Positions 1 through 64,000 of a DNA stretch of 64,000 nucleotides are shown here, piece after piece (within the stretch, counting starts at the first letter, position 1; each line of letters begins with the position of its first letter). Source of the stretch: Candidatus Latescibacterota bacterium (GTDB lineage Bacteria; Latescibacterota; UBA2968; UBA8231); contig CBDFJF010000001.1 of NCBI GenBank assembly GCA_965248265.1, positions 1,152,001 through 1,216,000 on the forward strand, read 5' to 3'. Position numbers and translations under genes: made by a program. The notes beneath the pieces were generated by a model. The model made no database searches, was not told where the DNA came from, and saw only the letters and a program-made list of their open reading frames with translations.

Positions 1-798
1 GGCCATGAAGCGCTGCACCACCGTCTGGTCGCCACCACAAGTACAGATGTACCAGATCACTGAATAGAGAATCAGGCCGATCACGGAAATGCGCACGCCC
101 GGATCGAAGCTGAACAGCGGCTGGTGGTCCCAGTTGTCCTGCCAGGTCGTGGGAAACCAGCTGAAGCCGCCCTGATCGACACTGACCATGAGGATGACGA
201 GCAGAGCCCCCCCGAGCATGAGGATGGTCTGCACGAAGTCCGTGATGACGACCGCCCGCAATCCACCCAGTGAGGTGTAGACGACGGCGACAAAACCGGT
301 GGCGAAGACGATCAGAGGAATCCACTCATCGCCTACCCCGAGGATGACCGCCATGGCCTCGCCCGACAAATAGATGAGAAGCGACATCCACACTAAGCGT
401 AGGACTATGAACTGCGTCGCGCCCAGCAGCCTGATGCCGACGCCGAGGCGCTCCTCCAGCAGCTCGTAGGTGCTGGTGACGTGCCGGCGCATGTACAGCG
501 GGATGAGGCCGTAACCGACGACGAGGTAGATGATGGGAATGGCCAGCATCGTCAGCATCCCCGTCGGCCCCTTGGCGATCGCCTCCCCGGGTCCCGAGAG
601 GTAGGAAATCGTGCTCAGCAGGGTCGCGAATAGCGAAAACCCGATCAACGTCGAGTTCATGTGACCGCTGCCGGTGAAATACTCGTCCGTGCTCTGCTGC
701 CGACGACTGTAGTAGTAGCCGAGGCCCAGCGTCCCCGATGCGTAGCAGGCGATGATCACCCAGTCGACGAAGGCCAACCCGTTTTGTGAGCTTTCCAT
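1..798 (-). CDS. Sodium:solute symporter (SSS family), 3' end outside window
   Basis: Manual translation from ATG at 798: MESSQNGLAFVDWVIIACYASGTLGLGYYYSRRQQSTDEYFTGSGHM...LFATLLSTISYLSGPGEA, a typical SSF N-terminus; the frame stays open to the window edge. Confidence 0.9.
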   Translation of the reverse strand, partial: MESSQNGLAFVDWVIIACYASGTLGLGYYYSRRQQSTDEYFTGSGHMNSTLIGFSLFATLLSTISYLSGPGEAIAKGPTGMLTMLAIPIIYLVVGYGLIPLYMRRHVTSTYELLEERLGVGIRLLGATQFIVLRLVWMSLLIYLSGEAMAVILGVGDEWIPLIVFATGFVAVVYTSLGGLRAVVITDFVQTILMLGGALLVILMVSVDQGGFSWFPTTWQDNWDHQPLFSFDPGVRISVIGLILYSVIWYICTCGGDQTVVQRFMA

Positions 799-862
799 TG
801 GCTCTTTCGGCCGTGCGTCTGGTATAGTTAGGTTTCGGCTACCAAAATGGAGGGCCGAATCG

Positions 863-1405
863 ATGACTGAGCTGGAAACTAAGCATCTGAACACGGATCA
901 ACTAAATTCAGGACTGGAAGACGTATTGAACTCCCCTACTGATGCCGGACGGCTGGAAGCCATCTACGTGCGAGTCGCGGAGGGCGAGCGCCAGACTCCG
1001 CAGCAGGTGCGACTGACGAAACCGGGCGGGGTCCAGGGAGACCGCTGGAAGGCAACGGGCGGCAGCGCCGAAACCCAGGTGACGCTCATGAATGCTCGCG
1101 TCCTGGATCTGGTGGCCGCGGGCAACCGCGAGCGCTGGGGCCTGGCAGGCGATCAGCTGATCGTCGACCTCGACCTGAGCCAGCCGAACACACCGCCCGG
1201 TCAGCGCCTGCAGATCGATGACGTCATCCTCGAGATCAGCGAGGTGCCACACACCGGTTGTCGCAAGTTTACGGCACGCTTCGGCACCGACGCCTCCCGC
1301 TTCATCAACGCCCCGGAGTCCGCCAACCTGAACTTGAGGGGACTCAACGCGCGGGTCATTCAATCGGGCACCGTGAACGTGGGCAGCGAAGTACGTAAGG
1401 TCTGA
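863..1405 (+). CDS. MOSC domain-containing protein
   Basis: GVQGDRW, AGDQL and PHTGCRKF...RGLNARV MOSC motifs; start moved to ATG 863 after a GGAGG RBS. Confidence 0.85.
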   Translation: MTELETKHLNTDQLNSGLEDVLNSPTDAGRLEAIYVRVAEGERQTPQQVRLTKPGGVQGDRWKATGGSAETQVTLMNARVLDLVAAGNRERWGLAGDQLIVDLDLSQPNTPPGQRLQIDDVILEISEVPHTGCRKFTARFGTDASRFINAPESANLNLRGLNARVIQSGTVNVGSEVRKV

Positions 1406-1676
1406 GCCGAACAGAGGGCGTTTCTACCGGTGACTCCCCTCGACGCCGGGAAAAATCCTTCAGCGCATCCCCGACCTGAGAGGGTGGTATGGGCCTTGCA
1501 ATACCTTGGTAATCGCATAGTCGCCCCGTATATTGCAAGGAGCAGATCCAGAAGCAAGTCAAAGCGACGAACTCCCGGCTCGATTCTCATTTCCGCTGGA
1601 CCATGATGGCCATGATCAGCATAGCCGGTCTTCTGTCCGCGATGATCAGGCTGTAATGAAACCACTGGAGCACCCC

Positions 1677-2396
1677 ATGAAATGCGCCCAAACTCTTGCC
1701 ACGATAGTCGTCGGATGCTGCCTTACTGTTGCTGCCGCCGGCGCCGAAATGAACTGGCCCCGGATCGCGCAGGCCATAGAGTTGAACCGCGAACAGGTGC
1801 ATCAGCTCAAGGACGCTGAATCCCGAATGCTGGGCGGCCTTCAGCGCATAGAAACAGCGTTTCAGGCACATGACATAGATCGCCGACGTGCCGGCGAACT
1901 GGTCCGACGTGTCCGCGCAGACTTCGAGCACGCATGGCAGGAGATCGTGACCGATGAGCAGCAGGAGCGCTGGCGACGATTACAGCAGTCCGTAGATAGG
2001 GATACCAGGCCACGGACCGATATTCCTTTGTGGCGCCGTATCGCCACGGTCGTCGACCTGACGCGAGATCAAATTCGCGAGCTCGAAGCAGCCGAATCGG
2101 CATTTCACCAGCGGGTGCATCGGATTGAGAAGGCCGCCAGAGACGGCGGACTGACTCGTCGGGAGGCACACGACCACCTGGTGACTACCCGCAGCCAGTT
2201 GAACCAGGCGATAGTGGAGATCCTCAACGCGCGGCAGCTCCACCGTATCCGTGAATCGCAGGTCTACGACGGAAATATCGGAGACGACGAGGTCGTCGCC
2301 ACGATGCTGCTGACCCTGGATGCTGATCCAGGGGACCAAACAGCGGTATCGGAGCTCAGTTGGGGCCAGGTCAAAGGCGAATTGGTCAGAGATTAG
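1677..2396 (+). CDS. Secreted hypothetical protein with two Spy/CpxP-like helical repeats and a C-terminal WGQVK motif
   Basis: Signal peptide MKCAQTLATIVVGCCLTVAAAGA; repeats LNREQ...IVTDEQ and LTRDQ...ILNARQ; GGAG RBS before ATG 1677. Confidence 0.7.
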   Translation: MKCAQTLATIVVGCCLTVAAAGAEMNWPRIAQAIELNREQVHQLKDAESRMLGGLQRIETAFQAHDIDRRRAGELVRRVRADFEHAWQEIVTDEQQERWRRLQQSVDRDTRPRTDIPLWRRIATVVDLTRDQIRELEAAESAFHQRVHRIEKAARDGGLTRREAHDHLVTTRSQLNQAIVEILNARQLHRIRESQVYDGNIGDDEVVATMLLTLDADPGDQTAVSELSWGQVKGELVRD

Positions 2397-2490
2397 CAAG
2401 ATTTTCGGCCTGCGTTAGAGCCCGCCAATGGTCGAGGTTTGTTCCCCTTTCTGTTCCCGCGTCTGAATCCCGATCTGGAGTGGCACCCAT

Positions 2491-4287
2491 TTGAAAAGAC
2501 ATGATGTTCCCGAAGATCGAACGTGGGACCTGGCGAGTGTGTTCGCCGACACACAGTTGTGGGAAGCAGAACGCCTGGCTGTCACCGATGAATTGCCGGC
2601 CTTGTCTGCCTTCGCGGGCAGACTGGGCGAATCGCCCGAGGTTCTGGCTGATTTCATGGCACTGGACGAAGCCGTGTCCAAACGGGGTGCCAGGGTCGTC
2701 ACCTACGCCCAGATGGAAACGATCGCCGATACCGGTGACGCCGAAGCTCAAGCCAGGAAGGGACAGGCGATCGCGTTGGTGAGTCAGCACGCTGCGGCGA
2801 CAGCCTTTGCCGAACCGGAATTGCAGGCTCTGGGGGACACCTTGTTTACTTGGGCGGATCAGGAGCCGCGCCTGGCGCACTACAGACATTATTTTGACGA
2901 CTTGATGCGTCAGAGGCGACACTTGCGCTCTTCCGAAGTCGAAGAGGTTCTCGGTCTGCTGATCGATCCCTTTTCAGGCCCTCAATCCACGGCCAGTGCT
3001 CTCACCGACTCGGATCTTTCATTTACCGATGCCACCGACAGCTCCGGCCAGTCGGTCCGCGTCGGCCAGACTACAATACCGCCAACAGGCATCCAGAGCC
3101 GCGATCGCGAGCATCGCCGCACAGCCTGGGAGAGTTTCTGCGACGGCCATCTGAGCGTGAAGGATACGCTGGCCAGCAACTACCTGACCCGCGTCAAGCA
3201 GGAGATCTTCACAATGCGGGTACGATCGTATGACTCGGTTCTTCACAATCGACTATCACCGGGCAACGCACCGCCGCAGGTCTTCCACAACCTGATCGAC
3301 ACCTTTAAATCGAACCTGTCGATTTGGCATCGCTACTGGGACGTTCGGAGACGGCTGCTGGGAGTGGACACGCTTCGACCTTACGATCAATGGGCACCGT
3401 TGCAGGACGACGAACCAACGGTGCCGTACGAACAGGCCGTCGAATGGTGCTGCGCCTCCATGGAACCGCTGGGAGAGGAGTATGTCGAGCCACTGCGACG
3501 CGGCTGTGGCGTTGAGCGCTGGGTCGACTACGAACCGAATATCGGTAAGCGACAGGGCGCGGCCTCTGTTGGTGGCTATCTCGCCAGCACGCGTAACTTT
3601 CTCTACCTGTCCTACGACGGTACCCTGCAGTCGGTCAGCGTCCTCGCGCACGAGCTTGGTCACTCAATGCACGGCTATCTCGTCAATGAGGCGCAACCGG
3701 CGATCTATGCCAACATGGGCATGTCTATGGTGGCCGAGACCGCATCCAACTTCAACCAGGCCCTGTTGCGAGCCTACCTCCTGCACGCTCGAGCCGGAGA
3801 CGAGACATTCCAGCTGGCTCTGCTCGACGAGGCGATGTTCAATTTTCATCGCTACTTCTTCATCATGCCGACCCTCGCCCGCTTCGAGTGGGGAGTGTTC
3901 GATCGGGCGGAGCAGGGCAAGCCACTCAATATCGATGTCCTCAGCGGACTGGCGGGAGACCTTTTTGCTGAAGGCTATGGCTCCACCCTCGAAGCTGACC
4001 CGGAACGTACCGCCATAACCTGGGCTCAGTTTCAGCACCTGTTCATCCCGTTCTACACATTCCAGTACGCCATCGGCATCAGTGCCGCCCATGCGATGGC
4101 TCAAGGTGTGTTGGATGGTGATGATGAGGCGCGTCAGCGCTATCTGCGATTCCTCCGGTCGGGTGACTCTGAGTATCCTCTCGATACATTCAGCATCGGC
4201 GGGGTCGACATGACCACCCCCGAACCCATAGAGAAGGCCTTCGGCGTTCTCGACGACATCGTCAGCCGGCTCGAAGCGCTCATATGA
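2491..4287 (+). CDS. pepF: Oligoendopeptidase F (peptidase M3B)
   Basis: TWDL N-terminus, HELGHSMH zinc motif, VAETASNFN, FYTFQYA, 598 aa. Confidence 0.93.
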   Translation: MKRHDVPEDRTWDLASVFADTQLWEAERLAVTDELPALSAFAGRLGESPEVLADFMALDEAVSKRGARVVTYAQMETIADTGDAEAQARKGQAIALVSQHAAATAFAEPELQALGDTLFTWADQEPRLAHYRHYFDDLMRQRRHLRSSEVEEVLGLLIDPFSGPQSTASALTDSDLSFTDATDSSGQSVRVGQTTIPPTGIQSRDREHRRTAWESFCDGHLSVKDTLASNYLTRVKQEIFTMRVRSYDSVLHNRLSPGNAPPQVFHNLIDTFKSNLSIWHRYWDVRRRLLGVDTLRPYDQWAPLQDDEPTVPYEQAVEWCCASMEPLGEEYVEPLRRGCGVERWVDYEPNIGKRQGAASVGGYLASTRNFLYLSYDGTLQSVSVLAHELGHSMHGYLVNEAQPAIYANMGMSMVAETASNFNQALLRAYLLHARAGDETFQLALLDEAMFNFHRYFFIMPTLARFEWGVFDRAEQGKPLNIDVLSGLAGDLFAEGYGSTLEADPERTAITWAQFQHLFIPFYTFQYAIGISAAHAMAQGVLDGDDEARQRYLRFLRSGDSEYPLDTFSIGGVDMTTPEPIEKAFGVLDDIVSRLEALI

Positions 4288-5378
4288 ACATCAGCACCTT
4301 CGAATCCCTCGGGGTTCGGCCCCTCATCAACTGCCGCGGCACCTACACCACCATAAGCGCTTCGCTGCTGCTGCCCGAAGTCCGACGAGCCATGACGGAG
4401 GCATCAACGAAGTACGTACAATTGACGGAGCTCCAGGAGAAAGTCGGCGGGCGTCTGGGGGAAGTCATGCAGTGCGAGTTCGGCCTAGTAACGAACGGCT
4501 GCGCCGCCGCCATCTGTCAGATTACCTGCGCCTGTATGGCCGGCGATGATCCGGAAAGGATCCTGCAGATTCCCGACACGACTGGTATGAAAAACGAAGT
4601 GGTGTTGCAGAAGAGCCACCAGCACGGCTACAACAACGCCGTGCGCATGACCGGCGCCCGCATGATGGAAGTGGAGACGCTGGCAGAAATGGAAGCGGCA
4701 ATCGGACCCAACACGGCGATGCTGTCCGTGTTTGGCGATGCCGCGGATCGCGGTGAAGTATCAGTGGCTCAAATGGTAGGGATCGGCAGACGTGAAGGCA
4801 TCCCCGTTTTCGTCGATGCCGCGGCCGAACGCCCGGACGTACCCAATCGCTACCTCGCCGACGGCGTCGATGCCGTCGCCTACAGCGGGGGCAAATGCCT
4901 GCGTGGACCGCAGTCGTCGGGCCTGCTCCTGGGCCGGCGCGATCTGTTGTGGAAGGCCTTCCTCAACGGCTCGCCACATCACGGAATCGGCCGCCCGTTG
5001 AAAGCCAGCAGGGAAGAGGTGATGGGCCTGCTCGCTGCGGTGGAGATGTGGGTACGGCGCAATCACGACGCAGAGTGGAAAACCTGGGAGCAGTGGTTGG
5101 ATATCATCTGGAACACCGTTCAACACATTCCAACGACTACCCGCGACATGCGGATGCCGGGGCGTTCGAACGTGGCGCCGGTTCTGCAGATCGGCTGGGA
5201 TGCCGATGCCGTGGGCTTGACTCCTGATGCGGTACGCCAGGAGTTGAATGACGGAGAACCGCGCATCGAGGTCGCCACCCACTCCACCGGCGTCGAGTTC
5301 ATGCCCTTCATGATGGAAGAAGGCGAAGCCGCCATCGTTGCCGGCAGGTTGCTGCAGATTCTCGACCGCAGTAGTTAA
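4284..5378 (+). CDS. SelA-like PLP-dependent enzyme (SelA/DgaE family)
   Basis: LGVRPLINCRGTYT, VDAAAE and YSGGKCLRGPQSSGLLLGR (PLP lysine); ATGA overlap with pepF. Confidence 0.85.
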   Translation: MNISTFESLGVRPLINCRGTYTTISASLLLPEVRRAMTEASTKYVQLTELQEKVGGRLGEVMQCEFGLVTNGCAAAICQITCACMAGDDPERILQIPDTTGMKNEVVLQKSHQHGYNNAVRMTGARMMEVETLAEMEAAIGPNTAMLSVFGDAADRGEVSVAQMVGIGRREGIPVFVDAAAERPDVPNRYLADGVDAVAYSGGKCLRGPQSSGLLLGRRDLLWKAFLNGSPHHGIGRPLKASREEVMGLLAAVEMWVRRNHDAEWKTWEQWLDIIWNTVQHIPTTTRDMRMPGRSNVAPVLQIGWDADAVGLTPDAVRQELNDGEPRIEVATHSTGVEFMPFMMEEGEAAIVAGRLLQILDRSS

Positions 5379-5471
5379 GCGGTGAGGGAGCGCCAGACCC
5401 TTGGATACAGACTCCGCAACACGCGTTCGCTTTCCTCCCACCGTCCGGCTTCAGCGTTGGCACACTGACCC

Positions 5472-5857
5472 ATGACGATACTCGAACTGCAGTCGCGGAT
5501 GGAGTCCAGCGCTGCAACAGCGCGAGCGCTCACCGAGTTCTACCTGGAACGCATCGCCGAGATCGACAAGCAGCGACCTGCCCTGAACGCGGTGATCGAG
5601 CTCAACCCCGCCAGCCTGACCGACTGGGTAAACGGCGACACGCATCCGCTGATCAGCTCGACGCCCGCCGCTGTGGCCGGCTGTCCCAACATCACTGTGC
5701 CGGCCGGCTACATCCATGGCCTCCCCGTTGGCATCTCCTTCTTCAGCTCGGCCTACCAGGAACCAACGCTGTCCGCATTGCCTATGCCTTCGAGCAGGCC
5801 ACCCAGGTTCGCCGTCCACCGCAGTTTCTGCCGACCGCCCCACTGAAACGCCAATGA
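5472..5857 (+). pseudogene. Amidase remnant (large internal deletion plus frameshift)
   Basis: Amidase N-terminus (YLERIAEID...LNAVIELNP) joined directly to C-terminal segment (LTDWVNGD...PAAVAGCPNITVPAG...GLPVGISF...EPTL); a 1-nt frameshift near 5772 restores RIAYAFEQATQVRRPP. Confidence 0.8.
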
Positions 5858-7191
5858 GCATGGCAAGAGCAGGCTGGGCGCAAATCGACATCACACCACC
5901 TCTCGGGTTGGCCATGGGAGGACGCGGTTCGCTTTTCACGCCCGGTGTCGCCGTGCTCGACCCCCTGATCGCCCAGGCGCTGGTACTGGAGGATTCCCGC
6001 GGCAAGCGTGTGTTGTGGATTTCCATGGACATGCTCGGTCTGTCCTACCGTGCCACCAGCATACTCCGTTACGAACTGGCGGCGATCACCGGCATCCCCT
6101 TCGAGGCGATCGTCATCAATTTTTCGCACACCCACAGCGGACCGATGACCGGTTTCGAGGGCTATGCCACGACCGTACCCAAACCAGCGCAGCTGCAGGC
6201 CTACGAGAGTGATCTGACTCCTGCGACTACGCGCATGGCCGTAGAAGCCATCAATGATATGAAACCCGTAACCGTTACTGCACATCGTGGCTCCTCGGAC
6301 ATCGGCATCAATCGCCGCCGGCGAAATGCTGAGGGCGAAATGGCCATGGGTCCGGATCTTGAAGGTTTCTACAATCCCGACCTGTGGGTCCTCGACATCA
6401 ACGCCGATGCCGGCGACGGGCGTTGCATCCTGTTCAGCTACGGTTGTCACCCTGTCATCGTCTACGGCTACGCCTGGGACTCGATCTCGGCTGATTTCCC
6501 CGACGCCTGCCGGCGCAAGCTCCAGGAGCGGGTGGGACCGCAGGTGCATGCACAGTTCATGCAGGGCCTGGCGGGCAACGCTCGTCCGCGACGGTTGGCT
6601 GACCTTGAAAAGGGTGTCTTTCGCCTCTCCGATCCGGATGACGCACCCGCTGTCGGGGCTCAATTCGCTGACGATGTGGAGGATGCACTCAAAACAGATG
6701 GAGACACCCTCGAACTCGAGCTCGCCACGGCTGCGGGATTCGCGATGGCCTGCCGCGACAGAACCCGCATTCTGCCCGTCGAGCACTGGAAAGCACTGGT
6801 CGGCAGCGATGATGAGGCGGAACGCAACCTGGGCGAATACTGGTACCAGCGGCTGAGCTCCGGCCTGGCGCCAGTTCAGGCCGTACCCTGGGGGATCGGC
6901 CTGATTCAGTTGGCTCCCAACCTTCGGATTGCCTGGCTTGCCGGTGAGCCGCTAGCCGAGTGGCTGCCCCTGTTGCGGAGCTGGTTCGAGGACGAGAACC
7001 TGATCGCTTTCGGCTACTGTCAGGATGGACGCGGCTATATGCCCACGGACGCTGTGATTGCCGAAGGCGGCTATGAGGTCATTCAGGCGAACACCTACAA
7101 CACCACGGGACCGGGTCCGTTCGCTCCCGGCATTGACGAAGCAGCACGGCGTGGATTTCTGGGGCTGGCCAGGCAAATGGCCAACGCGTAG
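5854..7191 (+). CDS. Neutral/alkaline ceramidase N-terminal domain family protein
   Basis: AGWAQIDITPP, DPLIAQALVL, SHTHSGP, YGCHP, GYMPT...EGGYE motifs; start at ATG 5854. Confidence 0.8.
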   Translation: MSMARAGWAQIDITPPLGLAMGGRGSLFTPGVAVLDPLIAQALVLEDSRGKRVLWISMDMLGLSYRATSILRYELAAITGIPFEAIVINFSHTHSGPMTGFEGYATTVPKPAQLQAYESDLTPATTRMAVEAINDMKPVTVTAHRGSSDIGINRRRRNAEGEMAMGPDLEGFYNPDLWVLDINADAGDGRCILFSYGCHPVIVYGYAWDSISADFPDACRRKLQERVGPQVHAQFMQGLAGNARPRRLADLEKGVFRLSDPDDAPAVGAQFADDVEDALKTDGDTLELELATAAGFAMACRDRTRILPVEHWKALVGSDDEAERNLGEYWYQRLSSGLAPVQAVPWGIGLIQLAPNLRIAWLAGEPLAEWLPLLRSWFEDENLIAFGYCQDGRGYMPTDAVIAEGGYEVIQANTYNTTGPGPFAPGIDEAARRGFLGLARQMANA

Positions 7192-7259
7192 CGGCTCTCA
7201 GACAGTTGGGTGCGCGATGTAGTCGAAACTCACGAATTGCTCTGGACGGACCAGGTTGC

Positions 7260-9677
7260 TCAGAACTCCCTGCTCACACCGATGAATGGTATGATGCCAA
7301 ACCAGGGCTCGGGTTCGATCACTGGGCGAAAGGTCTCCTCGTTGGCTTCTTCTATGTCGTGATCGTAGCGAATGACGTTTTCGTGATTCAGCAGGTTGAT
7401 GATGTGAAGGAAAACGGAGGTCCTGCCTCCAGATGAATGGAAATTGCGGTTGATCCTCAGGTCGATACGCTGATAGGAAGGCACCCGCGTCCCCCGGAAT
7501 ACCCCGCGATCCTGGTAATAGGCGAAGGTGCCGTCTGCTCTCTGCAGGCGCGCGACGGTGAAGTCGGTGTCGGGCCAACCGCTGCGAAACTGCCCCGAAG
7601 CGTTGAAATGCCATGCCGCGTTGAGCCGGTAGTTGGCATCGATATTGAGCGTGTGCCGCTGGTCCCAGGCGCGAGGCAGCTCACCCGTCTGCTTGGCCAG
7701 ACTGCCGTCGTAATGGATTTCCGCTACATCATCCGTCGCCTCGGATAGCACGTAGCTCAGCCACCACGAAAGCTTGCTCCCCGTCTCGTACTTCAGATAG
7801 GTCTCGATCCCACGTGAAGTCCCCCCGTTCAGCGACAACCGCACCAGATCATCCCGGGCTTCGGGAAAGAACTCGTCGATGTCGGTAAACGAGTAGTACT
7901 CATCCTCCAATCTGCTCATGCGTTTGTGATAGCCGTCGGCACGGAAGGAGAAGCCGTTCTGGAAGAGATGCTCGAAACCGACGACGAAATGCTCGGCTCG
8001 CTCGGCCTGGCGATAATCGAGTTTACCGAACTGGACCAGCAGTTCGTTGATGCCCTGCGATTGATAGTAGTACCCCCAACCGGCGCGCAGGAAGGTGGCC
8101 TTGTCCAGGGAATAGACGGCACCCACACGCGGGCTCCACAAATTGTCCTCGGCATAAGAGGTGTAGTCGTAGCGCAGCCCGGTCTCCAGAATCAGCGGAT
8201 CCGTCACCTTGAAGCGGCCGGCCGCGTAGGCACCCAGCTGTTCACCGCTTGGACTGAGATCCGTGTTGAATCGCTCGAACTGCTCGGTTAAACGGTCATC
8301 CTCGGTGATGAACTCGTTGTGGATATCCTTGGAGTAATCGATGGTAGCCTCGAGTTTCTTAACGTCCACCCCCCACTTGAGCAGGGCGTTCGCCCTGGCC
8401 TGGTAGTCCCAATCCTGCTTCACTCCGATCAACGACAGATCGACCCGGTCATGGATCGTGGCGCTGCGAAAGTGCGCTGCCGGATCCAGGTCGAAATTCC
8501 TCCAGTCTCGTCTCTTGGTCACCGATCCTCCGTAGACGATCGTGCGCCCATACAGCTCCGGTGAGAACGTCGACCTGAGCGTCAACCAGCCGTAGGCGTT
8601 GCCATACGCCGAGTCCACGGAGTCGACATTAGTCGACTGGTTGATCTCGAGTACGTTTTCGCTAAGACCATACGTATCGTCAGCGACAAACCCGTGGACG
8701 GACAGGGTGTGCTTGTCATCCAGGTCGTAATCTACCTTGCCGAGCACATCGTAATAGGACGGCTCGAGACTGAATTCATTGTTCATGAGCCGGTTGAGCA
8801 GATCGAGATAGCCCCGCCGTGCCGAGATCAGGTAGGAGCCCCGGCCCTCCCACAGGGGTCCTACCGAGAACGCCCGAGCATTCATCAGACTCAGCCCCAC
8901 GGAGGTCTGGGGCCGCCCTTCGCGCCGGGTCTTCGAATTCATGCTCAAGACCCCGCTCATGCGATCACCGTAGTCGGCCGTAAAGCCTCCGGTCAGCAGG
9001 TCTACGCTCTCGATCGCCTCGATGTCCACGGTACTGAGGATGCCACCCCCGAAGTCCTTTTGGTGAAAGGGCTTGTATATCTGCATGCCGTCGAGGAGAA
9101 CCAGCACCTCATTCACATCGCCGCCACGAATGCTGAACTGCGCCCCGTACTCGTCAGACACAGTTCCAGGGCTGCGCTGCACCGCCCTTGAGATGTCCTC
9201 CGCCCAGCCCATGATGACGATGTCCTCGCTGGAGAGGCTTTGGCGAACGGATGGCTCGCTGCCCATGAGAGCGTAGCTGCCAGGGGAAACGACGACTTCC
9301 TTCAAGGGGATCGGCTGGTCTGGTAGTTCTATCAACTTCAGATCGGCCGTTTCATTGGGGCGGACGACTATACCCTCAAGTCTTTCCGTCCCAAAACCCA
9401 TTCTCTGGACGAGCAGCCAGTGTTCGCCCGGTGCGATCTCCGCGATCGTGAACTCGCCGTTCTGGTTGGAGAGGGTTCCTCTGCGGGTGCCATCAAGAGT
9501 TACGCTGGCCCCAGCCACGGGGGTATTACCGCCCTGGACGACGACCACTCCTTTGATGGTACCGAAATCGGACTCGGCCTGCGGATCCGATGATGCGGCA
9601 GGCACAGGGTAAACGATTGCTGTAGCGAGAAGGACGAGACCTGCTGCGAGGGATCCACCGTTTCTCATCGCTTTCAT
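7260..9677 (-). CDS. TonB-dependent receptor with N-terminal carboxypeptidase-regulatory-like domain
   Basis: Signal peptide, GTIKGVV/GASV/NGEF domain, plug SIRGG...LDG...GGFTADYG, NLLN motif, C-terminal Phe. Confidence 0.92.
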   Translation of the reverse strand: MKAMRNGGSLAAGLVLLATAIVYPVPAASSDPQAESDFGTIKGVVVVQGGNTPVAGASVTLDGTRRGTLSNQNGEFTIAEIAPGEHWLLVQRMGFGTERLEGIVVRPNETADLKLIELPDQPIPLKEVVVSPGSYALMGSEPSVRQSLSSEDIVIMGWAEDISRAVQRSPGTVSDEYGAQFSIRGGDVNEVLVLLDGMQIYKPFHQKDFGGGILSTVDIEAIESVDLLTGGFTADYGDRMSGVLSMNSKTRREGRPQTSVGLSLMNARAFSVGPLWEGRGSYLISARRGYLDLLNRLMNNEFSLEPSYYDVLGKVDYDLDDKHTLSVHGFVADDTYGLSENVLEINQSTNVDSVDSAYGNAYGWLTLRSTFSPELYGRTIVYGGSVTKRRDWRNFDLDPAAHFRSATIHDRVDLSLIGVKQDWDYQARANALLKWGVDVKKLEATIDYSKDIHNEFITEDDRLTEQFERFNTDLSPSGEQLGAYAAGRFKVTDPLILETGLRYDYTSYAEDNLWSPRVGAVYSLDKATFLRAGWGYYYQSQGINELLVQFGKLDYRQAERAEHFVVGFEHLFQNGFSFRADGYHKRMSRLEDEYYSFTDIDEFFPEARDDLVRLSLNGGTSRGIETYLKYETGSKLSWWLSYVLSEATDDVAEIHYDGSLAKQTGELPRAWDQRHTLNIDANYRLNAAWHFNASGQFRSGWPDTDFTVARLQRADGTFAYYQDRGVFRGTRVPSYQRIDLRINRNFHSSGGRTSVFLHIINLLNHENVIRYDHDIEEANEETFRPVIEPEPWFGIIPFIGVSREF

Positions 9678-9901
9678 CTCCCGGTTTTGCTCGGACTACT
9701 CCACTCCGGGATGGCGCAAAGATTGTACCATCCTCCGCTTGCCGCCCTCGGGCACAGATCTACACCGAAAGAGCAGGTTTTGTGGCCTTCACAGGTGGAG
9801 AGTAATCGAGCGACCTGCTGAGAATTCAGCGCTGAGAAACGAGCGCTGTGAGCGATTGGGGGTGCCGAAAGTGGAGTTTCAGCGCTGAAGTCGATCCAGA
9901 C

Positions 9902-11008
9902 TCAGATCGTAAGTGCTCGCAGCGCTTCATGGTCCAACTCGACGCCGATACCGGGTCCCGAGGACAGCACCAGGTGCCCCTCCTCGTAGCGTACCCGCTC
10001 GACTGCCACATCCTCTTCATATACCAGTGGGCCCGCCATGTACACGCCCAGATCCAGGTTCTTCACCGAGGCTGCGACCTGCAGTCGCGCTGCCGTGCCG
10101 ATGGACATCTCCACCGTGCTCCCCATCAGGGCGCGTAACCCCAGCCGTTCAGCCACGGCGAAGGTCTGGCGGCAGGCTTCGATACCGGAATACCCCAGAC
10201 CGGTGTTGAACACATCAACGGCCCCGCCCTCTCCCAGTCTCGTGGCGACGTCAGCATCGGTGATGTGCTCGGAGAACGCGGCACCGGTGGCCTCCTTCAC
10301 CCGCAGAAAATCCTCCACGGGTGCATTGTGCCTGCCGCGAACCGGCGACTCGAAGACGTCGGGCGCATATTGACCAAGGCGACGAATGGCCGCGATCGCT
10401 TCCTCGGGCGTAAAGCGACCGCTGGCGTCGAGCGCGACAAGACGCAGGGTCGTCCCCCAGCGTGCCCTTGCCGTTTCCAGGAAGTTGTCGTCCAGATCCA
10501 GGTCGACTCCGAAGTAATAGCGGAAACCATTGTGGCCTTCGTCTATGCGACGCGCCACACGTGCCAGGTTGGCTTCGACGTCCGCGGCCGTCTGCGCGGG
10601 CGCCAGCGGATAGGCGAATGGCACGCGTTCACGCTCAACGCCTCCCAGCAGCTCAGCTACCGACTGACCCTCGTGCCGAGCCACGGCATCGTGGATGGCG
10701 ATGTCGATGCCGCACAGAACCTGGTGCTCCCACTCCCCCGCTTCGACCAGCCGAGACATCAAGTCCTGTCGCTGCGACAGGTCGCTGCCAACGACAACCG
10801 GTTCCAGCCGTTGCCTCAGATCGTCAGACGACGACCGAGTCACCTCCCAATTGACGTCCGACATCTCCCCCAACCCGATGATGTCTGCGTCGGTGTGCAG
10901 CTGCACGACCACGTGCTCTGAAGCGGCACGCTCCGGATCGGACGGCGACCGTCTTCCCATCTCACGGTGCGTGCGTACTGGTGTCAGCTCGAGTTCAGTG
11001 ATGCGCAT
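9902..11008 (-). CDS. Mandelate racemase/muconate lactonizing enzyme family protein (enolase superfamily)
   Basis: MRITELEL, TDADIIGLGE, GIDIAIHD, DAS/ESP/EH metal ligands, GPGIGVELD. Confidence 0.88.
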   Translation of the reverse strand: MRITELELTPVRTHREMGRRSPSDPERAASEHVVVQLHTDADIIGLGEMSDVNWEVTRSSSDDLRQRLEPVVVGSDLSQRQDLMSRLVEAGEWEHQVLCGIDIAIHDAVARHEGQSVAELLGGVERERVPFAYPLAPAQTAADVEANLARVARRIDEGHNGFRYYFGVDLDLDDNFLETARARWGTTLRLVALDASGRFTPEEAIAAIRRLGQYAPDVFESPVRGRHNAPVEDFLRVKEATGAAFSEHITDADVATRLGEGGAVDVFNTGLGYSGIEACRQTFAVAERLGLRALMGSTVEMSIGTAARLQVAASVKNLDLGVYMAGPLVYEEDVAVERVRYEEGHLVLSSGPGIGVELDHEALRALTI

Positions 11009-11128
11009 GGTGGTGGGCCCTTTGTGTCTTCGTTGAGTTTCTCAGCTCAGAAAGGATAATATAGGAATAGCTACGATCGCGACTCAGGGAGCATGGTGAT
11101 CACTTGACCTCACCTGCTTCGGATTTAC

Positions 11129-11153
11129 TACAACGCAGCGTTGTACCTATAAT
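11129..11153 (+). promoter_or_regulatory. Palindromic operator TACAACGC-A-GCGTTGTA adjacent to a TATAAT -10 box
   Basis: Perfect 8-1-8 inverted repeat at 11129-11145 and TATAAT at 11148-11153, in a divergent intergenic region. Confidence 0.5.
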
Positions 11154-11218
11154 TTTAGTCATCCAGATCGGGCCACAGGTCCTCTGGGCCTGTCCGACGC
11201 AGATGAATTGGAGAGCAA

Positions 11219-11278
11219 ATGGAATTCACCCCGTTGACTGCTCAACAGCGCGACGACTTTGAGCGCGCTGAGTCATGA
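11219..11278 (+). pseudogene. 19-aa remnant resembling a phytanoyl-CoA dioxygenase N-terminus
   Basis: GGAG RBS then MEFTPLTAQQRDDFERAES*; similar to the PhyH-family start LTxxQxxxFxxxGY; ATGA-coupled to the next gene. Confidence 0.4.
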
Positions 11279-12171
11279 CCATGCGGTCTCGATGCTATCC
11301 ATCCGGATCATCTCCATCTGCCGCTGCGGGTTGGCAACGGGATCTCAGAACGGATCTGTTCCGCCTGCTTTGCCTGGAGGATCTTGTCACCACCTCGGTA
11401 CCGCTTCATCCCGAAGTGTCGGAGACGGAAGAGTTTGACGGGTACTACCGATTCGAGGCGACTCTCTCCTCCACGGCAACTCGCCGGATGGTGGCCACGC
11501 TCACTCTCCCCGATTCGTCTCGTACGCAGTCAGTCCCCGCCGTCGTCTGCATCCACGGCCATGGGGGTACCTCCGCTTCGGTGTACGATGAGGACTCCAT
11601 CTACAAGGGCTTTGCCAGCGCCCTGGCCGGCCGAGGGTTCGCCACGATCGCCGTGGATGTGGGCCAGCATGAGGTGTACGAGCCGGGACGTCTGCTCACG
11701 AGTGAGCGACTCTGGGATCTGATGCGGTGCGTCGATTATCTCGAGGCCATGCCGAAGGTAGACTCCCGCCGTATCGGTTGTGCGGGTCTGTCCCTGGGAG
11801 GGGAGATGGCGATGTGGCTCGGCGCCATGGATGAACGCATCGCCGCCGAGTTCTGCAGCGGCTTCCTCACCACGATGGACCAGATGGAATCGCATCACTG
11901 CATGTGCTGGAAGTTCGACGGCCTGCGCGAACTCGTGGACTTCGCCGATATCTACGCCCTCACCGCACCCCGCGCCTTGATGTGCCAGAACGGACTGCAG
12001 GAGCAGGAAACCCAGTTCCACGTGCCCCTCGCACGCCATGTCCTGTCGGAAATTGAGCCTGCGTACCGTGATCTCGCCGTACCGGATATGGTGAGCCTGG
12101 ATGTCCACGAAGGTGGCCACGAAATCGAGCTCTCTGCCCTGTTGGACTTTTTCGACCAGCATCTGCGTTAG
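11275..12171 (+). CDS. Alpha/beta hydrolase (dienelactone hydrolase/acetyl xylan esterase-like)
   Basis: PAVVCIHGHG, nucleophile GLSLGG, APRAL, C-terminal HEGGHE. Confidence 0.85.
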   Translation: MTMRSRCYPSGSSPSAAAGWQRDLRTDLFRLLCLEDLVTTSVPLHPEVSETEEFDGYYRFEATLSSTATRRMVATLTLPDSSRTQSVPAVVCIHGHGGTSASVYDEDSIYKGFASALAGRGFATIAVDVGQHEVYEPGRLLTSERLWDLMRCVDYLEAMPKVDSRRIGCAGLSLGGEMAMWLGAMDERIAAEFCSGFLTTMDQMESHHCMCWKFDGLRELVDFADIYALTAPRALMCQNGLQEQETQFHVPLARHVLSEIEPAYRDLAVPDMVSLDVHEGGHEIELSALLDFFDQHLR

Positions 12172-12223
12172 GACGGGTAGTGTTGCGCACGACGAGCGCC
12201 TGAATCACTCTCGTCTGCCTGAG

Positions 12224-13369
12224 CTAAACCTCGCGAATGTGCTCGCTCATCTGCTCGCGGTACCACTCCACACCGTAAACGTCCTTCTTGTAGTTCCAGC
12301 GCCAGACTTCCGGATACATCATGATGCTGCGATCGACTACCGGAAGCTTGAATGGCGTGTTGCCATTGCGAGCCGATTCGCGCAAGGCGATCGCGATCTC
12401 CAGGGCATGGCGCAGATCATCGCCCGATGTGGCCTCGTGGGGCTCGCCGCTGTCGATGGCTTCTGCCAGGGCGTCGATACTCGTCATCGAAGTATCGCTT
12501 GGCAACCGCCAGCCTTCTTCGTCGTGAGGGCGATCTCCCGTGAGCCGCGGCACGAAGAGTCCCTCAACCTCAGTGAGCTCGGGGGTCTTCGCGGGATCAT
12601 CCGTCTTGAACAGCCGCAGACCGAGGCCGGTGTTGTTGACGTTGGTGATGACGCCGTGGGTGCCGACGACTTCGATGCCGCGATGAGAGAGAGGACCGGC
12701 GAATGAGCTGAAGCATTCGATCCCGTTTTTGAAACGTATGTAGCCACCCAGCCAGCCGTACCACTTTTCGCCCCTACCGTAGTCCTCCTCATACTCGCCG
12801 TCCGGATCATTGGATACAAAGCCGACGACGAAGTCGACATCAGCCTTGTTGGCGAACTTGCGGACCATATTCAGACCGTGCGTACCCAATTGCTTGTTGG
12901 TCTCATAGAGATTGATCCGCAGCACCTCGCCGATCTCGCCCTCGGCCGCCATTCGATACGCCTTGCGATAGTCAGGGTGGCTGGAAACTACAAGGCCGGC
13001 GAGCAGCGGAATTCCCCGCGTCGCGCAACTCTCGACCATGCGGTCGGCATCTGCCAGGCTTGCCGCCAGCGGCTTCTCACAGAAAATGCCTTTGACTCCG
13101 GCGCGCGCACAGGCGACGACAGCGTCCGGGTTGGCTTTGACCGGCAGTATCGGCGCCCCGATATCGAGCTCCTCCTTGGCCAGCATTTCTTCGTATGTAG
13201 CGTACCCGGGAACATCAAAGCGCTCACAGAACAGCTTCAGGTTCTCGGGATCCGTGTCGGCGACGGCGGCGACCTCGGTCCTGGGATGCAGATGATACGC
13301 TCTGGCAGCATGCGTCCCCTGACGTCCGCCACCGATCACTCCGACTCGAAATACGCGTTGGGCTGTCAT
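12224..13369 (-). CDS. Gfo/Idh/MocA family oxidoreductase
   Basis: RVGVIGGG Rossmann fold, CEKPLA motif, GEIGEV. Confidence 0.9.
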   Translation of the reverse strand: MTAQRVFRVGVIGGGRQGTHAARAYHLHPRTEVAAVADTDPENLKLFCERFDVPGYATYEEMLAKEELDIGAPILPVKANPDAVVACARAGVKGIFCEKPLAASLADADRMVESCATRGIPLLAGLVVSSHPDYRKAYRMAAEGEIGEVLRINLYETNKQLGTHGLNMVRKFANKADVDFVVGFVSNDPDGEYEEDYGRGEKWYGWLGGYIRFKNGIECFSSFAGPLSHRGIEVVGTHGVITNVNNTGLGLRLFKTDDPAKTPELTEVEGLFVPRLTGDRPHDEEGWRLPSDTSMTSIDALAEAIDSGEPHEATSGDDLRHALEIAIALRESARNGNTPFKLPVVDRSIMMYPEVWRWNYKKDVYGVEWYREQMSEHIREV

Positions 13370-13391
13370 GATGGTGTCCCCATGATATTCG

Positions 13392-15059
13392 CTATTCGAT
13401 CATTCTGGAATTCGAAAATCGCTCTTCGATCGTCAGGTCCTGAAAGCTTTCCAGCCAGCGGGAGGAATCGACTCGCTCTTCACGCTCTTTCAGGGCCAGG
13501 CGCTTGAAGACTACGAAATCCTTCAATGAGAAGGTTAGTGTGGTGACCCGGTCCGGCACCAGGCGCACCTTGAATTCCCTTCTCGCACCTCCGTACTGCA
13601 GCTCCATGGTGCGTACCCCTGCCTTCAGATTGTGCACCAGCAGAGCGTTCATGCCGCCGCCGGGCACATCGACCTGGTCGCTATCGTCGAGGTGGAGTCG
13701 CAGGTCGTCCCGAATCGCCTTGTCGGTCGGCGTGTACACTAGAGCGAGGGAGGCATCCAGCAGACCGAGCAACTCGGCATCTATCGGCGTTTCGGGGCGG
13801 GCGTCCTCGGGATGCGTGCCCAGTGCCACATCGGGCCGATTGTCCTCCCAATTGGGCAACTCCCGCCGTACAACCGGGCCATCCGTGCGATGCAAGACAT
13901 ACGAAACGATGTTCACCGCACGCATCAAGGACGGCAGGGCGCTGGTGGTGGTGGTGGACGAATCGGGTTCAGCGGCGGGTTCATCGGATTGAAGGGTTGG
14001 ATCGCCACGCCAGTTGTCGTGACCCGCGCCCCCGATGATGGCGACGAGTTTTCCATCGAATACTGCCCCGTAGGGACCTCCGCTGTAGGTATACCCTTGC
14101 AGATTGGCGCCGCACAGGTCGAGTCCTTCAAACACGTCCAGAAAACGCTCCGGGAAACCGTCGAAATGGTGGTACGAATGGTTGATCGGATGGGAGGCCG
14201 GCAATGGAGAAATACGTCCTTCGTGACCAATGAGTCCGCACACCAGATCGGCCATTTCGCTGGTATAGCGTCTGTCCCCTTCTATGACGAGAAACCCACC
14301 CTCTCTCACGTAGCGCCCGAGCAGGTCCTTCTCCTTGTCGCTGAAGTTCGTCATCATGTGATCGCTCCACGGCGGCATGCCCCCACCCTGGAACATGAAA
14401 TGCATCGGATCTTCCAGGAGTCGCTCGGAAAGGAAGTCTCTATAAATGACGGGACGAACCCGGGCCAGAATCCCAGTATAGTCCCGCATGTAGCGAGCCA
14501 GGGCGTCGAGTGCGGCCCGACCCGAGCCGGTGCCGTAGAGGTTCAGTTGGGTGAAATTGATATAGCCACGGGTGTCGCGCGGTCCACCCGGGCCCGGGAT
14601 GATCGCGGCTCGGTATGCATCGGCGCGAGCCAAGTCTTCGATGCGCAACAAATCCAGCGCCGTGTCACGGCTCTCCAGATCGTGCCAGCCGTACTCAGTG
14701 GCAGAGGGCATCACTTCCGAAACCAGGGCCAGCGTGTCCGGCCTGGCACCAGGCATCGGCGGGGCCACGATAACCACCTCCGGAACACGGGTGGGTATCT
14801 CCATCGGATTGAACGGCTCGGGGTCAGGGGCGACCGCGGGGACCGCCCGGGCAAGCAACTGTTCCATTAGGGAAGCCGGCGCCGGCCTGGGGCGCAGCGC
14901 CCCCATCCGCCGAGGCTCGAAACGGGGCCGGTAGGAAAAGCGCGCGCGGAACGCCTCCGATTCGTCGACGTCTCGCCAAAAGGGCTCCGCCAGCAGGACC
15001 AGCAGAAGGTGCGCCAGAGCCGAGGCCAGAAGACTCAACCAGACTGCTCGATGGACCAT
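13392..15059 (-). CDS. Membrane-anchored DUF4159-like domain protein
   Basis: N-terminal anchor SALAHLLLV, Pro-rich linker, LARYMRDYTG...P.hF.QG...EKDLLGRYVREGGFLVIE...HPINHS pattern; start moved to ATG 15059. Confidence 0.6.
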   Translation of the reverse strand: MVHRAVWLSLLASALAHLLLVLLAEPFWRDVDESEAFRARFSYRPRFEPRRMGALRPRPAPASLMEQLLARAVPAVAPDPEPFNPMEIPTRVPEVVIVAPPMPGARPDTLALVSEVMPSATEYGWHDLESRDTALDLLRIEDLARADAYRAAIIPGPGGPRDTRGYINFTQLNLYGTGSGRAALDALARYMRDYTGILARVRPVIYRDFLSERLLEDPMHFMFQGGGMPPWSDHMMTNFSDKEKDLLGRYVREGGFLVIEGDRRYTSEMADLVCGLIGHEGRISPLPASHPINHSYHHFDGFPERFLDVFEGLDLCGANLQGYTYSGGPYGAVFDGKLVAIIGGAGHDNWRGDPTLQSDEPAAEPDSSTTTTSALPSLMRAVNIVSYVLHRTDGPVVRRELPNWEDNRPDVALGTHPEDARPETPIDAELLGLLDASLALVYTPTDKAIRDDLRLHLDDSDQVDVPGGGMNALLVHNLKAGVRTMELQYGGARREFKVRLVPDRVTTLTFSLKDFVVFKRLALKEREERVDSSRWLESFQDLTIEERFSNSRMIE

Positions 15060-15184
15060 GTGGTGGTTGTTTTCGTTGAGAGAATCCGCCCGTGTGCCGC
15101 GCTCAGCAACACACGACCCTGTTACAGTCAACAAGCCTGACGACTTTGTCCACCGACTTTGCCACTGAACCACACCCCGAACCC

Positions 15185-15214
15185 TTGCCATTGAAGCACA
15201 TCAGGCCGTAGCAT
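15185..15214 (+). promoter_or_regulatory. Putative sigma70 promoter of prs
   Basis: TTGCCA-N18-TAGCAT upstream of ATG 15241. Confidence 0.4.
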
Positions 15215-15240
15215 TGAAGTAACGGGAACCTCATGGAAAA

Positions 15241-16194
15241 ATGCAGATGAAAGATGCCGACAATCCGGTCGTTTTCGGTGGCAGCGGAAGTGAGAAGCTG
15301 ACCCGGGCCATCTGCACCTATCTCGACATCACGCCGGGTGCAGGCGAGGTCATCAAGTTTTCCGAAGGCAATCTGTTCGTTCGGGTCCTCGAGAACGTGC
15401 GTGGACGCCGCGTTTACGTGGTGCAGTCAACGGCCTTCCCGGCCAATGACAACTTCATGGAACTCCTGTTCTGGCTGGACGCGCTCAAACGCGCCAGCGC
15501 CGAATCGGTCACCGCCGTCATCCCCTACTTCAGCTATGCCAAGGGGGACAAGAAGGATGAGCCCCGGGTTTCCATCCGGGCCCGCGTCTGTGCCGATGCC
15601 ATCGAGGCCGCGGGAGCAGACCGCGTCATCACCCTGGACCTGCACGCCCCTCAGATTCAGGGATTTTTCCGGGTACCGGTCGATGACCTTTACGCCGCCA
15701 ATGTCCTGTGTGAGCGCATTCTTCAGAAGAACCTGGAAAATCCGATCGTGGTGGCACCGGACGCCGGCTTCGCCAAGAAGGCCAGGCTGTACGCCATGAG
15801 CCTCGGCTGCCATCTCGCCATTGCCGACAAGGAGCGCTCCGGACATGACGAGCAGGCTGAGGTGCTCGAGATCATCGGTGATGTCGAGGGACACACCGCC
15901 ATCGTCGTCGACGATTTCACCATCTCAGCAGGCACCCTTTGCGATGTGGCCGAGAAGCTGATTGAGCGGGGAGTAAAGGAGGTGTACGCTGTGGTTTCGC
16001 ACGGCGTCTTCGCCGAGGGAGCGATGGCTCGCATTACCGACAGCGATATCGTTTCTTTGGTGACCACCGACTCGGTGGAGACGCAGCCGGAGGAGCATTG
16101 CGACAAGATCGAGGTCGTCTCCGTGGCACCCCTGTTCGGTGAGGCCATACGACGAATTCACGAACGCGAGAGCATCAGCGTTCTGTTTCAATAG
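15241..16194 (+). CDS. prs: Ribose-phosphate pyrophosphokinase
   Basis: VIPYFSYA, DLHAPQIQGFF, VVAPDAG, VVDDFTISAGT. Confidence 0.95.
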   Translation: MQMKDADNPVVFGGSGSEKLTRAICTYLDITPGAGEVIKFSEGNLFVRVLENVRGRRVYVVQSTAFPANDNFMELLFWLDALKRASAESVTAVIPYFSYAKGDKKDEPRVSIRARVCADAIEAAGADRVITLDLHAPQIQGFFRVPVDDLYAANVLCERILQKNLENPIVVAPDAGFAKKARLYAMSLGCHLAIADKERSGHDEQAEVLEIIGDVEGHTAIVVDDFTISAGTLCDVAEKLIERGVKEVYAVVSHGVFAEGAMARITDSDIVSLVTTDSVETQPEEHCDKIEVVSVAPLFGEAIRRIHERESISVLFQ

Positions 16195-16210
16195 AGAGAG
16201 GGGATCAAAA

Positions 16211-16864
16211 ATGGTATCGCGTCTCTACACGACCGGTCTTTGTGCTCTTGCTTGCCTGCTCTCTGTTGCAACAACATCACTACCGCCCCTACACGCACAG
16301 ACACTGCACCTGAGTCAGCTGAACGATGGTAGTACTGCGAGGACTGGGCGCGCGGAAGCCTCCGTTGGCGATACCCTGTCCATCCAGATTCGAGCGAATC
16401 TGGGAAGCCTCTCAGCCACCGGATTGACGCTGTTCGTCAGGTTCTCATCCACCATGTTCGTCGCGGTGGATTCGGATGGGGATGCAGCCAACGGCCTCCA
16501 ACCCTTCGAACAAGGCTCTCTTTTCGCGGGCGCAGTCGAGTTCGACAACGCCACGGTCTCCGGTGACGAACTCCTGGACGCGGAAGATTGGCAGACCATC
16601 AGCTACGCAGCCGTACTTGGCGGAGGTGAGAGACAGGCCAGCAACGGATCTGGCGACGTGGCCACCTTTCGCCTGCTGTGCCTCCAAGCCGCCGCGGAGA
16701 GCGACGTCAGCATCTATCGCAGCCCCATCCATGAGACCAGACTGGTTCTTTCTGACGGGCGCTCCGAGAGAGACTTCAAGCCGGCGGCCCCACTAACGGT
16801 CAGTATAGCCCGCGAGGGTGTCACCGACGCACCGTGGAGCACCGTCAAAGACCAACCGCGTTAG
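16211..16864 (+). CDS. Secreted cohesin-like beta-sandwich protein with C-terminal WSTVK motif
   Basis: Signal peptide ending LHA; VGDTLSIQI, GLQPFEQG, GSGDVATFRL resemble cohesin-type domains. Confidence 0.55.
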   Translation: MVSRLYTTGLCALACLLSVATTSLPPLHAQTLHLSQLNDGSTARTGRAEASVGDTLSIQIRANLGSLSATGLTLFVRFSSTMFVAVDSDGDAANGLQPFEQGSLFAGAVEFDNATVSGDELLDAEDWQTISYAAVLGGGERQASNGSGDVATFRLLCLQAAAESDVSIYRSPIHETRLVLSDGRSERDFKPAAPLTVSIAREGVTDAPWSTVKDQPR

Positions 16865-16877
16865 TAACCACATTTCG

Positions 16878-17558
16878 ATGCCCACCGTCCTGTTCGACCT
16901 CTTCGACACCCTCGTTTCCATCAAGCAACCTGACCGACCTGCCCAGCAGGAATTTGCCGACAGATTGGGTCTCGAGCTGCGGGCGGTGCGTGAGTGGTGG
17001 AAGACCAACATGCGACGACGCATGGTCGGTTTCTACCCGACCTATCCAGCCATCATACAGGCCATGTGCACGGACCTGGGCTCCAGCGCTACCGAATCTA
17101 CTCAGCAGCAGATCTGCACGGAGCGCGACCGTGATCGTACCTCGACCCTGCATGCGGTGAGGCCCGAGGTATTGGAAATGCTTCGGCAACTGCGTAAGAG
17201 TGGATGGCGCATCGGCATCGTCAGCAACGCCACCCCCGACGAAGTGGCTCCCTGGCCGAGCGGTCTACTCAGTGAACTGGTAGACGATACCGTGTTTTCC
17301 TGCCATGTAGGGTGCATGAAACCGGAGCCTGAAATATTCGATCTGGCCTGTACCCGCTTCAGTGTCACTCCAAGTGCCGCCTGCTTCGTCGGCGATGGTG
17401 GGTTCGACGAACTGCAGGCCGCCGCCGCGCTTGGAATGCCAGTCATCAAGGCCAACTGGTTCCGGGCGAGGGAGAACATTGAGTGGACGAGCGAGATCGC
17501 CCTGATCGAAGTCGATGACATCAGGCTCGTCCCGCAGCAGCTTGAATCACTGAAATAG
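16878..17558 (+). CDS. HAD family hydrolase
   Basis: LFDLFDTL motif I, IVSNA, KPEPEIF, FVGDG. Confidence 0.9.
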   Translation: MPTVLFDLFDTLVSIKQPDRPAQQEFADRLGLELRAVREWWKTNMRRRMVGFYPTYPAIIQAMCTDLGSSATESTQQQICTERDRDRTSTLHAVRPEVLEMLRQLRKSGWRIGIVSNATPDEVAPWPSGLLSELVDDTVFSCHVGCMKPEPEIFDLACTRFSVTPSAACFVGDGGFDELQAAAALGMPVIKANWFRARENIEWTSEIALIEVDDIRLVPQQLESLK

Positions 17559-17620
17559 AAAGAATCGGCCGATAGCTGACACCACCCACGGTGCCACGGA
17601 CGGGTTGTTGCTCATTCAAG

Positions 17621-17660
17621 AATAAAAAAGGGGTCACAGCGATTAACCTGTGACCCCTTT
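17621..17660 (-). terminator. Intrinsic terminator (U-tract on minus strand; possibly bidirectional)
   Basis: 13-bp perfect stem AAAGGGGTCACAG / CTGTGACCCCTTT with 8-nt loop; TTTTTTATT follows on the minus strand. Confidence 0.8.
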
Positions 17661-17672
17661 CCTGTGCCTATT

Positions 17673-17701
17673 AAAATACGAAATGGACCTGAAATTGTCA
17701 A
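17673..17701 (-). promoter_or_regulatory. sigma70 promoter, minus strand
   Basis: TTGACA (17701-17696)-N17-TATTTT (17678-17673). Confidence 0.55.
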
Positions 17702-17752
17702 GTAAAATCTTCGTAAGTTCTTTTTTAATAATAAGTTAAGAAATTTTTTCTG

Positions 17753-17782
17753 TTGACAACATTGCGCCTCGCCGTCTAGGCT
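17753..17782 (+). promoter_or_regulatory. sigma70 promoter with AT-rich upstream element
   Basis: TTGACA (17753-17758)-N18-TAGGCT; AGGAGG RBS before ATG 17830. Confidence 0.65.
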
Positions 17783-17829
17783 AATCCTGTGTTCCGCTAC
17801 GTGCCCATTGTTAGCAAAAGGAGGCCGAG

Positions 17830-18585
17830 ATGGCACAGCAGCAGGATGGCCAAGAGGCAGTCCTTGCAGTTCGGGGAGATCGCGTGGAGGTCGGGGATTG
17901 GTCGGCAGACCTGAGTCAGGTCATCGCCACGGATGTTGAGCTGCGCGGCATGCTCAGGGAGGGACGCACCGTCGAGGCTCGTGCCCTGATGCATGCGCGG
18001 TGTGACGAAGAGCAGGCCGCCCTCGTGGCCATCGACAGCAATCCGGAGGAAGTGCTGTCGCTGACGGCCATGGATGAAGCGGGCCGGCCGGGGTATGAGC
18101 CGCGTGTGGTCGATCGGCTGCCCACGGCGGTTCTGACGGAGCTCATCGCGCCAGCAGACACCAGGCTCGTCCGCTTCAACGCCGAGGTCCTGGCCAGAAT
18201 GTCCCCGGGCACCTTCACCCGCACCGTCGATGACACCCTCGATCCGATCTACCACCACAGCCATCGCAGCCAGGTGTCGTGGGAATGGCTGTCGGCCGTG
18301 GCCGCCCTCGATGATGTCAACAAGATCGCACAGCTCCTGTGGGATGTCGGTCCATCGCTCCTCGAGGATGCCCTGCTCGAGCGCGTCGACGACTTCGGCA
18401 TGAACGATACGAGCCTGGGCATACCCGGGTTCCGAACCGTGTCGGAATCGGGCGGAGGACTGATGCTGCCCCCGATAAAAGACGGTATGGATTCAGACGT
18501 TCTCGCCACGCTTCATGCCGCAGCCCCAGAATTGCTCGCCGATGCGATCCGCACCGCCTGGGAGCGTTCAGGAGCATTGAGATGA
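17830..18585 (+). CDS. Hypothetical alpha-helical protein (resembles the N-terminal part of DUF6178)
   Basis: Strong RBS, GC-typical codons; segment WEWLSAVAAL...KIAQLLWDVGPSLL. Confidence 0.7.
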   Translation: MAQQQDGQEAVLAVRGDRVEVGDWSADLSQVIATDVELRGMLREGRTVEARALMHARCDEEQAALVAIDSNPEEVLSLTAMDEAGRPGYEPRVVDRLPTAVLTELIAPADTRLVRFNAEVLARMSPGTFTRTVDDTLDPIYHHSHRSQVSWEWLSAVAALDDVNKIAQLLWDVGPSLLEDALLERVDDFGMNDTSLGIPGFRTVSESGGGLMLPPIKDGMDSDVLATLHAAAPELLADAIRTAWERSGALR

Positions 18586-19694
18586 CGGAGCTGACCCACC
18601 TCGACCTCAACGCCCTGCCGCGTGATGCCGACAGCTTCCTCATGCGCGTCATCACCCTGGGCATTCGTTTCAACCGTCTGCCGGAGCATTTCGGCGACTC
18701 CTTCATGGCCTATCTGAAAGCGAAAAGCCTGGAGCACGCACATCGACGGCGCACGGGCATTGCCCTGGGCAAGGAGAGCCTTCGCACGGGCATAGAACAG
18801 GTCTTCGCCTGCATCGATATCGCTCTTGAGCAGTCTACTGAAAGTAATGTGGAGCAGGCCCTCACCCTCGTCGCCTCCGGAGATTTCACCTCACTCCACA
18901 AGCAAGGTTACGAGATCGGCTATTACCGCCTGCAACGGATGCGAAACGAATCCAGGCAGTATGATAGCGCTTGGGTGCTGGACCTATTCCCCGAATTCAG
19001 AGCGAAACTCGATCGATGGCGGCAAATCGTACCCGAAGTCTGGTCCTTCGACCCGCGGACAGATTATCGGACCTTCGAGGAAACCCTGGGCAAGATTCAG
19101 TTTGTTCAAGCATTGCCACGAACGACACTGCGCTCTGCCCAGGTATCCTCAGTGGATTCGTTCGAGATGCTGCTGACCCATCTCGTGGCTGCCGGAGCTG
19201 TGCGAGTCGACACCCTTCACCTCGGCCATGCCGCCATCACCCGCCTCGGTGACTGCTTCACCGACGGGAACATGCGCCGGGGGATCCGGCGTCGTGTGGT
19301 GCGGGAGATCGACGACCACACCACCAACACCGTCGAATCGACGCACGTCCAGTCAGTGATATCAGATGAGGTGGCGGCCGCCATCCACCGCCTCGAACAA
19401 GCCTCAGCTGATGCTCAGTCGCTCCTGCTCGAGATCAACGTAAACCTCGTCGCTGACATGGTGCAGGAGCGAGCTGCGGCGCGCACTGACATAGACAACC
19501 CGACCCGCGAAGTGAGGAAAACCATGAAGCCTATCATCAGAGAAGATTTGGAGCGCGTCGCGCGCCTTTACAGGAGCAACAAAGAGGCGAGCCGCGCCCT
19601 CGGTATCCATCCAGGTTCATTCTCCCGCTTGTGCCGTCAACACGGAATCCTTACGCCCTACATGCGGAGACAGCGACGCAATCGCTCGCTCTGA
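18582..19694 (+). CDS. Hypothetical protein (DUF6178/6179-like segment) with C-terminal Fis-like HTH
   Basis: AGGAG RBS and ATGA coupling; IDIALEQ...NVEQALTLV...LHKQGY segment; C-terminal SNKEASRALGIHPGSFSRLCRQHGI HTH. Confidence 0.7.
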   Translation: MTELTHLDLNALPRDADSFLMRVITLGIRFNRLPEHFGDSFMAYLKAKSLEHAHRRRTGIALGKESLRTGIEQVFACIDIALEQSTESNVEQALTLVASGDFTSLHKQGYEIGYYRLQRMRNESRQYDSAWVLDLFPEFRAKLDRWRQIVPEVWSFDPRTDYRTFEETLGKIQFVQALPRTTLRSAQVSSVDSFEMLLTHLVAAGAVRVDTLHLGHAAITRLGDCFTDGNMRRGIRRRVVREIDDHTTNTVESTHVQSVISDEVAAAIHRLEQASADAQSLLLEINVNLVADMVQERAAARTDIDNPTREVRKTMKPIIREDLERVARLYRSNKEASRALGIHPGSFSRLCRQHGILTPYMRRQRRNRSL

Positions 19695-19843
19695 AATGGG
19701 CCGGAAACCACGAGGGGCTTCGCGAGTCACAGAGGTCCGTGTGCTGTCTCCCCGACATCCAGTCCGAGGTCGTGATATTGCCTGCTACCGATTATCTCGT
19801 TCCTGTTTCAGCAGTTGTTCGCCACCGCTGGTGCCATTTATCA

Positions 19844-21026
19844 ATGAATGTCGGCGTGGCTCTTCTCCTCAGCGTCCTGAACACGGCTGCCGCTGATCCG
19901 CCGGCAGAACCAGAGCATGAATTCACTTTCGTCGTGCTCGGTGACAGTCAGTTTCACCTCCCCAACAAGTTCAATCAGGTCATCGACGAGGTCGTCCACC
20001 TCTTCCCAGCCTTCGTCATCCAGGTTGGTGACATGATCAAGGGTTACACCAGCGACCTCGACGTCTTCCGTGCCGAGTGGGTCCGCTTCCAGGCCCAGAT
20101 CGCCCCAGATCTCCCGGTATCCCCTTCATGCCGGTGCCGGGCAACCACGATCTACTCGACGCCGATCGCAAGCCGGGTGGCGAAGGGGTGTACCGGGAGA
20201 TCTGGGGCGATACCCACTACTCGTGGGATTACGGCAACGCTCACTTCATCGTCCTCAATACTGACGACGGCAAGGGGAGCGAAATTGTCGGTGAACAGTT
20301 GGCCTGGTTGAAGCAGGATCTGGCCACGGTGACCGGCGCGGAGCACATCTTCGTCTTCATGCACAGAGGCCCATCTACACGTTGGGCAATGAAGAGGAGC
20401 TGCACCAGATCTTCGTCGACCACGATGTCAGTGCCGTCATCTGTGGCCACATGCACCACTACAACTTCCAGGAACGGGACGGCATCCCCTACATCATGAC
20501 GGTCAGCGCCACCCATATGGGCACACCCTTCCCCATGGCAGCCGGCAGCTTTCACCACATGCTGCTCATCACCGTCCGCGACAGCGCCTTTCGCGTCGCC
20601 GTTATTGAAACCGGCCACATTTTCCCGACCGCCATCGTCGCCTTCGAGGACAATCAGGGTCTCTATCAACTGCAACGAGGATTTTACTCGCAGGGTAAGA
20701 TGGCCTTCGGGGGTCTGGAAAGAGATGACGATCGCTACGAAGTCACCCTGCGCGTGAACAATCCCTCGGAGCAGGAACTCACAACCTATTTCGAGTGGCA
20801 ACTCCCCAACGAACGCTGGTCCGTGGAACCGCTCAGGGGCCGGCGAGTGGTGCTGCCTCCCAAGTCTTGGGATGTACCCGTTCCGTTCACCCTGGTCCGG
20901 GAATACTCCCATCCACCTGAAGCTTACCCCAGTTGCATCGCACGAGCGCTATACCTCACCACGGATGGCGATGTGGTTCAGTCCGAACACACCTTCGAGA
21001 TCGTGGCTGAGCTGGATCCTCAGTAA
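19844..21026 (+). pseudogene. Secreted calcineurin-like metallophosphoesterase with two frameshifts
   Basis: GDSQ and GDMI in frame 1, GNHD and FMH in frame 2, GHMH in frame 3; shifts near 20110 and 20368. Confidence 0.75.
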
Positions 21027-21156
21027 TCCCTCCCGCGCTCTTGTCGTGTCCGTTTGGGCTTACCCTTGAGGTAACGCCTCTGTTTTCGATACACTATTCA
21101 CACACATCCCCACCCCACAGACCACTAGGGTTTAATCATGTAGGAGACAAGGTCAA

Positions 21157-21921
21157 ATGGCATCGAAAGGTAGAGTTGCAGGCAAAGTCGCCATCGTTAC
21201 CGGCGCCGCCTCCGGTATCGGCGAATCCACCGCCAAGGTACTGGCCGCCGAAGGCGCATCGGTGTGCGTCGCCGACGTGGATGTCGACAATGGTAAGAGG
21301 GTGGTGGCCGAAATCAGTGAGGCTGGCAACACAGCATGGTTTCTTCGTACCGACGTAACCAGCACCCCTTCGCTGCGCCGCATGGTCGAGCGTACAGAAT
21401 CCAAGTTTGGCCGCATAGACATCATCCACAACAATGCCATCTGGTTTCAGCATGGCTCGGCTGTCGAACTGGATGAAAAGGATTGGGACAAGACCCTCAG
21501 TGCTGGACTCAAGGCCATCTTCATCGCAGCCAAGTATGGTATCCCGGTGATGATGAAAACGGGGGGCGGCGCCATCGTCAACTCCGCGTCCGTGCATTCG
21601 AAGGTCAGCTTCGCCACCTGCACAGCCTATGATTCGGCCAAAGCTGGTGTCCTCGGACTGACACGCACCCTTGCCATTGACTATGGACCCAAGATTCGTG
21701 TCAACTCTGTTCTCCCCGGAGCCATTCTCACACCACTGTGGGACAACCTGAAGGTCCCCGAAAAGGACCGTCGCGCCTTCGCCAAGATGGTACCGGCGAA
21801 AAAGCTCGGCACGGGTGATGACATCGCCTACGCGGTGCTGTACCTGGCATCGGACGAGGCCTCATACGTCACCGGAACCTCACTGGTCGTCGATGGAGGG
21901 CTGCTGGCTCGCTGTGACTGA
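21157..21921 (+). CDS. SDR family oxidoreductase
   Basis: TGAASGIG, NNA, YDSAK catalytic motif, VDGG. Confidence 0.93.
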   Translation: MASKGRVAGKVAIVTGAASGIGESTAKVLAAEGASVCVADVDVDNGKRVVAEISEAGNTAWFLRTDVTSTPSLRRMVERTESKFGRIDIIHNNAIWFQHGSAVELDEKDWDKTLSAGLKAIFIAAKYGIPVMMKTGGGAIVNSASVHSKVSFATCTAYDSAKAGVLGLTRTLAIDYGPKIRVNSVLPGAILTPLWDNLKVPEKDRRAFAKMVPAKKLGTGDDIAYAVLYLASDEASYVTGTSLVVDGGLLARCD

Positions 21922-22648
21922 AACCAAGTGGGTCGGGGTCCGACTGCTGGCGCTCTGTATCTTCGGTACCGCGACCGTCGGCCCGACTGCAGCGCAGACC
22001 GTCTTTGCCGGCATCAAGACTTCAGCGGGTGCGCTGTTCGTCTGGAACTGGCCGGACGGCGCCGCCACCGTCGAGGTTACCGGCGAGCGGATCGAGCAAC
22101 CGGGCAAGGAACTGATCGTCTGGGTCGACGACTTCATCGTGCAGTTTTCCACTGTAACATTGACAGAACTGTGCGAGGAGGTCACCTGCTCCGAAACAAC
22201 CCCGCTTCTCACCATCTTCACTGAATGGGAGCTGGCCCACTGGCGGAGTGCTCTCGGTGTCACCACCCTGGAAGAGGAAGCACAGCAACAGATAACATTG
22301 TCAGGAAGGGACTGGTTGCGATGGAGTTTGCTGATGCCGGAGTCTTCAGGCAACGTCAAGAAGCAGTTCTTTTTGTCTACTCTGGTGCGGGAGCATGTCG
22401 TCAACCTGGGAACACCATTCTGGCAGGCCGAGGAAGAGCCGTCCTGGCAATTCCTTACCAGCGTTGCCTCGACGATGGTTGATTTCGATGAGCCCCTCGA
22501 CCTGACAGCGTTGCAGGATTCCATTCGCGGATCCACTTCGGTGACAGCAGTCAGTTGGGGCCAAGTGAAGGCACGCTCCGACGAGCTGCTCTCTGCCTTC
22601 CCCCACCCGCGTTATTCGCCCGAGAGCAGGCTGTCGAGGAGGCCGTGA
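21914..22648 (+). CDS. Secreted hypothetical protein with WGQVK motif
   Basis: GTG start overlapping the SDR stop; signal peptide ending TAA; TSVTAVSWGQVK near the C-terminus. Confidence 0.65.
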   Translation: MTETKWVGVRLLALCIFGTATVGPTAAQTVFAGIKTSAGALFVWNWPDGAATVEVTGERIEQPGKELIVWVDDFIVQFSTVTLTELCEEVTCSETTPLLTIFTEWELAHWRSALGVTTLEEEAQQQITLSGRDWLRWSLLMPESSGNVKKQFFLSTLVREHVVNLGTPFWQAEEEPSWQFLTSVASTMVDFDEPLDLTALQDSIRGSTSVTAVSWGQVKARSDELLSAFPHPRYSPESRLSRRP

Positions 22649-24054
22649 GCCTGATCCAGGTTCACTCCGGCTCTCTTCGTCGCCCGCTCGATAGCCTTAC
22701 CAGTAGTCGGTGTGTGGCCTTTCTCCAGTCCCTTGCGCACATGGGCGACGATTTCTCGCACCAAGGTCACTCCCGACTCGGGAGCGATACCCGCACGTTG
22801 TGCGGCTGATACCACCGGTGGTTGTGCCCATCCTCCAGGAACCGACAGGTCGTTTTCGATTGCCGCCAGCATGTTCAGCATGAAAGCACGAGCGACTACA
22901 CGCTCGGAACGAGCGGCATGGGCCATATCGACGATGGCGTAGTCGGTCCGGCTGCTGATTCGTTTTCGGATCAATCGCAAGCCATCACTTTGCAGAAAGC
23001 GCAGGTACGCGTGCACCTGCTGATCCGTGAGCTCCGGTGCCCGCGGGATAGCCAGCAGCCACTCAGGTGGTCCAACCGGTCTTGTTGCCGCTACCGGTGC
23101 GGGTCTTGCCTTCCTTTCCCTCTGCCTTGCCTCCCACGCCCTTGCGCTCCGAGCGGCGGCTGAATCGTCCTCGGCTTTCCTCACTGCGGCAAGCGAATCA
23201 GCTTCTGCCTGCGCCCGCGCAGCCACGACCAGCCGCATCTGCTCCTCAGCCAGTACTGCTTCATGCCGCCGTCGTTCCTCCGCCAACGCTGCTGCGGCGG
23301 CAGCCTCGGCGACCTCATCCCTGGGCAAATCACCGGTCAGCCGGAAAGCACCCGTCCACCAGATCCATTTCTCCGCCTTCTGGGCGATCTTGTCCTCAAT
23401 CGAGACATTGGGAAGATCCGAATCGACCAGCAGAACCCTGGCCTTGATCACCGCGCCGGTGCGGGGAGCGATTTCGAGCCAGGACCATGGCAGCGCCACC
23501 TCGAAGGTGTAGATGCCGCCTACCAGCTCACTCGCCAAGGTGACTGGCAGCTGCTCGTCAGCCGGAGAACGCTGACGATGACCCCAGGCGTAGGGTGCGC
23601 CATCGGCCTGTTCTGGAGTAATCCAGATATTGTAGCCGAGATTGGAACTGGGGTCTTTAATGAAAATTTTTAGATGGTCGTAGTAGAACATCCGGTCTTT
23701 CCGCGTCCCGTCGGGTCCGGTCCAGACCTGGTTGTCGGGGCGAATCCTGGCGATATCGACGGCATCATCGGTGACAGCGACAGCCAGGTACAAAAACTCG
23801 GCATCCCACAAGGCGTAGGCGTCAGCCTCGTGATCGTCTGTGCCGGCGAAGGCTCCACGCAGGCCGATGTCCTCACCACCGGGCTTGAGAGCGGTTGGCA
23901 GCACCCCGCCCCACTCGTTCAGATAGCCATCGATCTCTATCGGCCACTCCACGACCTGGAGGTCGACGGCAGCCAATCGCAAAGGTATTACCAGCCACAA
24001 GGTGGGTACGACACCTGCGATTCCCCGCATGCTCACTCTCATGTTCACTCTCAT
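22612..24054 (-). CDS. Secreted protein with CBM9/DOMON-like sugar-binding domain, Ala/Glu-rich coiled linker and helical C-terminal domain
   Basis: IEIDGYLNEW, WDAEFLYLAVAVTDD, YTFEVALPWSWL; start overlaps the lysS stop. Confidence 0.7.
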   Translation of the reverse strand: MRVNMRVSMRGIAGVVPTLWLVIPLRLAAVDLQVVEWPIEIDGYLNEWGGVLPTALKPGGEDIGLRGAFAGTDDHEADAYALWDAEFLYLAVAVTDDAVDIARIRPDNQVWTGPDGTRKDRMFYYDHLKIFIKDPSSNLGYNIWITPEQADGAPYAWGHRQRSPADEQLPVTLASELVGGIYTFEVALPWSWLEIAPRTGAVIKARVLLVDSDLPNVSIEDKIAQKAEKWIWWTGAFRLTGDLPRDEVAEAAAAAALAEERRRHEAVLAEEQMRLVVAARAQAEADSLAAVRKAEDDSAAARSARAWEARQRERKARPAPVAATRPVGPPEWLLAIPRAPELTDQQVHAYLRFLQSDGLRLIRKRISSRTDYAIVDMAHAARSERVVARAFMLNMLAAIENDLSVPGGWAQPPVVSAAQRAGIAPESGVTLVREIVAHVRKGLEKGHTPTTGKAIERATKRAGVNLDQAHGLLDSLLSGE

Positions 24055-25547
24055 GGATCTCTGTCACGCAGTAACGGAAAAAGGATCACGTCGCGAATGC
24101 TCGTCCGGTTAGTCATGATCATCGTCAATCGGTCGATGCCCATTCCCAATCCCGCCGTCGGGGGCATCCCGATCTCGAGAGCCTGAAGATAGTCCTCGTC
24201 CAGAGGCATCGCCTCGTCATCTCCAGCAGCACGCCAACGTGCCTGCTCCTCTAACCGCAATCGCTGATCCACCGGATCGTTCAACTCACTGAAGGCGTTG
24301 GCGATTTCCATTCCGCCCGCGAAGGCCTCGAAGCGCTCGGCCAATCGAGCGTCGCAGCGATGCTTACGCGCCAGCGGGCACAACTCGATCGGGTAGTCTG
24401 TGACAAGAGTCGGGCGCTCGAAGGTCGGTTCGACCAACTCGCTGAAAATGACATCGATGAATTTAGCCCAAGGAGCCTCATCGGGCAGCTCGATTCCCCT
24501 ATTCTCAGCCAATGCGCGTACGTCACTGATGCCTGATCCGAGCAGATCAATCCCGCACTCCCGCTCCAGCGCCGCGAAAAAACTGACGCGCGGCCAGGGT
24601 GGCGTGAAATCGATGATGCCATGACCGAACGGTACCGAATACGAACTGTGCAGTTGGAGGGCGATGTCGGCGACCATGTCCTCTACCAGATTCATGTGGA
24701 AGGTATAGTCTTCGAACGCAGCGTAACATTCCATCATCGTGAATTCGGGATTGTGTGTCCGATCCACTCCCTCGTTACGAAAGTCCTTGGCGATCTCGTA
24801 GACCCTGCCCAGCCCACCGACGATTAACCTCTTCAAATAGAGTTCATCGGCAATTCTCAGGTACAGCTTCTTCTTGAGCTGGTTGTGATAGGTCTCGAAG
24901 GGGGCAGCGCTCCCGCCTCCATAGAGCGGTTGCAGTACGGGTGTTTCGGCCTCCATGAATCCGGCGGTGTCGAGATATTGCCTCATCGTTGTGATGATCC
25001 GCGCGCGGTTCCTGAACACGGCGCGTTCATCGGGATTGACCACCAGATCGAGCGCCCGGTTGCGGTAGCGTGCGTCGGGATCAGAATATGCATCGTGGCG
25101 CTCGCCTGTCTCATGCTCTTCTTTGACCACCGGCAGCGGCCTGATGCATTTCGACAGTAACGTCCAGTCCGTTACACAAAGGGTACGCTCCCCCGTCCGG
25201 GTCACCATCAGCGAACCGTTCACTCCGATCCAGTCACCCAGATCGGTCCCGTTCCTGAACAACGAATACGCCGTGCCCTCTTCGTGGTCCACTTCATCAC
25301 GCTGAACGTAGATCTGCATACGCGCGGTGTCATCATGAACGTGTGCGAAACAGACCTTGCCCATGACCCGCTTTGCGACCAGCCTGCCTGCGATCGCCAC
25401 CGCAGACCGCTGCTCGAGTAGCACATCAAAGTTTTTCGTCAGTTCTGCCACCGTATGCGAGCGCTCGAAAGCGTATGGGTAAGGTTCATACCCTGCCTCC
25501 CTGAAATGCTCAAGCTTACCAAGTCGTGAGTGGATGAGATCGTCCAT
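24051..25547 (-). CDS. lysS: Lysine--tRNA ligase (class II)
   Basis: OB fold, ETPVLQ, LYLRIADELYLKRL, FRNEG, GMPPTAGLGMGIDRL; start at ATG 25547 after AGGAAAGG. Confidence 0.97.
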   Translation of the reverse strand: MDDLIHSRLGKLEHFREAGYEPYPYAFERSHTVAELTKNFDVLLEQRSAVAIAGRLVAKRVMGKVCFAHVHDDTARMQIYVQRDEVDHEEGTAYSLFRNGTDLGDWIGVNGSLMVTRTGERTLCVTDWTLLSKCIRPLPVVKEEHETGERHDAYSDPDARYRNRALDLVVNPDERAVFRNRARIITTMRQYLDTAGFMEAETPVLQPLYGGGSAAPFETYHNQLKKKLYLRIADELYLKRLIVGGLGRVYEIAKDFRNEGVDRTHNPEFTMMECYAAFEDYTFHMNLVEDMVADIALQLHSSYSVPFGHGIIDFTPPWPRVSFFAALERECGIDLLGSGISDVRALAENRGIELPDEAPWAKFIDVIFSELVEPTFERPTLVTDYPIELCPLARKHRCDARLAERFEAFAGGMEIANAFSELNDPVDQRLRLEEQARWRAAGDDEAMPLDEDYLQALEIGMPPTAGLGMGIDRLTMIMTNRTSIRDVILFPLLRDRDP

Positions 25548-25585
25548 CGATCGCCTTTCCTGCGATGAGTAGCTGATGCCTACGA

Positions 25586-25737
25586 AAAAGCCCCCTGTCA
25601 CTGTTAGGTGGCAGCGGGCTGGGTCAGTACCTGATTTGGACATCTACTTACAAAGGCACACACCTGCCCCACTGGAACACGGGCTTCCATTTGGCCGCCG
25701 GCTTCTGACTGGCTATGACCCTGAGAGTGCAGGGATT
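25586..25737. ncRNA. Candidate structured non-coding RNA (6S-like or leader element; class and strand unresolved)
   Basis: Closing helix CCCTG(T)CACT / AGTGCAGGG, inner helix GGGTCA / TGACCC, hairpin TGGAA-N7-TTCCA; U-run at the minus-strand end. Confidence 0.35.
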
Positions 25738-25828
25738 GAGTTGATTCGACACCTTCTGCATCACCGAAAGGTGACCGCCCGACTGCGCTAAAGTCAAGAC
25801 CGAACTGTCCAAACACTGCCGTCACACG

Positions 25829-25857
25829 TTGACGGCCGCTCAGAGCCGGCACATAAT
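25829..25857 (+). promoter_or_regulatory. sigma70 promoter of IMP cyclohydrolase gene
   Basis: TTGACG-N17-CATAAT. Confidence 0.55.
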
Positions 25858-25878
25858 AGATTGGAAAGGATTCCCACG

Positions 25879-26601
25879 ATGTCATCCACGCAGACTGCCA
25901 CCGAAAACTTCGAACGCCACCTCTCCGGCAATTCCTATCCAGGCCGGGGTATCGTCCTCGGACGCAGTACCGTGAATACCTGGATCCAGATCTACTGGAT
26001 CATGGGGCGCAGCGACCGCAGCCGCAATCGGGTCCTTGTCGAGGAGGATGGCACCCTGCGGACGGAGGCGGCGGATCCGGAAAAAATGGATGATCCCAGC
26101 CTGGTCATCTACACCGCCATGCATCGCGTGAAAGATCAATACATCGTCACTAATGGCGCCCAGACCGATGCCCTGTTCGCCTGCCTATTGCAGGAGGGCG
26201 AGTTCGTCGACTCCCTGTTACCCTGGTCGCATGAGCCTGACGCTCCCAACTTCACTCCCCGCATCTCGGGTTGTACCGATCACTCCCAGCAGAGCGTCTG
26301 GCTCTCCATCATCAAGGCGAATTCGTCCGACGGTCGCTCCTCGGAGCATCAGTTTTTCCACTACTCGGATATCCCCGAGGGCTTCGGTTATGCGATCACC
26401 ACTTATCAAGGTGACGGCAAGCCGGTTCCACCGTTCGAAGGCACTCCCCTGTTGATGCCACTGCAGGGCGACAGCGAAGAAATCGCACATACCTACTGGA
26501 ATGCGCTGGACCGCGACAACCGTATCGGCCTCGCCGTGCGCACGATCGAGGTTGATGGCTCAGCAACCATAGATGTGACCAACAAATTGCAGCGGCAATA
26601 G
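25879..26601 (+). CDS. IMP cyclohydrolase-like protein (PurO-like family)
   Basis: YPGRGIVLG, YWIMGRSDRSRNR, IVTNGAQTD, EPDAPNFTPRISG. Confidence 0.88.
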   Translation: MSSTQTATENFERHLSGNSYPGRGIVLGRSTVNTWIQIYWIMGRSDRSRNRVLVEEDGTLRTEAADPEKMDDPSLVIYTAMHRVKDQYIVTNGAQTDALFACLLQEGEFVDSLLPWSHEPDAPNFTPRISGCTDHSQQSVWLSIIKANSSDGRSSEHQFFHYSDIPEGFGYAITTYQGDGKPVPPFEGTPLLMPLQGDSEEIAHTYWNALDRDNRIGLAVRTIEVDGSATIDVTNKLQRQ

Positions 26602-26675
26602 CCTCCAACATTTTTTTGCCGCGGCGCTGCGGCCTTTGTTGATTGTAGCGAGAACCCGACAAAGCCGAGCGCGAT

Positions 26676-27584
26676 ATGAATCACTTCTCAAGGGCGGTAT
26701 ACGCCTTGCTGCTTCTCCTGGCACCAAGGCCTTGTGCGGCCTGCTCGTGTGAGGGGCCACCGGGCGCTCCTATGGAGGAGTTGGCATCCCACGACGCAGT
26801 GCTGGCCGGCCGCGTCGTCGAGATCGTAGAACCCGCGGACTTTACGGCGCAGGAATCACTGCTGGTCACTTTCGCTGTATCGTCCGTTTGGAAGGGCGAC
26901 GTTCAGCAGATTACTACGGTCTCTACGGCTCCGAACGGAGCGCAGTGTGGTTACCCCTTTGAGCTGGGCGATCAGTATCTGGTATACGGATACTCGTCGG
27001 TAGATGGTCTACATGCTGGCCTGTGCAGCCTCCGGACAAACATTCTGTCAGCAGCGACTGAGGACACTCAACAACTAGGCGACCCCATCGCCACCTGGCC
27101 AGTTGATGATTCCGATGACTGCTGCACCGTTCCAGAGATTCTCGGAAGGTGGCAAACAGCCTCGAAGGAGGAGTACATCGAGTGGCATATGGTCGAATTC
27201 AGAGCAGACGGGGTCTGCGTGGCCAACATGATCCTGCCGGATGACATCGTCGTGGCGGAGTTCACCTATGCCAGGGAGCGCACCCTGCAGTTCGAGGATG
27301 GGAATCGGGACAAGATCGTCTTCGAGACTGTTCGTTCCGCATACGTGAAACAGGGTGATAAGTGGGTGCCCTCACAGATGGCATCCTGGCGGGAGTTCTA
27401 CTTCGCCCATGGCCGCGATGGTGATTTGACTGCTTATCCGTACGAGCAGGATTGGAACCTTCGAGGCGCCCACTACACGCGGACCAGCAATCCCATCTAC
27501 ACGATCACCCCGGATGGCAGCGTGACATCGATCAGCGCCACGACCTGGGGTGATCTCAAGAGCGCGCCCGAATCGAACCCCTGA
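26676..27584 (+). CDS. Secreted protein with TIMP/NTR-like N-terminal domain and C-terminal WGDLK motif
   Basis: Signal peptide then CSC; DAVLAGRVV, VWKG, CGYPFELGDQYLVYG, GLCS. Confidence 0.7.
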   Translation: MNHFSRAVYALLLLLAPRPCAACSCEGPPGAPMEELASHDAVLAGRVVEIVEPADFTAQESLLVTFAVSSVWKGDVQQITTVSTAPNGAQCGYPFELGDQYLVYGYSSVDGLHAGLCSLRTNILSAATEDTQQLGDPIATWPVDDSDDCCTVPEILGRWQTASKEEYIEWHMVEFRADGVCVANMILPDDIVVAEFTYARERTLQFEDGNRDKIVFETVRSAYVKQGDKWVPSQMASWREFYFAHGRDGDLTAYPYEQDWNLRGAHYTRTSNPIYTITPDGSVTSISATTWGDLKSAPESNP

Positions 27585-27612
27585 TCGACGCGAATCGCTG
27601 CCCGGCCTTCCA

Positions 27613-28317
27613 CTACACAAACTTCTCCCGCTTCTGCAACCGCAACAGACCCAACAGCGTCGTCACCACCGCTCCGATGATCAGGTAAACACGGTTGTAG
27701 AAAACGGCAGCCTCCAGCGCCAGATTCTCGTAGCCGTCTACTTGTTCAAAAGGATTGATGTACAGATCCCAGCGAGTGCCGTCTGTGGTTTCAGTCAGCA
27801 TCCAGCAAATGAGAACCGCGATCAGTAGAACCGCGGCCGCGCCGTTGCCATTGCGGATCGTCGTCGCCAGCATGAAACCGACACTGCTCAGAAACGCGAT
27901 CGGAAACATCAGGTGGATGACCATCGCCGCTATCGAAAAGTCGGATAGTGCCGCCTCGCACAGGATCGCCAAAAGCAGCAGCAGCAGGGCGATCACCAGA
28001 TGCTGTACCAGGTGGCGCGCCAGCCAGACTTTGTAACGGTAGTTCGGAATCCCGAACAGGGTCTCCAACATGCGGCCATCCACCTCGCTTTGCACGCTGT
28101 ACGCCGACGGATAAAAGGCCAGCAGAACACCGGGCACCAGCAGGAAGTAATAGATCGACTGCGCGTTCGGCGGCACCTCCTCCTGCACCGTGTGCACGAT
28201 GACGACGATGCAGAACGTGAGCAGAGCCAGCAGCAGGAAATAGATGAACTTGCCAGCGAACACCTGGTTGGCGCTGTAGCGCGTAAAGGCGGTCATGCTG
28301 CGGAGCGTACCCCACAT
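27613..28317 (-). CDS. ABC-2-type transporter permease
   Basis: About six TM segments; EVDGRMLETLFG resembles the ExxxGTxE motif; last gene of the export operon. Confidence 0.7.
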   Translation of the reverse strand: MWGTLRSMTAFTRYSANQVFAGKFIYFLLLALLTFCIVVIVHTVQEEVPPNAQSIYYFLLVPGVLLAFYPSAYSVQSEVDGRMLETLFGIPNYRYKVWLARHLVQHLVIALLLLLLAILCEAALSDFSIAAMVIHLMFPIAFLSSVGFMLATTIRNGNGAAAVLLIAVLICWMLTETTDGTRWDLYINPFEQVDGYENLALEAAVFYNRVYLIIGAVVTTLLGLLRLQKREKFV

Positions 28318-28319
28318 GA

Positions 28320-31300
28320 TCAGCCGACCTCCTTGTCGAGCAACCACAGGTAAGAGTCTTCCAGCGTCGGCGTCACCGCCTCGGCTTCGCTCATCGGTTG
28401 GGACGCGGCCAGCAAGCGCACCCGAATGGAGTCTCCATCACGCATGTGGTGGACGATGCGGGCATGCTGACGAAGCTCCTCGAAGCGGGGTTCGCTGACA
28501 TGCGCCTGCCACACCGCGCCGCGGGTCAGCTCCACCATCTCCTGGGGCGTGCCGTGAAAGCGGACTTCGCCGTCTCCCAAGACAGCCAGACGGTTACAGG
28601 AACTCGAGATGTCTTCGATGATGTGGGTGGAGAAAATTACCGCGCGGTCGCGCCCCAACTGGGCAAGCAGATTGCGGAAGCGGATGCGTTCCCGGGGATC
28701 CAATCCGGCCGTAGGCTCGTCCACGAGGAGGATCCGCGGTAACTGCAGTAACGTCTGTGCAATCCCGACACGCTGCTTCATGCCGCCGGAAAACCCGCCG
28801 ATCTTGGTGTCGGCACTGTTGTCCAGGTGCACGGAGCTCAACGCTTCACTCAGCACGCGATGACGCTCTTCGGTGTCCCACTTGCCTTTGAGCAGCGCCT
28901 GGTAGTCTAAAAATTGACGCGCCGTCATGCTCTCGTAGGTGCCGAATTCCTGCGGCAGGTAGCCGATCAATGCCTGTAACTCCTCACGTCGTTCGCTGAG
29001 GTCAATATCATTGACCCGTACCTTGCCCAGGCTTTGATCAAGAATGCCGCAGATGATCCGCATCAACGTGGTCTTGCCGGCGCCATTGGGGCCGATCAAT
29101 CCGAACATGCCGCTTTCGATCTCGAGGGAAACACCTCTCAATGCGACAAACGGTTTCTTGCGTTTGCCGATGACGGGTATCGCCCGCACCATCAGATAAA
29201 AGGCTCTGCGACTACGGCGGAAGCGTCCGGTGATGGCGTCAACGTTGACGCGGCCGCTGTGCAGCCGTCGTGCTCCGCGGTTGATCGCAGCGGCGCCGTA
29301 CCAGAGCCCTCCGACCGTGGCCACGGGAGCCGTTTCATCCCACATCGAATAGAACCAGTAGAGGTTTGGCGCCGGTAGCAGCCAGTAACACAAATGATAG
29401 ACGAAACGAATGGAACGTCGGACGAAACCACCAGCTGTCGGCAGCCATGCCCACGCCAAGTTGAGCACGTGGGCGTGGAATGCGACTGAGAATACGGTGA
29501 TCCAGAAGCCGCTCTGCTGATAGAAGTACGTGAGATAGCAGTGGAAGGCGAGCAACGGCAAGCGCCATACCAAGGACGCCCAGCGCCCACCGCTATCGCC
29601 GTACTTTCCTGGATGATGCTGTTCCTGGCGAGTCCCGCGTCCCCATTGTCGCGCGAAACGGGAAGAGGCATCGTACACCTTGACGACGTTACGAATCGAA
29701 ATACTCAGCGCGACTCCCGCAGGAATGGGATCGGCGCGGCTGTGTCGAAGACTCGTCTGCACGAACCAGGTCAGCCCCGGAACCAGGCCCAGGACCGTGG
29801 CACCCGCGGCGACCTGCCAGAGGACGGAATCCGTGTTGTAATGAATCAGCAACGCCCCAGCGACCAGTGCCGCTATCTGGACGATTTTGATCCTCCAACT
29901 CAGCTGCCGCAGCCAGACCGCGGTCGTAGCGAGTCCGAAGTAGACGGTTGGCACCAACACCAGAGTGAAAACGGTACCCGTGACCAGACCACCAATCACG
30001 GCCGTTGCGAACGGAGCCCCTATCTGCGCGACGTACTCGGCGTTGCCCATGGCCAGAGGCAGCATGGCCAGGATCGTCGACAGCGCCGTGATCAGGATCG
30101 GGCGCACCCTGACCTGCCCCGCCGCCAGTAGTGCCCTACCGAGGCGATATCCCTGGCGTTGCAACAATCGAGCGTAGTCAATCAGTATGATACCATTGTT
30201 GACGACGACGCCCAGCAGAATCAGAAAGCCGACCAGTGCGTTGGCGTTGTAGATGGAGTCACCGGTCAGAATCAAACCCCACAAGGCACCGGTGGCGGCC
30301 AGGGGCAAGGTGATCATCATCGACAGAGGCGCCACAAGCGATTCGAACACCGAGGCCAGAATCATGTAGATGAGCAGAATCGTGGCCCCGATCAGGAAAT
30401 AGAAATCAGCCAGGTCGGTTTCGTCGTGTTCCACCTCCAGTGACATGCCCGCAGGCACATAAAAATCCTCGGCCAGTCTGTCCACGGCCGCACGCGTCTC
30501 ATCCAACAGCTCTTTGGAGCCCGTGACGTCATGGTCGAATCGATAGTTTATCTCGACCTCTTTCTGTTGATTCACGCGGTTGACCTGCCCATAGCCGAAT
30601 TCGTAATGCAGGTCGGCCACATGCATCAACGGCACGGTTCCTCCCGACTCCGTGTTGATTTGCAGCTGGCGCAGATCGTCCACCTGCCGGGGCGGGTGCC
30701 CGGTACTCGACAGCACCACGTCGATTTCATCCGTGCCACGCTTCAGTCTCGCCCGTGATGAGAGCTGGCTCTGGAAGTCGGACAACCCTGAGGCTATGGC
30801 CTCAGGCGCCACCCCGAAATAGGCCGTCGCCGCCTTGTCGACGGCCAGAGCGATCTCCGGTTGTCCTTTTGAGACTCCGGGATTGGCGTGAACGACCCCG
30901 GGCAGGCGCTCGAGATTGTAGCGAATGTCATCAGCCACCGTGAGCATCATCTCAAGGTCATTGCCCCGAAGGATGAGACGCTCAGCTCCCTGTCCAATTC
31001 CCAGCAGTCGCTGGAAAGCCCGGCTGGCGCCAGCGTTGCCACCTCCCTGGTACCGACCCGTACTGGGTTGGTCCGATGAGAAATTCAGGTGCGGAAAAGT
31101 GTCGCGCAGCCGCTTGCTGACGTCCCACCTGATCGTCGCCAAATTACGTCTCGCGATGTCGTAGAACCCCTCCTTCAACTCAAAGGATAGATGCAGATCG
31201 TCAGCCTCGATGTCGAATTGACGCTCCTCTAACTCCTCTATGTCGGCCACCCGGGCATCGATCTGTTGGGCCTGCCGGTCCGCTAACGCCAGGGTGGTAC

Positions 31301-32999
31301 CAGCAGGCAGCGTTGCGTACAGGTCGAAGGTCTTTAACTCCACCTCCTCGGAACTGTCGATGCTCAATGCCAGACTCAAAACCATGCTGAAAAACAGCGC
31401 CGTGACGGCGACGACGACGGTCCGCGCCGGGAAGCGCATGCAGGACTTGAGCAACAACGAATAGATCTGCATCAGACGGTTTCGCTGGGATACCGTATTG
31501 AAGGTTTGGTCACCGGCACCACGTCTGGCAAACAGGCGGTGGGTGAAAACGGGGATCAGCAGCAGGGCGACCACCAGAGACACCAGCAGCGTCGAAATAA
31601 TCGAAACCCCGACCTGCCGCCCCAGTATGCGCACGAGAAAGTTCTCCGAGAACACGAAAGGGAGAAACACGCACACGGTCGTCAACGTCGCCGCTGCCAC
31701 GGCCCGCCAAACCTGAGATACTCCCTTTACCACCGCCTCGTGTACCGGGCCACCGCGAGCCACCTGCCGGTAGATGCTCTCCAGCACCACGATGCTGTTG
31801 TCCAGCAGCATGCCGACGGCGATAGCGATACCGACCATAGACAGCGTGTTCAGGGTTACATCGAGCGCGTAAAGCAAATTCATTGCGATCAACACCGAAA
31901 TCGGCACCGCCGCCGCCACGATGGCCACCAGAGACAGATTGCGCAGAAACACCCACAACACGCCGACAGCCAGCAACGCCCCAACCACGGCCAGCGACTT
32001 GATGTCGCCGATATTGTCTTCGATCACTTCGGCCGAATCTTGCTGGATCACCAGCTCAACGCCGTCGGCCTCCAGCGACTGGTTCAACCTTGCAATCGTC
32101 TCGCGCGCTGATTTGGCCAGCGCCAGCAGGTTGGCTTCCCGGTCGCTGACCAGAGAAATGGATACCGCTTCCATGCCGTTGACCCGGGAGATACTCTCGC
32201 CAATGGCAGTACCGTCGAAGATGGTCGCGATCTGCCCCAGGCGCAGTCCGTCCTCGGGCCGGATGATGGTTTCTTCGAGCTCCTCAAGGGAATCGAAGTC
32301 GCTGACCAGGTTGACGAAGAACCGTTGCCGGCCGTCGTAGGCCTCGCCCAAGTATTTTCGCTGCGCAGATGCCTGTTGGATTCGGTCGTTCACCGAGGAC
32401 AGCGTCAGTCCGTAGCTGTGCATGACGTCCTCGTTCAGCACAACCTCGACCAGTTGCTTGCGCCCGCCGTAGATGACGACATTGGCCATACCGTCCAGCC
32501 GCTCCAACTCAGGGACGACCCTTTCATCCAGCACGTGGCGAATTTGATCCAATGTCCCGACGCCGCGCGCATCCAGCGACATGAAGCGGGTCGCCATCTG
32601 CTCGGTATCGATCTTGAACACCATCACGAAGAACTCATCGCTCAGATCGGCTCGCGCCGCCGCCACGCGTTCCTGCAACTTGAGAAAGGCATACTTCTGA
32701 TTGCTGTCGCGCGTGTAGTAGACGAACAGCATGGCTGACTGCTGTTCTATGTAAGACTCGATCCGTTCAATTCCTTCCAAACCCGCTATGGCGCTTTCCA
32801 GGGGGATTACCGCTTGACGTTCCAGGTATTGCGGATCTGATTCCTGCTGGGTCTGTTGTACCCGCACAGTCAGCATGGGTAGTTCAGCGAAGGGAATGAG
32901 CTCGACGGGCAGTCGCTGGTAGGAAATAACCCCGAGTATGCTTGCCCCGATCAGGAGCATGCACACCATCACGGGTCTTCGCAGGAAGAAGGCGATCAA
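28320..32999 (-). CDS. RND efflux permease (AcrB/AcrD/AcrF family) fused to a C-terminal ABC ATPase
   Basis: RND motifs [30 protein letters not shown]; NBD motifs [24 protein letters not shown], STH in one 1559-aa ORF. Confidence 0.9.
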   Translation of the reverse strand: [1559 protein letters not shown]

Positions 33000-33012
33000 G
33001 GAGATCTCTCGG

Positions 33013-36000
33013 TCACGCGGGGGTCACCCGCAGGCGGTCGACGCGGGCCAGCAGATGGTAGACACAGGGAATCACCACCAGGGATAGAGCGGTGGAGGTC
33101 ACCAGGCCACCGATCACGGCGATGGCCATCGGAGCACGCAGGGCCGCACCCTCTCCGGCGCCGATTGCCAGAGGCAGCAGGGCGAGCATCGTCGTCACAC
33201 TCGTCATCACGATTGGCCGGATTCGCGTCTGTCCGGCGTTGATGATCGCCTCCCTGAGTTCCTGACCGCCACGTCGGTTCTGGTTGATACGATCGACGAG
33301 TATGATCGAGTCATTGACGGAGATTCCCGTCAGCATGATGATACCGATGAAGGACATCACATTGAGCGGCATCGACAACGCCATCAACAGAACCACGGCG
33401 CCGACCCCGGCCAGGGGGATCGTCAGTAGAATCACGAAGGGATGGACCAGCGATTCGAACTGAGCCGCCATCACCATGTAGACCATGACCACGGCCAGCA
33501 ACAACGCGAAGCGCAGACTCTCGAAGGCTTCCTGCCGCAGCTGTTCCTCCCCCGTGACAGAAAAATTGTACTCCGGAGGCCACGGTATCGCCACCAGCTC
33601 GGCCCGGACCCGTGCCACCACCCGGTCAAATGGAAGCCCGGAATCCTCCACCTCGGCACTCACCGTGGTTGTGCGTACTTGGTCGTTTCGGGTAATCGCC
33701 CTCGGTGACACGGTCGGAACCAGGCTGGCCACCTCATCCAATCGCACCTTTCGACCTTCCGGACCTTCCAGCATCACGTTCTCGAGATCCTGAACCGCCA
33801 ATCGCGGCCGCCGAATCATGATATCCGTGTACTCGCCCTGTTGTTGGAGTTGCCCCGCTTCACGGCCGGAGAGCAGGTGTTCGAGCTGGGTGCCGATGTC
33901 GTCGATCTCCATCGAGTGCTGCGCCGCCCGTATGCGGTCGATCTCGACGTCGATCTGCGGGCGACCCTGTCCCGCCGTGGTCTCGACGTTGGTGAGCTCG
34001 CTCATCGACGCCAGGCGCTCCTGCACCTGCGCGGCCAGTCGTGTCAGCACCGGGAGCTCTTTGCCCTTGATCTCGATCACCAAGGGCGCCGATGTGCGCC
34101 CGAGGCTGATTTCGAGAGCCGTCTCCTGTTGTGCGAACTGGGCCTCTATATCCGGCAACCCTGCCAGTTCCGTGCCCAGGGCCGAAATCAGATCGGCGGC
34201 TGAGAGTTTACCCTCGGGTGAGAACAGGATGTGGATGACCGCAGTGCTTTCGTCGGCCAGGACTTCCAGTGCGTCTCCCGCGCTCGCGGTACCCGTAGGG
34301 CCGACCCGCGAGTACACATGGGAGAGGTGATCGGCGAAGTTGTGCAGCAGAAAGGCTTCCAGGTTGCGCACCACGCCTTCGGTGCGCTCAAGGTGTGTGC
34401 CCTCCGGCAGTGATAACTCGACGGTAACTTCGCCACGTCCCGCTCGTGGCATGAACTCGCTGCCCAACCTTGAAAGCGATGCCGCCGTGACACCGATCAT
34501 GACGAGGGTGGCGAGAACGACCAGTCCCTTGCGGGCGATGAGCGATCCGAGCAGTCCGGCGTAGCGTGGAAAACGGATTGCACTACTGACTGGTGGTGCC
34601 CCTGCCGTTTTCAACAATCGTGTACATAGCATTGGCAAAACCGCGAGCGCCACGAACAGCGAGGAAACGAGCGAAAAGGCTACCGTCCATGCCTGCTCAC
34701 GGAACAACTCACCGGCAGCGCCGTGCAGGTAGACGATCGGCAGAAAAACGATGATCGTTGTCAGCGTCGAACTGGTAATTGCACCGCCGACTTCGGCGGT
34801 GCCCTCAATCGCCGCTTCCGTCAGCGACGAACCCCCTTCCAGCTTTCTGAAGATGCTCTCGACCACAACGATGGCGTTATCGACCAGCATGCCGGCCCCC
34901 AGTGCGAGCCCGCCCAGCGTCATCAGGTTAAGAGACAGATCGCCGAAGTACATCAAATTGAAGGTGGCGACGATGGAAATCGGAATGCCGATGCTGACGA
35001 CGGCCGTCAGCCCGATCCGACGCAGGAACACGAAGAGAACGAGGACCGCCAGAGCGATGCCGATCAGTCCGGTCTGCTCCACCTCGGTAACGGCTGCCTC
35101 GATGAAGCGTGCCTGGTCCTGCACAATTTCGATCTCGTACCCCGGGAGCGTGTGCCGCAGAATCTCGAGGTGTTCGTGAATACTCTCGGCAGCGTCAATC
35201 GTGTTGTGCCGCGCCTCCTTGTAGATCTCCAGGCCGATGCAGCGCCGGCCGTCCAGGCGCACCATGTTTTCCGGTTCGCTCAGCGTCACCCGAACCTGGG
35301 CTACTTCACGCAGGGAGACGGGCACCATCTGCTCTGCGGATGCCTGATCAGATGACGACTGATCGGATGACGGCGACTGATCTTGGCCCGGCCGCAGTGG
35401 CGTCTCCGGCGTCTTCTGCATCACTATCAGGTCGTTCAACTCATCCGCCGACGTCAGCTCTCCAACACCCTTGATCACGTAGCGGCGCCCCATCTCGACG
35501 ATGGAGCCACCGGTCATGTTGCGGTTGGCGCCCTCGATCGTCGACTTCAATTGCTCCACGGTGAGGCCGTAGGCCTCCAGGCTGTAGGCGTCGGCCAGGA
35601 CCTCCACCTCGCGCCGTCGCTCACCGACGAGCTCGACAGCGGCGACACCCGGCAGGCGGATCAACTCGGTGCGGACGATGCCCTCGGCCGTCTGCCGGAG
35701 CGCATCCAGGTCCGTTACTTCTGGATGATAGAGGGCCGCCACTACCACCGGTACGGCATTGGGGTCATGCTGGCTGACGGTCACCTCGTCGAGATCTTCC
35801 TGACGCTGTGACTGATCCGCCATCGTCTTCTGCAGATCCAGAAAGGCCTCATCCATGTCGACACGGCCCCAACCGTACTCGACCGTGATCAATGCCCGTC
35901 CGGTCTGGACTACTGTACTAACACCGGCCACGCCTCGGCCGCGGACCGCCGCTGACTCCAGTTGAGTGACGAACTGCCGCTCCATCTCTTCCGGTGGACG

Positions 36001-36162
36001 GTCGCCTGCCTTGACTTCGACAAACAGGCGCGGGTTCTGCAGATCGGGAAACAGGTCCATGCCGAGACGCTCGAAGGAGAGGTATCCCAGCAGCAGAATC
36101 GCCAGGATCAGCATCAGCACCGTGGTCGGGTAGCGGACCGAAAATCGCGGCAGCGAACGCAT
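33013..36162 (-). CDS. RND efflux permease (AcrB/AcrD/AcrF family)
   Basis: 1049 aa; [30 protein letters not shown]. Confidence 0.93.
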   Translation of the reverse strand: [1049 protein letters not shown]

Positions 36163-36164
36163 GA

Positions 36165-37244
36165 TCAGCGCGCGCCTCCGGCCGCTACGTTGGTGATCTT
36201 CACCTTCGAGCGGTTGCGCAGGGTCTCGAAGCCCTCGACCACCAGTTGCTCCTCGACCTCCAGGCCACTGAGCACCTCGATCTCGAAGCGGTTGCTCAGT
36301 CCGGTCTCCAGGCTGCGCTCTATAGCAATCCCCTTGTCCACGACGAATGCGTACTTGGTCTCTCCCCGGTCGATGATGACCTCCTTGGGGATGACGAGGG
36401 CTGAATCCTTCGACGCCACCACCACATCGACCCGCATGAACATGCCCGGACGAATGGCGAGCGAGTCGTTGGCAATGCTCAAGGTCGCCTTGAACATGCG
36501 GCTCTCCGTATCCAGAACCGGTGATACCTGCGTCACCTGCCCGCGCAAGGTGTCTACTTCAGCGTTGCCGTAGTGGGTGGCCAGTACCTCCTGACCTGGC
36601 ACGATCCTGTCGATCTCCTTCCCAGGCAGGGAGACCTCGGCGTAGAGGATGGCGTAGTCCATGATCTGTCCCACGACAGCCCCGGTCTCCAACAACTGGT
36701 TCGGGCTGTAGTGCTCAACATCGACCAGGACGCCGTCGAATGGTGCCCGGACCTCCAGCTTGACCAGCTGCAGCTGAGCGTTCTCCAGGGCGTAGCGCGC
36801 ATCGATAAAGGCCCGCTCCGCCTCGGTGAGCTCGCGCAGGGTTATGCCGCCCTTGTCGAACAGGGCCTGTTGCTTCTCGTATTCACGCTGGGCCGAGGTG
36901 AAGGCAAGCTTCTTCGAGTCCATGCCGGCCTGATTCACCAGTTCCGGGTTGTCGAGCCGGACGATGAGCTCATTCTCGAATACATCGTCCCCCATCTCAA
37001 AGGGCTTTTCGGTGCGCGGATTGTCCTGTAGCCTGTACCAACCGGCCTGCAGACAGTGCAGGTTGCCTTCGCGCTGCGCCCGAGCCGTTCCCGTGGCCGT
37101 TACATACTCGGCAATCGGCCATTGCGCCACCTTCTCGACGCGCACCGGGATGGCGGATTCGACGTCTATCTGAGGTCCTTCGTCGTCGCAGCTCCAAAAA
37201 GCGGCGAGTGCGAGAACGGCAACTGATCTGGGCAAACACTTCAT
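36165..37244 (-). CDS. RND periplasmic adaptor (MFP) lipoprotein
   Basis: Lipobox FWSC, VRAPFDG, IRPGMF, IEVLSGL. Confidence 0.92.
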   Translation of the reverse strand: MKCLPRSVAVLALAAFWSCDDEGPQIDVESAIPVRVEKVAQWPIAEYVTATGTARAQREGNLHCLQAGWYRLQDNPRTEKPFEMGDDVFENELIVRLDNPELVNQAGMDSKKLAFTSAQREYEKQQALFDKGGITLRELTEAERAFIDARYALENAQLQLVKLEVRAPFDGVLVDVEHYSPNQLLETGAVVGQIMDYAILYAEVSLPGKEIDRIVPGQEVLATHYGNAEVDTLRGQVTQVSPVLDTESRMFKATLSIANDSLAIRPGMFMRVDVVVASKDSALVIPKEVIIDRGETKYAFVVDKGIAIERSLETGLSNRFEIEVLSGLEVEEQLVVEGFETLRNRSKVKITNVAAGGAR

Positions 37245-38773
37245 CGTGCACTCTCCTGATATTGCAGGTCCTTAACGGGCTCGTAGCTGACGAAGTCGTA
37301 GAGTGTGTGGATTTTCAGATCCAGCAGGGCGAGGCGGTAGTTGATCAATACCCCCACCTCGTTGATCTGCTCACGCGACAACTGGGTTTGGTAGTCGGCG
37401 ATGTCCTTCGACGACAGATCACCGTTGCGATACCGTTCCAGATTGATCTCGTAGGTCAGGCGGGCGTTGACGACGTTCTTCTCTGCAATTTCGATCTGCG
37501 TTTTCTGGGTCGACAGATTTCGATGAGCCTGGCGAATGTCGGCGGTGATGCGCTTGCGCTCCTCTGAGGCCGAAAGCTCGGTGCGGTAGACCGACTCCTG
37601 GGCTGAGGCCATGCGGTGCTGCTTCTCTCCCCAGTCGAAAAGCGGAATGTTGAAGGTCAGTGTCAGTCGCTGATTTCGCGATGGGTCATCATAGGTTCGG
37701 CCCAGCTCTTTGTCGGTGCCAGTGAGACCGAAGGTGAGATCGACAGAACCCTCGAACTCGTTCTGGGCGTCCGTCGTCACCAACGCCTGCATGGCGTCCT
37801 GGATGGCGATATCCTGCTGCCGCAGTTCCATGCGGTTCGTCAGCCCGTAATGGATCGCCTGCCGCAGATCCACCGCGACGAGCTCTTTTCGAATGACGGC
37901 ATCGACCGACAGGTCCTCATCCAGGGACATGCCCAGCAACATCTTGAACTCGTCGAGGGCATTGGCATACTCGAGTTGCACATTCTGCAGGTTGCCGGCC
38001 GCGTTTGCCCGTGTCAGATCCGCCTGCAACAGGTGCTCGCGCGCCGTGATCCCGGCCTTGACCTTGCTGTCGATGATCTCGTAACGCTCGCTGGCGTTTC
38101 TCAATTCCTCTTTGACGATCTCGACATTTCGCTGCTTCAGATAGAGGTCCAAAAACCTGCGGGTGACCTGGCTCTCGATCTGCAACCGCTGAATGGCGTG
38201 ACTTAACTGGGCGCTCTCAAGGGCGAGCTCGAGTCGTTCGAGATTGAGCTTGGTGCGATTGTAGGTGAACAACGGCTGGGAATAACTCAGCAGCAGCTGA
38301 TTGCTGTAGGTCTGCCGAGTCCCTCCGCCCGCGAACGCACTGGAAGCTTCACGCCAATCGAGAGATTGGATTATGCTCAGTGTTCCGTCCGTCAACTCGA
38401 CCGGTTGCTGAATGGCGAAGCGAACCCCAAGGTGCGTCTGCTCCTGGGTGTTGTACTGTGACGTCAGGTCACTGAACACGCGGTCCTTGGTGAACTCGTA
38501 GGGTGTCACACTCAGACCGAACCGCGACTTGAGGGCCGCCCGTTGCGCCTGCAGGTTGCGGCGATTGATCTCCAGGTTGTGACGCACGTCCTGCATCGCC
38601 GGGCTGCGGTCGAAGGCTATGGTCAGGGCCCGTTCGAGTACCAGTTCCTCGCTCACGGCCTGAGACGCTGCGAGCACGGCCGAAGCCCCAAGAGCCAACC
38701 ACGTGCCCTGCAGTTGATCTCGCAGTCGATCTCTTCGTCGAGCCTGTTTCTCAATCATAGTTTCTCCACCCAT
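37241..38773 (-). CDS. TolC family outer membrane protein
   Basis: YSQPLF and FNIPLFDWG strands, RYRNG, coiled helices; start may be ATG 38758. Confidence 0.9.
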   Translation of the reverse strand: MGGETMIEKQARRRDRLRDQLQGTWLALGASAVLAASQAVSEELVLERALTIAFDRSPAMQDVRHNLEINRRNLQAQRAALKSRFGLSVTPYEFTKDRVFSDLTSQYNTQEQTHLGVRFAIQQPVELTDGTLSIIQSLDWREASSAFAGGGTRQTYSNQLLLSYSQPLFTYNRTKLNLERLELALESAQLSHAIQRLQIESQVTRRFLDLYLKQRNVEIVKEELRNASERYEIIDSKVKAGITAREHLLQADLTRANAAGNLQNVQLEYANALDEFKMLLGMSLDEDLSVDAVIRKELVAVDLRQAIHYGLTNRMELRQQDIAIQDAMQALVTTDAQNEFEGSVDLTFGLTGTDKELGRTYDDPSRNQRLTLTFNIPLFDWGEKQHRMASAQESVYRTELSASEERKRITADIRQAHRNLSTQKTQIEIAEKNVVNARLTYEINLERYRNGDLSSKDIADYQTQLSREQINEVGVLINYRLALLDLKIHTLYDFVSYEPVKDLQYQESAR

Positions 38774-41700
38774 TTCACTGCATCAGCGATTACGGTGCGG
38801 CCATCTGCCTTGTCCGTTAGCTCGACATATGCAGACCCGGCCGGCAGACGATAAGTACCGATATGATTCCAGCCCTCCTCCAACTGAGCCAGGTCCAACT
38901 TTACGGGCTCGACGCCATCGTCGTGATACACCTGCAGATTCATCTCACTGCCCTGGCGATAACGGCCGCGGTGGTGGCGCCCCCCCCGCGATTCATTCAG
39001 AAGCCCGCAGTAGAAGTAGATCTCATACTCCCCGCTTCGATCGATCTCCGTTCGCCAGGAAACGGTGCTACGCCCATCACTGGCCCTCTTGTAACGGCCA
39101 GACAGCACGAACTGCCCGTAGAAGCGGTGATCCGTCGTCGCCTCCCAGGTTCCGGGCGGATCCCAGCGCATGCCCATGTACGGGGTCTCCCGTTCGCGCA
39201 GATCGAACCAGTCTACCAACAGACGTCGCAGGAAGTTCGCCTGCTCCGCCTCATGGACCTCGAAGCCCTCATCCTCGTTGTCTACGATATACTCGCTCGC
39301 CTCCGTCGGCGGGTCATCCGCCAGCATGGAAGTCTCCTCGCCCCTGAATGGCCGGGATCGGCGGCGAAGCTTCTGCTCCGAAAATGGGATGCTGATGATA
39401 GAGGGGATGTTCTGGGAGAGGTAGGTCTCCACCATCATCTCGGCCACCGGCCGGTCTGTCAGAATACCGATTCTTTTGCGCACTCCTGCCGGCATCGCGA
39501 TGACGGTCTCGTTTTCAACCTGTGCCTGTGTTCCGCGCATCCAGGGGCGCTCGTTGTTGCTTTCGCGCTGACGGAAACTCACCTCCACCAGTCCGTTCAC
39601 GGCGGTCGGGTTGCTGATCTCCACTTCGACTTGAGTCCGCGTGCGTTCACCATCGCGGACCAGGTAAGACTCCGCCTTGTCTACCTGGTACCCAGGCAAA
39701 TCCGGTGACCTGTACCAGCGCTCGACGATCGGCTCCGGATCTTCACCACTCAATTCCGAAATGAGACGAATCAGCTCTGCTTCGGACAGCCCCCGGTAGC
39801 GGCTGTCGTCGACCGCAGTGGTGAGCCGCTCAGCGAATTCTTCGGCCCCCGAGCTGGCCGCCAGCAGCTGCAACAGATGCCGGCCCTTGGCCTGGATAGC
39901 CGCCTTGCGCGTGTCGCGCGGCAGCTCTGTATCCCTGAGCAGGTCGGCCAGGCCTAGTTCCTTCACCGCCAGACTGGCGCGCTCGGTTGCCGTCAGACCT
40001 TGCCACCGCCTGGACATCATGTTCTCTGGCGGTTCGACCCGGTCGCGGAAATACGCCTCGAAGGCGTAGTTGAGAACTGGCCAGCGCTTCGAAGGCAGAT
40101 GTGTGACGTACGACAGGAAACAGGGCAGCAGCTTGTAGCGAGTCTCGACACCGGACTCGCTATCGAGGCTGCGCCAGACTGGAATCTCCAGCCCCAACAA
40201 GTCGAGCATGGCGAAGGTGCGCACATAACCGACTTGCAGATCCTCGGCCGTCTCAGCCTGGTTGGCCGATTCCTGTCTCCGCTTGGACTGCCGCTTCTGC
40301 CGGCGGAAATCGCAGCCCTCGCACAGGGCTCCCATTTCCGGCAGGAAGACGATTTCCGGCTGCACCGACTCCTGCGCCACCGTCCACAGACGCTCATAGG
40401 CGAAGAACTGAATCGGCGTCTCCACCAACGTGAACCGGGGATGGGGGTAGTTCATGCCCAGCGTCACCTCGTATTCGTTCCTGAGTTCGGTGATGAGCTC
40501 GGGCAATGCTCCAGCCACGGAGTCCAGGTAGGTGTCGAAGTAGTCATGCCCCGGCCTGATAGCCAGTCGATAGGTGACATCCTCGACGACGAGTTGCCGG
40601 ACCTCGTATTGACCCATCGTCAGCGACACCTGGGGCAGTGGGTCATCGGTGCGAAAGCGATGCACCCCGGTGAGCGAATCGACCTCGACGGTCCCCTGAG
40701 AAAACACCGACCATCCCTCGGGTGGCGTCACCGAAATCTCGTAGTCCGCGTAGTCACGGTGTCCGGGCTCGGGAAAGGCGGTCCCGGGGGGCACCCCGGC
40801 GCGTGGATACCAACCGGTCTCCGGCGTTAGGTGCACGAAATCAGGCCCCACCATGGAATACTGTTTCGGTACCGAATGCAGCCACAACCGGTACTGCGCC
40901 TCCATGCGTTCGTCCTCGACATCCAGATAGCAGAAGCGTTCATCGATACTACCCTGGTATTCCAGCCGCAGTTGCATGGTGTCCGCGGGTGCGAGGGCTT
41001 CGAGTGGGACCACGCGCAACAGGTGTTCATCCCGACGAAAGGTGAGCGCTGTTTCCTGAGCGGTGATCTCTTCGACTCTCAATCCCGGGTTCAGCGTCAG
41101 CAACAGCGTATCCAGTTCGGACGTGCCTTCATTCGTGATAGTCAGGTCGGCCGTAATCGCCAGTTGGTTCCCGCGTTCGTCGGCCACATCCAGCCGGCAC
41201 GCCGTCATGGTTGGAGCACTCAAGCGTGCCGCTTCACTACTCAACATGCGTAGGTGCTCCCTGTAGTCTCGCTCCGACCACCGGGCTTCCATGTAGGTGT
41301 ACCCGGACCAGCCAGCACCGCCCATGCAGCAGATCGCCACAACACCAGCACCCAGGGACGCCAGTCGCGATTGTGGCAGTCGGCTGCTCAGCAATGGCGT
41401 GATTGCGATGCATCCCAGGCCGAAAAGCAGATGCGTTCCCCGCACCAGCAATAGCTGTGTTTCATTGCCTGCCCCGATGAAATCGGACCAGTTCAGCGGT
41501 ACATGGAAAGCGAACACGTCGAAGAAGAAGTGGTAGCGGTACCCGACCATCGTCAGCGACACGATACCGATGGCGACGACCAGGACGAACACCAGGGCCT
41601 GGTTGCGCAGCAGCGTCACCAGCATTACGGCTAATCCAGTGGTGAATATCAGGGTGGGAATGACGGCCACCACGATCGCCATCACGTAAGGCTGCCATAT

Positions 41701-42123
41701 GAGTGGTACCGGCGCGAAGAAATGATGCAGCACAGCAGACACCACCAGGACGATCAGTTCGAGGACACCGAACACCGTTGCGACACCCAGTACCTTGCCG
41801 AACACGTAGTCGACGTTGGTAAAGGAGTGGACGAACACCGTTTGTACCGTGTCGTCGCGACGATCCCGTTTGACGAATTCGGTGGCCAGAAAGGCGGCGA
41901 TGGCACCCATGTAGACGTTGAGCAGTTTTATATTGCCCAGGGGCAGCCCCCCGGGCAGTGACACCACGAAGTGTGGCACATGAGACTGTGGCAAACTCAT
42001 GCCCATGTTGAACATGAACAGGAAAAACAGGGCGACTCCCAGAGACAGGCGGAATGCCCATGAGCGGCCCAGGAGTTTTGCCTCGCACAGGGCGATGTTG
42101 GCGATGGCACGCAGGTTGATCAC
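38755..42123 (-). CDS. ABC-2 permease fused to a degenerate M1-aminopeptidase-like periplasmic region and a golvesin/xanthan-lyase-like C-terminal domain
   Basis: Six N-terminal TMs (YVFGKVLG); LNPGL, LTPETGWYP, FTLVETP; C-terminal IVDNEDEGF...GWNHIGTY...VIADAVKW; no HEXXH. Confidence 0.72.
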   Translation of the reverse strand: MINLRAIANIALCEAKLLGRSWAFRLSLGVALFFLFMFNMGMSLPQSHVPHFVVSLPGGLPLGNIKLLNVYMGAIAAFLATEFVKRDRRDDTVQTVFVHSFTNVDYVFGKVLGVATVFGVLELIVLVVSAVLHHFFAPVPLIWQPYVMAIVVAVIPTLIFTTGLAVMLVTLLRNQALVFVLVVAIGIVSLTMVGYRYHFFFDVFAFHVPLNWSDFIGAGNETQLLLVRGTHLLFGLGCIAITPLLSSRLPQSRLASLGAGVVAICCMGGAGWSGYTYMEARWSERDYREHLRMLSSEAARLSAPTMTACRLDVADERGNQLAITADLTITNEGTSELDTLLLTLNPGLRVEEITAQETALTFRRDEHLLRVVPLEALAPADTMQLRLEYQGSIDERFCYLDVEDERMEAQYRLWLHSVPKQYSMVGPDFVHLTPETGWYPRAGVPPGTAFPEPGHRDYADYEISVTPPEGWSVFSQGTVEVDSLTGVHRFRTDDPLPQVSLTMGQYEVRQLVVEDVTYRLAIRPGHDYFDTYLDSVAGALPELITELRNEYEVTLGMNYPHPRFTLVETPIQFFAYERLWTVAQESVQPEIVFLPEMGALCEGCDFRRQKRQSKRRQESANQAETAEDLQVGYVRTFAMLDLLGLEIPVWRSLDSESGVETRYKLLPCFLSYVTHLPSKRWPVLNYAFEAYFRDRVEPPENMMSRRWQGLTATERASLAVKELGLADLLRDTELPRDTRKAAIQAKGRHLLQLLAASSGAEEFAERLTTAVDDSRYRGLSEAELIRLISELSGEDPEPIVERWYRSPDLPGYQVDKAESYLVRDGERTRTQVEVEISNPTAVNGLVEVSFRQRESNNERPWMRGTQAQVENETVIAMPAGVRKRIGILTDRPVAEMMVETYLSQNIPSIISIPFSEQKLRRRSRPFRGEETSMLADDPPTEASEYIVDNEDEGFEVHEAEQANFLRRLLVDWFDLRERETPYMGMRWDPPGTWEATTDHRFYGQFVLSGRYKRASDGRSTVSWRTEIDRSGEYEIYFYCGLLNESRGGRHHRGRYRQGSEMNLQVYHDDGVEPVKLDLAQLEEGWNHIGTYRLPAGSAYVELTDKADGRTVIADAVKWVEKL

Positions 42124-43118
42124 TGGTCCGGGCCATTCCCGGAAGAGTCGTCCGACACGATGTCGCCCGACACGATGTCGCCCGACACGACGTCGTCCGT
42201 TGCTTCCAGACTCATGTCCTGTCCGATCGACTGCATGTAATGGATGTAGGCGTCCTCGAGATTTGGATCGAGCGGCTCGGCCGATGGCGTTGGTTTTGCG
42301 TCAGCGACCATGCGGATTTCATACCCTTCAGCAGCCGGCACCATCGACACCACCGGATACCGCTCCCTCAGATGATCCGCTTCCTGAAACTCGGCCTCGA
42401 CCTTCCAGACCTTACCACGTGCCTTGGCCACCAGATCGGTCGGTGGGCCATTGTAGACGATCACTCCGTCGTTGAGCAGCGCTAGGTCAGTACAGGTCGA
42501 CGAGATGTCGCCGACGATGTGAGTGGACAGGATGATGATGATTTCGCCGCGCGCCAGATCAGCCAGTAGATTGCGGAAGCGCAACCGCTCCTGGGGGTCC
42601 AGGCCGGTAGTCGGTTCGTCGACGACCATGACGGCGGGATCGCCGATCAGGGTCTGGGCGATCCCCAGGCGCCGCTTCATACCGCCCGACAGTTTGCTGG
42701 CCTGGCGGTCACGCACCTCGAACAGACCGACCTGCTCGAGCAGGCCGTCGACACGTTCGCGCCGCTCTTTCTTGCGGTACAGACCAGCGAGCGATGCCGC
42801 ATAGTCGAGAAACTCCCAGGTCGCCAGCTTGGGAAAGCGGCTGAAATCCTGGGATAGATAGCCGATCAAGCGGCGGATCTTCGCCCGGTCTCGCTGCAGA
42901 TCGAGGTCGTCGAAACGGACCTCACCCGCCGTCGGCGTCAGCAGGGTCACCAGGATCTTGATCAGCGTCGTCTTGCCGGCGCCGTTGGGGCCCAACAGGC
43001 CGAACATGCCGTTGCCGATCGTCAGATCGACGTCGCGCAAAGCATGGTGGCCTCCTTTGTACTGCTTGCTCAGCTGCCGGATGTCGATACGCAAGAAACG
43101 ATCTCCTTCGGGGCTCAT
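42120..43118 (-). CDS. ABC transporter ATP-binding protein
   Basis: GPNGAGKTT, LSGGMKRR, VVDEPT, STH. Confidence 0.95.
   Translation of the reverse strand: MSPEGDRFLRIDIRQLSKQYKGGHHALRDVDLTIGNGMFGLLGPNGAGKTTLIKILVTLLTPTAGEVRFDDLDLQRDRAKIRRLIGYLSQDFSRFPKLATWEFLDYAASLAGLYRKKERRERVDGLLEQVGLFEVRDRQASKLSGGMKRRLGIAQTLIGDPAVMVVDEPTTGLDPQERLRFRNLLADLARGEIIIILSTHIVGDISSTCTDLALLNDGVIVYNGPPTDLVAKARGKVWKVEAEFQEADHLRERYPVVSMVPAAEGYEIRMVADAKPTPSAEPLDPNLEDAYIHYMQSIGQDMSLEATDDVVSGDIVSGDIVSDDSSGNGPDQ
42152..42196. repeat. 15-bp tandem repeat x3 (in frame, D[VI]VSG)
   Basis: CCGACACGATGTCGC x2 plus CCGACACGACGTCGT. Confidence 0.85.
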
Positions 43119-43247
43119 TCACATTGAATAATTAGGTGAACCCTGTCCAGGTGTGCGAATCGACTACTCTCCGTACTCGTCCGCTTCGTATCTTTGACTA
43201 TCCTGTGGGCAGTTCAGACTGGTCAGGCGCTATCGACGCGGTATCCC

Positions 43248-44471
43248 ATGCGAATCACTCGAATCATCGATCGGCTCAACGTCGGCGGCCCAGCCAAGCA
43301 CGTGGCCTGGTTGACGGTGGGTCTGGATGCGGCGAACGGCTTTGACACTGTCCTGATCACGGGCACAGTCCCCGCCGGCGAAGATGACATGAGCTACTTC
43401 GCCCGCGATGCCGGAATCGAGCCAGTAGTACTCAAATCAATGAGTCGCGAGCTCAGCTTGATGGATGTCTTCGTGGTCTTCCAACTGGTGGCCCTGTTCC
43501 GGCGGCAGTCGCCCCACATCATTCACACCCACAAATCAAAGGCCGGCGCCGTGGGACGCGTTGCCGCCTGGATCTACAAGTGGCTAACTCCTGGAACGCT
43601 GTTGTTACGGCCCAGGCAGTGCCGCGTCGTCCACACCTATCACGGACATGTACTGCACAGCTACTTCGGCCCTCTCAAGACTCGCCTCTTCATCGCCATC
43701 GAGCGCCTGCTGGCTCGCTGCACCGATCGAATCATCGTCATCAGCGAACAACAGCGACAGGAACTGTCCGAGCACTTTCGCATCGGCCGGCTGGAGCAGT
43801 ACCAGGTCGTACCGCTGGGTCTCGATCTGGAAGAAGGACAAGCTTCCTCTGGTGAGTTGCGGCGGGAGCTGGGACTGCAGCCATCGGATCTGCTCATCGG
43901 CATCGTCGGCCGCTTGAGTCAGATAAAAAACCACGGCATGCTATTAGAGGCCTCAGCGAAACTGTTTGAGGAGGCGCCTGAACTTGGCCAGCAGGTGCGT
44001 ATTGTCGTCATCGGCGATGGTGAGTTGCGCCCCCAATTAGAATCACGTGCTGAAGAGCTCGCCCTCTCCGACAAGGTCATCTTTGCCGGCTTCCGCAGCG
44101 ACGTCATATCACTCTACAACGAGTTCGACCTCATCGCCCTCACCTCGTTGAACGAAGGCACGCCACTTACCCTGATCGAAGCCATGCGCGCCGGCTGCCC
44201 CGTCGTGTCCACTGAAGCAGGCGGCGTCATAGACATTCTCGGATCGCGCGCGTCGCCCGATTCAGAATCTGCCTTCACCCTGTGGGACCACGGTGCCACC
44301 GCACCAACGCGCGACACCCGCGCCTTCACCGATGCCCTGCGTTACCTGCTCGAACAACCGGACCTGCGCCGGGACATGGGTGCTCGAGCCCGGTCCTTCG
44401 TGCAGACCCACTTTTCCAAGGAGCGGATGATCGCCGAAATCGAGACCCTTTACCGCGCGTTGAACAGATGA
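43248..44471 (+). CDS. Glycosyltransferase family 4
   Basis: RLNVGGPA, HTHKSKAG, HTYHGH, EGTPLTLIEAM. Confidence 0.92.
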   Translation: MRITRIIDRLNVGGPAKHVAWLTVGLDAANGFDTVLITGTVPAGEDDMSYFARDAGIEPVVLKSMSRELSLMDVFVVFQLVALFRRQSPHIIHTHKSKAGAVGRVAAWIYKWLTPGTLLLRPRQCRVVHTYHGHVLHSYFGPLKTRLFIAIERLLARCTDRIIVISEQQRQELSEHFRIGRLEQYQVVPLGLDLEEGQASSGELRRELGLQPSDLLIGIVGRLSQIKNHGMLLEASAKLFEEAPELGQQVRIVVIGDGELRPQLESRAEELALSDKVIFAGFRSDVISLYNEFDLIALTSLNEGTPLTLIEAMRAGCPVVSTEAGGVIDILGSRASPDSESAFTLWDHGATAPTRDTRAFTDALRYLLEQPDLRRDMGARARSFVQTHFSKERMIAEIETLYRALNR

Positions 44472-44995
44472 ATACACTCGAGATGACCCGGTGGGAGTAC
44501 TGCCCTCGCTGCGGCCAGGCAGAAATGCAGCACCGGGGAGACGCCGCCCTCGAATGCACGAAATGTCACTACCTCTATTATCACAGTGCCGTTGCTGCAG
44601 TTGTAGGCATCGTCCAGCACGAAAGCAAGATCATCATCACCAGGCGAGCCAACGATCCGGGAAAGGGACTGCTTGCCATCCCGGGTGGATTCGTCGAACA
44701 CGGGGAGACCCTGGAGGAGACGCTGGTGCGCGAATTACACGAAGAGTTGAACCTCGACGTAACCGCGCCCAGCTACCTGGCTTCCTTTGCCAGCGAGTAC
44801 CTCTTCCGCGACGTACTCTACCGGACAGCCGTCGCCTACTTCGTCGTCACTGACACGGACATCACCCAGGCCCGGGCAGCCGACGACATCGATCACTTTG
44901 AACTCGTGAAGCCCGATGACATCGACGGCAGTAAGCTCGCCTTTGAAGTGGACAAGCTGGCACTGCTTCGGTACTGCGATTGGCGTACCCGTTGA
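44468..44995 (+). CDS. NUDIX hydrolase with N-terminal zinc ribbon
   Basis: CPRCG...CTKC; Nudix box GGFVEHGETLEETLVRELHEELNL. Confidence 0.9.
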   Translation: MNTLEMTRWEYCPRCGQAEMQHRGDAALECTKCHYLYYHSAVAAVVGIVQHESKIIITRRANDPGKGLLAIPGGFVEHGETLEETLVRELHEELNLDVTAPSYLASFASEYLFRDVLYRTAVAYFVVTDTDITQARAADDIDHFELVKPDDIDGSKLAFEVDKLALLRYCDWRTR

Positions 44996-44998
44996 CTA

Positions 44999-46063
44999 AT
45001 GCCCAGCATGCCCGGCGTCGATAAAGCCACCATACTCGCTCGCCGCCTCGTCACCCAGGGCTTGAGTGTTCCAGCGACAAGCCGTGACGGATACCTGAAG
45101 CTCGTTCGCCGCTTACAGCCCATCACCCCTGTCGCCTTCACCATGCCAGGCCATCCACCGCGACTCGTGCATCGCACGACCTTCGATGACGGCGCCCTTG
45201 CCGACGAGTTTCGGAGTCGCCGCGAGCTCGTCAAGGGCCGCTTCCTCGGCGGCAACGTCAGCTACGTGTTAGCCGAAGATCTTCAACTCTACGCCACCGC
45301 CTTTCGCAAACCGCTCACCACGACGACGCCGATTCAGGAGCGCGTGCTGCAGGCGTTGCGCTACACAGAAGAGTTGAGCACGCGGCAACTCAGCGAAGAA
45401 ACGGGACTCAAGAACAAGCAGCTCACGCCGGCCCTTCACCGGCTGCAGCAAGCCTGTCTGGTCTTCGAGGATCAAGAAGACAGCTCGTGGGCACGCCCGT
45501 GGTCATTGATGGAACGCGCCTGGCCTAAACTCGACCTGGACCACCAACCGGCAGAAGACGCCATCGTTGAGGTGCTCTGTCGCTTTTTGCAGGGCTTCGT
45601 TTGCGCCACCTTCGAACAATTCAAGAACTGGACTCGATTGCCCGCCCGCTCTCTGCGCAAGGCGCTGGCTCAGGGCGAGCGCAACGGTGTCCTGGTGACC
45701 GGGGACGTACCTGACCTGCCCCCGGTTTGGATGTGCCCCGAGGACCGCCACGGCGATTTGTCCCAGCCCCAACCCAGCGTGTTCATGCTCCACCGGTCCG
45801 ACCCCCTCGTGCTCGCCGAACAGTGTGCCCTCAAGAAGCAATACGCCAAACACGAGGTGTTGCAGTACCTCCTCATCGATGGCGAATTCCGTGGAGCCGT
45901 GTGCGGCCACTGGCGAATCGGACCGCATGATGTCGACGACGTCATCCTCGACCTGCCCGTTGCCCAATGCACCTCACGCAGACGGGCTATTCTGGAAGCT
46001 GTGGCAGCGCACTATCACCCTCCCGGGCACCACATTCTGCGTTACACCGGGAAAAATATCTAA
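44999..46063 (+). CDS. Winged-helix AlkZ/YcaQ-like DNA glycosylase family protein
   Basis: TQGL...LQP, LVKGRFLGG, wHTH, LHRSDP, LIDGEFRG..W. Confidence 0.6.
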   Translation: MPSMPGVDKATILARRLVTQGLSVPATSRDGYLKLVRRLQPITPVAFTMPGHPPRLVHRTTFDDGALADEFRSRRELVKGRFLGGNVSYVLAEDLQLYATAFRKPLTTTTPIQERVLQALRYTEELSTRQLSEETGLKNKQLTPALHRLQQACLVFEDQEDSSWARPWSLMERAWPKLDLDHQPAEDAIVEVLCRFLQGFVCATFEQFKNWTRLPARSLRKALAQGERNGVLVTGDVPDLPPVWMCPEDRHGDLSQPQPSVFMLHRSDPLVLAEQCALKKQYAKHEVLQYLLIDGEFRGAVCGHWRIGPHDVDDVILDLPVAQCTSRRRAILEAVAAHYHPPGHHILRYTGKNI

Positions 46064-46104
46064 GGCCAGGTACCAGACAGGATCCGCTTGCAGCAGCCAG
46101 TGGG

Positions 46105-46183
46105 TGTGATGCCGATCACAAAGGACGTGATGCCGATCACAAAGGACGTGATGCCGATCACAGAAGACGTGATTTCGCACACA
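46105..46183. repeat. 21-bp tandem repeat (3 full copies plus 1 degenerate), each with a CRP/FNR-type palindrome
   Basis: TGTGA-TGCCGA-TCACA, CGTGA-TGCCGA-TCACA x2, CGTGA-TTTCGC-ACACA. Confidence 0.85.
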
Positions 46184-46391
46184 GAAATTCCCGTTTGTTT
46201 CGACGATATTGCCCCCCTGGGCCCGATCCTATTTGGTCTACTTAGCACGTTGACCACCCCTTTTACACGTTCTACCTGCTCGCTGCGAAAAAAGGACGAC
46301 GAAGGCGCGATTGTGCCATGGCATTCCATCGTCTGCCGCACGACGTTCTGGTACGTACGATGCACTCGCTTTTAACCCAAAGGTGCAGGCT

Positions 46392-47144
46392 ATGCCCGAC
46401 GAATCGGTGCTGATCGTCGAAGATGAGGCGATCGTCGCCGCACACCTTTCTGATACCGTCCAGAAATTGGGTTACGACGTTCTGGAAGTCGTCTCGTCCG
46501 GCACCACAGCAGTCACCAGGGTGGCCCAGTTGAAGCCCGATCTCGTGCTCATGGACATCACCCTTGACGGCGACAAGGATGGTGTGATGGCCGCGCAGAC
46601 CATCGGCCAGCGTTTCAAGATTCCCGTCGTCTTCGTCACCGCTCACACCGACCGCAACACCATCGACCGGGCACGCGCCACCAACCCAAGTGGCTACGTC
46701 GTCAAACCCTTTGACGAGGACACGATCGGTGCCGCCATCAGCAAGGCACTCGAGGGATCGGACCCGAAACCGGCAGCGGCCGCGAGTCGCGCTTCGATTC
46801 TCATCATCGATGACATGGCCCACACTCAGGCGACCCTCGTCGATCTGCTGGCGCGCAAACACACGGTCAAGCAATCGCCATCCGTTGCCCATGCAAGGCA
46901 GATGCTGGCCTCGGCTCCCTTCGACTTGATCGTCGTCAACATCGGTGTCTCAGACGCCCTGGGTGGCGTGGCCATCCGTGAACTTCGAAGAGAGGTACTC
47001 GTCGAGACGCCCGTGATCGTGGTAGCCGACCGCGTCGACCGTGAAATGACTGCGTTGCTCAGATCGGAAGTCTCCGCCATTCTCATGACCTCACAGCTCG
47101 CCTCCCGCCTCGAGGACTCGGTCAATCACGCACTGACGAAATAG
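46392..47144 (+). CDS. Response regulator with two receiver domains and no output domain
   Basis: REC1: VEDE, LMDI, TA, KPF; REC2: IIDD, VVNIG (Asp replaced by Asn). Confidence 0.85.
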   Translation: MPDESVLIVEDEAIVAAHLSDTVQKLGYDVLEVVSSGTTAVTRVAQLKPDLVLMDITLDGDKDGVMAAQTIGQRFKIPVVFVTAHTDRNTIDRARATNPSGYVVKPFDEDTIGAAISKALEGSDPKPAAAASRASILIIDDMAHTQATLVDLLARKHTVKQSPSVAHARQMLASAPFDLIVVNIGVSDALGGVAIRELRREVLVETPVIVVADRVDREMTALLRSEVSAILMTSQLASRLEDSVNHALTK

Positions 47145-47232
47145 CTCGATTCGTTGGTGTCCTGTCTCACGCGATTGACCGGATACTCCAAAAGCCTCTT
47201 TATCCACTGAGAGGATTTGGAGTCTCCATGTC

Positions 47233-48552
47233 TTGAATGATGCCAGTGACCCCCTTCCAAAGGAAACCCGCGAACGCGGTCAGCGCCGCCTGATACTGTA
47301 CCTGATCACGGGGTCGATCGTCGGACAATTCATCGTCTCGAACGCCCCCCTGTTCCTGCTGGCCCTCGGGGCATCCCCCTTCCACATCGGCCTGCTGGCC
47401 ACCCTGATCAAGCTTGCGAGTACCTCGCGACTGGTTGGCGCCCGAGCCCTGCCCTACTTGGGCAAGACGCGCACCCTCTACCTCGGGCGGGCGCTCGGCA
47501 GCATCGGCCCGTTCCTGCTCGTTCCGGTTGCGTTGGCGACCGATCTGGGCTCGGATGCGATCTGGCTCGCCATCGGCCTGGTGGTGCTGCGCCAACTCGT
47601 CGTACAGGCTGGCGGCGCAGGCTTCTGGCCGCTGATTCAGGACAACACCTCGACCTCGTCACTCTCCGGGTTCATAACCCGGCAAAAAATCACCCAGCGG
47701 GTGCTCGCCCTCGCCGTTCCGCTGGTCGCCGGTTGGTACCTGGGGTCACAGCTATCCGCGGCGCGATTTGCCCTTCCCTTTGCGCTGACCGCGGCCGTGG
47801 GAGTCACTGGCGCCTGGTGGGTTCGCAGCATCTCCGAGCGCACGCTACCGAAACCGACGGAACGCTACCTTTCCCGTCTACGGTCGGTCCTGAGATTCTC
47901 AGCGGTGCGCGGATACATCCTCTGTTTCGGCCTGTGTGCCTTCGTCAGCACGGCGTCCATGACCTTCTGGGTCGTTGTCCTGTACGAACGCGGCATGCCC
48001 GTGGACTACTACGTGTGGCTGACCGCCCTCGCCGCTCTGGGCGAAGTACTGACGCTGTACGGATGGGGTCGTCTCATCGAAGCTCATGGTTACCGGGCCG
48101 TGCTCACCGCGACCCTCATGTTTCTCGGATTGGCCGCGCCGGTGTGGCTGACCCTTCCCGTGGAAACAACACCCCTCATAATCTGGGGTGCCGTGTTCTA
48201 CTTCTTGTGGGGCGTGTTCGTCGGCGGCTTGAACTTCGGCGAGACGCGAGCGATGATCGACGCGGTGCCGGATGGATATCAGGGCGAGGGCTTCGCGGTG
48301 ATGGCGTTCTTCAGCTCGGTAACGGCGGCCCTTGGAGCCTTCGTCGGCGGCCTCGTTTTCGAATGGGCCAACAGTATCCCCTCTGCTACGGACGGCTCGG
48401 AGCCCACCCTCATCTATCTCACGGTCACCCAGTCGTTGTTGATCTGTGGATGGTTTCTGTGCAGGCTCTTGAAGGGTTACCGTGATCAGCCATCCCTGGC
48501 GGCCCTCCTTGGACGGCAGGCCCGGCGCTGCTTGGGGCAATCTGCCGGCTAA
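47233..48552 (+). CDS. MFS transporter
   Basis: About 12 TM segments; LGASPFHIG, WGRLIEAHG loop motif. Confidence 0.82.
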   Translation: MNDASDPLPKETRERGQRRLILYLITGSIVGQFIVSNAPLFLLALGASPFHIGLLATLIKLASTSRLVGARALPYLGKTRTLYLGRALGSIGPFLLVPVALATDLGSDAIWLAIGLVVLRQLVVQAGGAGFWPLIQDNTSTSSLSGFITRQKITQRVLALAVPLVAGWYLGSQLSAARFALPFALTAAVGVTGAWWVRSISERTLPKPTERYLSRLRSVLRFSAVRGYILCFGLCAFVSTASMTFWVVVLYERGMPVDYYVWLTALAALGEVLTLYGWGRLIEAHGYRAVLTATLMFLGLAAPVWLTLPVETTPLIIWGAVFYFLWGVFVGGLNFGETRAMIDAVPDGYQGEGFAVMAFFSSVTAALGAFVGGLVFEWANSIPSATDGSEPTLIYLTVTQSLLICGWFLCRLLKGYRDQPSLAALLGRQARRCLGQSAG

Positions 48553-49406
48553 TGCGAATCTTGAGCGTCGGCGGATTTGGCCCAGTCGCCTCGGTATTGC
48601 TCGATAAATCGTTCATAGAATCTCACCGCGGAACTGCTCAGACCTTCTAGATAGCCCTTCTCCAGAAACCATGGCTGGTCCGAGAAGTAATCGAATCGAG
48701 GCTTGGACGCACTGGAGTAGGTCAACATCAGCGTTCGCCGTAAACGGTCGGTATGATAGCGGCCGCGGTGCAGGCCGTAGGGATTGAACGCGGCGCCGTC
48801 TCCGGGCGCCAGATCCAGACGCAGAGCTCCGGGCATGTCGCAGGAGCGGTTGTGGCGCTGTCCATCACCGTGGCGGATGGCGAATTCCCGCGGCGTATCC
48901 CAGCGTAAATGGGACCCCGGTACCACCTCGACGTCGTCTGATGGCACCAGAGCCACTTGCAGCTGGAAGGAGTTCCCCCTCTCGCCCAGCGTGGTGACGA
49001 CGCGCTTCTCCTCCTCTACATCGGGATGCAGAAACTGCGAGTCACGGTGCCAGTGTCCGTCCTTGCCGGTCTCGAGCGGATTCATGAACAGACTGGTGCA
49101 GCGAAAGAGGACCTCCTCTCCCAGGATGCTGCTGCCCAACTCCAGCACTCCGGGATCCGCTGCGGCTTCCAATATGGTCACCTGGCCGGCACGATCTTGT
49201 CGATGATACTCGGGGTGGTTGAGGTGACGCATTGAGGTCGCATCGACGCCACCGGCCTCGCCCGTTTCCGGGCTGCACTGACGCCACTGCTGCAGACAAC
49301 CTTCACTGATCTCGAGCAACCTCTCGCAGACGTCCGTCCCGTACAGCGACGGCGCCACCACGTAGCCTTCTCGAGCCCATTGATCCGCGATGGTTGAGTT
49401 ACTCAA
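48549..49406 (-). CDS. Phytanoyl-CoA dioxygenase family (Fe/2OG) protein
   Basis: REGYVV, WHRD, VVPGSH, GLHRG; TTG start estimated. Confidence 0.85.
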   Translation of the reverse strand: MSNSTIADQWAREGYVVAPSLYGTDVCERLLEISEGCLQQWRQCSPETGEAGGVDATSMRHLNHPEYHRQDRAGQVTILEAAADPGVLELGSSILGEEVLFRCTSLFMNPLETGKDGHWHRDSQFLHPDVEEEKRVVTTLGERGNSFQLQVALVPSDDVEVVPGSHLRWDTPREFAIRHGDGQRHNRSCDMPGALRLDLAPGDGAAFNPYGLHRGRYHTDRLRRTLMLTYSSASKPRFDYFSDQPWFLEKGYLEGLSSSAVRFYERFIEQYRGDWAKSADAQDSH

Positions 49407-49533
49407 AACGATTTCCGTGAAAAATGCTTGCCAGGGTTTTGTCTCTTCAAGGAACTTCCCTTCACCCGTTGTCCGGCGATGCAGCCCGGCGCGGACAGTC
49501 ACTCCCACTAAATGTACCCAACAGCCACTGGAC

Positions 49534-50583
49534 ATGCCGAAACTGAGAACCGCGCCCAGGACTGGCGTTGCCGCGCGCGTACTGCTGGTAGCCGATACCC
49601 ATATCGGCTTCGACCTGCCGGCGCGACCCCGAGTCCAGCGCCGCCGCCGCGGTCATGACTTTCTAGCCAACTTCGAGCGCGCCCTCCAGCCGGCCATGAA
49701 CGGCCTCGTCGACGTCGTCGTCCACGGCGGCGATCTGTTCTTTCGCAGCAAGGTGGGAGCGGGGCTCGTTGAGCAGGCGATGCGGCCACTTGTCGAAGTC
49801 GCCAGGCTCGGCGTGCCCGTCTTCATCGTGCCGGGCAACCACGAACGCTCGCGCATACCGTTGCATCTTTGGGCCACCCACCCTGGCATCCACATCTTCG
49901 ATCAACCCAGAACCTTCAGCTGCCAGGTCTCCGGCCACTCATTGGCGCTGTCGGGATTCCCGTTCGTCCCAGACATCCGGCAACGATTCGAGACGACGTT
50001 GGAGGCGACCGGCTGGCGGGGGGTTGAGGCTGACGCGAGCATCCTCTGCCTGCATCAGGCCGTGGAAGGAGCGCGCGTCGGCCCGGTCAATTTCACTTTC
50101 CGCAACGGCTCGGACGTCATCCGCGGAAGCGACATCCCACGTGGCTTCGATGCCGTGTTGTCCGGGCACATCCACCGAGCCCAACGGCTCGATCGCGAGC
50201 TGAATGGCAGAATGCTGGCAGCCCCTGTCATCTACCCGGGATCCGTCGAACGCACATCATGGGCAGAGCGAGATGAAGTAAAGAAGTTTGCCATCGTGCG
50301 CATCGGCCTCTCGGGCTCCTGCAAGGACAAATTCCTCGACTCCAACTTCGTCACCCTACCGGCGCGCCCGATGGTAGACCTGGTAGTCGACTCGATGCGA
50401 TCGACGACCGAAATCCGCGCCAACCTGGGACGGCGGCTCGGTGCCGTGGACCCGAATGCCATCGTCCGGATCCACTACGAAGGGGATTGGACCACGGAAA
50501 TTGGTAGCGCCCTCAGCGCTGATAGTCTTCGAGCCTTGGCCCCCGCGACGATGAACATCTCGCTGGCGGGAACGAGGTTCTGA
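49534..50583 (+). CDS. SbcD/Mre11-like metallophosphoesterase (DNA repair exonuclease)
   Basis: ADTHIG, HGGDLF, PGNHE, GHIH, YPGSVER. Confidence 0.85.
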   Translation: MPKLRTAPRTGVAARVLLVADTHIGFDLPARPRVQRRRRGHDFLANFERALQPAMNGLVDVVVHGGDLFFRSKVGAGLVEQAMRPLVEVARLGVPVFIVPGNHERSRIPLHLWATHPGIHIFDQPRTFSCQVSGHSLALSGFPFVPDIRQRFETTLEATGWRGVEADASILCLHQAVEGARVGPVNFTFRNGSDVIRGSDIPRGFDAVLSGHIHRAQRLDRELNGRMLAAPVIYPGSVERTSWAERDEVKKFAIVRIGLSGSCKDKFLDSNFVTLPARPMVDLVVDSMRSTTEIRANLGRRLGAVDPNAIVRIHYEGDWTTEIGSALSADSLRALAPATMNISLAGTRF

Positions 50584-50805
50584 AGCGCTATCGACCGCAT
50601 CCAGTTCGGCGTGTTCCTCCAGGAAGGCCTGTACGTCCCCATTCAGCGACTTCCCAGTCACAAACACTTCATCCAACTGATCTCCCGCAGTGTTTCTCCG
50701 GATCCCGCAACACTCAGTTCGGGGTTGCCAACGACGGATCGGGCGAGGATATTCGGCGACGGCCTAATCCGGCCGTAGTGAGCATTCATGAATTGAGGGA
50801 TCGAA

Positions 50806-53394
50806 GTGGCGCGCAAGAAAAAAAGGAAGGGTCGGCCCGGCAAAGCTCGAAATCCACCACCTGTAGCGAAGACCGTTGATCCTGTAGCAGATGCCGTTGA
50901 TCCTGTAGCAGAGCCAGTCCGTCCGACAACCTGGTCAATCAGCGATCGAACAGCGGCAATCGTCCTCGGCGTTGTGTGCGCCGCCGCCTTTTTGTCGCGT
51001 GTCCTGCCCGGCTGGAATCACATCTTCCCGGAATCTGGAGAGGTTCAGCTGCTTGGCGTTGACCCCTATTACCACCTGCGCCACGCTCGTTTCGCCGCCG
51101 ATCATTTCCCGGACCTGATGCGTTGGGACATCGGCACGCACTACCCCACAGGACAACGAGCCCACACGGCCAGTCTTTTCGATCTCGGAATCGCATCGGT
51201 CGCCTATGTAATCGGGTTGGGCGACCCCAGTGAGTGGTTGGTCGACTGCGTAGCGGTATGGACGCCGGCGATCCTGGGTACGCTTTCGTTTGCCCTTCTC
51301 TATCTGCTTGCGCAATCCGTCTTCAGCCGGTTGGCTGCCCTGACGGCGACCGCGGTGTATGTGATGTACCCTGGCACCTCCCTCCACCGTACCCTTTTCG
51401 GCTTCGCCGACCACCATGTCGCGGAGATGGCCCTCGGGTTACTGACAACATGGGGATTGATCCGGTGTCTCCAAACGTGTGAGCGCGCGAGCCCGGGTTG
51501 GCGGCCGTTGTTACCGATTGTTGGCTATGCGTTGCCGGCAGCCCTTCTTGTGTACACCTGGGCAGGGGGGGCGATTTATCTGCTGATTATTCTTGTCATC
51601 CTGTGTGCAGTGAGCGCCGTTGAAATCGCCCACAATCCCGAATCCATGGCAACCGCTCGCGCTTCGCTTCTGTACGGCGGTGTTCTGTTGTCCATGATCG
51701 CGTTGCCAGGCATCATTTGGAGGGATCTGGTGATGGCCGAAGAAAGGTTCCCCCTCACCGTGCTGGGATGCCTGGTCATCGCACTCGTTCCCGCCGTGTA
51801 TGCCTACGCTGCTCGAGCCGTGGTCCGGAAGGCTGGTAACGCCCACCTCGTCGCTATCGCATCATCCGCACTGGTTGCAATCGCCGCCATCGTTTTCGTC
51901 TGGCAGCACCCGCTTGCCAATCAGATGATGTCGTTGCTGTTACAACAAAAAGTCAAAACGCTGGCTGAACATCGCACGGTTGACTGGACGCTGTACTGGA
52001 AACTGTTGGGATCGGGAGGGGTGATAGCTCTGGCTGGATTGCCACTGGCTTTGATTCAATCGATTCGATCGGCAGAGAGACGGTACAGCCTGGTCGCAAT
52101 CTTGATGGGTATGACATGGATCGGCCTCTGGATGAGTGCCAACGACTATGATTATGTGCCACCGATGTTTGTCGCCTTGCTGACGGGTTTTGTCATCGAT
52201 CAGATAATCACCCGTGCTTCGGCTCTCAGAACGGGGGCGATCCGCGTTGTGGCGGTTGCCGTCATAGCCGTCGTCCTGGTGGCCCCGATATGGCCATTCC
52301 AAAGTGTGATAATGCCGTGGGGGAAAAAGAAAGTATTTGACGAGCACCTGGTCATCAACGACGGCTGGACGCAGGCCATGGAGTGGCTGAGGAACGAAAC
52401 GCCAGAGCCATCGGTGGGAATAGATGAGCCTGTCGAACCATGGACCGAGGGTGGCGGCGGGTTCCGCTATCCGCCCGACACCTATGGCGTATTCTGCCCC
52501 TGGGATTTCGGCAACATGATCGCCGCCCTTGGCAAACGAGTCCCTGTATGGAGCCAGTGGACTTCGAAGACGACGGCCGAGTGGCTCTTATGCGAAGACG
52601 AAGTGAAGTCACGTGAGCTGCTCTGCCCGGAGTGTGAAGACGGGGAGCAGGTTCGTTACGTGGTCCTCGAAGCGCGAACCATCGCGAACCATTTTCCGGG
52701 CAAGGTACTCAATACGGGACGTCGATTGGAGGAATACGACTCGCAACGTGCAGATTGGTACGTGATCAGTGAGGAGGAGAAGATCCTTCGTCGCACCTTT
52801 GGCACCCGCTATCGCAACGCGATGGCCGTACGCATGTACGTCGACGATGCCCGTGACCTGGGGCATTACCGGCTGGTTTACGAATCCGCTCATGAAAGCT
52901 ATATCCCCTATTTGCTGGAATACGGCACTCTCCGGTTCAAGCGAGTAGCCTTCAACATTAGTTCGCAAACTAAACGGGAGGAGTATTCCAAGCGCAGTGG
53001 CGTTGGCCACATAGGCAAGACGGACGACCACTGGGAATATGACGGCATCATTACCGGGACGGTAAAAATCTTTGAACACGTGAACGGTGCGCGCCTGCAG
53101 GGAACGGCGGCGGCCAATTCCACCCTCGAGGCTCAACTAACTCTGTACTGTGGACCGGAAGGCGATGAGTTGCAATATAGCCGATCCGTCCAGGCGGGCG
53201 ATGACGGCCGTTTCGAACTCGTCGTCGCCCACGCCACTACGCTTGGCACGGGGGCGTGGAGCTGCTCGTCGAAGGGACCGTACGAGATCTTGATCGCGCC
53301 CCCGGGGAGCCGCAACGTAATCAAATCGGTTAACCTCCTGGTGGAGGATTCGCAGGTCCGCGACGGGGAGACCGTCGATCTGGGCAGGTTGTGA
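50806..53394 (+). CDS. STT3/AglB-type oligosaccharyltransferase
   Basis: GVDPYYHLR, FADHHVAE, about 13 TMs, WLRNETP, PWDFG (WWDYG variant), VKIFE. Confidence 0.88.
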   Translation: MARKKKRKGRPGKARNPPPVAKTVDPVADAVDPVAEPVRPTTWSISDRTAAIVLGVVCAAAFLSRVLPGWNHIFPESGEVQLLGVDPYYHLRHARFAADHFPDLMRWDIGTHYPTGQRAHTASLFDLGIASVAYVIGLGDPSEWLVDCVAVWTPAILGTLSFALLYLLAQSVFSRLAALTATAVYVMYPGTSLHRTLFGFADHHVAEMALGLLTTWGLIRCLQTCERASPGWRPLLPIVGYALPAALLVYTWAGGAIYLLIILVILCAVSAVEIAHNPESMATARASLLYGGVLLSMIALPGIIWRDLVMAEERFPLTVLGCLVIALVPAVYAYAARAVVRKAGNAHLVAIASSALVAIAAIVFVWQHPLANQMMSLLLQQKVKTLAEHRTVDWTLYWKLLGSGGVIALAGLPLALIQSIRSAERRYSLVAILMGMTWIGLWMSANDYDYVPPMFVALLTGFVIDQIITRASALRTGAIRVVAVAVIAVVLVAPIWPFQSVIMPWGKKKVFDEHLVINDGWTQAMEWLRNETPEPSVGIDEPVEPWTEGGGGFRYPPDTYGVFCPWDFGNMIAALGKRVPVWSQWTSKTTAEWLLCEDEVKSRELLCPECEDGEQVRYVVLEARTIANHFPGKVLNTGRRLEEYDSQRADWYVISEEEKILRRTFGTRYRNAMAVRMYVDDARDLGHYRLVYESAHESYIPYLLEYGTLRFKRVAFNISSQTKREEYSKRSGVGHIGKTDDHWEYDGIITGTVKIFEHVNGARLQGTAAANSTLEAQLTLYCGPEGDELQYSRSVQAGDDGRFELVVAHATTLGTGAWSCSSKGPYEILIAPPGSRNVIKSVNLLVEDSQVRDGETVDLGRL
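50860..50914. repeat. 21-bp in-frame tandem repeat (about 2.6 copies; VDPVA[DE])
   Basis: CCGTTGATCCTGTAGCAGA repeated at 50873 and 50894. Confidence 0.7.
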
Positions 53395-53397
53395 CTC

Positions 53398-54213
53398 ATG
53401 TCCGTAACCACCATTGACGGAAGCCCGCTATCCGCCCTTGGACTTAGCGGCAATCCGGAGATAGAGATTGACTGCGTGCCGGCCGCAGCTGCTGCCGGTA
53501 TCAATTGGTTCTTTTTTTATGACAAGACCTCCACGAACCTCATCGAAGGCCTTGTCCCACTGATGCAGTCCGAACGCAACCGCCTGTTCGTAGCCACCGG
53601 TTCCGAATCCCGCGACCGCAGCACGCTCGAGCGCTACCTGGATGAGATACGGCTGCGCCTCCGGATCGATGTCATCGATCTGTTCCTGGCCGAGTACGTC
53701 AATCCAAAGGATGATATGGATGGATTGCTGGATCATGGTGGCGTACTCGACCTGTTGGCTGAATGGAAGCGTCAGGGAAGGATCAGGTACACCGGCGCTT
53801 CGGCTCACGACCGCGACCTCGCCGTCCAACTCATCCGCAGCGGCAAGATCGACCTGCTCATGCACCGCTATAACATGGCCCACAGGAAGTCCGAAGAGCA
53901 GGTCATGCCCGAGGCTCAGCGTGCAGGCGTGCCCGTCCTCGGATTCACTGCGACGCGGTGGGGCACCCTGCTGGAGGGCCATCCCGAATGGGACGGCACC
54001 GTGCCTGATGCTGCCGATTGTTACCGCTTCGTGCTCGCGGACCCGGCGGTGCTGGCGACCTTCACCTCTCCCGCCACGGCGTCTCAGCTACACGATAACC
54101 TCTCCGTGCTGGAGAGACGGATGATAACACCGGCCGAGCGCGAGGAATGGGAGCGGTACGGCGCTCTCGTGTACGGTGAGGGCGGCGACAGCTTCGAAAC
54201 CGATTGGCCGTGA
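53398..54213 (+). CDS. Aldo/keto reductase
   Basis: SALGL, LRIDVIDLF, GRIRYTGASAH, RYNMAHR. Confidence 0.85.
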   Translation: MSVTTIDGSPLSALGLSGNPEIEIDCVPAAAAAGINWFFFYDKTSTNLIEGLVPLMQSERNRLFVATGSESRDRSTLERYLDEIRLRLRIDVIDLFLAEYVNPKDDMDGLLDHGGVLDLLAEWKRQGRIRYTGASAHDRDLAVQLIRSGKIDLLMHRYNMAHRKSEEQVMPEAQRAGVPVLGFTATRWGTLLEGHPEWDGTVPDAADCYRFVLADPAVLATFTSPATASQLHDNLSVLERRMITPAEREEWERYGALVYGEGGDSFETDWP

Positions 54214-54262
54214 TCACGGCGGACAAGCTGGACCGCGTTGCCTGATCCGTAGGGCGGCCCGC

Positions 54263-55882
<1,620 letters not shown>

Positions 55883-55986
55883 GGTGTTTCCTCATTCGGA
55901 GAAACAGCGCGGATTCGAAGCCGGTTACAACATTGGTCGATCGGCAGTAATGTACTTGCGGGTCTGAACCTGACAAGGTCGGCGCA

Positions 55987-56994
55987 TCAGCTCACTCGCG
56001 GCATCACCCTGTCGGCGAACAGGCGCATCGAAGCAGCCACTTCACGGTGGGCCATCCCCCCCCAGCGGAACCAGCCCAGAATCTCGCCGCCACCGACCTC
56101 GGCGACATGGTTGATCTCGTCGACGACGCGTTCGGGGCATCCGGCGATCATTCGTTGAGCGAGAAACTCTGACACCTGCTCGTCAACCTGTTTGTCTGTG
56201 ACTTCCGTGAAGGCGAGTTGGTTACGCATCCGCACCAGCCACACCGAATGCTCGCGCGCCAGTCGGCGCGCCTCGTCATCATCGTCAGCCACGTAGATCG
56301 TCCGCATCACACCGGTCTGCGCCAGGCGGCGGTTCACCTCGGCCTCTGACTGCCCCACGGCGGCGGCAGCTTCGCGGTAAACCTTCAGCAAGTTCTCGAT
56401 CTGGTCAGACGCGACCAGCAATAACAGCCGCAACGCTAATTTCGCCACCTGGGTCACCGAGGCCGGGCTTCCCGCGGCAATGGCGATGGGAGGGTGGGGA
56501 CGTTGGTACGGCTTCGGCAGCACGGACACGTTGTCGAAGTCGTAGTACTGACCGTGATAACTGAATTCTTCCTCGCGCCAGGCTTTCAGAACAACCTCTG
56601 TTCCCTCACGATGCCGCTCGTGCCGCTCATCCAGAGGCACTCCGTAAAGATCGAACTCGTATGGCGCGTACCCCGGACCGAAGCCGGCGATGACTCTACC
56701 ATTGCTGAGTTGATCCACGAAAGCGACCTCCTCGGCCAGTCGCAGTGGGTGATGAAGCGGAGTGACGTTGACGGCGTAGCCGATCTTTACCCGTTGCGTG
56801 CGCATGGCCACGGCGGCACCCAGAACGGAAGCCGAGGCGCACAGGCCAAATCGGGAAGAGTGGTGTTCGGCAAGCCACACTGTATTGAACCCCATCGACT
56901 CGGCCAGATCAACCTCTTTCAGAGTCTCGTGGATAACATCGTGTGCCGTCGTCCCCTCCGGCATCGGCAGTATGTGGAAGGTACCGAACTTCAT
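55987..56994 (-). CDS. LLM class flavin-dependent oxidoreductase
   Basis: WLAEHH, HPLRLAEE, LSNGR, PKPYQRPHPPI. Confidence 0.92.
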   Translation of the reverse strand: MKFGTFHILPMPEGTTAHDVIHETLKEVDLAESMGFNTVWLAEHHSSRFGLCASASVLGAAVAMRTQRVKIGYAVNVTPLHHPLRLAEEVAFVDQLSNGRVIAGFGPGYAPYEFDLYGVPLDERHERHREGTEVVLKAWREEEFSYHGQYYDFDNVSVLPKPYQRPHPPIAIAAGSPASVTQVAKLALRLLLLVASDQIENLLKVYREAAAAVGQSEAEVNRRLAQTGVMRTIYVADDDDEARRLAREHSVWLVRMRNQLAFTEVTDKQVDEQVSEFLAQRMIAGCPERVVDEINHVAEVGGGEILGWFRWGGMAHREVAASMRLFADRVMPRVS

Positions 56995-57160
56995 GATAGG
57001 AGCCTGTCCGAGTATTCGCTTTGAAGGCGAGGGAGCGTCATTGTCGTCGATGGCAAGGCGCGTGAGCGATCTGAATTTATGAATTCAGAGAGTGAAACGG
57101 AACGCAGGCAGCGGCGGCAATGACGCTCCCGCAGCCCAAATGGGATACTCGGACAGGCTC

Positions 57161-58444
57161 CTAATGCGAGACGACGGCCTCCAGCGACTCCCGCGCCGCC
57201 TCCAGCGTGCGGTCGATATCATCGTTCGAGTGGACGAACGACAGGTACAACTTGCCACCCGGATTGCAGAGGATACCCCGCTTGAGCATCTCGATACCCC
57301 AGAGGCGCGCCATGGCAGCGTCGGCCTGCAAACTGTCGATGTGGTTGAGAATCGTCGCTTCGGTGAAGAATGGCTGCAGGACCGGTCCGTCCCCCAATAC
57401 CTGAAGCGGCACCCCCATGTCGGCACCGATCGCCTCTAGCCCCTGACTCAGTCGATCTGCCACTTCGTACAAACGCAGGTACACGCCGTCTTTGGCCAAC
57501 TCATCCAGGCAGGCGAGACCCGCCGCGGCGCCGATCGGATTGCCGTTCACGGTGCCGCTGACGAAGGCGTACTCCTGCCCCTGCCCTTTTCGACGTGGGT
57601 CGCCGCAGTCGAGAATGTCGGCTCGTCCGCACACGGCCGCGATCGGGTAACCGCCACTGATGGTCTTGCCGTAGGTGGCAATGTCAGGGATGACGCCGTA
57701 GCGTTCCTGAGCTCCCCCCCATGCAAGACGGAAACCGGTAACGATCTCGTCGAATATGAGGGCAATTCCATGTCGGCTGGTCGATTCCCGCAGGGCCTCC
57801 AGGAATCCGGGCTGTGGGCGGACCGTGCGCTGCAACGGCTCGACCATGACGGCGGCGATGTCGTCAGCCTCCGCGTCAATCAGACGGAGTGCGGTTTCGG
57901 TATCATTGAACGGGGATACCAGTACGCTGGCGCCAACGGCACTTGGGATGCCGGCGCAATCCGGCACTGCTTCTGGATAATGGGCAGGCTCTGTGGGTGT
58001 TGTTCCCTGCTGCGCGTAGTCATGCCCGCCATGCCATCCACCCTCGAATTTGAGGATCTTCTCTCGCCCGCTTCGGGCACGCGCCATCCTCAAGGCAGCG
58101 AAGGTCGCCTCCGTCCCCGACGACACGAAGCGGATCCGTTCGCCGCAGGGAGCCGCCTCGACGACGCGCTCGGCAAGGTTGATCGTCGGCGCGCTTGGCA
58201 CATAAAAGGTCGATCCCAGCGCAGCCTGCCGTTGCACGGCTTCGACGACAGCCGGGTGGGCGTGGCCGAGAATCATCGGGCCTGAGCCCAGGATGTAATC
58301 GATGTACTCGCGGCCGTCGACGTCGAACACCTTCGAGCCCTCGCCGCGCCCGATGACAGTGGCGACCTCCTCCGGCAGCCGAAAACTGCCCAGACATCCT
58401 CCGACCAGGTACCGATCGGCTTTCTCGAGTAGCGATTGTAGCAT
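57161..58444 (-). CDS. Class III PLP aminotransferase (glutamate-1-semialdehyde aminomutase-like)
   Basis: DVDGREYID, SGTEAT, FDEIVTGFR, GKTISGG; specificity not assignable. Confidence 0.88.
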   Translation of the reverse strand: MLQSLLEKADRYLVGGCLGSFRLPEEVATVIGRGEGSKVFDVDGREYIDYILGSGPMILGHAHPAVVEAVQRQAALGSTFYVPSAPTINLAERVVEAAPCGERIRFVSSGTEATFAALRMARARSGREKILKFEGGWHGGHDYAQQGTTPTEPAHYPEAVPDCAGIPSAVGASVLVSPFNDTETALRLIDAEADDIAAVMVEPLQRTVRPQPGFLEALRESTSRHGIALIFDEIVTGFRLAWGGAQERYGVIPDIATYGKTISGGYPIAAVCGRADILDCGDPRRKGQGQEYAFVSGTVNGNPIGAAAGLACLDELAKDGVYLRLYEVADRLSQGLEAIGADMGVPLQVLGDGPVLQPFFTEATILNHIDSLQADAAMARLWGIEMLKRGILCNPGGKLYLSFVHSNDDIDRTLEAARESLEAVVSH

Positions 58445-58454
58445 GCAGAATCCT

Positions 58455-59213
58455 CTATTTGTTGCCCCGCGCGTGACCACCACGCGTGAGATAGTCGTAG
58501 CTCTTGATGACCGCCTCCATCATGTCCGTTTCACAGCGATCGAGTTCGACGATCCACCAGTCGACGTTATCGCCTCCCGCAGCGATGAGGCCGTCGACGT
58601 CGGTGACACCATCGCCCAATGCCTGCATGTCCCTCTCGAGATCGCAGGGTCCGTCTTTGACATGGACGAGTGGAGTTCGTGGGCCCAGTTCACGGAGGAT
58701 GGGCACGGGATCCGCGCCCGCCGTCTGCACCCAGTAGGCATCAAGCTGGAAAAGTACCTCATCGTCAAGGTCTTCCAGCAGATGCTTGTACCCGAGTGCA
58801 CCCTCGACCTCCTGAAACTCCCACCAGTGATTATGGATTACGAAGGACAGGCCGGCTTGTTTACAGACATCGACGGCCTCGTTGAAGCGATGGGCCGTGG
58901 CCTTGATACTCTCCCGGCTACTGAAGTCGTCCGGTCCGCAGCCTGAGACGAGGCGCTCAATACCCAGGGTGGCCGCGGTGTCGAGAGATTCCTGACGCTT
59001 GTCCCCTACCGGCAACGGCAGGTGAGCGCTGCAGACGTCGAGGCCAAGATCTGCGAACAGCTTCGCCGCTGCTTCGGGCGTTGTGCCGGGAAAGCCGGCG
59101 GTCTCGACGCCGACGTAGCCGATTTCGGCCGCCCGCCGGGTGATAAAATCAAAACCTTGGAGTGCAGCGGTTTCTCGCAGGGTGTACAGTTGCAGTGCGA
59201 TGGGTGCTGGCAT
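58455..59213 (-). CDS. Sugar phosphate isomerase/epimerase (TIM barrel)
   Basis: ALQLYTLR, HNHWWEF, QLDAYW, HVKD, IVELD. Confidence 0.88.
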   Translation of the reverse strand: MPAPIALQLYTLRETAALQGFDFITRRAAEIGYVGVETAGFPGTTPEAAAKLFADLGLDVCSAHLPLPVGDKRQESLDTAATLGIERLVSGCGPDDFSSRESIKATAHRFNEAVDVCKQAGLSFVIHNHWWEFQEVEGALGYKHLLEDLDDEVLFQLDAYWVQTAGADPVPILRELGPRTPLVHVKDGPCDLERDMQALGDGVTDVDGLIAAGGDNVDWWIVELDRCETDMMEAVIKSYDYLTRGGHARGNK

Positions 59214-59242
59214 GGAGATTCTCCTGTCCCCCAGTGCTGGAT

Positions 59243-59373
59243 CCGGCCAGCTCACGTCCTGAAACACCCGACTCCCCCGGACCAAAGTAGCTTTCATCGG
59301 TCCCGATCTTGAGGATGAATTGATTGCGGCAGTTGACGAACGTGGGGTAGGATCTGATGTCGGTGATTTCCAT
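59243..59373 (-). pseudogene. N-terminal remnant of a galactonate dehydratase/mandelate racemase family gene
   Basis: MEITDIRSYPTFVNCRNQFILKIGTDESYFGPGESGVSGRELA matches the family start (KITDI...RN...VK.ETDEG..G.GE); similarity ends after about 43 aa. Confidence 0.65.
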
Positions 59374-59499
59374 GGTCAGGTGACAACCTAAGGCTTGAGT
59401 GCGGCGCGGCAAGCTTGACCCGCATTCGGCGAGGCCCATATACTCGCGCGACACCATGGGAGCGGATCGCTGGAACGCGGATCGCAGGAGAGCGGATCG

Positions 59500-59931
59500 A
59501 TGAGCTGGCTCAAACGCTTGATGTTGGGCACCCCCTCGGGGTCGGCGAAGAAGGACACTGGACCCACCCCTTCCACGGTCGCAGATTCCGCCTACGAAAA
59601 AACCGCCACCGGGTTGGAGTACTACGACATCAAGGTGGGTGCGGGTGCGGTTCCCTCCAAGGGCGCACAGGTCAAGGTCCACTACAGCGGATGGTTGACC
59701 AGCGGCAAACGCTTCGACAGCTCCGTCGTCAGAGGCAAACCCTTCAGCTTCATGGTCGGGCGTCGCAAGGTGATCAAGGGCTGGGATGAGGGGGTGATGT
59801 CGATGAAGGTCGGTGGCGTACGGCAGTTGAGGGTACCGCCGGCTCTCGGTTACGGCGCTCGTGGCGACCCGCCGGTCATACCCGTGAACGCGACCCTCAT
59901 TTTTGAAATAGAACTCCTCGAAATCGGATAG
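59500..59931 (+). CDS. FKBP-type peptidyl-prolyl cis-trans isomerase
   Basis: VHYSGWL, FDSS, VIKGWDEG, LGYG, TLIFEIELL. Confidence 0.95.
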   Translation: MSWLKRLMLGTPSGSAKKDTGPTPSTVADSAYEKTATGLEYYDIKVGAGAVPSKGAQVKVHYSGWLTSGKRFDSSVVRGKPFSFMVGRRKVIKGWDEGVMSMKVGGVRQLRVPPALGYGARGDPPVIPVNATLIFEIELLEIG

Positions 59932-60171
59932 TTGTTGGGGTGAGGCGATCTACACACGGCCACCTATCCCGATTCGTCCCGCCCTGCCGAGCTGCTCCTG
60001 CCAGAGCTTGGCGCCCACCACAACCCGCCACCAACGACCTGGAGCAAACTCGGCCGTTCGGCGTAGAATGATACCCGCCAGTACGGAAAACAGGACGGCA
60101 AGAATATTGCATGATTGCCGTTGGCGCCCGGACCGTAATGGCGAAAAGGGCGTAGGCCAGTGTGCCAAGGA

Positions 60172-60816
60172 TCAGGAGAAGCATGGATACTCCTCTGGCA
60201 TCAGTATGCCATCGTCCCCGCCTATCATCTCTCCGGCCCCAAGCAGAAACCACATGCCCGCGAGTGCGGCACTGGCCGCGTCTAGTTCGTGAGCACTGGC
60301 AGATCTCGTCAGCCCGCGAAGGCCCAGACGCCGCAGACCGCGCAGCAACCCGGCCAGGTCGTGGTGCTGCCGTGGAATCCCCCACGTATCCTGGGCGGCC
60401 CCGGGATAGCATTCGACCGCGACATGACCGAGCGACTCCATCTGTTTTTTCAGGTTCAGCCCGCGCTCGGTCAACATCCGCATCGGCCCTAACGTGATCG
60501 GAAAGAAGCGGATGCCGCGCTGTTGCAGCACGCGATCGCATGGCCTCAAATGCTCGCCGCTCCGATCGTGAATGGACCGGCGGCCGGGCGGCAGACTCAA
60601 CGGTGCATCGATCGGAATCAAATCGGCGTCGCAATCACGCACCCAACCCATCAGCTCATCATCGCTGAATGCCAGGTGCGTCTGGGCCTGGTCTCCGGCC
60701 AGAATACACACTCCGGTGGGTCGGCGCGGCGATCCGGCCAGGTCGATCCCCAGCACTACCAGCTCAGTGTTTGAGATACAGGTGGCCCTTGCTCTCTGCT
60801 GGTCTCTCCCCGTCAC
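60172..60816 (-). CDS. DUF429 family (RNase H-like) protein
   Basis: GIDLAG, IDAPLS, RPCD, ECYP, HELDA; true start may be downstream. Confidence 0.8.
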   Translation of the reverse strand: MTGRDQQRARATCISNTELVVLGIDLAGSPRRPTGVCILAGDQAQTHLAFSDDELMGWVRDCDADLIPIDAPLSLPPGRRSIHDRSGEHLRPCDRVLQQRGIRFFPITLGPMRMLTERGLNLKKQMESLGHVAVECYPGAAQDTWGIPRQHHDLAGLLRGLRRLGLRGLTRSASAHELDAASAALAGMWFLLGAGEMIGGDDGILMPEEYPCFS

Positions 60817-60852
60817 CAGCGGATATTTTCCTGCACCGGGTTGTGCCAGACC

Positions 60853-61257
60853 CTATTCAATGGTGAATCTCAACTTTCGAGCGGGTTTTTCGTGCAAATG
60901 CCCATGCCCGGGAACGGCGATGCCGACTCGGACGGATGGACCATCGCCCTTGGGGAAGATCTGGTGGAAGGTGAGGGCCGGCACGAAGACGAAGTCCCCC
61001 GCCTTGGCCTCGACCGGTCGATCTTCGCGGCCTTCGATCACCCAGTCGATCTTCCCTTCCATGACGACCCACCACTCGTCGTAGGTATGGCAGTGTCGAT
61101 CGTTCTCCTGGCCGGCATCCTGGTGAATGACGACAGCTCTGAGGTTGTCCGTCAACACAACAGAATGACTCCACGGAGGGAGTCCCATCTCCGCTTTTAT
61201 TTTTTCGAGACTGATATTGTTGAGGGTGGCGCTCAGAATTGGGTCTGCAAGAGACAT
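60853..61257 (-). CDS. Cupin domain protein
   Basis: HCHTYDEWW and GDFVFVP...H motifs. Confidence 0.85.
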   Translation of the reverse strand: MSLADPILSATLNNISLEKIKAEMGLPPWSHSVVLTDNLRAVVIHQDAGQENDRHCHTYDEWWVVMEGKIDWVIEGREDRPVEAKAGDFVFVPALTFHQIFPKGDGPSVRVGIAVPGHGHLHEKPARKLRFTIE

Positions 61258-61269
61258 TCGGATCTCCTT

Positions 61270-62319
61270 TTACGATACATGGGGTACAGCGACACCCAGT
61301 TGATTGGCCAGCTGCGTCAATTCCAACCACAGTGAATCCGGCAGATCGATTCCCTCCACCAGACGACGCTGCCGCGTTTCCTCTTCGATTTCGCCAGGGC
61401 AGTAGACTCTGTTGACGCCGGGCAAAGGCCGGGCAGAACTGACCCACGCGGCCAGGTCTTCAACCTCGCTCTCGTAGGTCTCCAGATCGGTGAACGCGCT
61501 GATGTCGATGGCCAGCACCATGACGCCGCCACCCCTATCCCCGCCAGCATTGGTGCATCCAGCCCCGGACAGCGGTCCCACCATCATCTCCACCATCATC
61601 GCCAGGCCGAAACCCTTATGACCGAACTGAGCGCCGCCAAGTGGCGGTATCGCGGTCTCATCCGCATCGTGGTACCGGTTCGGGTCGGTGACATCGGCAC
61701 CCTCATGGTCAATCAACCAGCCGCCCGGCAGCGCTTCGTCGCGGGCGATCTTCTGTTCGATCTTGCCGCCGGCCACCGTGCTCATGGTCATGTCCAGCAT
61801 GAAGGGGGGAAGGCCATTTCGCCGTGGCGCTGAGAACGCGATGGGCTCGGGTCGCAGCCGGCGATCGGCGCTGCCGTGCGGCGGCAGAAATATCCCGCCC
61901 CCATTGTGCCAGACCATGCCGAGCATGCCTTGTACAGCAATCAGCGGCGGAAAAGCGCCGAGACGACCGATATGCCCGACGTTGCGCAGGCAAACGCACC
62001 CGAACGTCGCCTCCCGTGCCTTGTCGACGACAATCTCCACCGCCTTCGTCAACGCGATGATGCCGTGGGCGCCCTTGCCGTCGATGATCGTCATGCAAGG
62101 GTTGTCACGCACGACCTCACGCTCTTCCCAACGCACGTAGTTATTGATCATGTCGTCGGCGAGGCGGGCCAGGAAGAAAACACCATGCGAATCGTGACCA
62201 CTCAGGTGACTGTCGACGTAGTGATCACCGATAGTCAGGGCATCTTCGGCAGGGATTCCGGTTGCGGCGGCAACATCGCAGGTGAATCGGCGCAGTATTG
62301 GTTCGGAGACGGTAGGCAT
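61270..62319 (-). CDS. Ldh_2 family (malate/L-lactate dehydrogenase type 2) oxidoreductase
   Basis: GHDSHG, HIGRLG, LDM, GHKGFGL, PGE. Confidence 0.9.
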   Translation of the reverse strand: MPTVSEPILRRFTCDVAAATGIPAEDALTIGDHYVDSHLSGHDSHGVFFLARLADDMINNYVRWEEREVVRDNPCMTIIDGKGAHGIIALTKAVEIVVDKAREATFGCVCLRNVGHIGRLGAFPPLIAVQGMLGMVWHNGGGIFLPPHGSADRRLRPEPIAFSAPRRNGLPPFMLDMTMSTVAGGKIEQKIARDEALPGGWLIDHEGADVTDPNRYHDADETAIPPLGGAQFGHKGFGLAMMVEMMVGPLSGAGCTNAGGDRGGGVMVLAIDISAFTDLETYESEVEDLAAWVSSARPLPGVNRVYCPGEIEEETRQRRLVEGIDLPDSLWLELTQLANQLGVAVPHVS

Positions 62320-62440
62320 GCTGTCCCTATCTGGATTCGGCGCGTTTTGCTGCACGGGTCGACTACAATGCGCGCCCCAAATTAGACAACACCTGTTCGG
62401 ACCTCAAACCTGCGCGCAGACACCATCCCTCTGAGTGCAT

Positions 62441-62490
62441 GTTTCCCCCGAGGAATATCCGTTGACTCAGACGAATATTCTTAATACCCT
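62441..62490 (+). promoter_or_regulatory. Putative promoter/operator of the XRE-cupin regulator operon
   Basis: TTGACT-N17-TACCCT preceded by the imperfect palindrome TTTCC-N6-GGAAT. Confidence 0.35.
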
Positions 62491-62496
62491 CTATAT

Positions 62497-63132
62497 ATGG
62501 TAACGACCACGAAATTGGGCCTGCCGCCGGAGATCGATCCGGCGACTGAGGGCGCCCCGGAGAATGAGCTGGAGATCGCTATCGGCCGGCAGATGCGGAC
62601 CTTTCGCACGCAGTTGGACATGACAGTTACGGAACTCGCCAAACAGGCCGATCTGTCACCCGGCATGTTGTCGAAGATCGAGAACGGTTTGACTTCACCG
62701 TCACTGGCCACGCTCAAGTCGCTGTCGCGGGCACTCAACGTTCCGGTGACCGCGTTCTTTCGCAAGTACGAGGAGGAGCGCGACGTTTCCTTCGTCCGCA
62801 ATGGAGAAGGGTTGACCATCGAGCGCCGTGGCACCCGCGCGGGGCACCAGTATCAGCTGCTCGGGCACACGGTGAGCCGAAACGTGTTCGTCGAACCCTA
62901 TCTGATCTCGCTCACCGAGCAGTCGGATGTGTTCCCGCTTTTTCAGCACACCGGAGTGGAGTTCATCTATATGATAGAAGGCCGCGTCACCTACCGGCAC
63001 GGCAACAGCACCTACAAAATGGAACCGGGTGATTCACTGTTCTTCGATTCAGACGCTCCACACGGTCCCGAAGAACTCATCGAATTGCCCATCCGTTTTC
63101 TTTCCGTCATCATCGAACCTCGCGTCAACTAG
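62497..63132 (+). CDS. XRE family transcriptional regulator with cupin sensor
   Basis: HTH LSPGMLSKIENGLTSPSL; cupin FQHTGVEF...GDSLFFDSDAPHGP. Confidence 0.92.
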   Translation: MVTTTKLGLPPEIDPATEGAPENELEIAIGRQMRTFRTQLDMTVTELAKQADLSPGMLSKIENGLTSPSLATLKSLSRALNVPVTAFFRKYEEERDVSFVRNGEGLTIERRGTRAGHQYQLLGHTVSRNVFVEPYLISLTEQSDVFPLFQHTGVEFIYMIEGRVTYRHGNSTYKMEPGDSLFFDSDAPHGPEELIELPIRFLSVIIEPRVN

Positions 63133-63150
63133 AGTACTGAGAGCTGACCT

Positions 63151-64000
63151 ATGTGTGGGATAGCAGGAATCATGTTCAAGGGTGAGATCCCGTCCGATCT
63201 GAGCACCGGCCGGGCATTGGTCCAGATGCTGGACGGGTGCCAGCATCGCGGTCCTGACTCCACCGGGTTCGCCCTCTATTCCCCCGCCACCGACGGTGAG
63301 CTGCGACTGCGTTTCTTCGTCGGTGAGGGGAAGGAGGCGCAGGATGCCATCGACCGATTGGCCGGGGTATTCGACGAACACGGTGCCGCCGTTGTCGACG
63401 GTGACACCGTCGGCCACAACTACCGCGTCACCGTCAAATTCGACGGCGATCTGCAGCGCTTCGCCTATGCCGTCGAGCACGCCGCTAAGGTCGTCTCCAT
63501 CGGCTCGAGCCTGGAGATCGTCAAGGACGTGGGCAGCGCCCACGACGTCGACGAGCGCTACGACGTCGGTACCTTCGAGGGCAGCCACGGGCTCGGACAC
63601 GTGCGGCTGGCGACCGAGTCGGACGTCAAACCGGAGGCATCCCATCCGTTCTGGGCCACCGGCTTCGCCGACATCGCCATCGTCCACAATGGCCAGATCA
63701 CCAACTACTGGAAGATGCGCCGGCGCCTGGAACAGCGTGATTTCGAGTTCACGACTGACAACGACAGTGAGCTGATCGCCGTCTACCTGGCCGACAAGCT
63801 GTCCCAGGGCATCACCCTGGAAGAGGCCCTGCGCACCTCCATCGACGACCTGGACGGTACGTTCTCTTTTCTGGTCTCGACGGGAAACGAGATCGGTTAC
63901 GCCAAGGACCGGTTGGCGGCCAAACCGATGATCCTATACGAGAACGATGACCTGATCGCCGTCGCCTCGGAAGAGGTTTCCCTCAACCGACTGTTTCCCG
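63151..64000 (+). CDS. Class II glutamine amidotransferase (GlxB/N-methylglutamate synthase subunit A-like), 3' end outside window
   Basis: Manual translation MCGIAG...QHRGPDSTG...GHVRLATES...HPF...HNGQITNY...DSE. Confidence 0.88.
   Translation, partial: MCGIAGIMFKGEIPSDLSTGRALVQMLDGCQHRGPDSTGFALYSPATDGELRLRFFVGEGKEAQDAIDRLAGVFDEHGAAVVDGDTVGHNYRVTVKFDGDLQRFAYAVEHAAKVVSIGSSLEIVKDVGSAHDVDERYDVGTFEGSHGLGHVRLATESDVKPEASHPFWATGFADIAIVHNGQITNYWKMRRRLEQRDFEFTTDNDSELIAVYLADKLSQGITLEEALRTSIDDLDGTFSFLVSTGNEIGYAKDRLAAKPMILYENDDLIAVASEEVSLNRLFP

What the first reader, a model, noticed from the sequence alone, without database searches (positions are those of the whole stretch)
27613..43118. Seven-gene hybrid RND-ABC export operon with an RND::ABC-ATPase fusion
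Seen: seven tightly packed co-directional genes in the order ABC ATPase, 1122-aa ABC-2 permease with large periplasmic domains, TolC, MFP, RND, RND fused to an ABC NBD, and a small ABC-2 permease. The fused NBD has intact Walker A, signature, Walker B and H-loop. Established: RND pumps are proton-driven and ABC exporters ATP-driven, and the two normally form separate tripartite systems. Inference: two NBDs, two ABC-2 permeases and two RND subunits suggest one assembly in which a heteromeric ABC transporter is physically tied to a heteromeric RND/MFP/TolC channel, possibly relaying a large substrate such as a peptide, lipoprotein or glycoconjugate. I know of no characterised example.
Basis: partly seen in the sequence, partly recalled or inferred. 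Interest (0 to 1): 0.82.

Follow-up and report, generated by a model that had tools for sequence, protein, structure and literature searches.

The report
Conserved RND pump fused to ABC ATPase
A tightly packed operon, conserved across several bacterial phyla, encodes a proton-driven RND efflux pump whose second subunit is permanently fused, through six extra membrane helices, to an ATP-driven ABC motor; it looks like an undescribed hybrid export machine.

Summary
Seven co-directional minus-strand genes (27613-43118) encode NBD1, a 1122-aa ABC-2 permease, OMF, MFP, RND-A, a 1559-aa RND-B::NBD2 fusion and a small ABC-2 permease.

**Fusion.** It is not an artefact.
- The frame is open in 82 of 168 genomes of the window's phylum and in 4 of 401 sampled genomes of Prolixibacter's phylum.
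- All 120 listed database clusters carry both domains.
- The junction is conserved in sequence.

**Operon.** The gene order recurs wherever the contig allows in 36 of 36 loci. These come from records labelled Gemmatimonadaceae, Calditrichaceae, Latescibacterota and many Bacteroidota, including cultured Prolixibacter, Marivirga, Draconibacterium and Parabacteroides.

**New details.**
- RND-B is followed by six extra hydrophobic helices. Four of them are inserted inside NBD2, between strand beta-1 and the Walker A region.
- NBD1 and NBD2 are sister paralogues, and the two permeases are remote paralogues.
- The large permease carries a probably periplasmic M1-aminopeptidase-like domain without its zinc motifs, plus a Golvesin_C domain.
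- A six-gene form lacks the OMF.

**Open points.** Physical tethering is shown. A single ATP-plus-proton relay machine is inferred, and the substrate is unknown. Four literature searches found no description.

The parts
42120..43118 (-). NBD1: free-standing ABC ATPase (332 aa) with a C-terminal domain. It is the sister paralogue of NBD2.
   Evidence: PF00005 scores 108.8 bits. It is 43% identical to the fused NBD. All ATPase motifs are conserved in 10 of 10 orthologs. NBD1 and NBD2 form sister clades against 6 other NBDs of the same genome, with support 99/97.
38755..42123 (-). PERM_L (1122 aa). It has a 6-TM ABC-2-type membrane domain plus a 7th TM (residues about 1-275). A probably periplasmic M1-aminopeptidase-like region without zinc motifs follows. 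The C-terminus is a Golvesin_C / xanthan-lyase-C-terminal-like domain (residues 991-1118, window 38770-39153).
   Evidence: Pfam gives ABC2_membrane_2 at 22.8 bits (below cut-off) and Golvesin_C at 49.6 bits. A profile of 9 orthologs searched against PDB sequences hits xanthan lyase C-terminus (5.4e-11), tricorn factor F3 (1.5e-6) and aminopeptidase N (3.1e-6). HExxH and GxMEN occur in 0 of 9 orthologs. Family hydropathy shows 7 TM segments with a positive-inside pattern.
37241..38773 (-). Outer-membrane factor (TolC-like, 510 aa). The true start is probably downstream of the listed ATG.
   Evidence: PF02321 OEP scores 143.4 bits in two stretches. Orthologs align from residue about 42 onward. 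The gene is absent from the six-gene form of the operon.
36165..37244 (-). Membrane-fusion (periplasmic adaptor) protein, 359 aa. A Cys at residue 19 ends a hydrophobic N-terminus, so it is a probable lipoprotein.
   Evidence: TIGR01730 RND_mfp scores 162.5 against a cut-off of 94.9. The N-terminal sequence was printed. The lipoprotein reading is by eye.
33013..36162 (-). RND-A: ordinary-length RND permease (1049 aa).
   Evidence: PF00873 scores 699.9 bits over residues 6-1038. It is 28% identical to RND-B. It lies directly upstream of RND-B in all 33 of the 36 loci that reach that far.
29910..32999 (-). RND-B: the RND permease part (residues 1-1030) of the 1559-aa fusion protein.
   Evidence: PF00873 scores 523.9 bits. 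It aligns to MdtB up to residue 1032.
29175..29909 (-). Tether module (residues 1031-1275).
- Hydrophobic hairpin 1042-1060 / 1063-1081.
- NBD strand beta-1 with the A-loop Tyr (about 1098-1110, window 29670-29708).
- An insert of about 165 aa with four hydrophobic segments: 1143-61, 1164-82, 1199-1217 and 1223-41.
   Evidence: Family-average hydropathy over 112 full-length proteins. Conserved sequence across those 112 proteins and invariant K and Y in 47 of 47 aligned sequences. There is no Pfam family, only a sub-threshold ABHD16_N hit at 20.9 bits. In 1.84 billion representatives it matches just 74 clusters: full-length fusions with the module at about 1032-1299, or fragments.
28320..29174 (-). 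NBD2 core (residues 1276-1559, plus the stop codon).
   Evidence: PF00005 scores 100.2 bits at residues 1287-1431. All catalytic motifs are invariant in 47 of 47 sequences.
27613..28347 (-). PERM_S: small 6-TM ABC-2-type permease. The likely start is the ATG at 28317, giving 234 aa.
   Evidence: Weak PF12698 hit at 18 bits, below cut-off. Six TM segments by family hydropathy. hhalign against the PERM_L membrane domain gives probability 88.8%, E 2.5e-6, over 215 columns. It lies directly downstream of the fusion in all 34 of the 36 loci that reach that far.

Best explanation
The locus encodes one self-contained envelope export machine, conserved as a 6-7-gene module.

**Shown.**
- The second RND subunit (RND-B) is covalently joined to an ABC ATPase (NBD2) through a family-specific module of six hydrophobic helices. 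Two follow RND TM12. Four are inserted in the NBD between strand beta-1 (A-loop) and the Walker A region. The ATPase is therefore held at the membrane beside the RND trimer.
- The operon carries two paralogous ABC-2 half-transporters, NBD1+PERM_L and NBD2+PERM_S. Both have intact ATPase motifs.
- It also carries two divergent RND paralogues, one MFP and, in one form, an OMF.

**Inferred.**
- The two half-transporters form a pseudo-symmetric ABC-2 heterodimer, in the manner of ABCG5/G8 or YbhS/YbhR.
- This heterodimer is tethered to a heteromeric RND-A/RND-B trimer. Having two RND paralogues solves the mismatch between a threefold RND and a twofold NBD pair.
- ATP hydrolysis moves a cargo from the cytoplasm or inner leaflet to the periplasmic face. 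There the periplasmic pseudo-aminopeptidase / carbohydrate-binding-like domain of PERM_L and the RND porter domains receive it.
- The proton-driven RND/MFP/OMF part then expels it across the outer membrane.
- The cargo is unknown. The periplasmic domains hint at a peptide- or glycan-bearing molecule.
For: **The fusion is real and selected.**
- The full-length frame is open, with no stops inside any listed match, in 82 of 168 genomes of the phylum and in 34 of 52 high-quality ones.
- All 120 best database clusters carry PF00873 plus PF00005.
- The linker and insert are conserved in sequence over 112 proteins.
- The tether module occurs nowhere else among 1.84 billion representatives: 74 hits, all either fusions or fragments.
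- Only 5 short proteins match it. Two of them lie on contigs of 2318 and 1935 bases, and none shows an intact stand-alone form.

**The module is conserved.**
- The order PERM_L-OMF-MFP-RND-A-RND-B::NBD2-PERM_S is kept in 36 of 36 loci as far as each contig reaches.
- NBD1 lies about 14 kb upstream on the same strand in 5 of 5 genomes tested.
- Ten complete operons were read.
- In the phylum, the fusion and PERM_L co-occur in 78 genomes. Four genomes show only the fusion and four only PERM_L. All eight are assemblies of at most 90% completeness (lists compared by eye).
- No gene family downstream of PERM_S recurs in more than 4 of 26 loci, so the module is self-contained.

**Paralogy of the two ABC halves.**
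- NBD1 and NBD2 are sister clades with mirrored internal topology.
- PERM_S and the PERM_L membrane domain match by hhalign at E 2.5e-6.

**Both motors look functional.**
- ATPase motifs are invariant.
- The RND TM4 Asp and TM11 Arg are present in both RND proteins.

**Topology.** It obeys the positive-inside rule for 18 TM in the fusion protein (by eye) and 7 TM in PERM_L.
Against:
- Both NBDs have fully consensus sites, so nothing in the sequence forces a heterodimer. Two separate homodimeric ABC transporters fit equally well.
- Mirrored trees are expected for any genes that travel in one operon.
- The RND parts carry the same TM4/TM10/TM11 residues as the other RND pumps of this genome. They probably run on protons by themselves and need no ATPase.
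- The OMF is missing from the six-gene form.
- The distribution is patchy: 4 of 401 sampled genomes of Prolixibacter's phylum. This points to an accessory function.
- The ABC-2 assignment of both permeases rests on sub-threshold Pfam hits plus topology.
- The hydrophobic segments of the tether are only moderately hydrophobic (family-average peaks 1.1-1.7). Some could be interfacial rather than membrane-spanning.
Confidence: 0.5

Rival explanations
1. There are two separate ABC-2 homodimers. (RND-B::NBD2)2 with (PERM_S)2 is tethered to an RND trimer containing two RND-B and one RND-A. (NBD1)2(PERM_L)2 is a physically independent transporter, co-expressed because it serves the same pathway.
For: Each NBD gene directly precedes its own permease gene, the usual layout of a homodimeric ABC-2 system. 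Both NBDs keep complete consensus motifs, unlike many obligate heterodimers. A 2:1 heterotrimer is known for MdtB2C (recalled, not checked here).
Against: The two halves are never seen apart in complete assemblies: 78 genomes have both, and the 8 discordant ones are all fragmented. They are each other's closest paralogues.
Confidence: 0.27
2. The ABC part is a mechanotransducer or regulator, not a cargo translocator. ATP-driven movements of NBD2, passed through the six-helix tether, and of PERM_L's periplasmic domain gate, assemble or power the RND/MFP/OMF conduit. They might instead extract cargo from the outer leaflet, as in MacB, LolCDE, FtsEX or LptB2FG.
For: Four helices are inserted inside the NBD fold and two adjoin RND TM12. 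This gives a rigid mechanical link. PERM_L has an 850-aa periplasmic domain with a dead peptidase fold, which suits binding rather than catalysis.
Against: The permeases have the 6-TM ABC-2 pattern, not the 4-TM MacB/FtsX pattern, and there is no FtsX Pfam hit. The related variant L056 keeps the RND::NBD fusion but lacks the helical insert, so the rigid link is not essential to the fusion.
Confidence: 0.18
3. The fusion is an assembly, frameshift or annotation artefact, or a neutral read-through of two adjacent genes with no functional meaning.
For: None was found. The only prior is that RND and ABC genes often lie near each other.
Against: The frame is open in 82 genomes of one phylum with no stops. 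All 120 listed database clusters carry both domains, and their labels span several phyla. The junction sequence is conserved. Contigs of 4 runs bridge the junction without differences. A search for short forms found no convincing split form.
Confidence: 0.02

Closest known systems
MdtABC / MuxABC-OpmB heteromultimeric RND pumps (Proteobacteria)
   Same: Two paralogous RND permease genes lie side by side with a single MFP gene and, as in Mux, an OMF gene. MdtB is the best PDB sequence match of RND-B (E 1.1e-73).
   Different: Those systems have no ATPase, no ABC-2 permeases and no C-terminal extension. RND-A and RND-B are only 28% identical. NCBIfam MdtB/MdtC equivalog scores are far below cut-off.
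MacAB-TolC and DevBCA-TolC: ABC-driven tripartite exporters
   Same: An ABC ATPase works with an MFP and an OMF across the envelope.
   Different: They contain no RND component. MacB is a 4-TM type with the periplasmic domain between TM1 and TM2. Here the permeases are 6-TM ABC-2-like and the periplasmic domain is C-terminal, after a 7th TM.
YbhGFSR of E. coli and eukaryotic ABCG5/G8: ABC-2 systems with two different permease halves
   Same: They have two non-identical ABC-2 membrane subunits and two NBDs. In Ybh an MFP-like protein is encoded in the same operon (recalled; only the search listing of PMC7190983 was seen).
   Different: They have no RND partner, no membrane-helix insert in an NBD and no large periplasmic pseudo-peptidase domain.
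Sec holotranslocon: SecA ATPase + SecYEG + SecDF (an RND-superfamily member)
   Same: This is a functional analogy only. An ATP-driven step on the cytoplasmic side is combined with a proton-driven RND-superfamily step on the periplasmic side, acting on one cargo (established knowledge, recalled).
   Different: The components are non-covalent and not homologous in the ATPase or the channel. There is no MFP or OMF. SecD/SecF Pfam and NCBIfam hits here are only the generic RND-superfamily signal.
GldAFG gliding-motility ABC-2 transporter (Bacteroidota) and the DrrA subfamily
   Same: These are the best-scoring named NCBIfam models for both NBDs.
   Different: Scores are below cut-off: GldA 168.9 and 159.7 against 402.6, and DrrA 193.4 and 156.4 against 312.45. 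No GldG-type auxiliary domain was found in Pfam.

Membership tests
RND permease (Pfam ACR_tran, PF00873) | Full-length match above the gathering score | tested here: met
   RND-A scores 699.9 bits over residues 6-1038. RND-B scores 523.9 bits. The cut-off is 28.
RND permease (AcrB-type proton relay) | TM4 Asp-Asp, TM10 Lys and TM11 Arg (AcrB D407/D408/K940/R971; numbering recalled) | tested here: inconclusive
   In both RND-A and RND-B the first TM4 Asp and the TM11 Arg are present. The second Asp is Asn and the Lys is Asn. The same holds for the genome at large: 1 of 11 RND proteins has Asp-Asp and 0 of 11 have the Lys. So this is a lineage habit and not a mark of the fusion.
NCBIfam RND_permease_2 subfamily (NF033617) | Score above the curated cut-off of 1250 | tested here: not met
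   586.4 bits (RND-A) and 442.8 bits (RND-B).
ABC ATPase (PF00005) | Match above cut-off, with Walker A, Q-loop, signature, Walker B Asp-Glu, D-loop and H-loop present | tested here: met
   108.8 and 100.2 bits against a cut-off of 25. Motifs are invariant in 47 of 47 NBD2 sequences and 10 of 10 NBD1 sequences.
GldA equivalog (TIGR03522) / DrrA subfamily (TIGR01188) | Score above the curated cut-off | tested here: not met
   GldA: 168.9 and 159.7 against 402.6. DrrA: 193.4 and 156.4 against 312.45.
ABC-2 type permease (Pfam ABC2_membrane families) | Pfam match above gathering; six TM helices; gene adjacent to a DrrA/GldA-like NBD | tested here: inconclusive
   Pfam scores are below gathering: PERM_L 22.8 against 27.2, PERM_S 18 against 31.6. 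Six matching TM segments with a shared loop pattern were found. The two match each other by hhalign at 88.8% probability. Each follows an NBD gene. Some PERM_L homologues carry a precomputed PF12679 hit.
RND-type membrane fusion protein (TIGR01730) | Score above the cut-off of 94.9 | tested here: met
   162.5 bits over residues 34-350.
Outer membrane factor (PF02321 OEP, two repeats) | Two OEP repeats above cut-off | tested here: met
   143.4 bits in 2 stretches against a cut-off of 22. The TolC subfamily model TIGR01844 scores 71.8 against 225.15, so that narrower family is not met.
Heteromultimeric RND pump (MdtB2C type) | Two RND paralogues assemble into one trimer | not testable with these tools
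   Only the gene-level signature is seen: adjacent paralogues and a single MFP.
M1 zinc aminopeptidase (PF01433) | HExxH(18x)E zinc site and GxMEN exopeptidase motif | tested here: not met
   0 of 9 PERM_L orthologs have HExxH or GxMEN. Pfam E-value is 0.32. Only profile similarity to F3, aminopeptidase N and ERAP1 is seen, at E 1.5e-6 and weaker. This is a fold relative, not an enzyme.
MacB/FtsX type ABC transporter | Four TM helices with the periplasmic domain between TM1 and TM2; FtsX Pfam domain | tested here: not met
   No FtsX hit. The membrane domain has 6+1 TM, and the periplasmic domain is C-terminal.

The most novel reading that the evidence does not exclude
This is a dual-energy trans-envelope exporter. 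One particle has an ATP-driven ABC-2 heterodimer and a proton-driven heteromeric RND trimer covalently tied through a membrane domain that grew inside the ATPase fold. A cargo is handed directly from the cytoplasmic or inner-leaflet side (ATP step) to the periplasm-to-outside conduit (proton step). That would be the first natural machine to couple the two main energy sources of bacterial efflux in a single polypeptide chain. The second RND paralogue would exist to reconcile threefold and twofold symmetry.
Probability: 0.4. Interest if true: 0.9.

Novelty: new variant of a known kind. Interest (0 to 1): 0.78.

Why it matters
RND and ABC tripartite pumps are taught as separate solutions that use different energy sources. 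Cooperation between inner-membrane pumps and RND pumps is known only as a functional, non-physical network.

A conserved, covalent RND-ABC hybrid would show that evolution has hard-wired that cooperation. It would offer a natural system for studying hand-over of cargo between a cytoplasm-facing and a periplasm-facing transporter. It would also raise a concrete structural question: how a twofold NBD pair docks on a threefold RND.

The membrane-helix insert inside an NBD is also unusual in itself. I could find it in no other protein context.

The operon occurs in cultured, non-pathogenic bacteria. By their record titles these include Prolixibacter bellariivorans ATCC BAA-1284, Marivirga sericea DSM 4125, Draconibacterium mangrovi, Maribellus maritimus and Parabacteroides massiliensis. 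The hypotheses are therefore directly testable.

Tried and rejected
**1. Loss of the proton relay in the fused RND.** By eye, RND-B has Asp-Asn in TM4 and Asn in place of the TM10 Lys, which suggested an ATP-powered RND. I rejected this as specific evidence. RND-A and most other RND proteins of the genome show the same pattern: 1 of 11 has Asp-Asp and 0 of 11 have the Lys.

**2. Structure prediction.** No fold search could therefore be run.

**3. Complex prediction.** I sent the tether+NBD2 module with PERM_S to complex prediction. It was unreachable four times and then declared unavailable. Nothing was folded.

**6. Expression.** No RNA holder was listed among the 22 runs. This is no evidence either way.

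**7. Promoter and terminator scan of 27200-43400.** It found 4 promoter-like and 9 terminator-like sites. Shuffles give 4.4 and 10.0, so the result is at chance level and uninformative.

**8. Rfam on the whole window.** 0 matches at gathering score.

**9. Conserved neighbours as a clue to cargo.** None was found. No downstream family is shared by more than 4 of 26 loci. The window's own flanks give no pathway link. They hold a divergent GT4 glycosyltransferase, an AlkZ-like protein, an IMP-cyclohydrolase-like protein and a class II aminoacyl-tRNA synthetase (tRNA-synt_2 domain).

**10. Split forms of the fusion.**
- Only 5 short proteins match the tether. Two lie on contigs of 2318 and 1935 bases, one is a 221-aa piece, one covers 24% of the query, and one is an 834-aa protein that still holds both domains.
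- Among the 74 representatives, one 526-aa protein (P0291) starts about where RND TM12 ends. It could be a genuine split form or a truncated call.

**11. Weak ABHD16_N hit in the insert.** It scores 20.9 bits against a cut-off of 27. I treated it as compositional.

**12. Literature.**
- Five searches were answered. Four concerned the RND-ABC fusion and one the permease/aminopeptidase fusion.
- One search gave 0 papers. The others returned only unrelated papers, of which I saw just the search listings and abstract starts. No paper was read.
- Subscription journals, TCDB and supplements were not searchable. "Not described" therefore means not found in these searches.

**13. Taxon of the window.** It was not established. 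The nearest named relatives are metagenome-assembled genomes labelled Gemmatimonadaceae/Gemmatimonadota and Latescibacterota.

Full report
**1. What is there**

Seven ORFs lie head to tail on the minus strand between 27613 and 43118. Spacing runs from a 28-bp overlap to a 13-bp gap. Pfam and NCBIfam identify them as follows.

| Gene | Window | Length | Identification |
|---|---|---|---|
| NBD1 | 42120-43118 | 332 aa | ABC ATPase, PF00005 108.8 bits |
| PERM_L | 38755-42123 | 1122 aa | Sub-threshold ABC2_membrane_2 hit near the N-terminus; Golvesin_C at the C-terminus |
| OMF | 37241-38773 | 510 aa | Outer-membrane factor, two OEP repeats |
| MFP | 36165-37244 | 359 aa | RND-type adaptor, TIGR01730 162.5 against 94.9 |
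| RND-A | 33013-36162 | 1049 aa | ACR_tran 699.9 bits |
| RND-B::NBD2 | 28320-32999 | 1559 aa | ACR_tran 523.9 bits plus ABC_tran 100.2 bits (residues 1287-1431) in one frame |
| PERM_S | 27613-28347 | 244 aa | Sub-threshold ABC-2 hit |

PERM_S most probably starts at the ATG at 28317. That is two bases after the fusion gene's stop and behind an AAGGAGG, which suggests translational coupling.

**2. Is the fusion real?**

Yes.
- The window lies in a 7.3-Mb genome of two contigs that holds a single copy of the fusion.
- With the 1559-aa protein as query, 82 of 168 genomes of the same phylum have a match at E <= 1e-150, and 34 of 52 high-quality ones do.
  - The matches that do not reach a contig end cover about residues 2-1556 in one open frame.
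  - No listed match has an internal stop.
  - Identity falls to 35-38% in other families.
- A word-indexed search of 5.8 billion clusters listed 120 best hits. All carry PF00873 plus PF00005 and most are 1540-1620 aa. Source labels include Gemmatimonadota, Latescibacteria, Zixibacteria, KSB1, Aminicenantes and Deltaproteobacteria.
- The stretch between RND TM12 and the Walker A motif is conserved in sequence across 112 full-length proteins, and 47 of 47 aligned members share invariant residues there.
- Logan contigs from four runs cover 29069-30200 without any difference. They come from one sample, possibly the source, so they are not independent. They break only at the P-loop words that many ABC genes share.

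**3. Anatomy of the fusion**

RND-B aligns with MdtB up to residue about 1032. Family-averaged hydropathy then shows six further hydrophobic segments.
- A hairpin at 1042-1060 / 1063-1081.
- Four segments at 1143-1161, 1164-1182, 1199-1217 and 1223-1241.

Between the hairpin and the four segments lies a conserved stretch that reads as NBD strand beta-1 with the A-loop tyrosine. Its Lys and Tyr are invariant in 47 of 47 sequences. NBD1 has the contiguous equivalent.

So an insert of about 165 residues with four hydrophobic helices sits inside the NBD fold, between beta-1 and beta-2. The charged loops fit the positive-inside rule for an 18-TM protein (by eye).

The tether has no Pfam family. An exhaustive HMMER scan of 1.84 billion representatives found it in only 74 clusters. 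These are full-length fusions with the module at about 1032-1299, or fragments. A search restricted to short proteins gave 5 hits, none an intact stand-alone form. One 526-aa representative (P0291) might be a split form. I could not check its context.

**4. The operon is a conserved module**

A pattern scan of one genome per species returned 80 loci. In 36 of them (L016-L051) the match includes the RND end, the tether and at least part of the NBD. In all 36 the neighbours are in the window's order as far as the contig reaches.

| Neighbour | Seen in (of 36 loci) |
|---|---|
| RND-A | 33 |
| MFP | 33 |
| OMF | 32 |
| PERM_L | 31 |
| PERM_S | 34 |

Every miss lies beyond a contig or locus end, with one exception: the Latescibacterota locus L051 has no OMF.

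Record titles include cultured strains: Prolixibacter bellariivorans ATCC BAA-1284, Draconibacterium mangrovi, Marivirga sericea DSM 4125, Marivirga tractuosa, Maribellus maritimus, Parabacteroides massiliensis and Bacteroides sp. 224.

NBD1 orthologs (50-58% identical) lie about 14 kb upstream on the same strand in 5 of 5 genomes tested. Ten complete operons fall into two forms.
- A seven-gene form with OMF: the window, L106-L109, L113 and L114.
- A six-gene form without OMF: L110, L111, L112 and L115.

Within the phylum, PERM_L and the fusion are each found in 82 of 168 genomes. Comparing the two lists by eye gives 78 genomes with both and 4 with only one, either way round. All eight discordant genomes are assemblies of at most 90% completeness.

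No gene family downstream of PERM_S recurs in more than 4 of 26 loci. The window's own flanks are unrelated housekeeping or glycosyltransferase genes. The module therefore travels as a unit.

It is common in the window's phylum but rare in Prolixibacter's phylum, where 4 of 401 evenly sampled genomes have it, counting the centre genome.

**5. The two ABC halves are paralogues**

- NBD2 is 43% identical to NBD1, which is its best paralogue in the genome.
- In a maximum-likelihood tree of 10 NBD1, 10 NBD2 and 6 other NBDs of the genome, NBD1 (support 89/87) and NBD2 (99/98) are sister clades. Together they score 99/97. Their internal branching orders mirror each other. This indicates one old duplication followed by joint inheritance.
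- PERM_S and the first 245 residues of PERM_L align over all six helices by hhalign: probability 88.8%, E 2.5e-6, 215 columns. They share the same loop-charge pattern.
- Both NBDs keep every catalytic motif: 47 of 47 for NBD2 and 10 of 10 for NBD1.

**6. PERM_L**

After the six ABC-2-type helices comes a positively charged loop and a seventh helix. The remaining 850 residues should therefore be periplasmic.

A profile of nine orthologs matches three kinds of PDB sequence.
- The C-terminal domain of a Paenibacillus xanthan lyase, E 5.4e-11. This is the Golvesin_C region.
- Several M1 aminopeptidases: tricorn factor F3 at 1.5e-6, aminopeptidase N at 3.1e-6, and ERAP1.
- The N-terminal beta domain of a zinc metalloprotease, 4.8e-6.

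A few homologues carry a precomputed PF01433 hit. Yet HExxH and GxMEN are absent from 9 of 9 orthologs. The region is a peptidase-like fold without the catalytic metal site, which plausibly makes it a binding module. Source databases call these proteins hypothetical or a generic ABC permease.

**7. What it most likely does**

*Shown.* The ATPase is covalently tethered to an RND subunit. The two-motor gene set is conserved. The ATPase motifs are intact in both NBDs, and both RND proteins keep the TM4 Asp and TM11 Arg of the proton relay.

*Inferred.* My best reading (confidence about 0.5) has four parts.
- It is one machine in which the two paralogous half-transporters form a pseudo-symmetric ABC-2 dimer.
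- That dimer is docked, through the six-helix tether, to a mixed RND-A/RND-B trimer.
- ATP moves the cargo to the periplasmic face.
- PERM_L's periplasmic domain and the RND porter take it over, and the proton-driven RND/MFP/OMF conduit expels it.

The constant presence of a second, unfused RND paralogue makes sense if it reconciles a threefold trimer with a twofold NBD pair. This is my inference, with MdtB2C as the precedent from memory.

*Rivals.*
- Two independent ABC homodimers, only one of them tethered (0.27).
- A mechanotransducing or gating role for the ABC part (0.18).
- An artefact (0.02).

The idea that the fused RND had lost its proton relay was tested and dropped. The same TM4/TM10 residues occur in nearly all RND proteins of this genome.

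**8. A related variant**

Locus L056 (uncultured bacterium) encodes, in order: a small ABC-2 permease, an RND, a 922-aa PERM_L-like protein with the same 6+1 helix pattern, a 1437-aa RND::NBD fusion, and an OMF.
- Its NBD shares the family's hallmark motifs.
- At the beta-1/beta-2 site it has a soluble insert of about 55 residues in place of the four helices.
- After TM12 it has one weak hydrophobic segment.

The RND-NBD fusion is therefore broader than the helix insert, and the insert grew at a pre-existing loop.

**9. Comparison with known systems and novelty**

The parts are familiar: an Mdt/Mux-like heteromeric RND set, an MFP, an OMF and DrrA/GldA-like ABC-2 modules. No family-specific NCBIfam model reaches its cut-off except the MFP one.

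I could not find the following described anywhere.
- The covalent RND-NBD union.
- The membrane insert inside an NBD.
- The fixed pairing with a pseudo-peptidase-bearing permease.

Four searches of about 8.4 million full texts returned nothing relevant. The phrase search gave 0 papers, and the others gave only unrelated papers seen as listings.

Databases do show the architecture in automatic product names, for example JGI's "AcrB / ABC-type multidrug transport system ATPase subunit". It is visible but uncharacterised. Subscription journals and TCDB could not be searched.

I file it as a new variant of a known kind, the tripartite efflux machinery. If the two motors prove to act on one cargo in one particle, it would be categorically new.

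**10. Limits**

- No structure or complex prediction could be run.
- No RNA data were found.
- The cargo, the stoichiometry and the membrane-spanning nature of the tether helices are untested.
- The window's phylum is not named. The nearest labelled relatives are Gemmatimonadota and Latescibacterota metagenome-assembled genomes.

Noticed in passing
L056:1-13322: A second architecture. In order it encodes a small ABC-2 permease, an RND, a 922-aa PERM_L-like protein, a 1437-aa RND::NBD fusion and an OMF. The fusion has a short soluble insert of about 55 aa at the beta-1/beta-2 site in place of four helices. This suggests that RND-ABC fusion is older or more widespread than the helix insert.
   Followed up: partly
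L107 (= Marivirga tractuosa strain ac6 locus L033): 6612-9783 and 12513-15843: RND-A and PERM_L each appear as two adjacent ORFs in this complete genome, while Marivirga sericea (L032) has an intact RND-A. This may be a frameshift, a pseudogene or a sequencing error. L049 (a Prolixibacteraceae metagenome-assembled genome) shows many such breaks across the operon.
   Followed up: no
L110 vs L111: The operon of a chromosome labelled Candidatus Latescibacterota (L110) is nearly identical in both NBDs to that of G029, a genome of the window's own class (branch lengths 0.04-0.09). The window's phylum may therefore be what NCBI labels Latescibacterota, even though its closest DNA-level relative (L016) is labelled Gemmatimonadaceae. 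Labels of metagenome-assembled genomes conflict.
   Followed up: no
G059, G063, G064, G065, G068, e.g. G063:C27:19430-26095: Genomes of one family of the phylum (f10) hold 4-5 matches to PERM_L, including two full-length matches that lie back to back on one contig (about 30% identity to the query). The pseudo-peptidase permease family therefore also occurs outside the fusion operon.
   Followed up: no
window 43194-44471 (+): A GT4 glycosyltransferase (PF00534, 113 bits) is transcribed divergently, 75 bp from the start of NBD1. It is not conserved next to the operon elsewhere, so it is probably unrelated.
   Followed up: partly
window 29004-29137: The Logan contigs of all four runs break here, and summed contig depth jumps from roughly 4-17 to roughly 900-3000. 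This is the Walker A / P-loop coding stretch, whose words are shared by many ABC genes in the sample. It is an assembly-graph effect, not a feature of the gene.
   Followed up: yes
window 22612-24054 (-): A 480-aa ORF with a weak CBM9_1 carbohydrate-binding hit (24.9 bits against a cut-off of 23.4) lies next to a class II aminoacyl-tRNA synthetase gene (tRNA-synt_2 domain). I did not examine it further.
   Followed up: no
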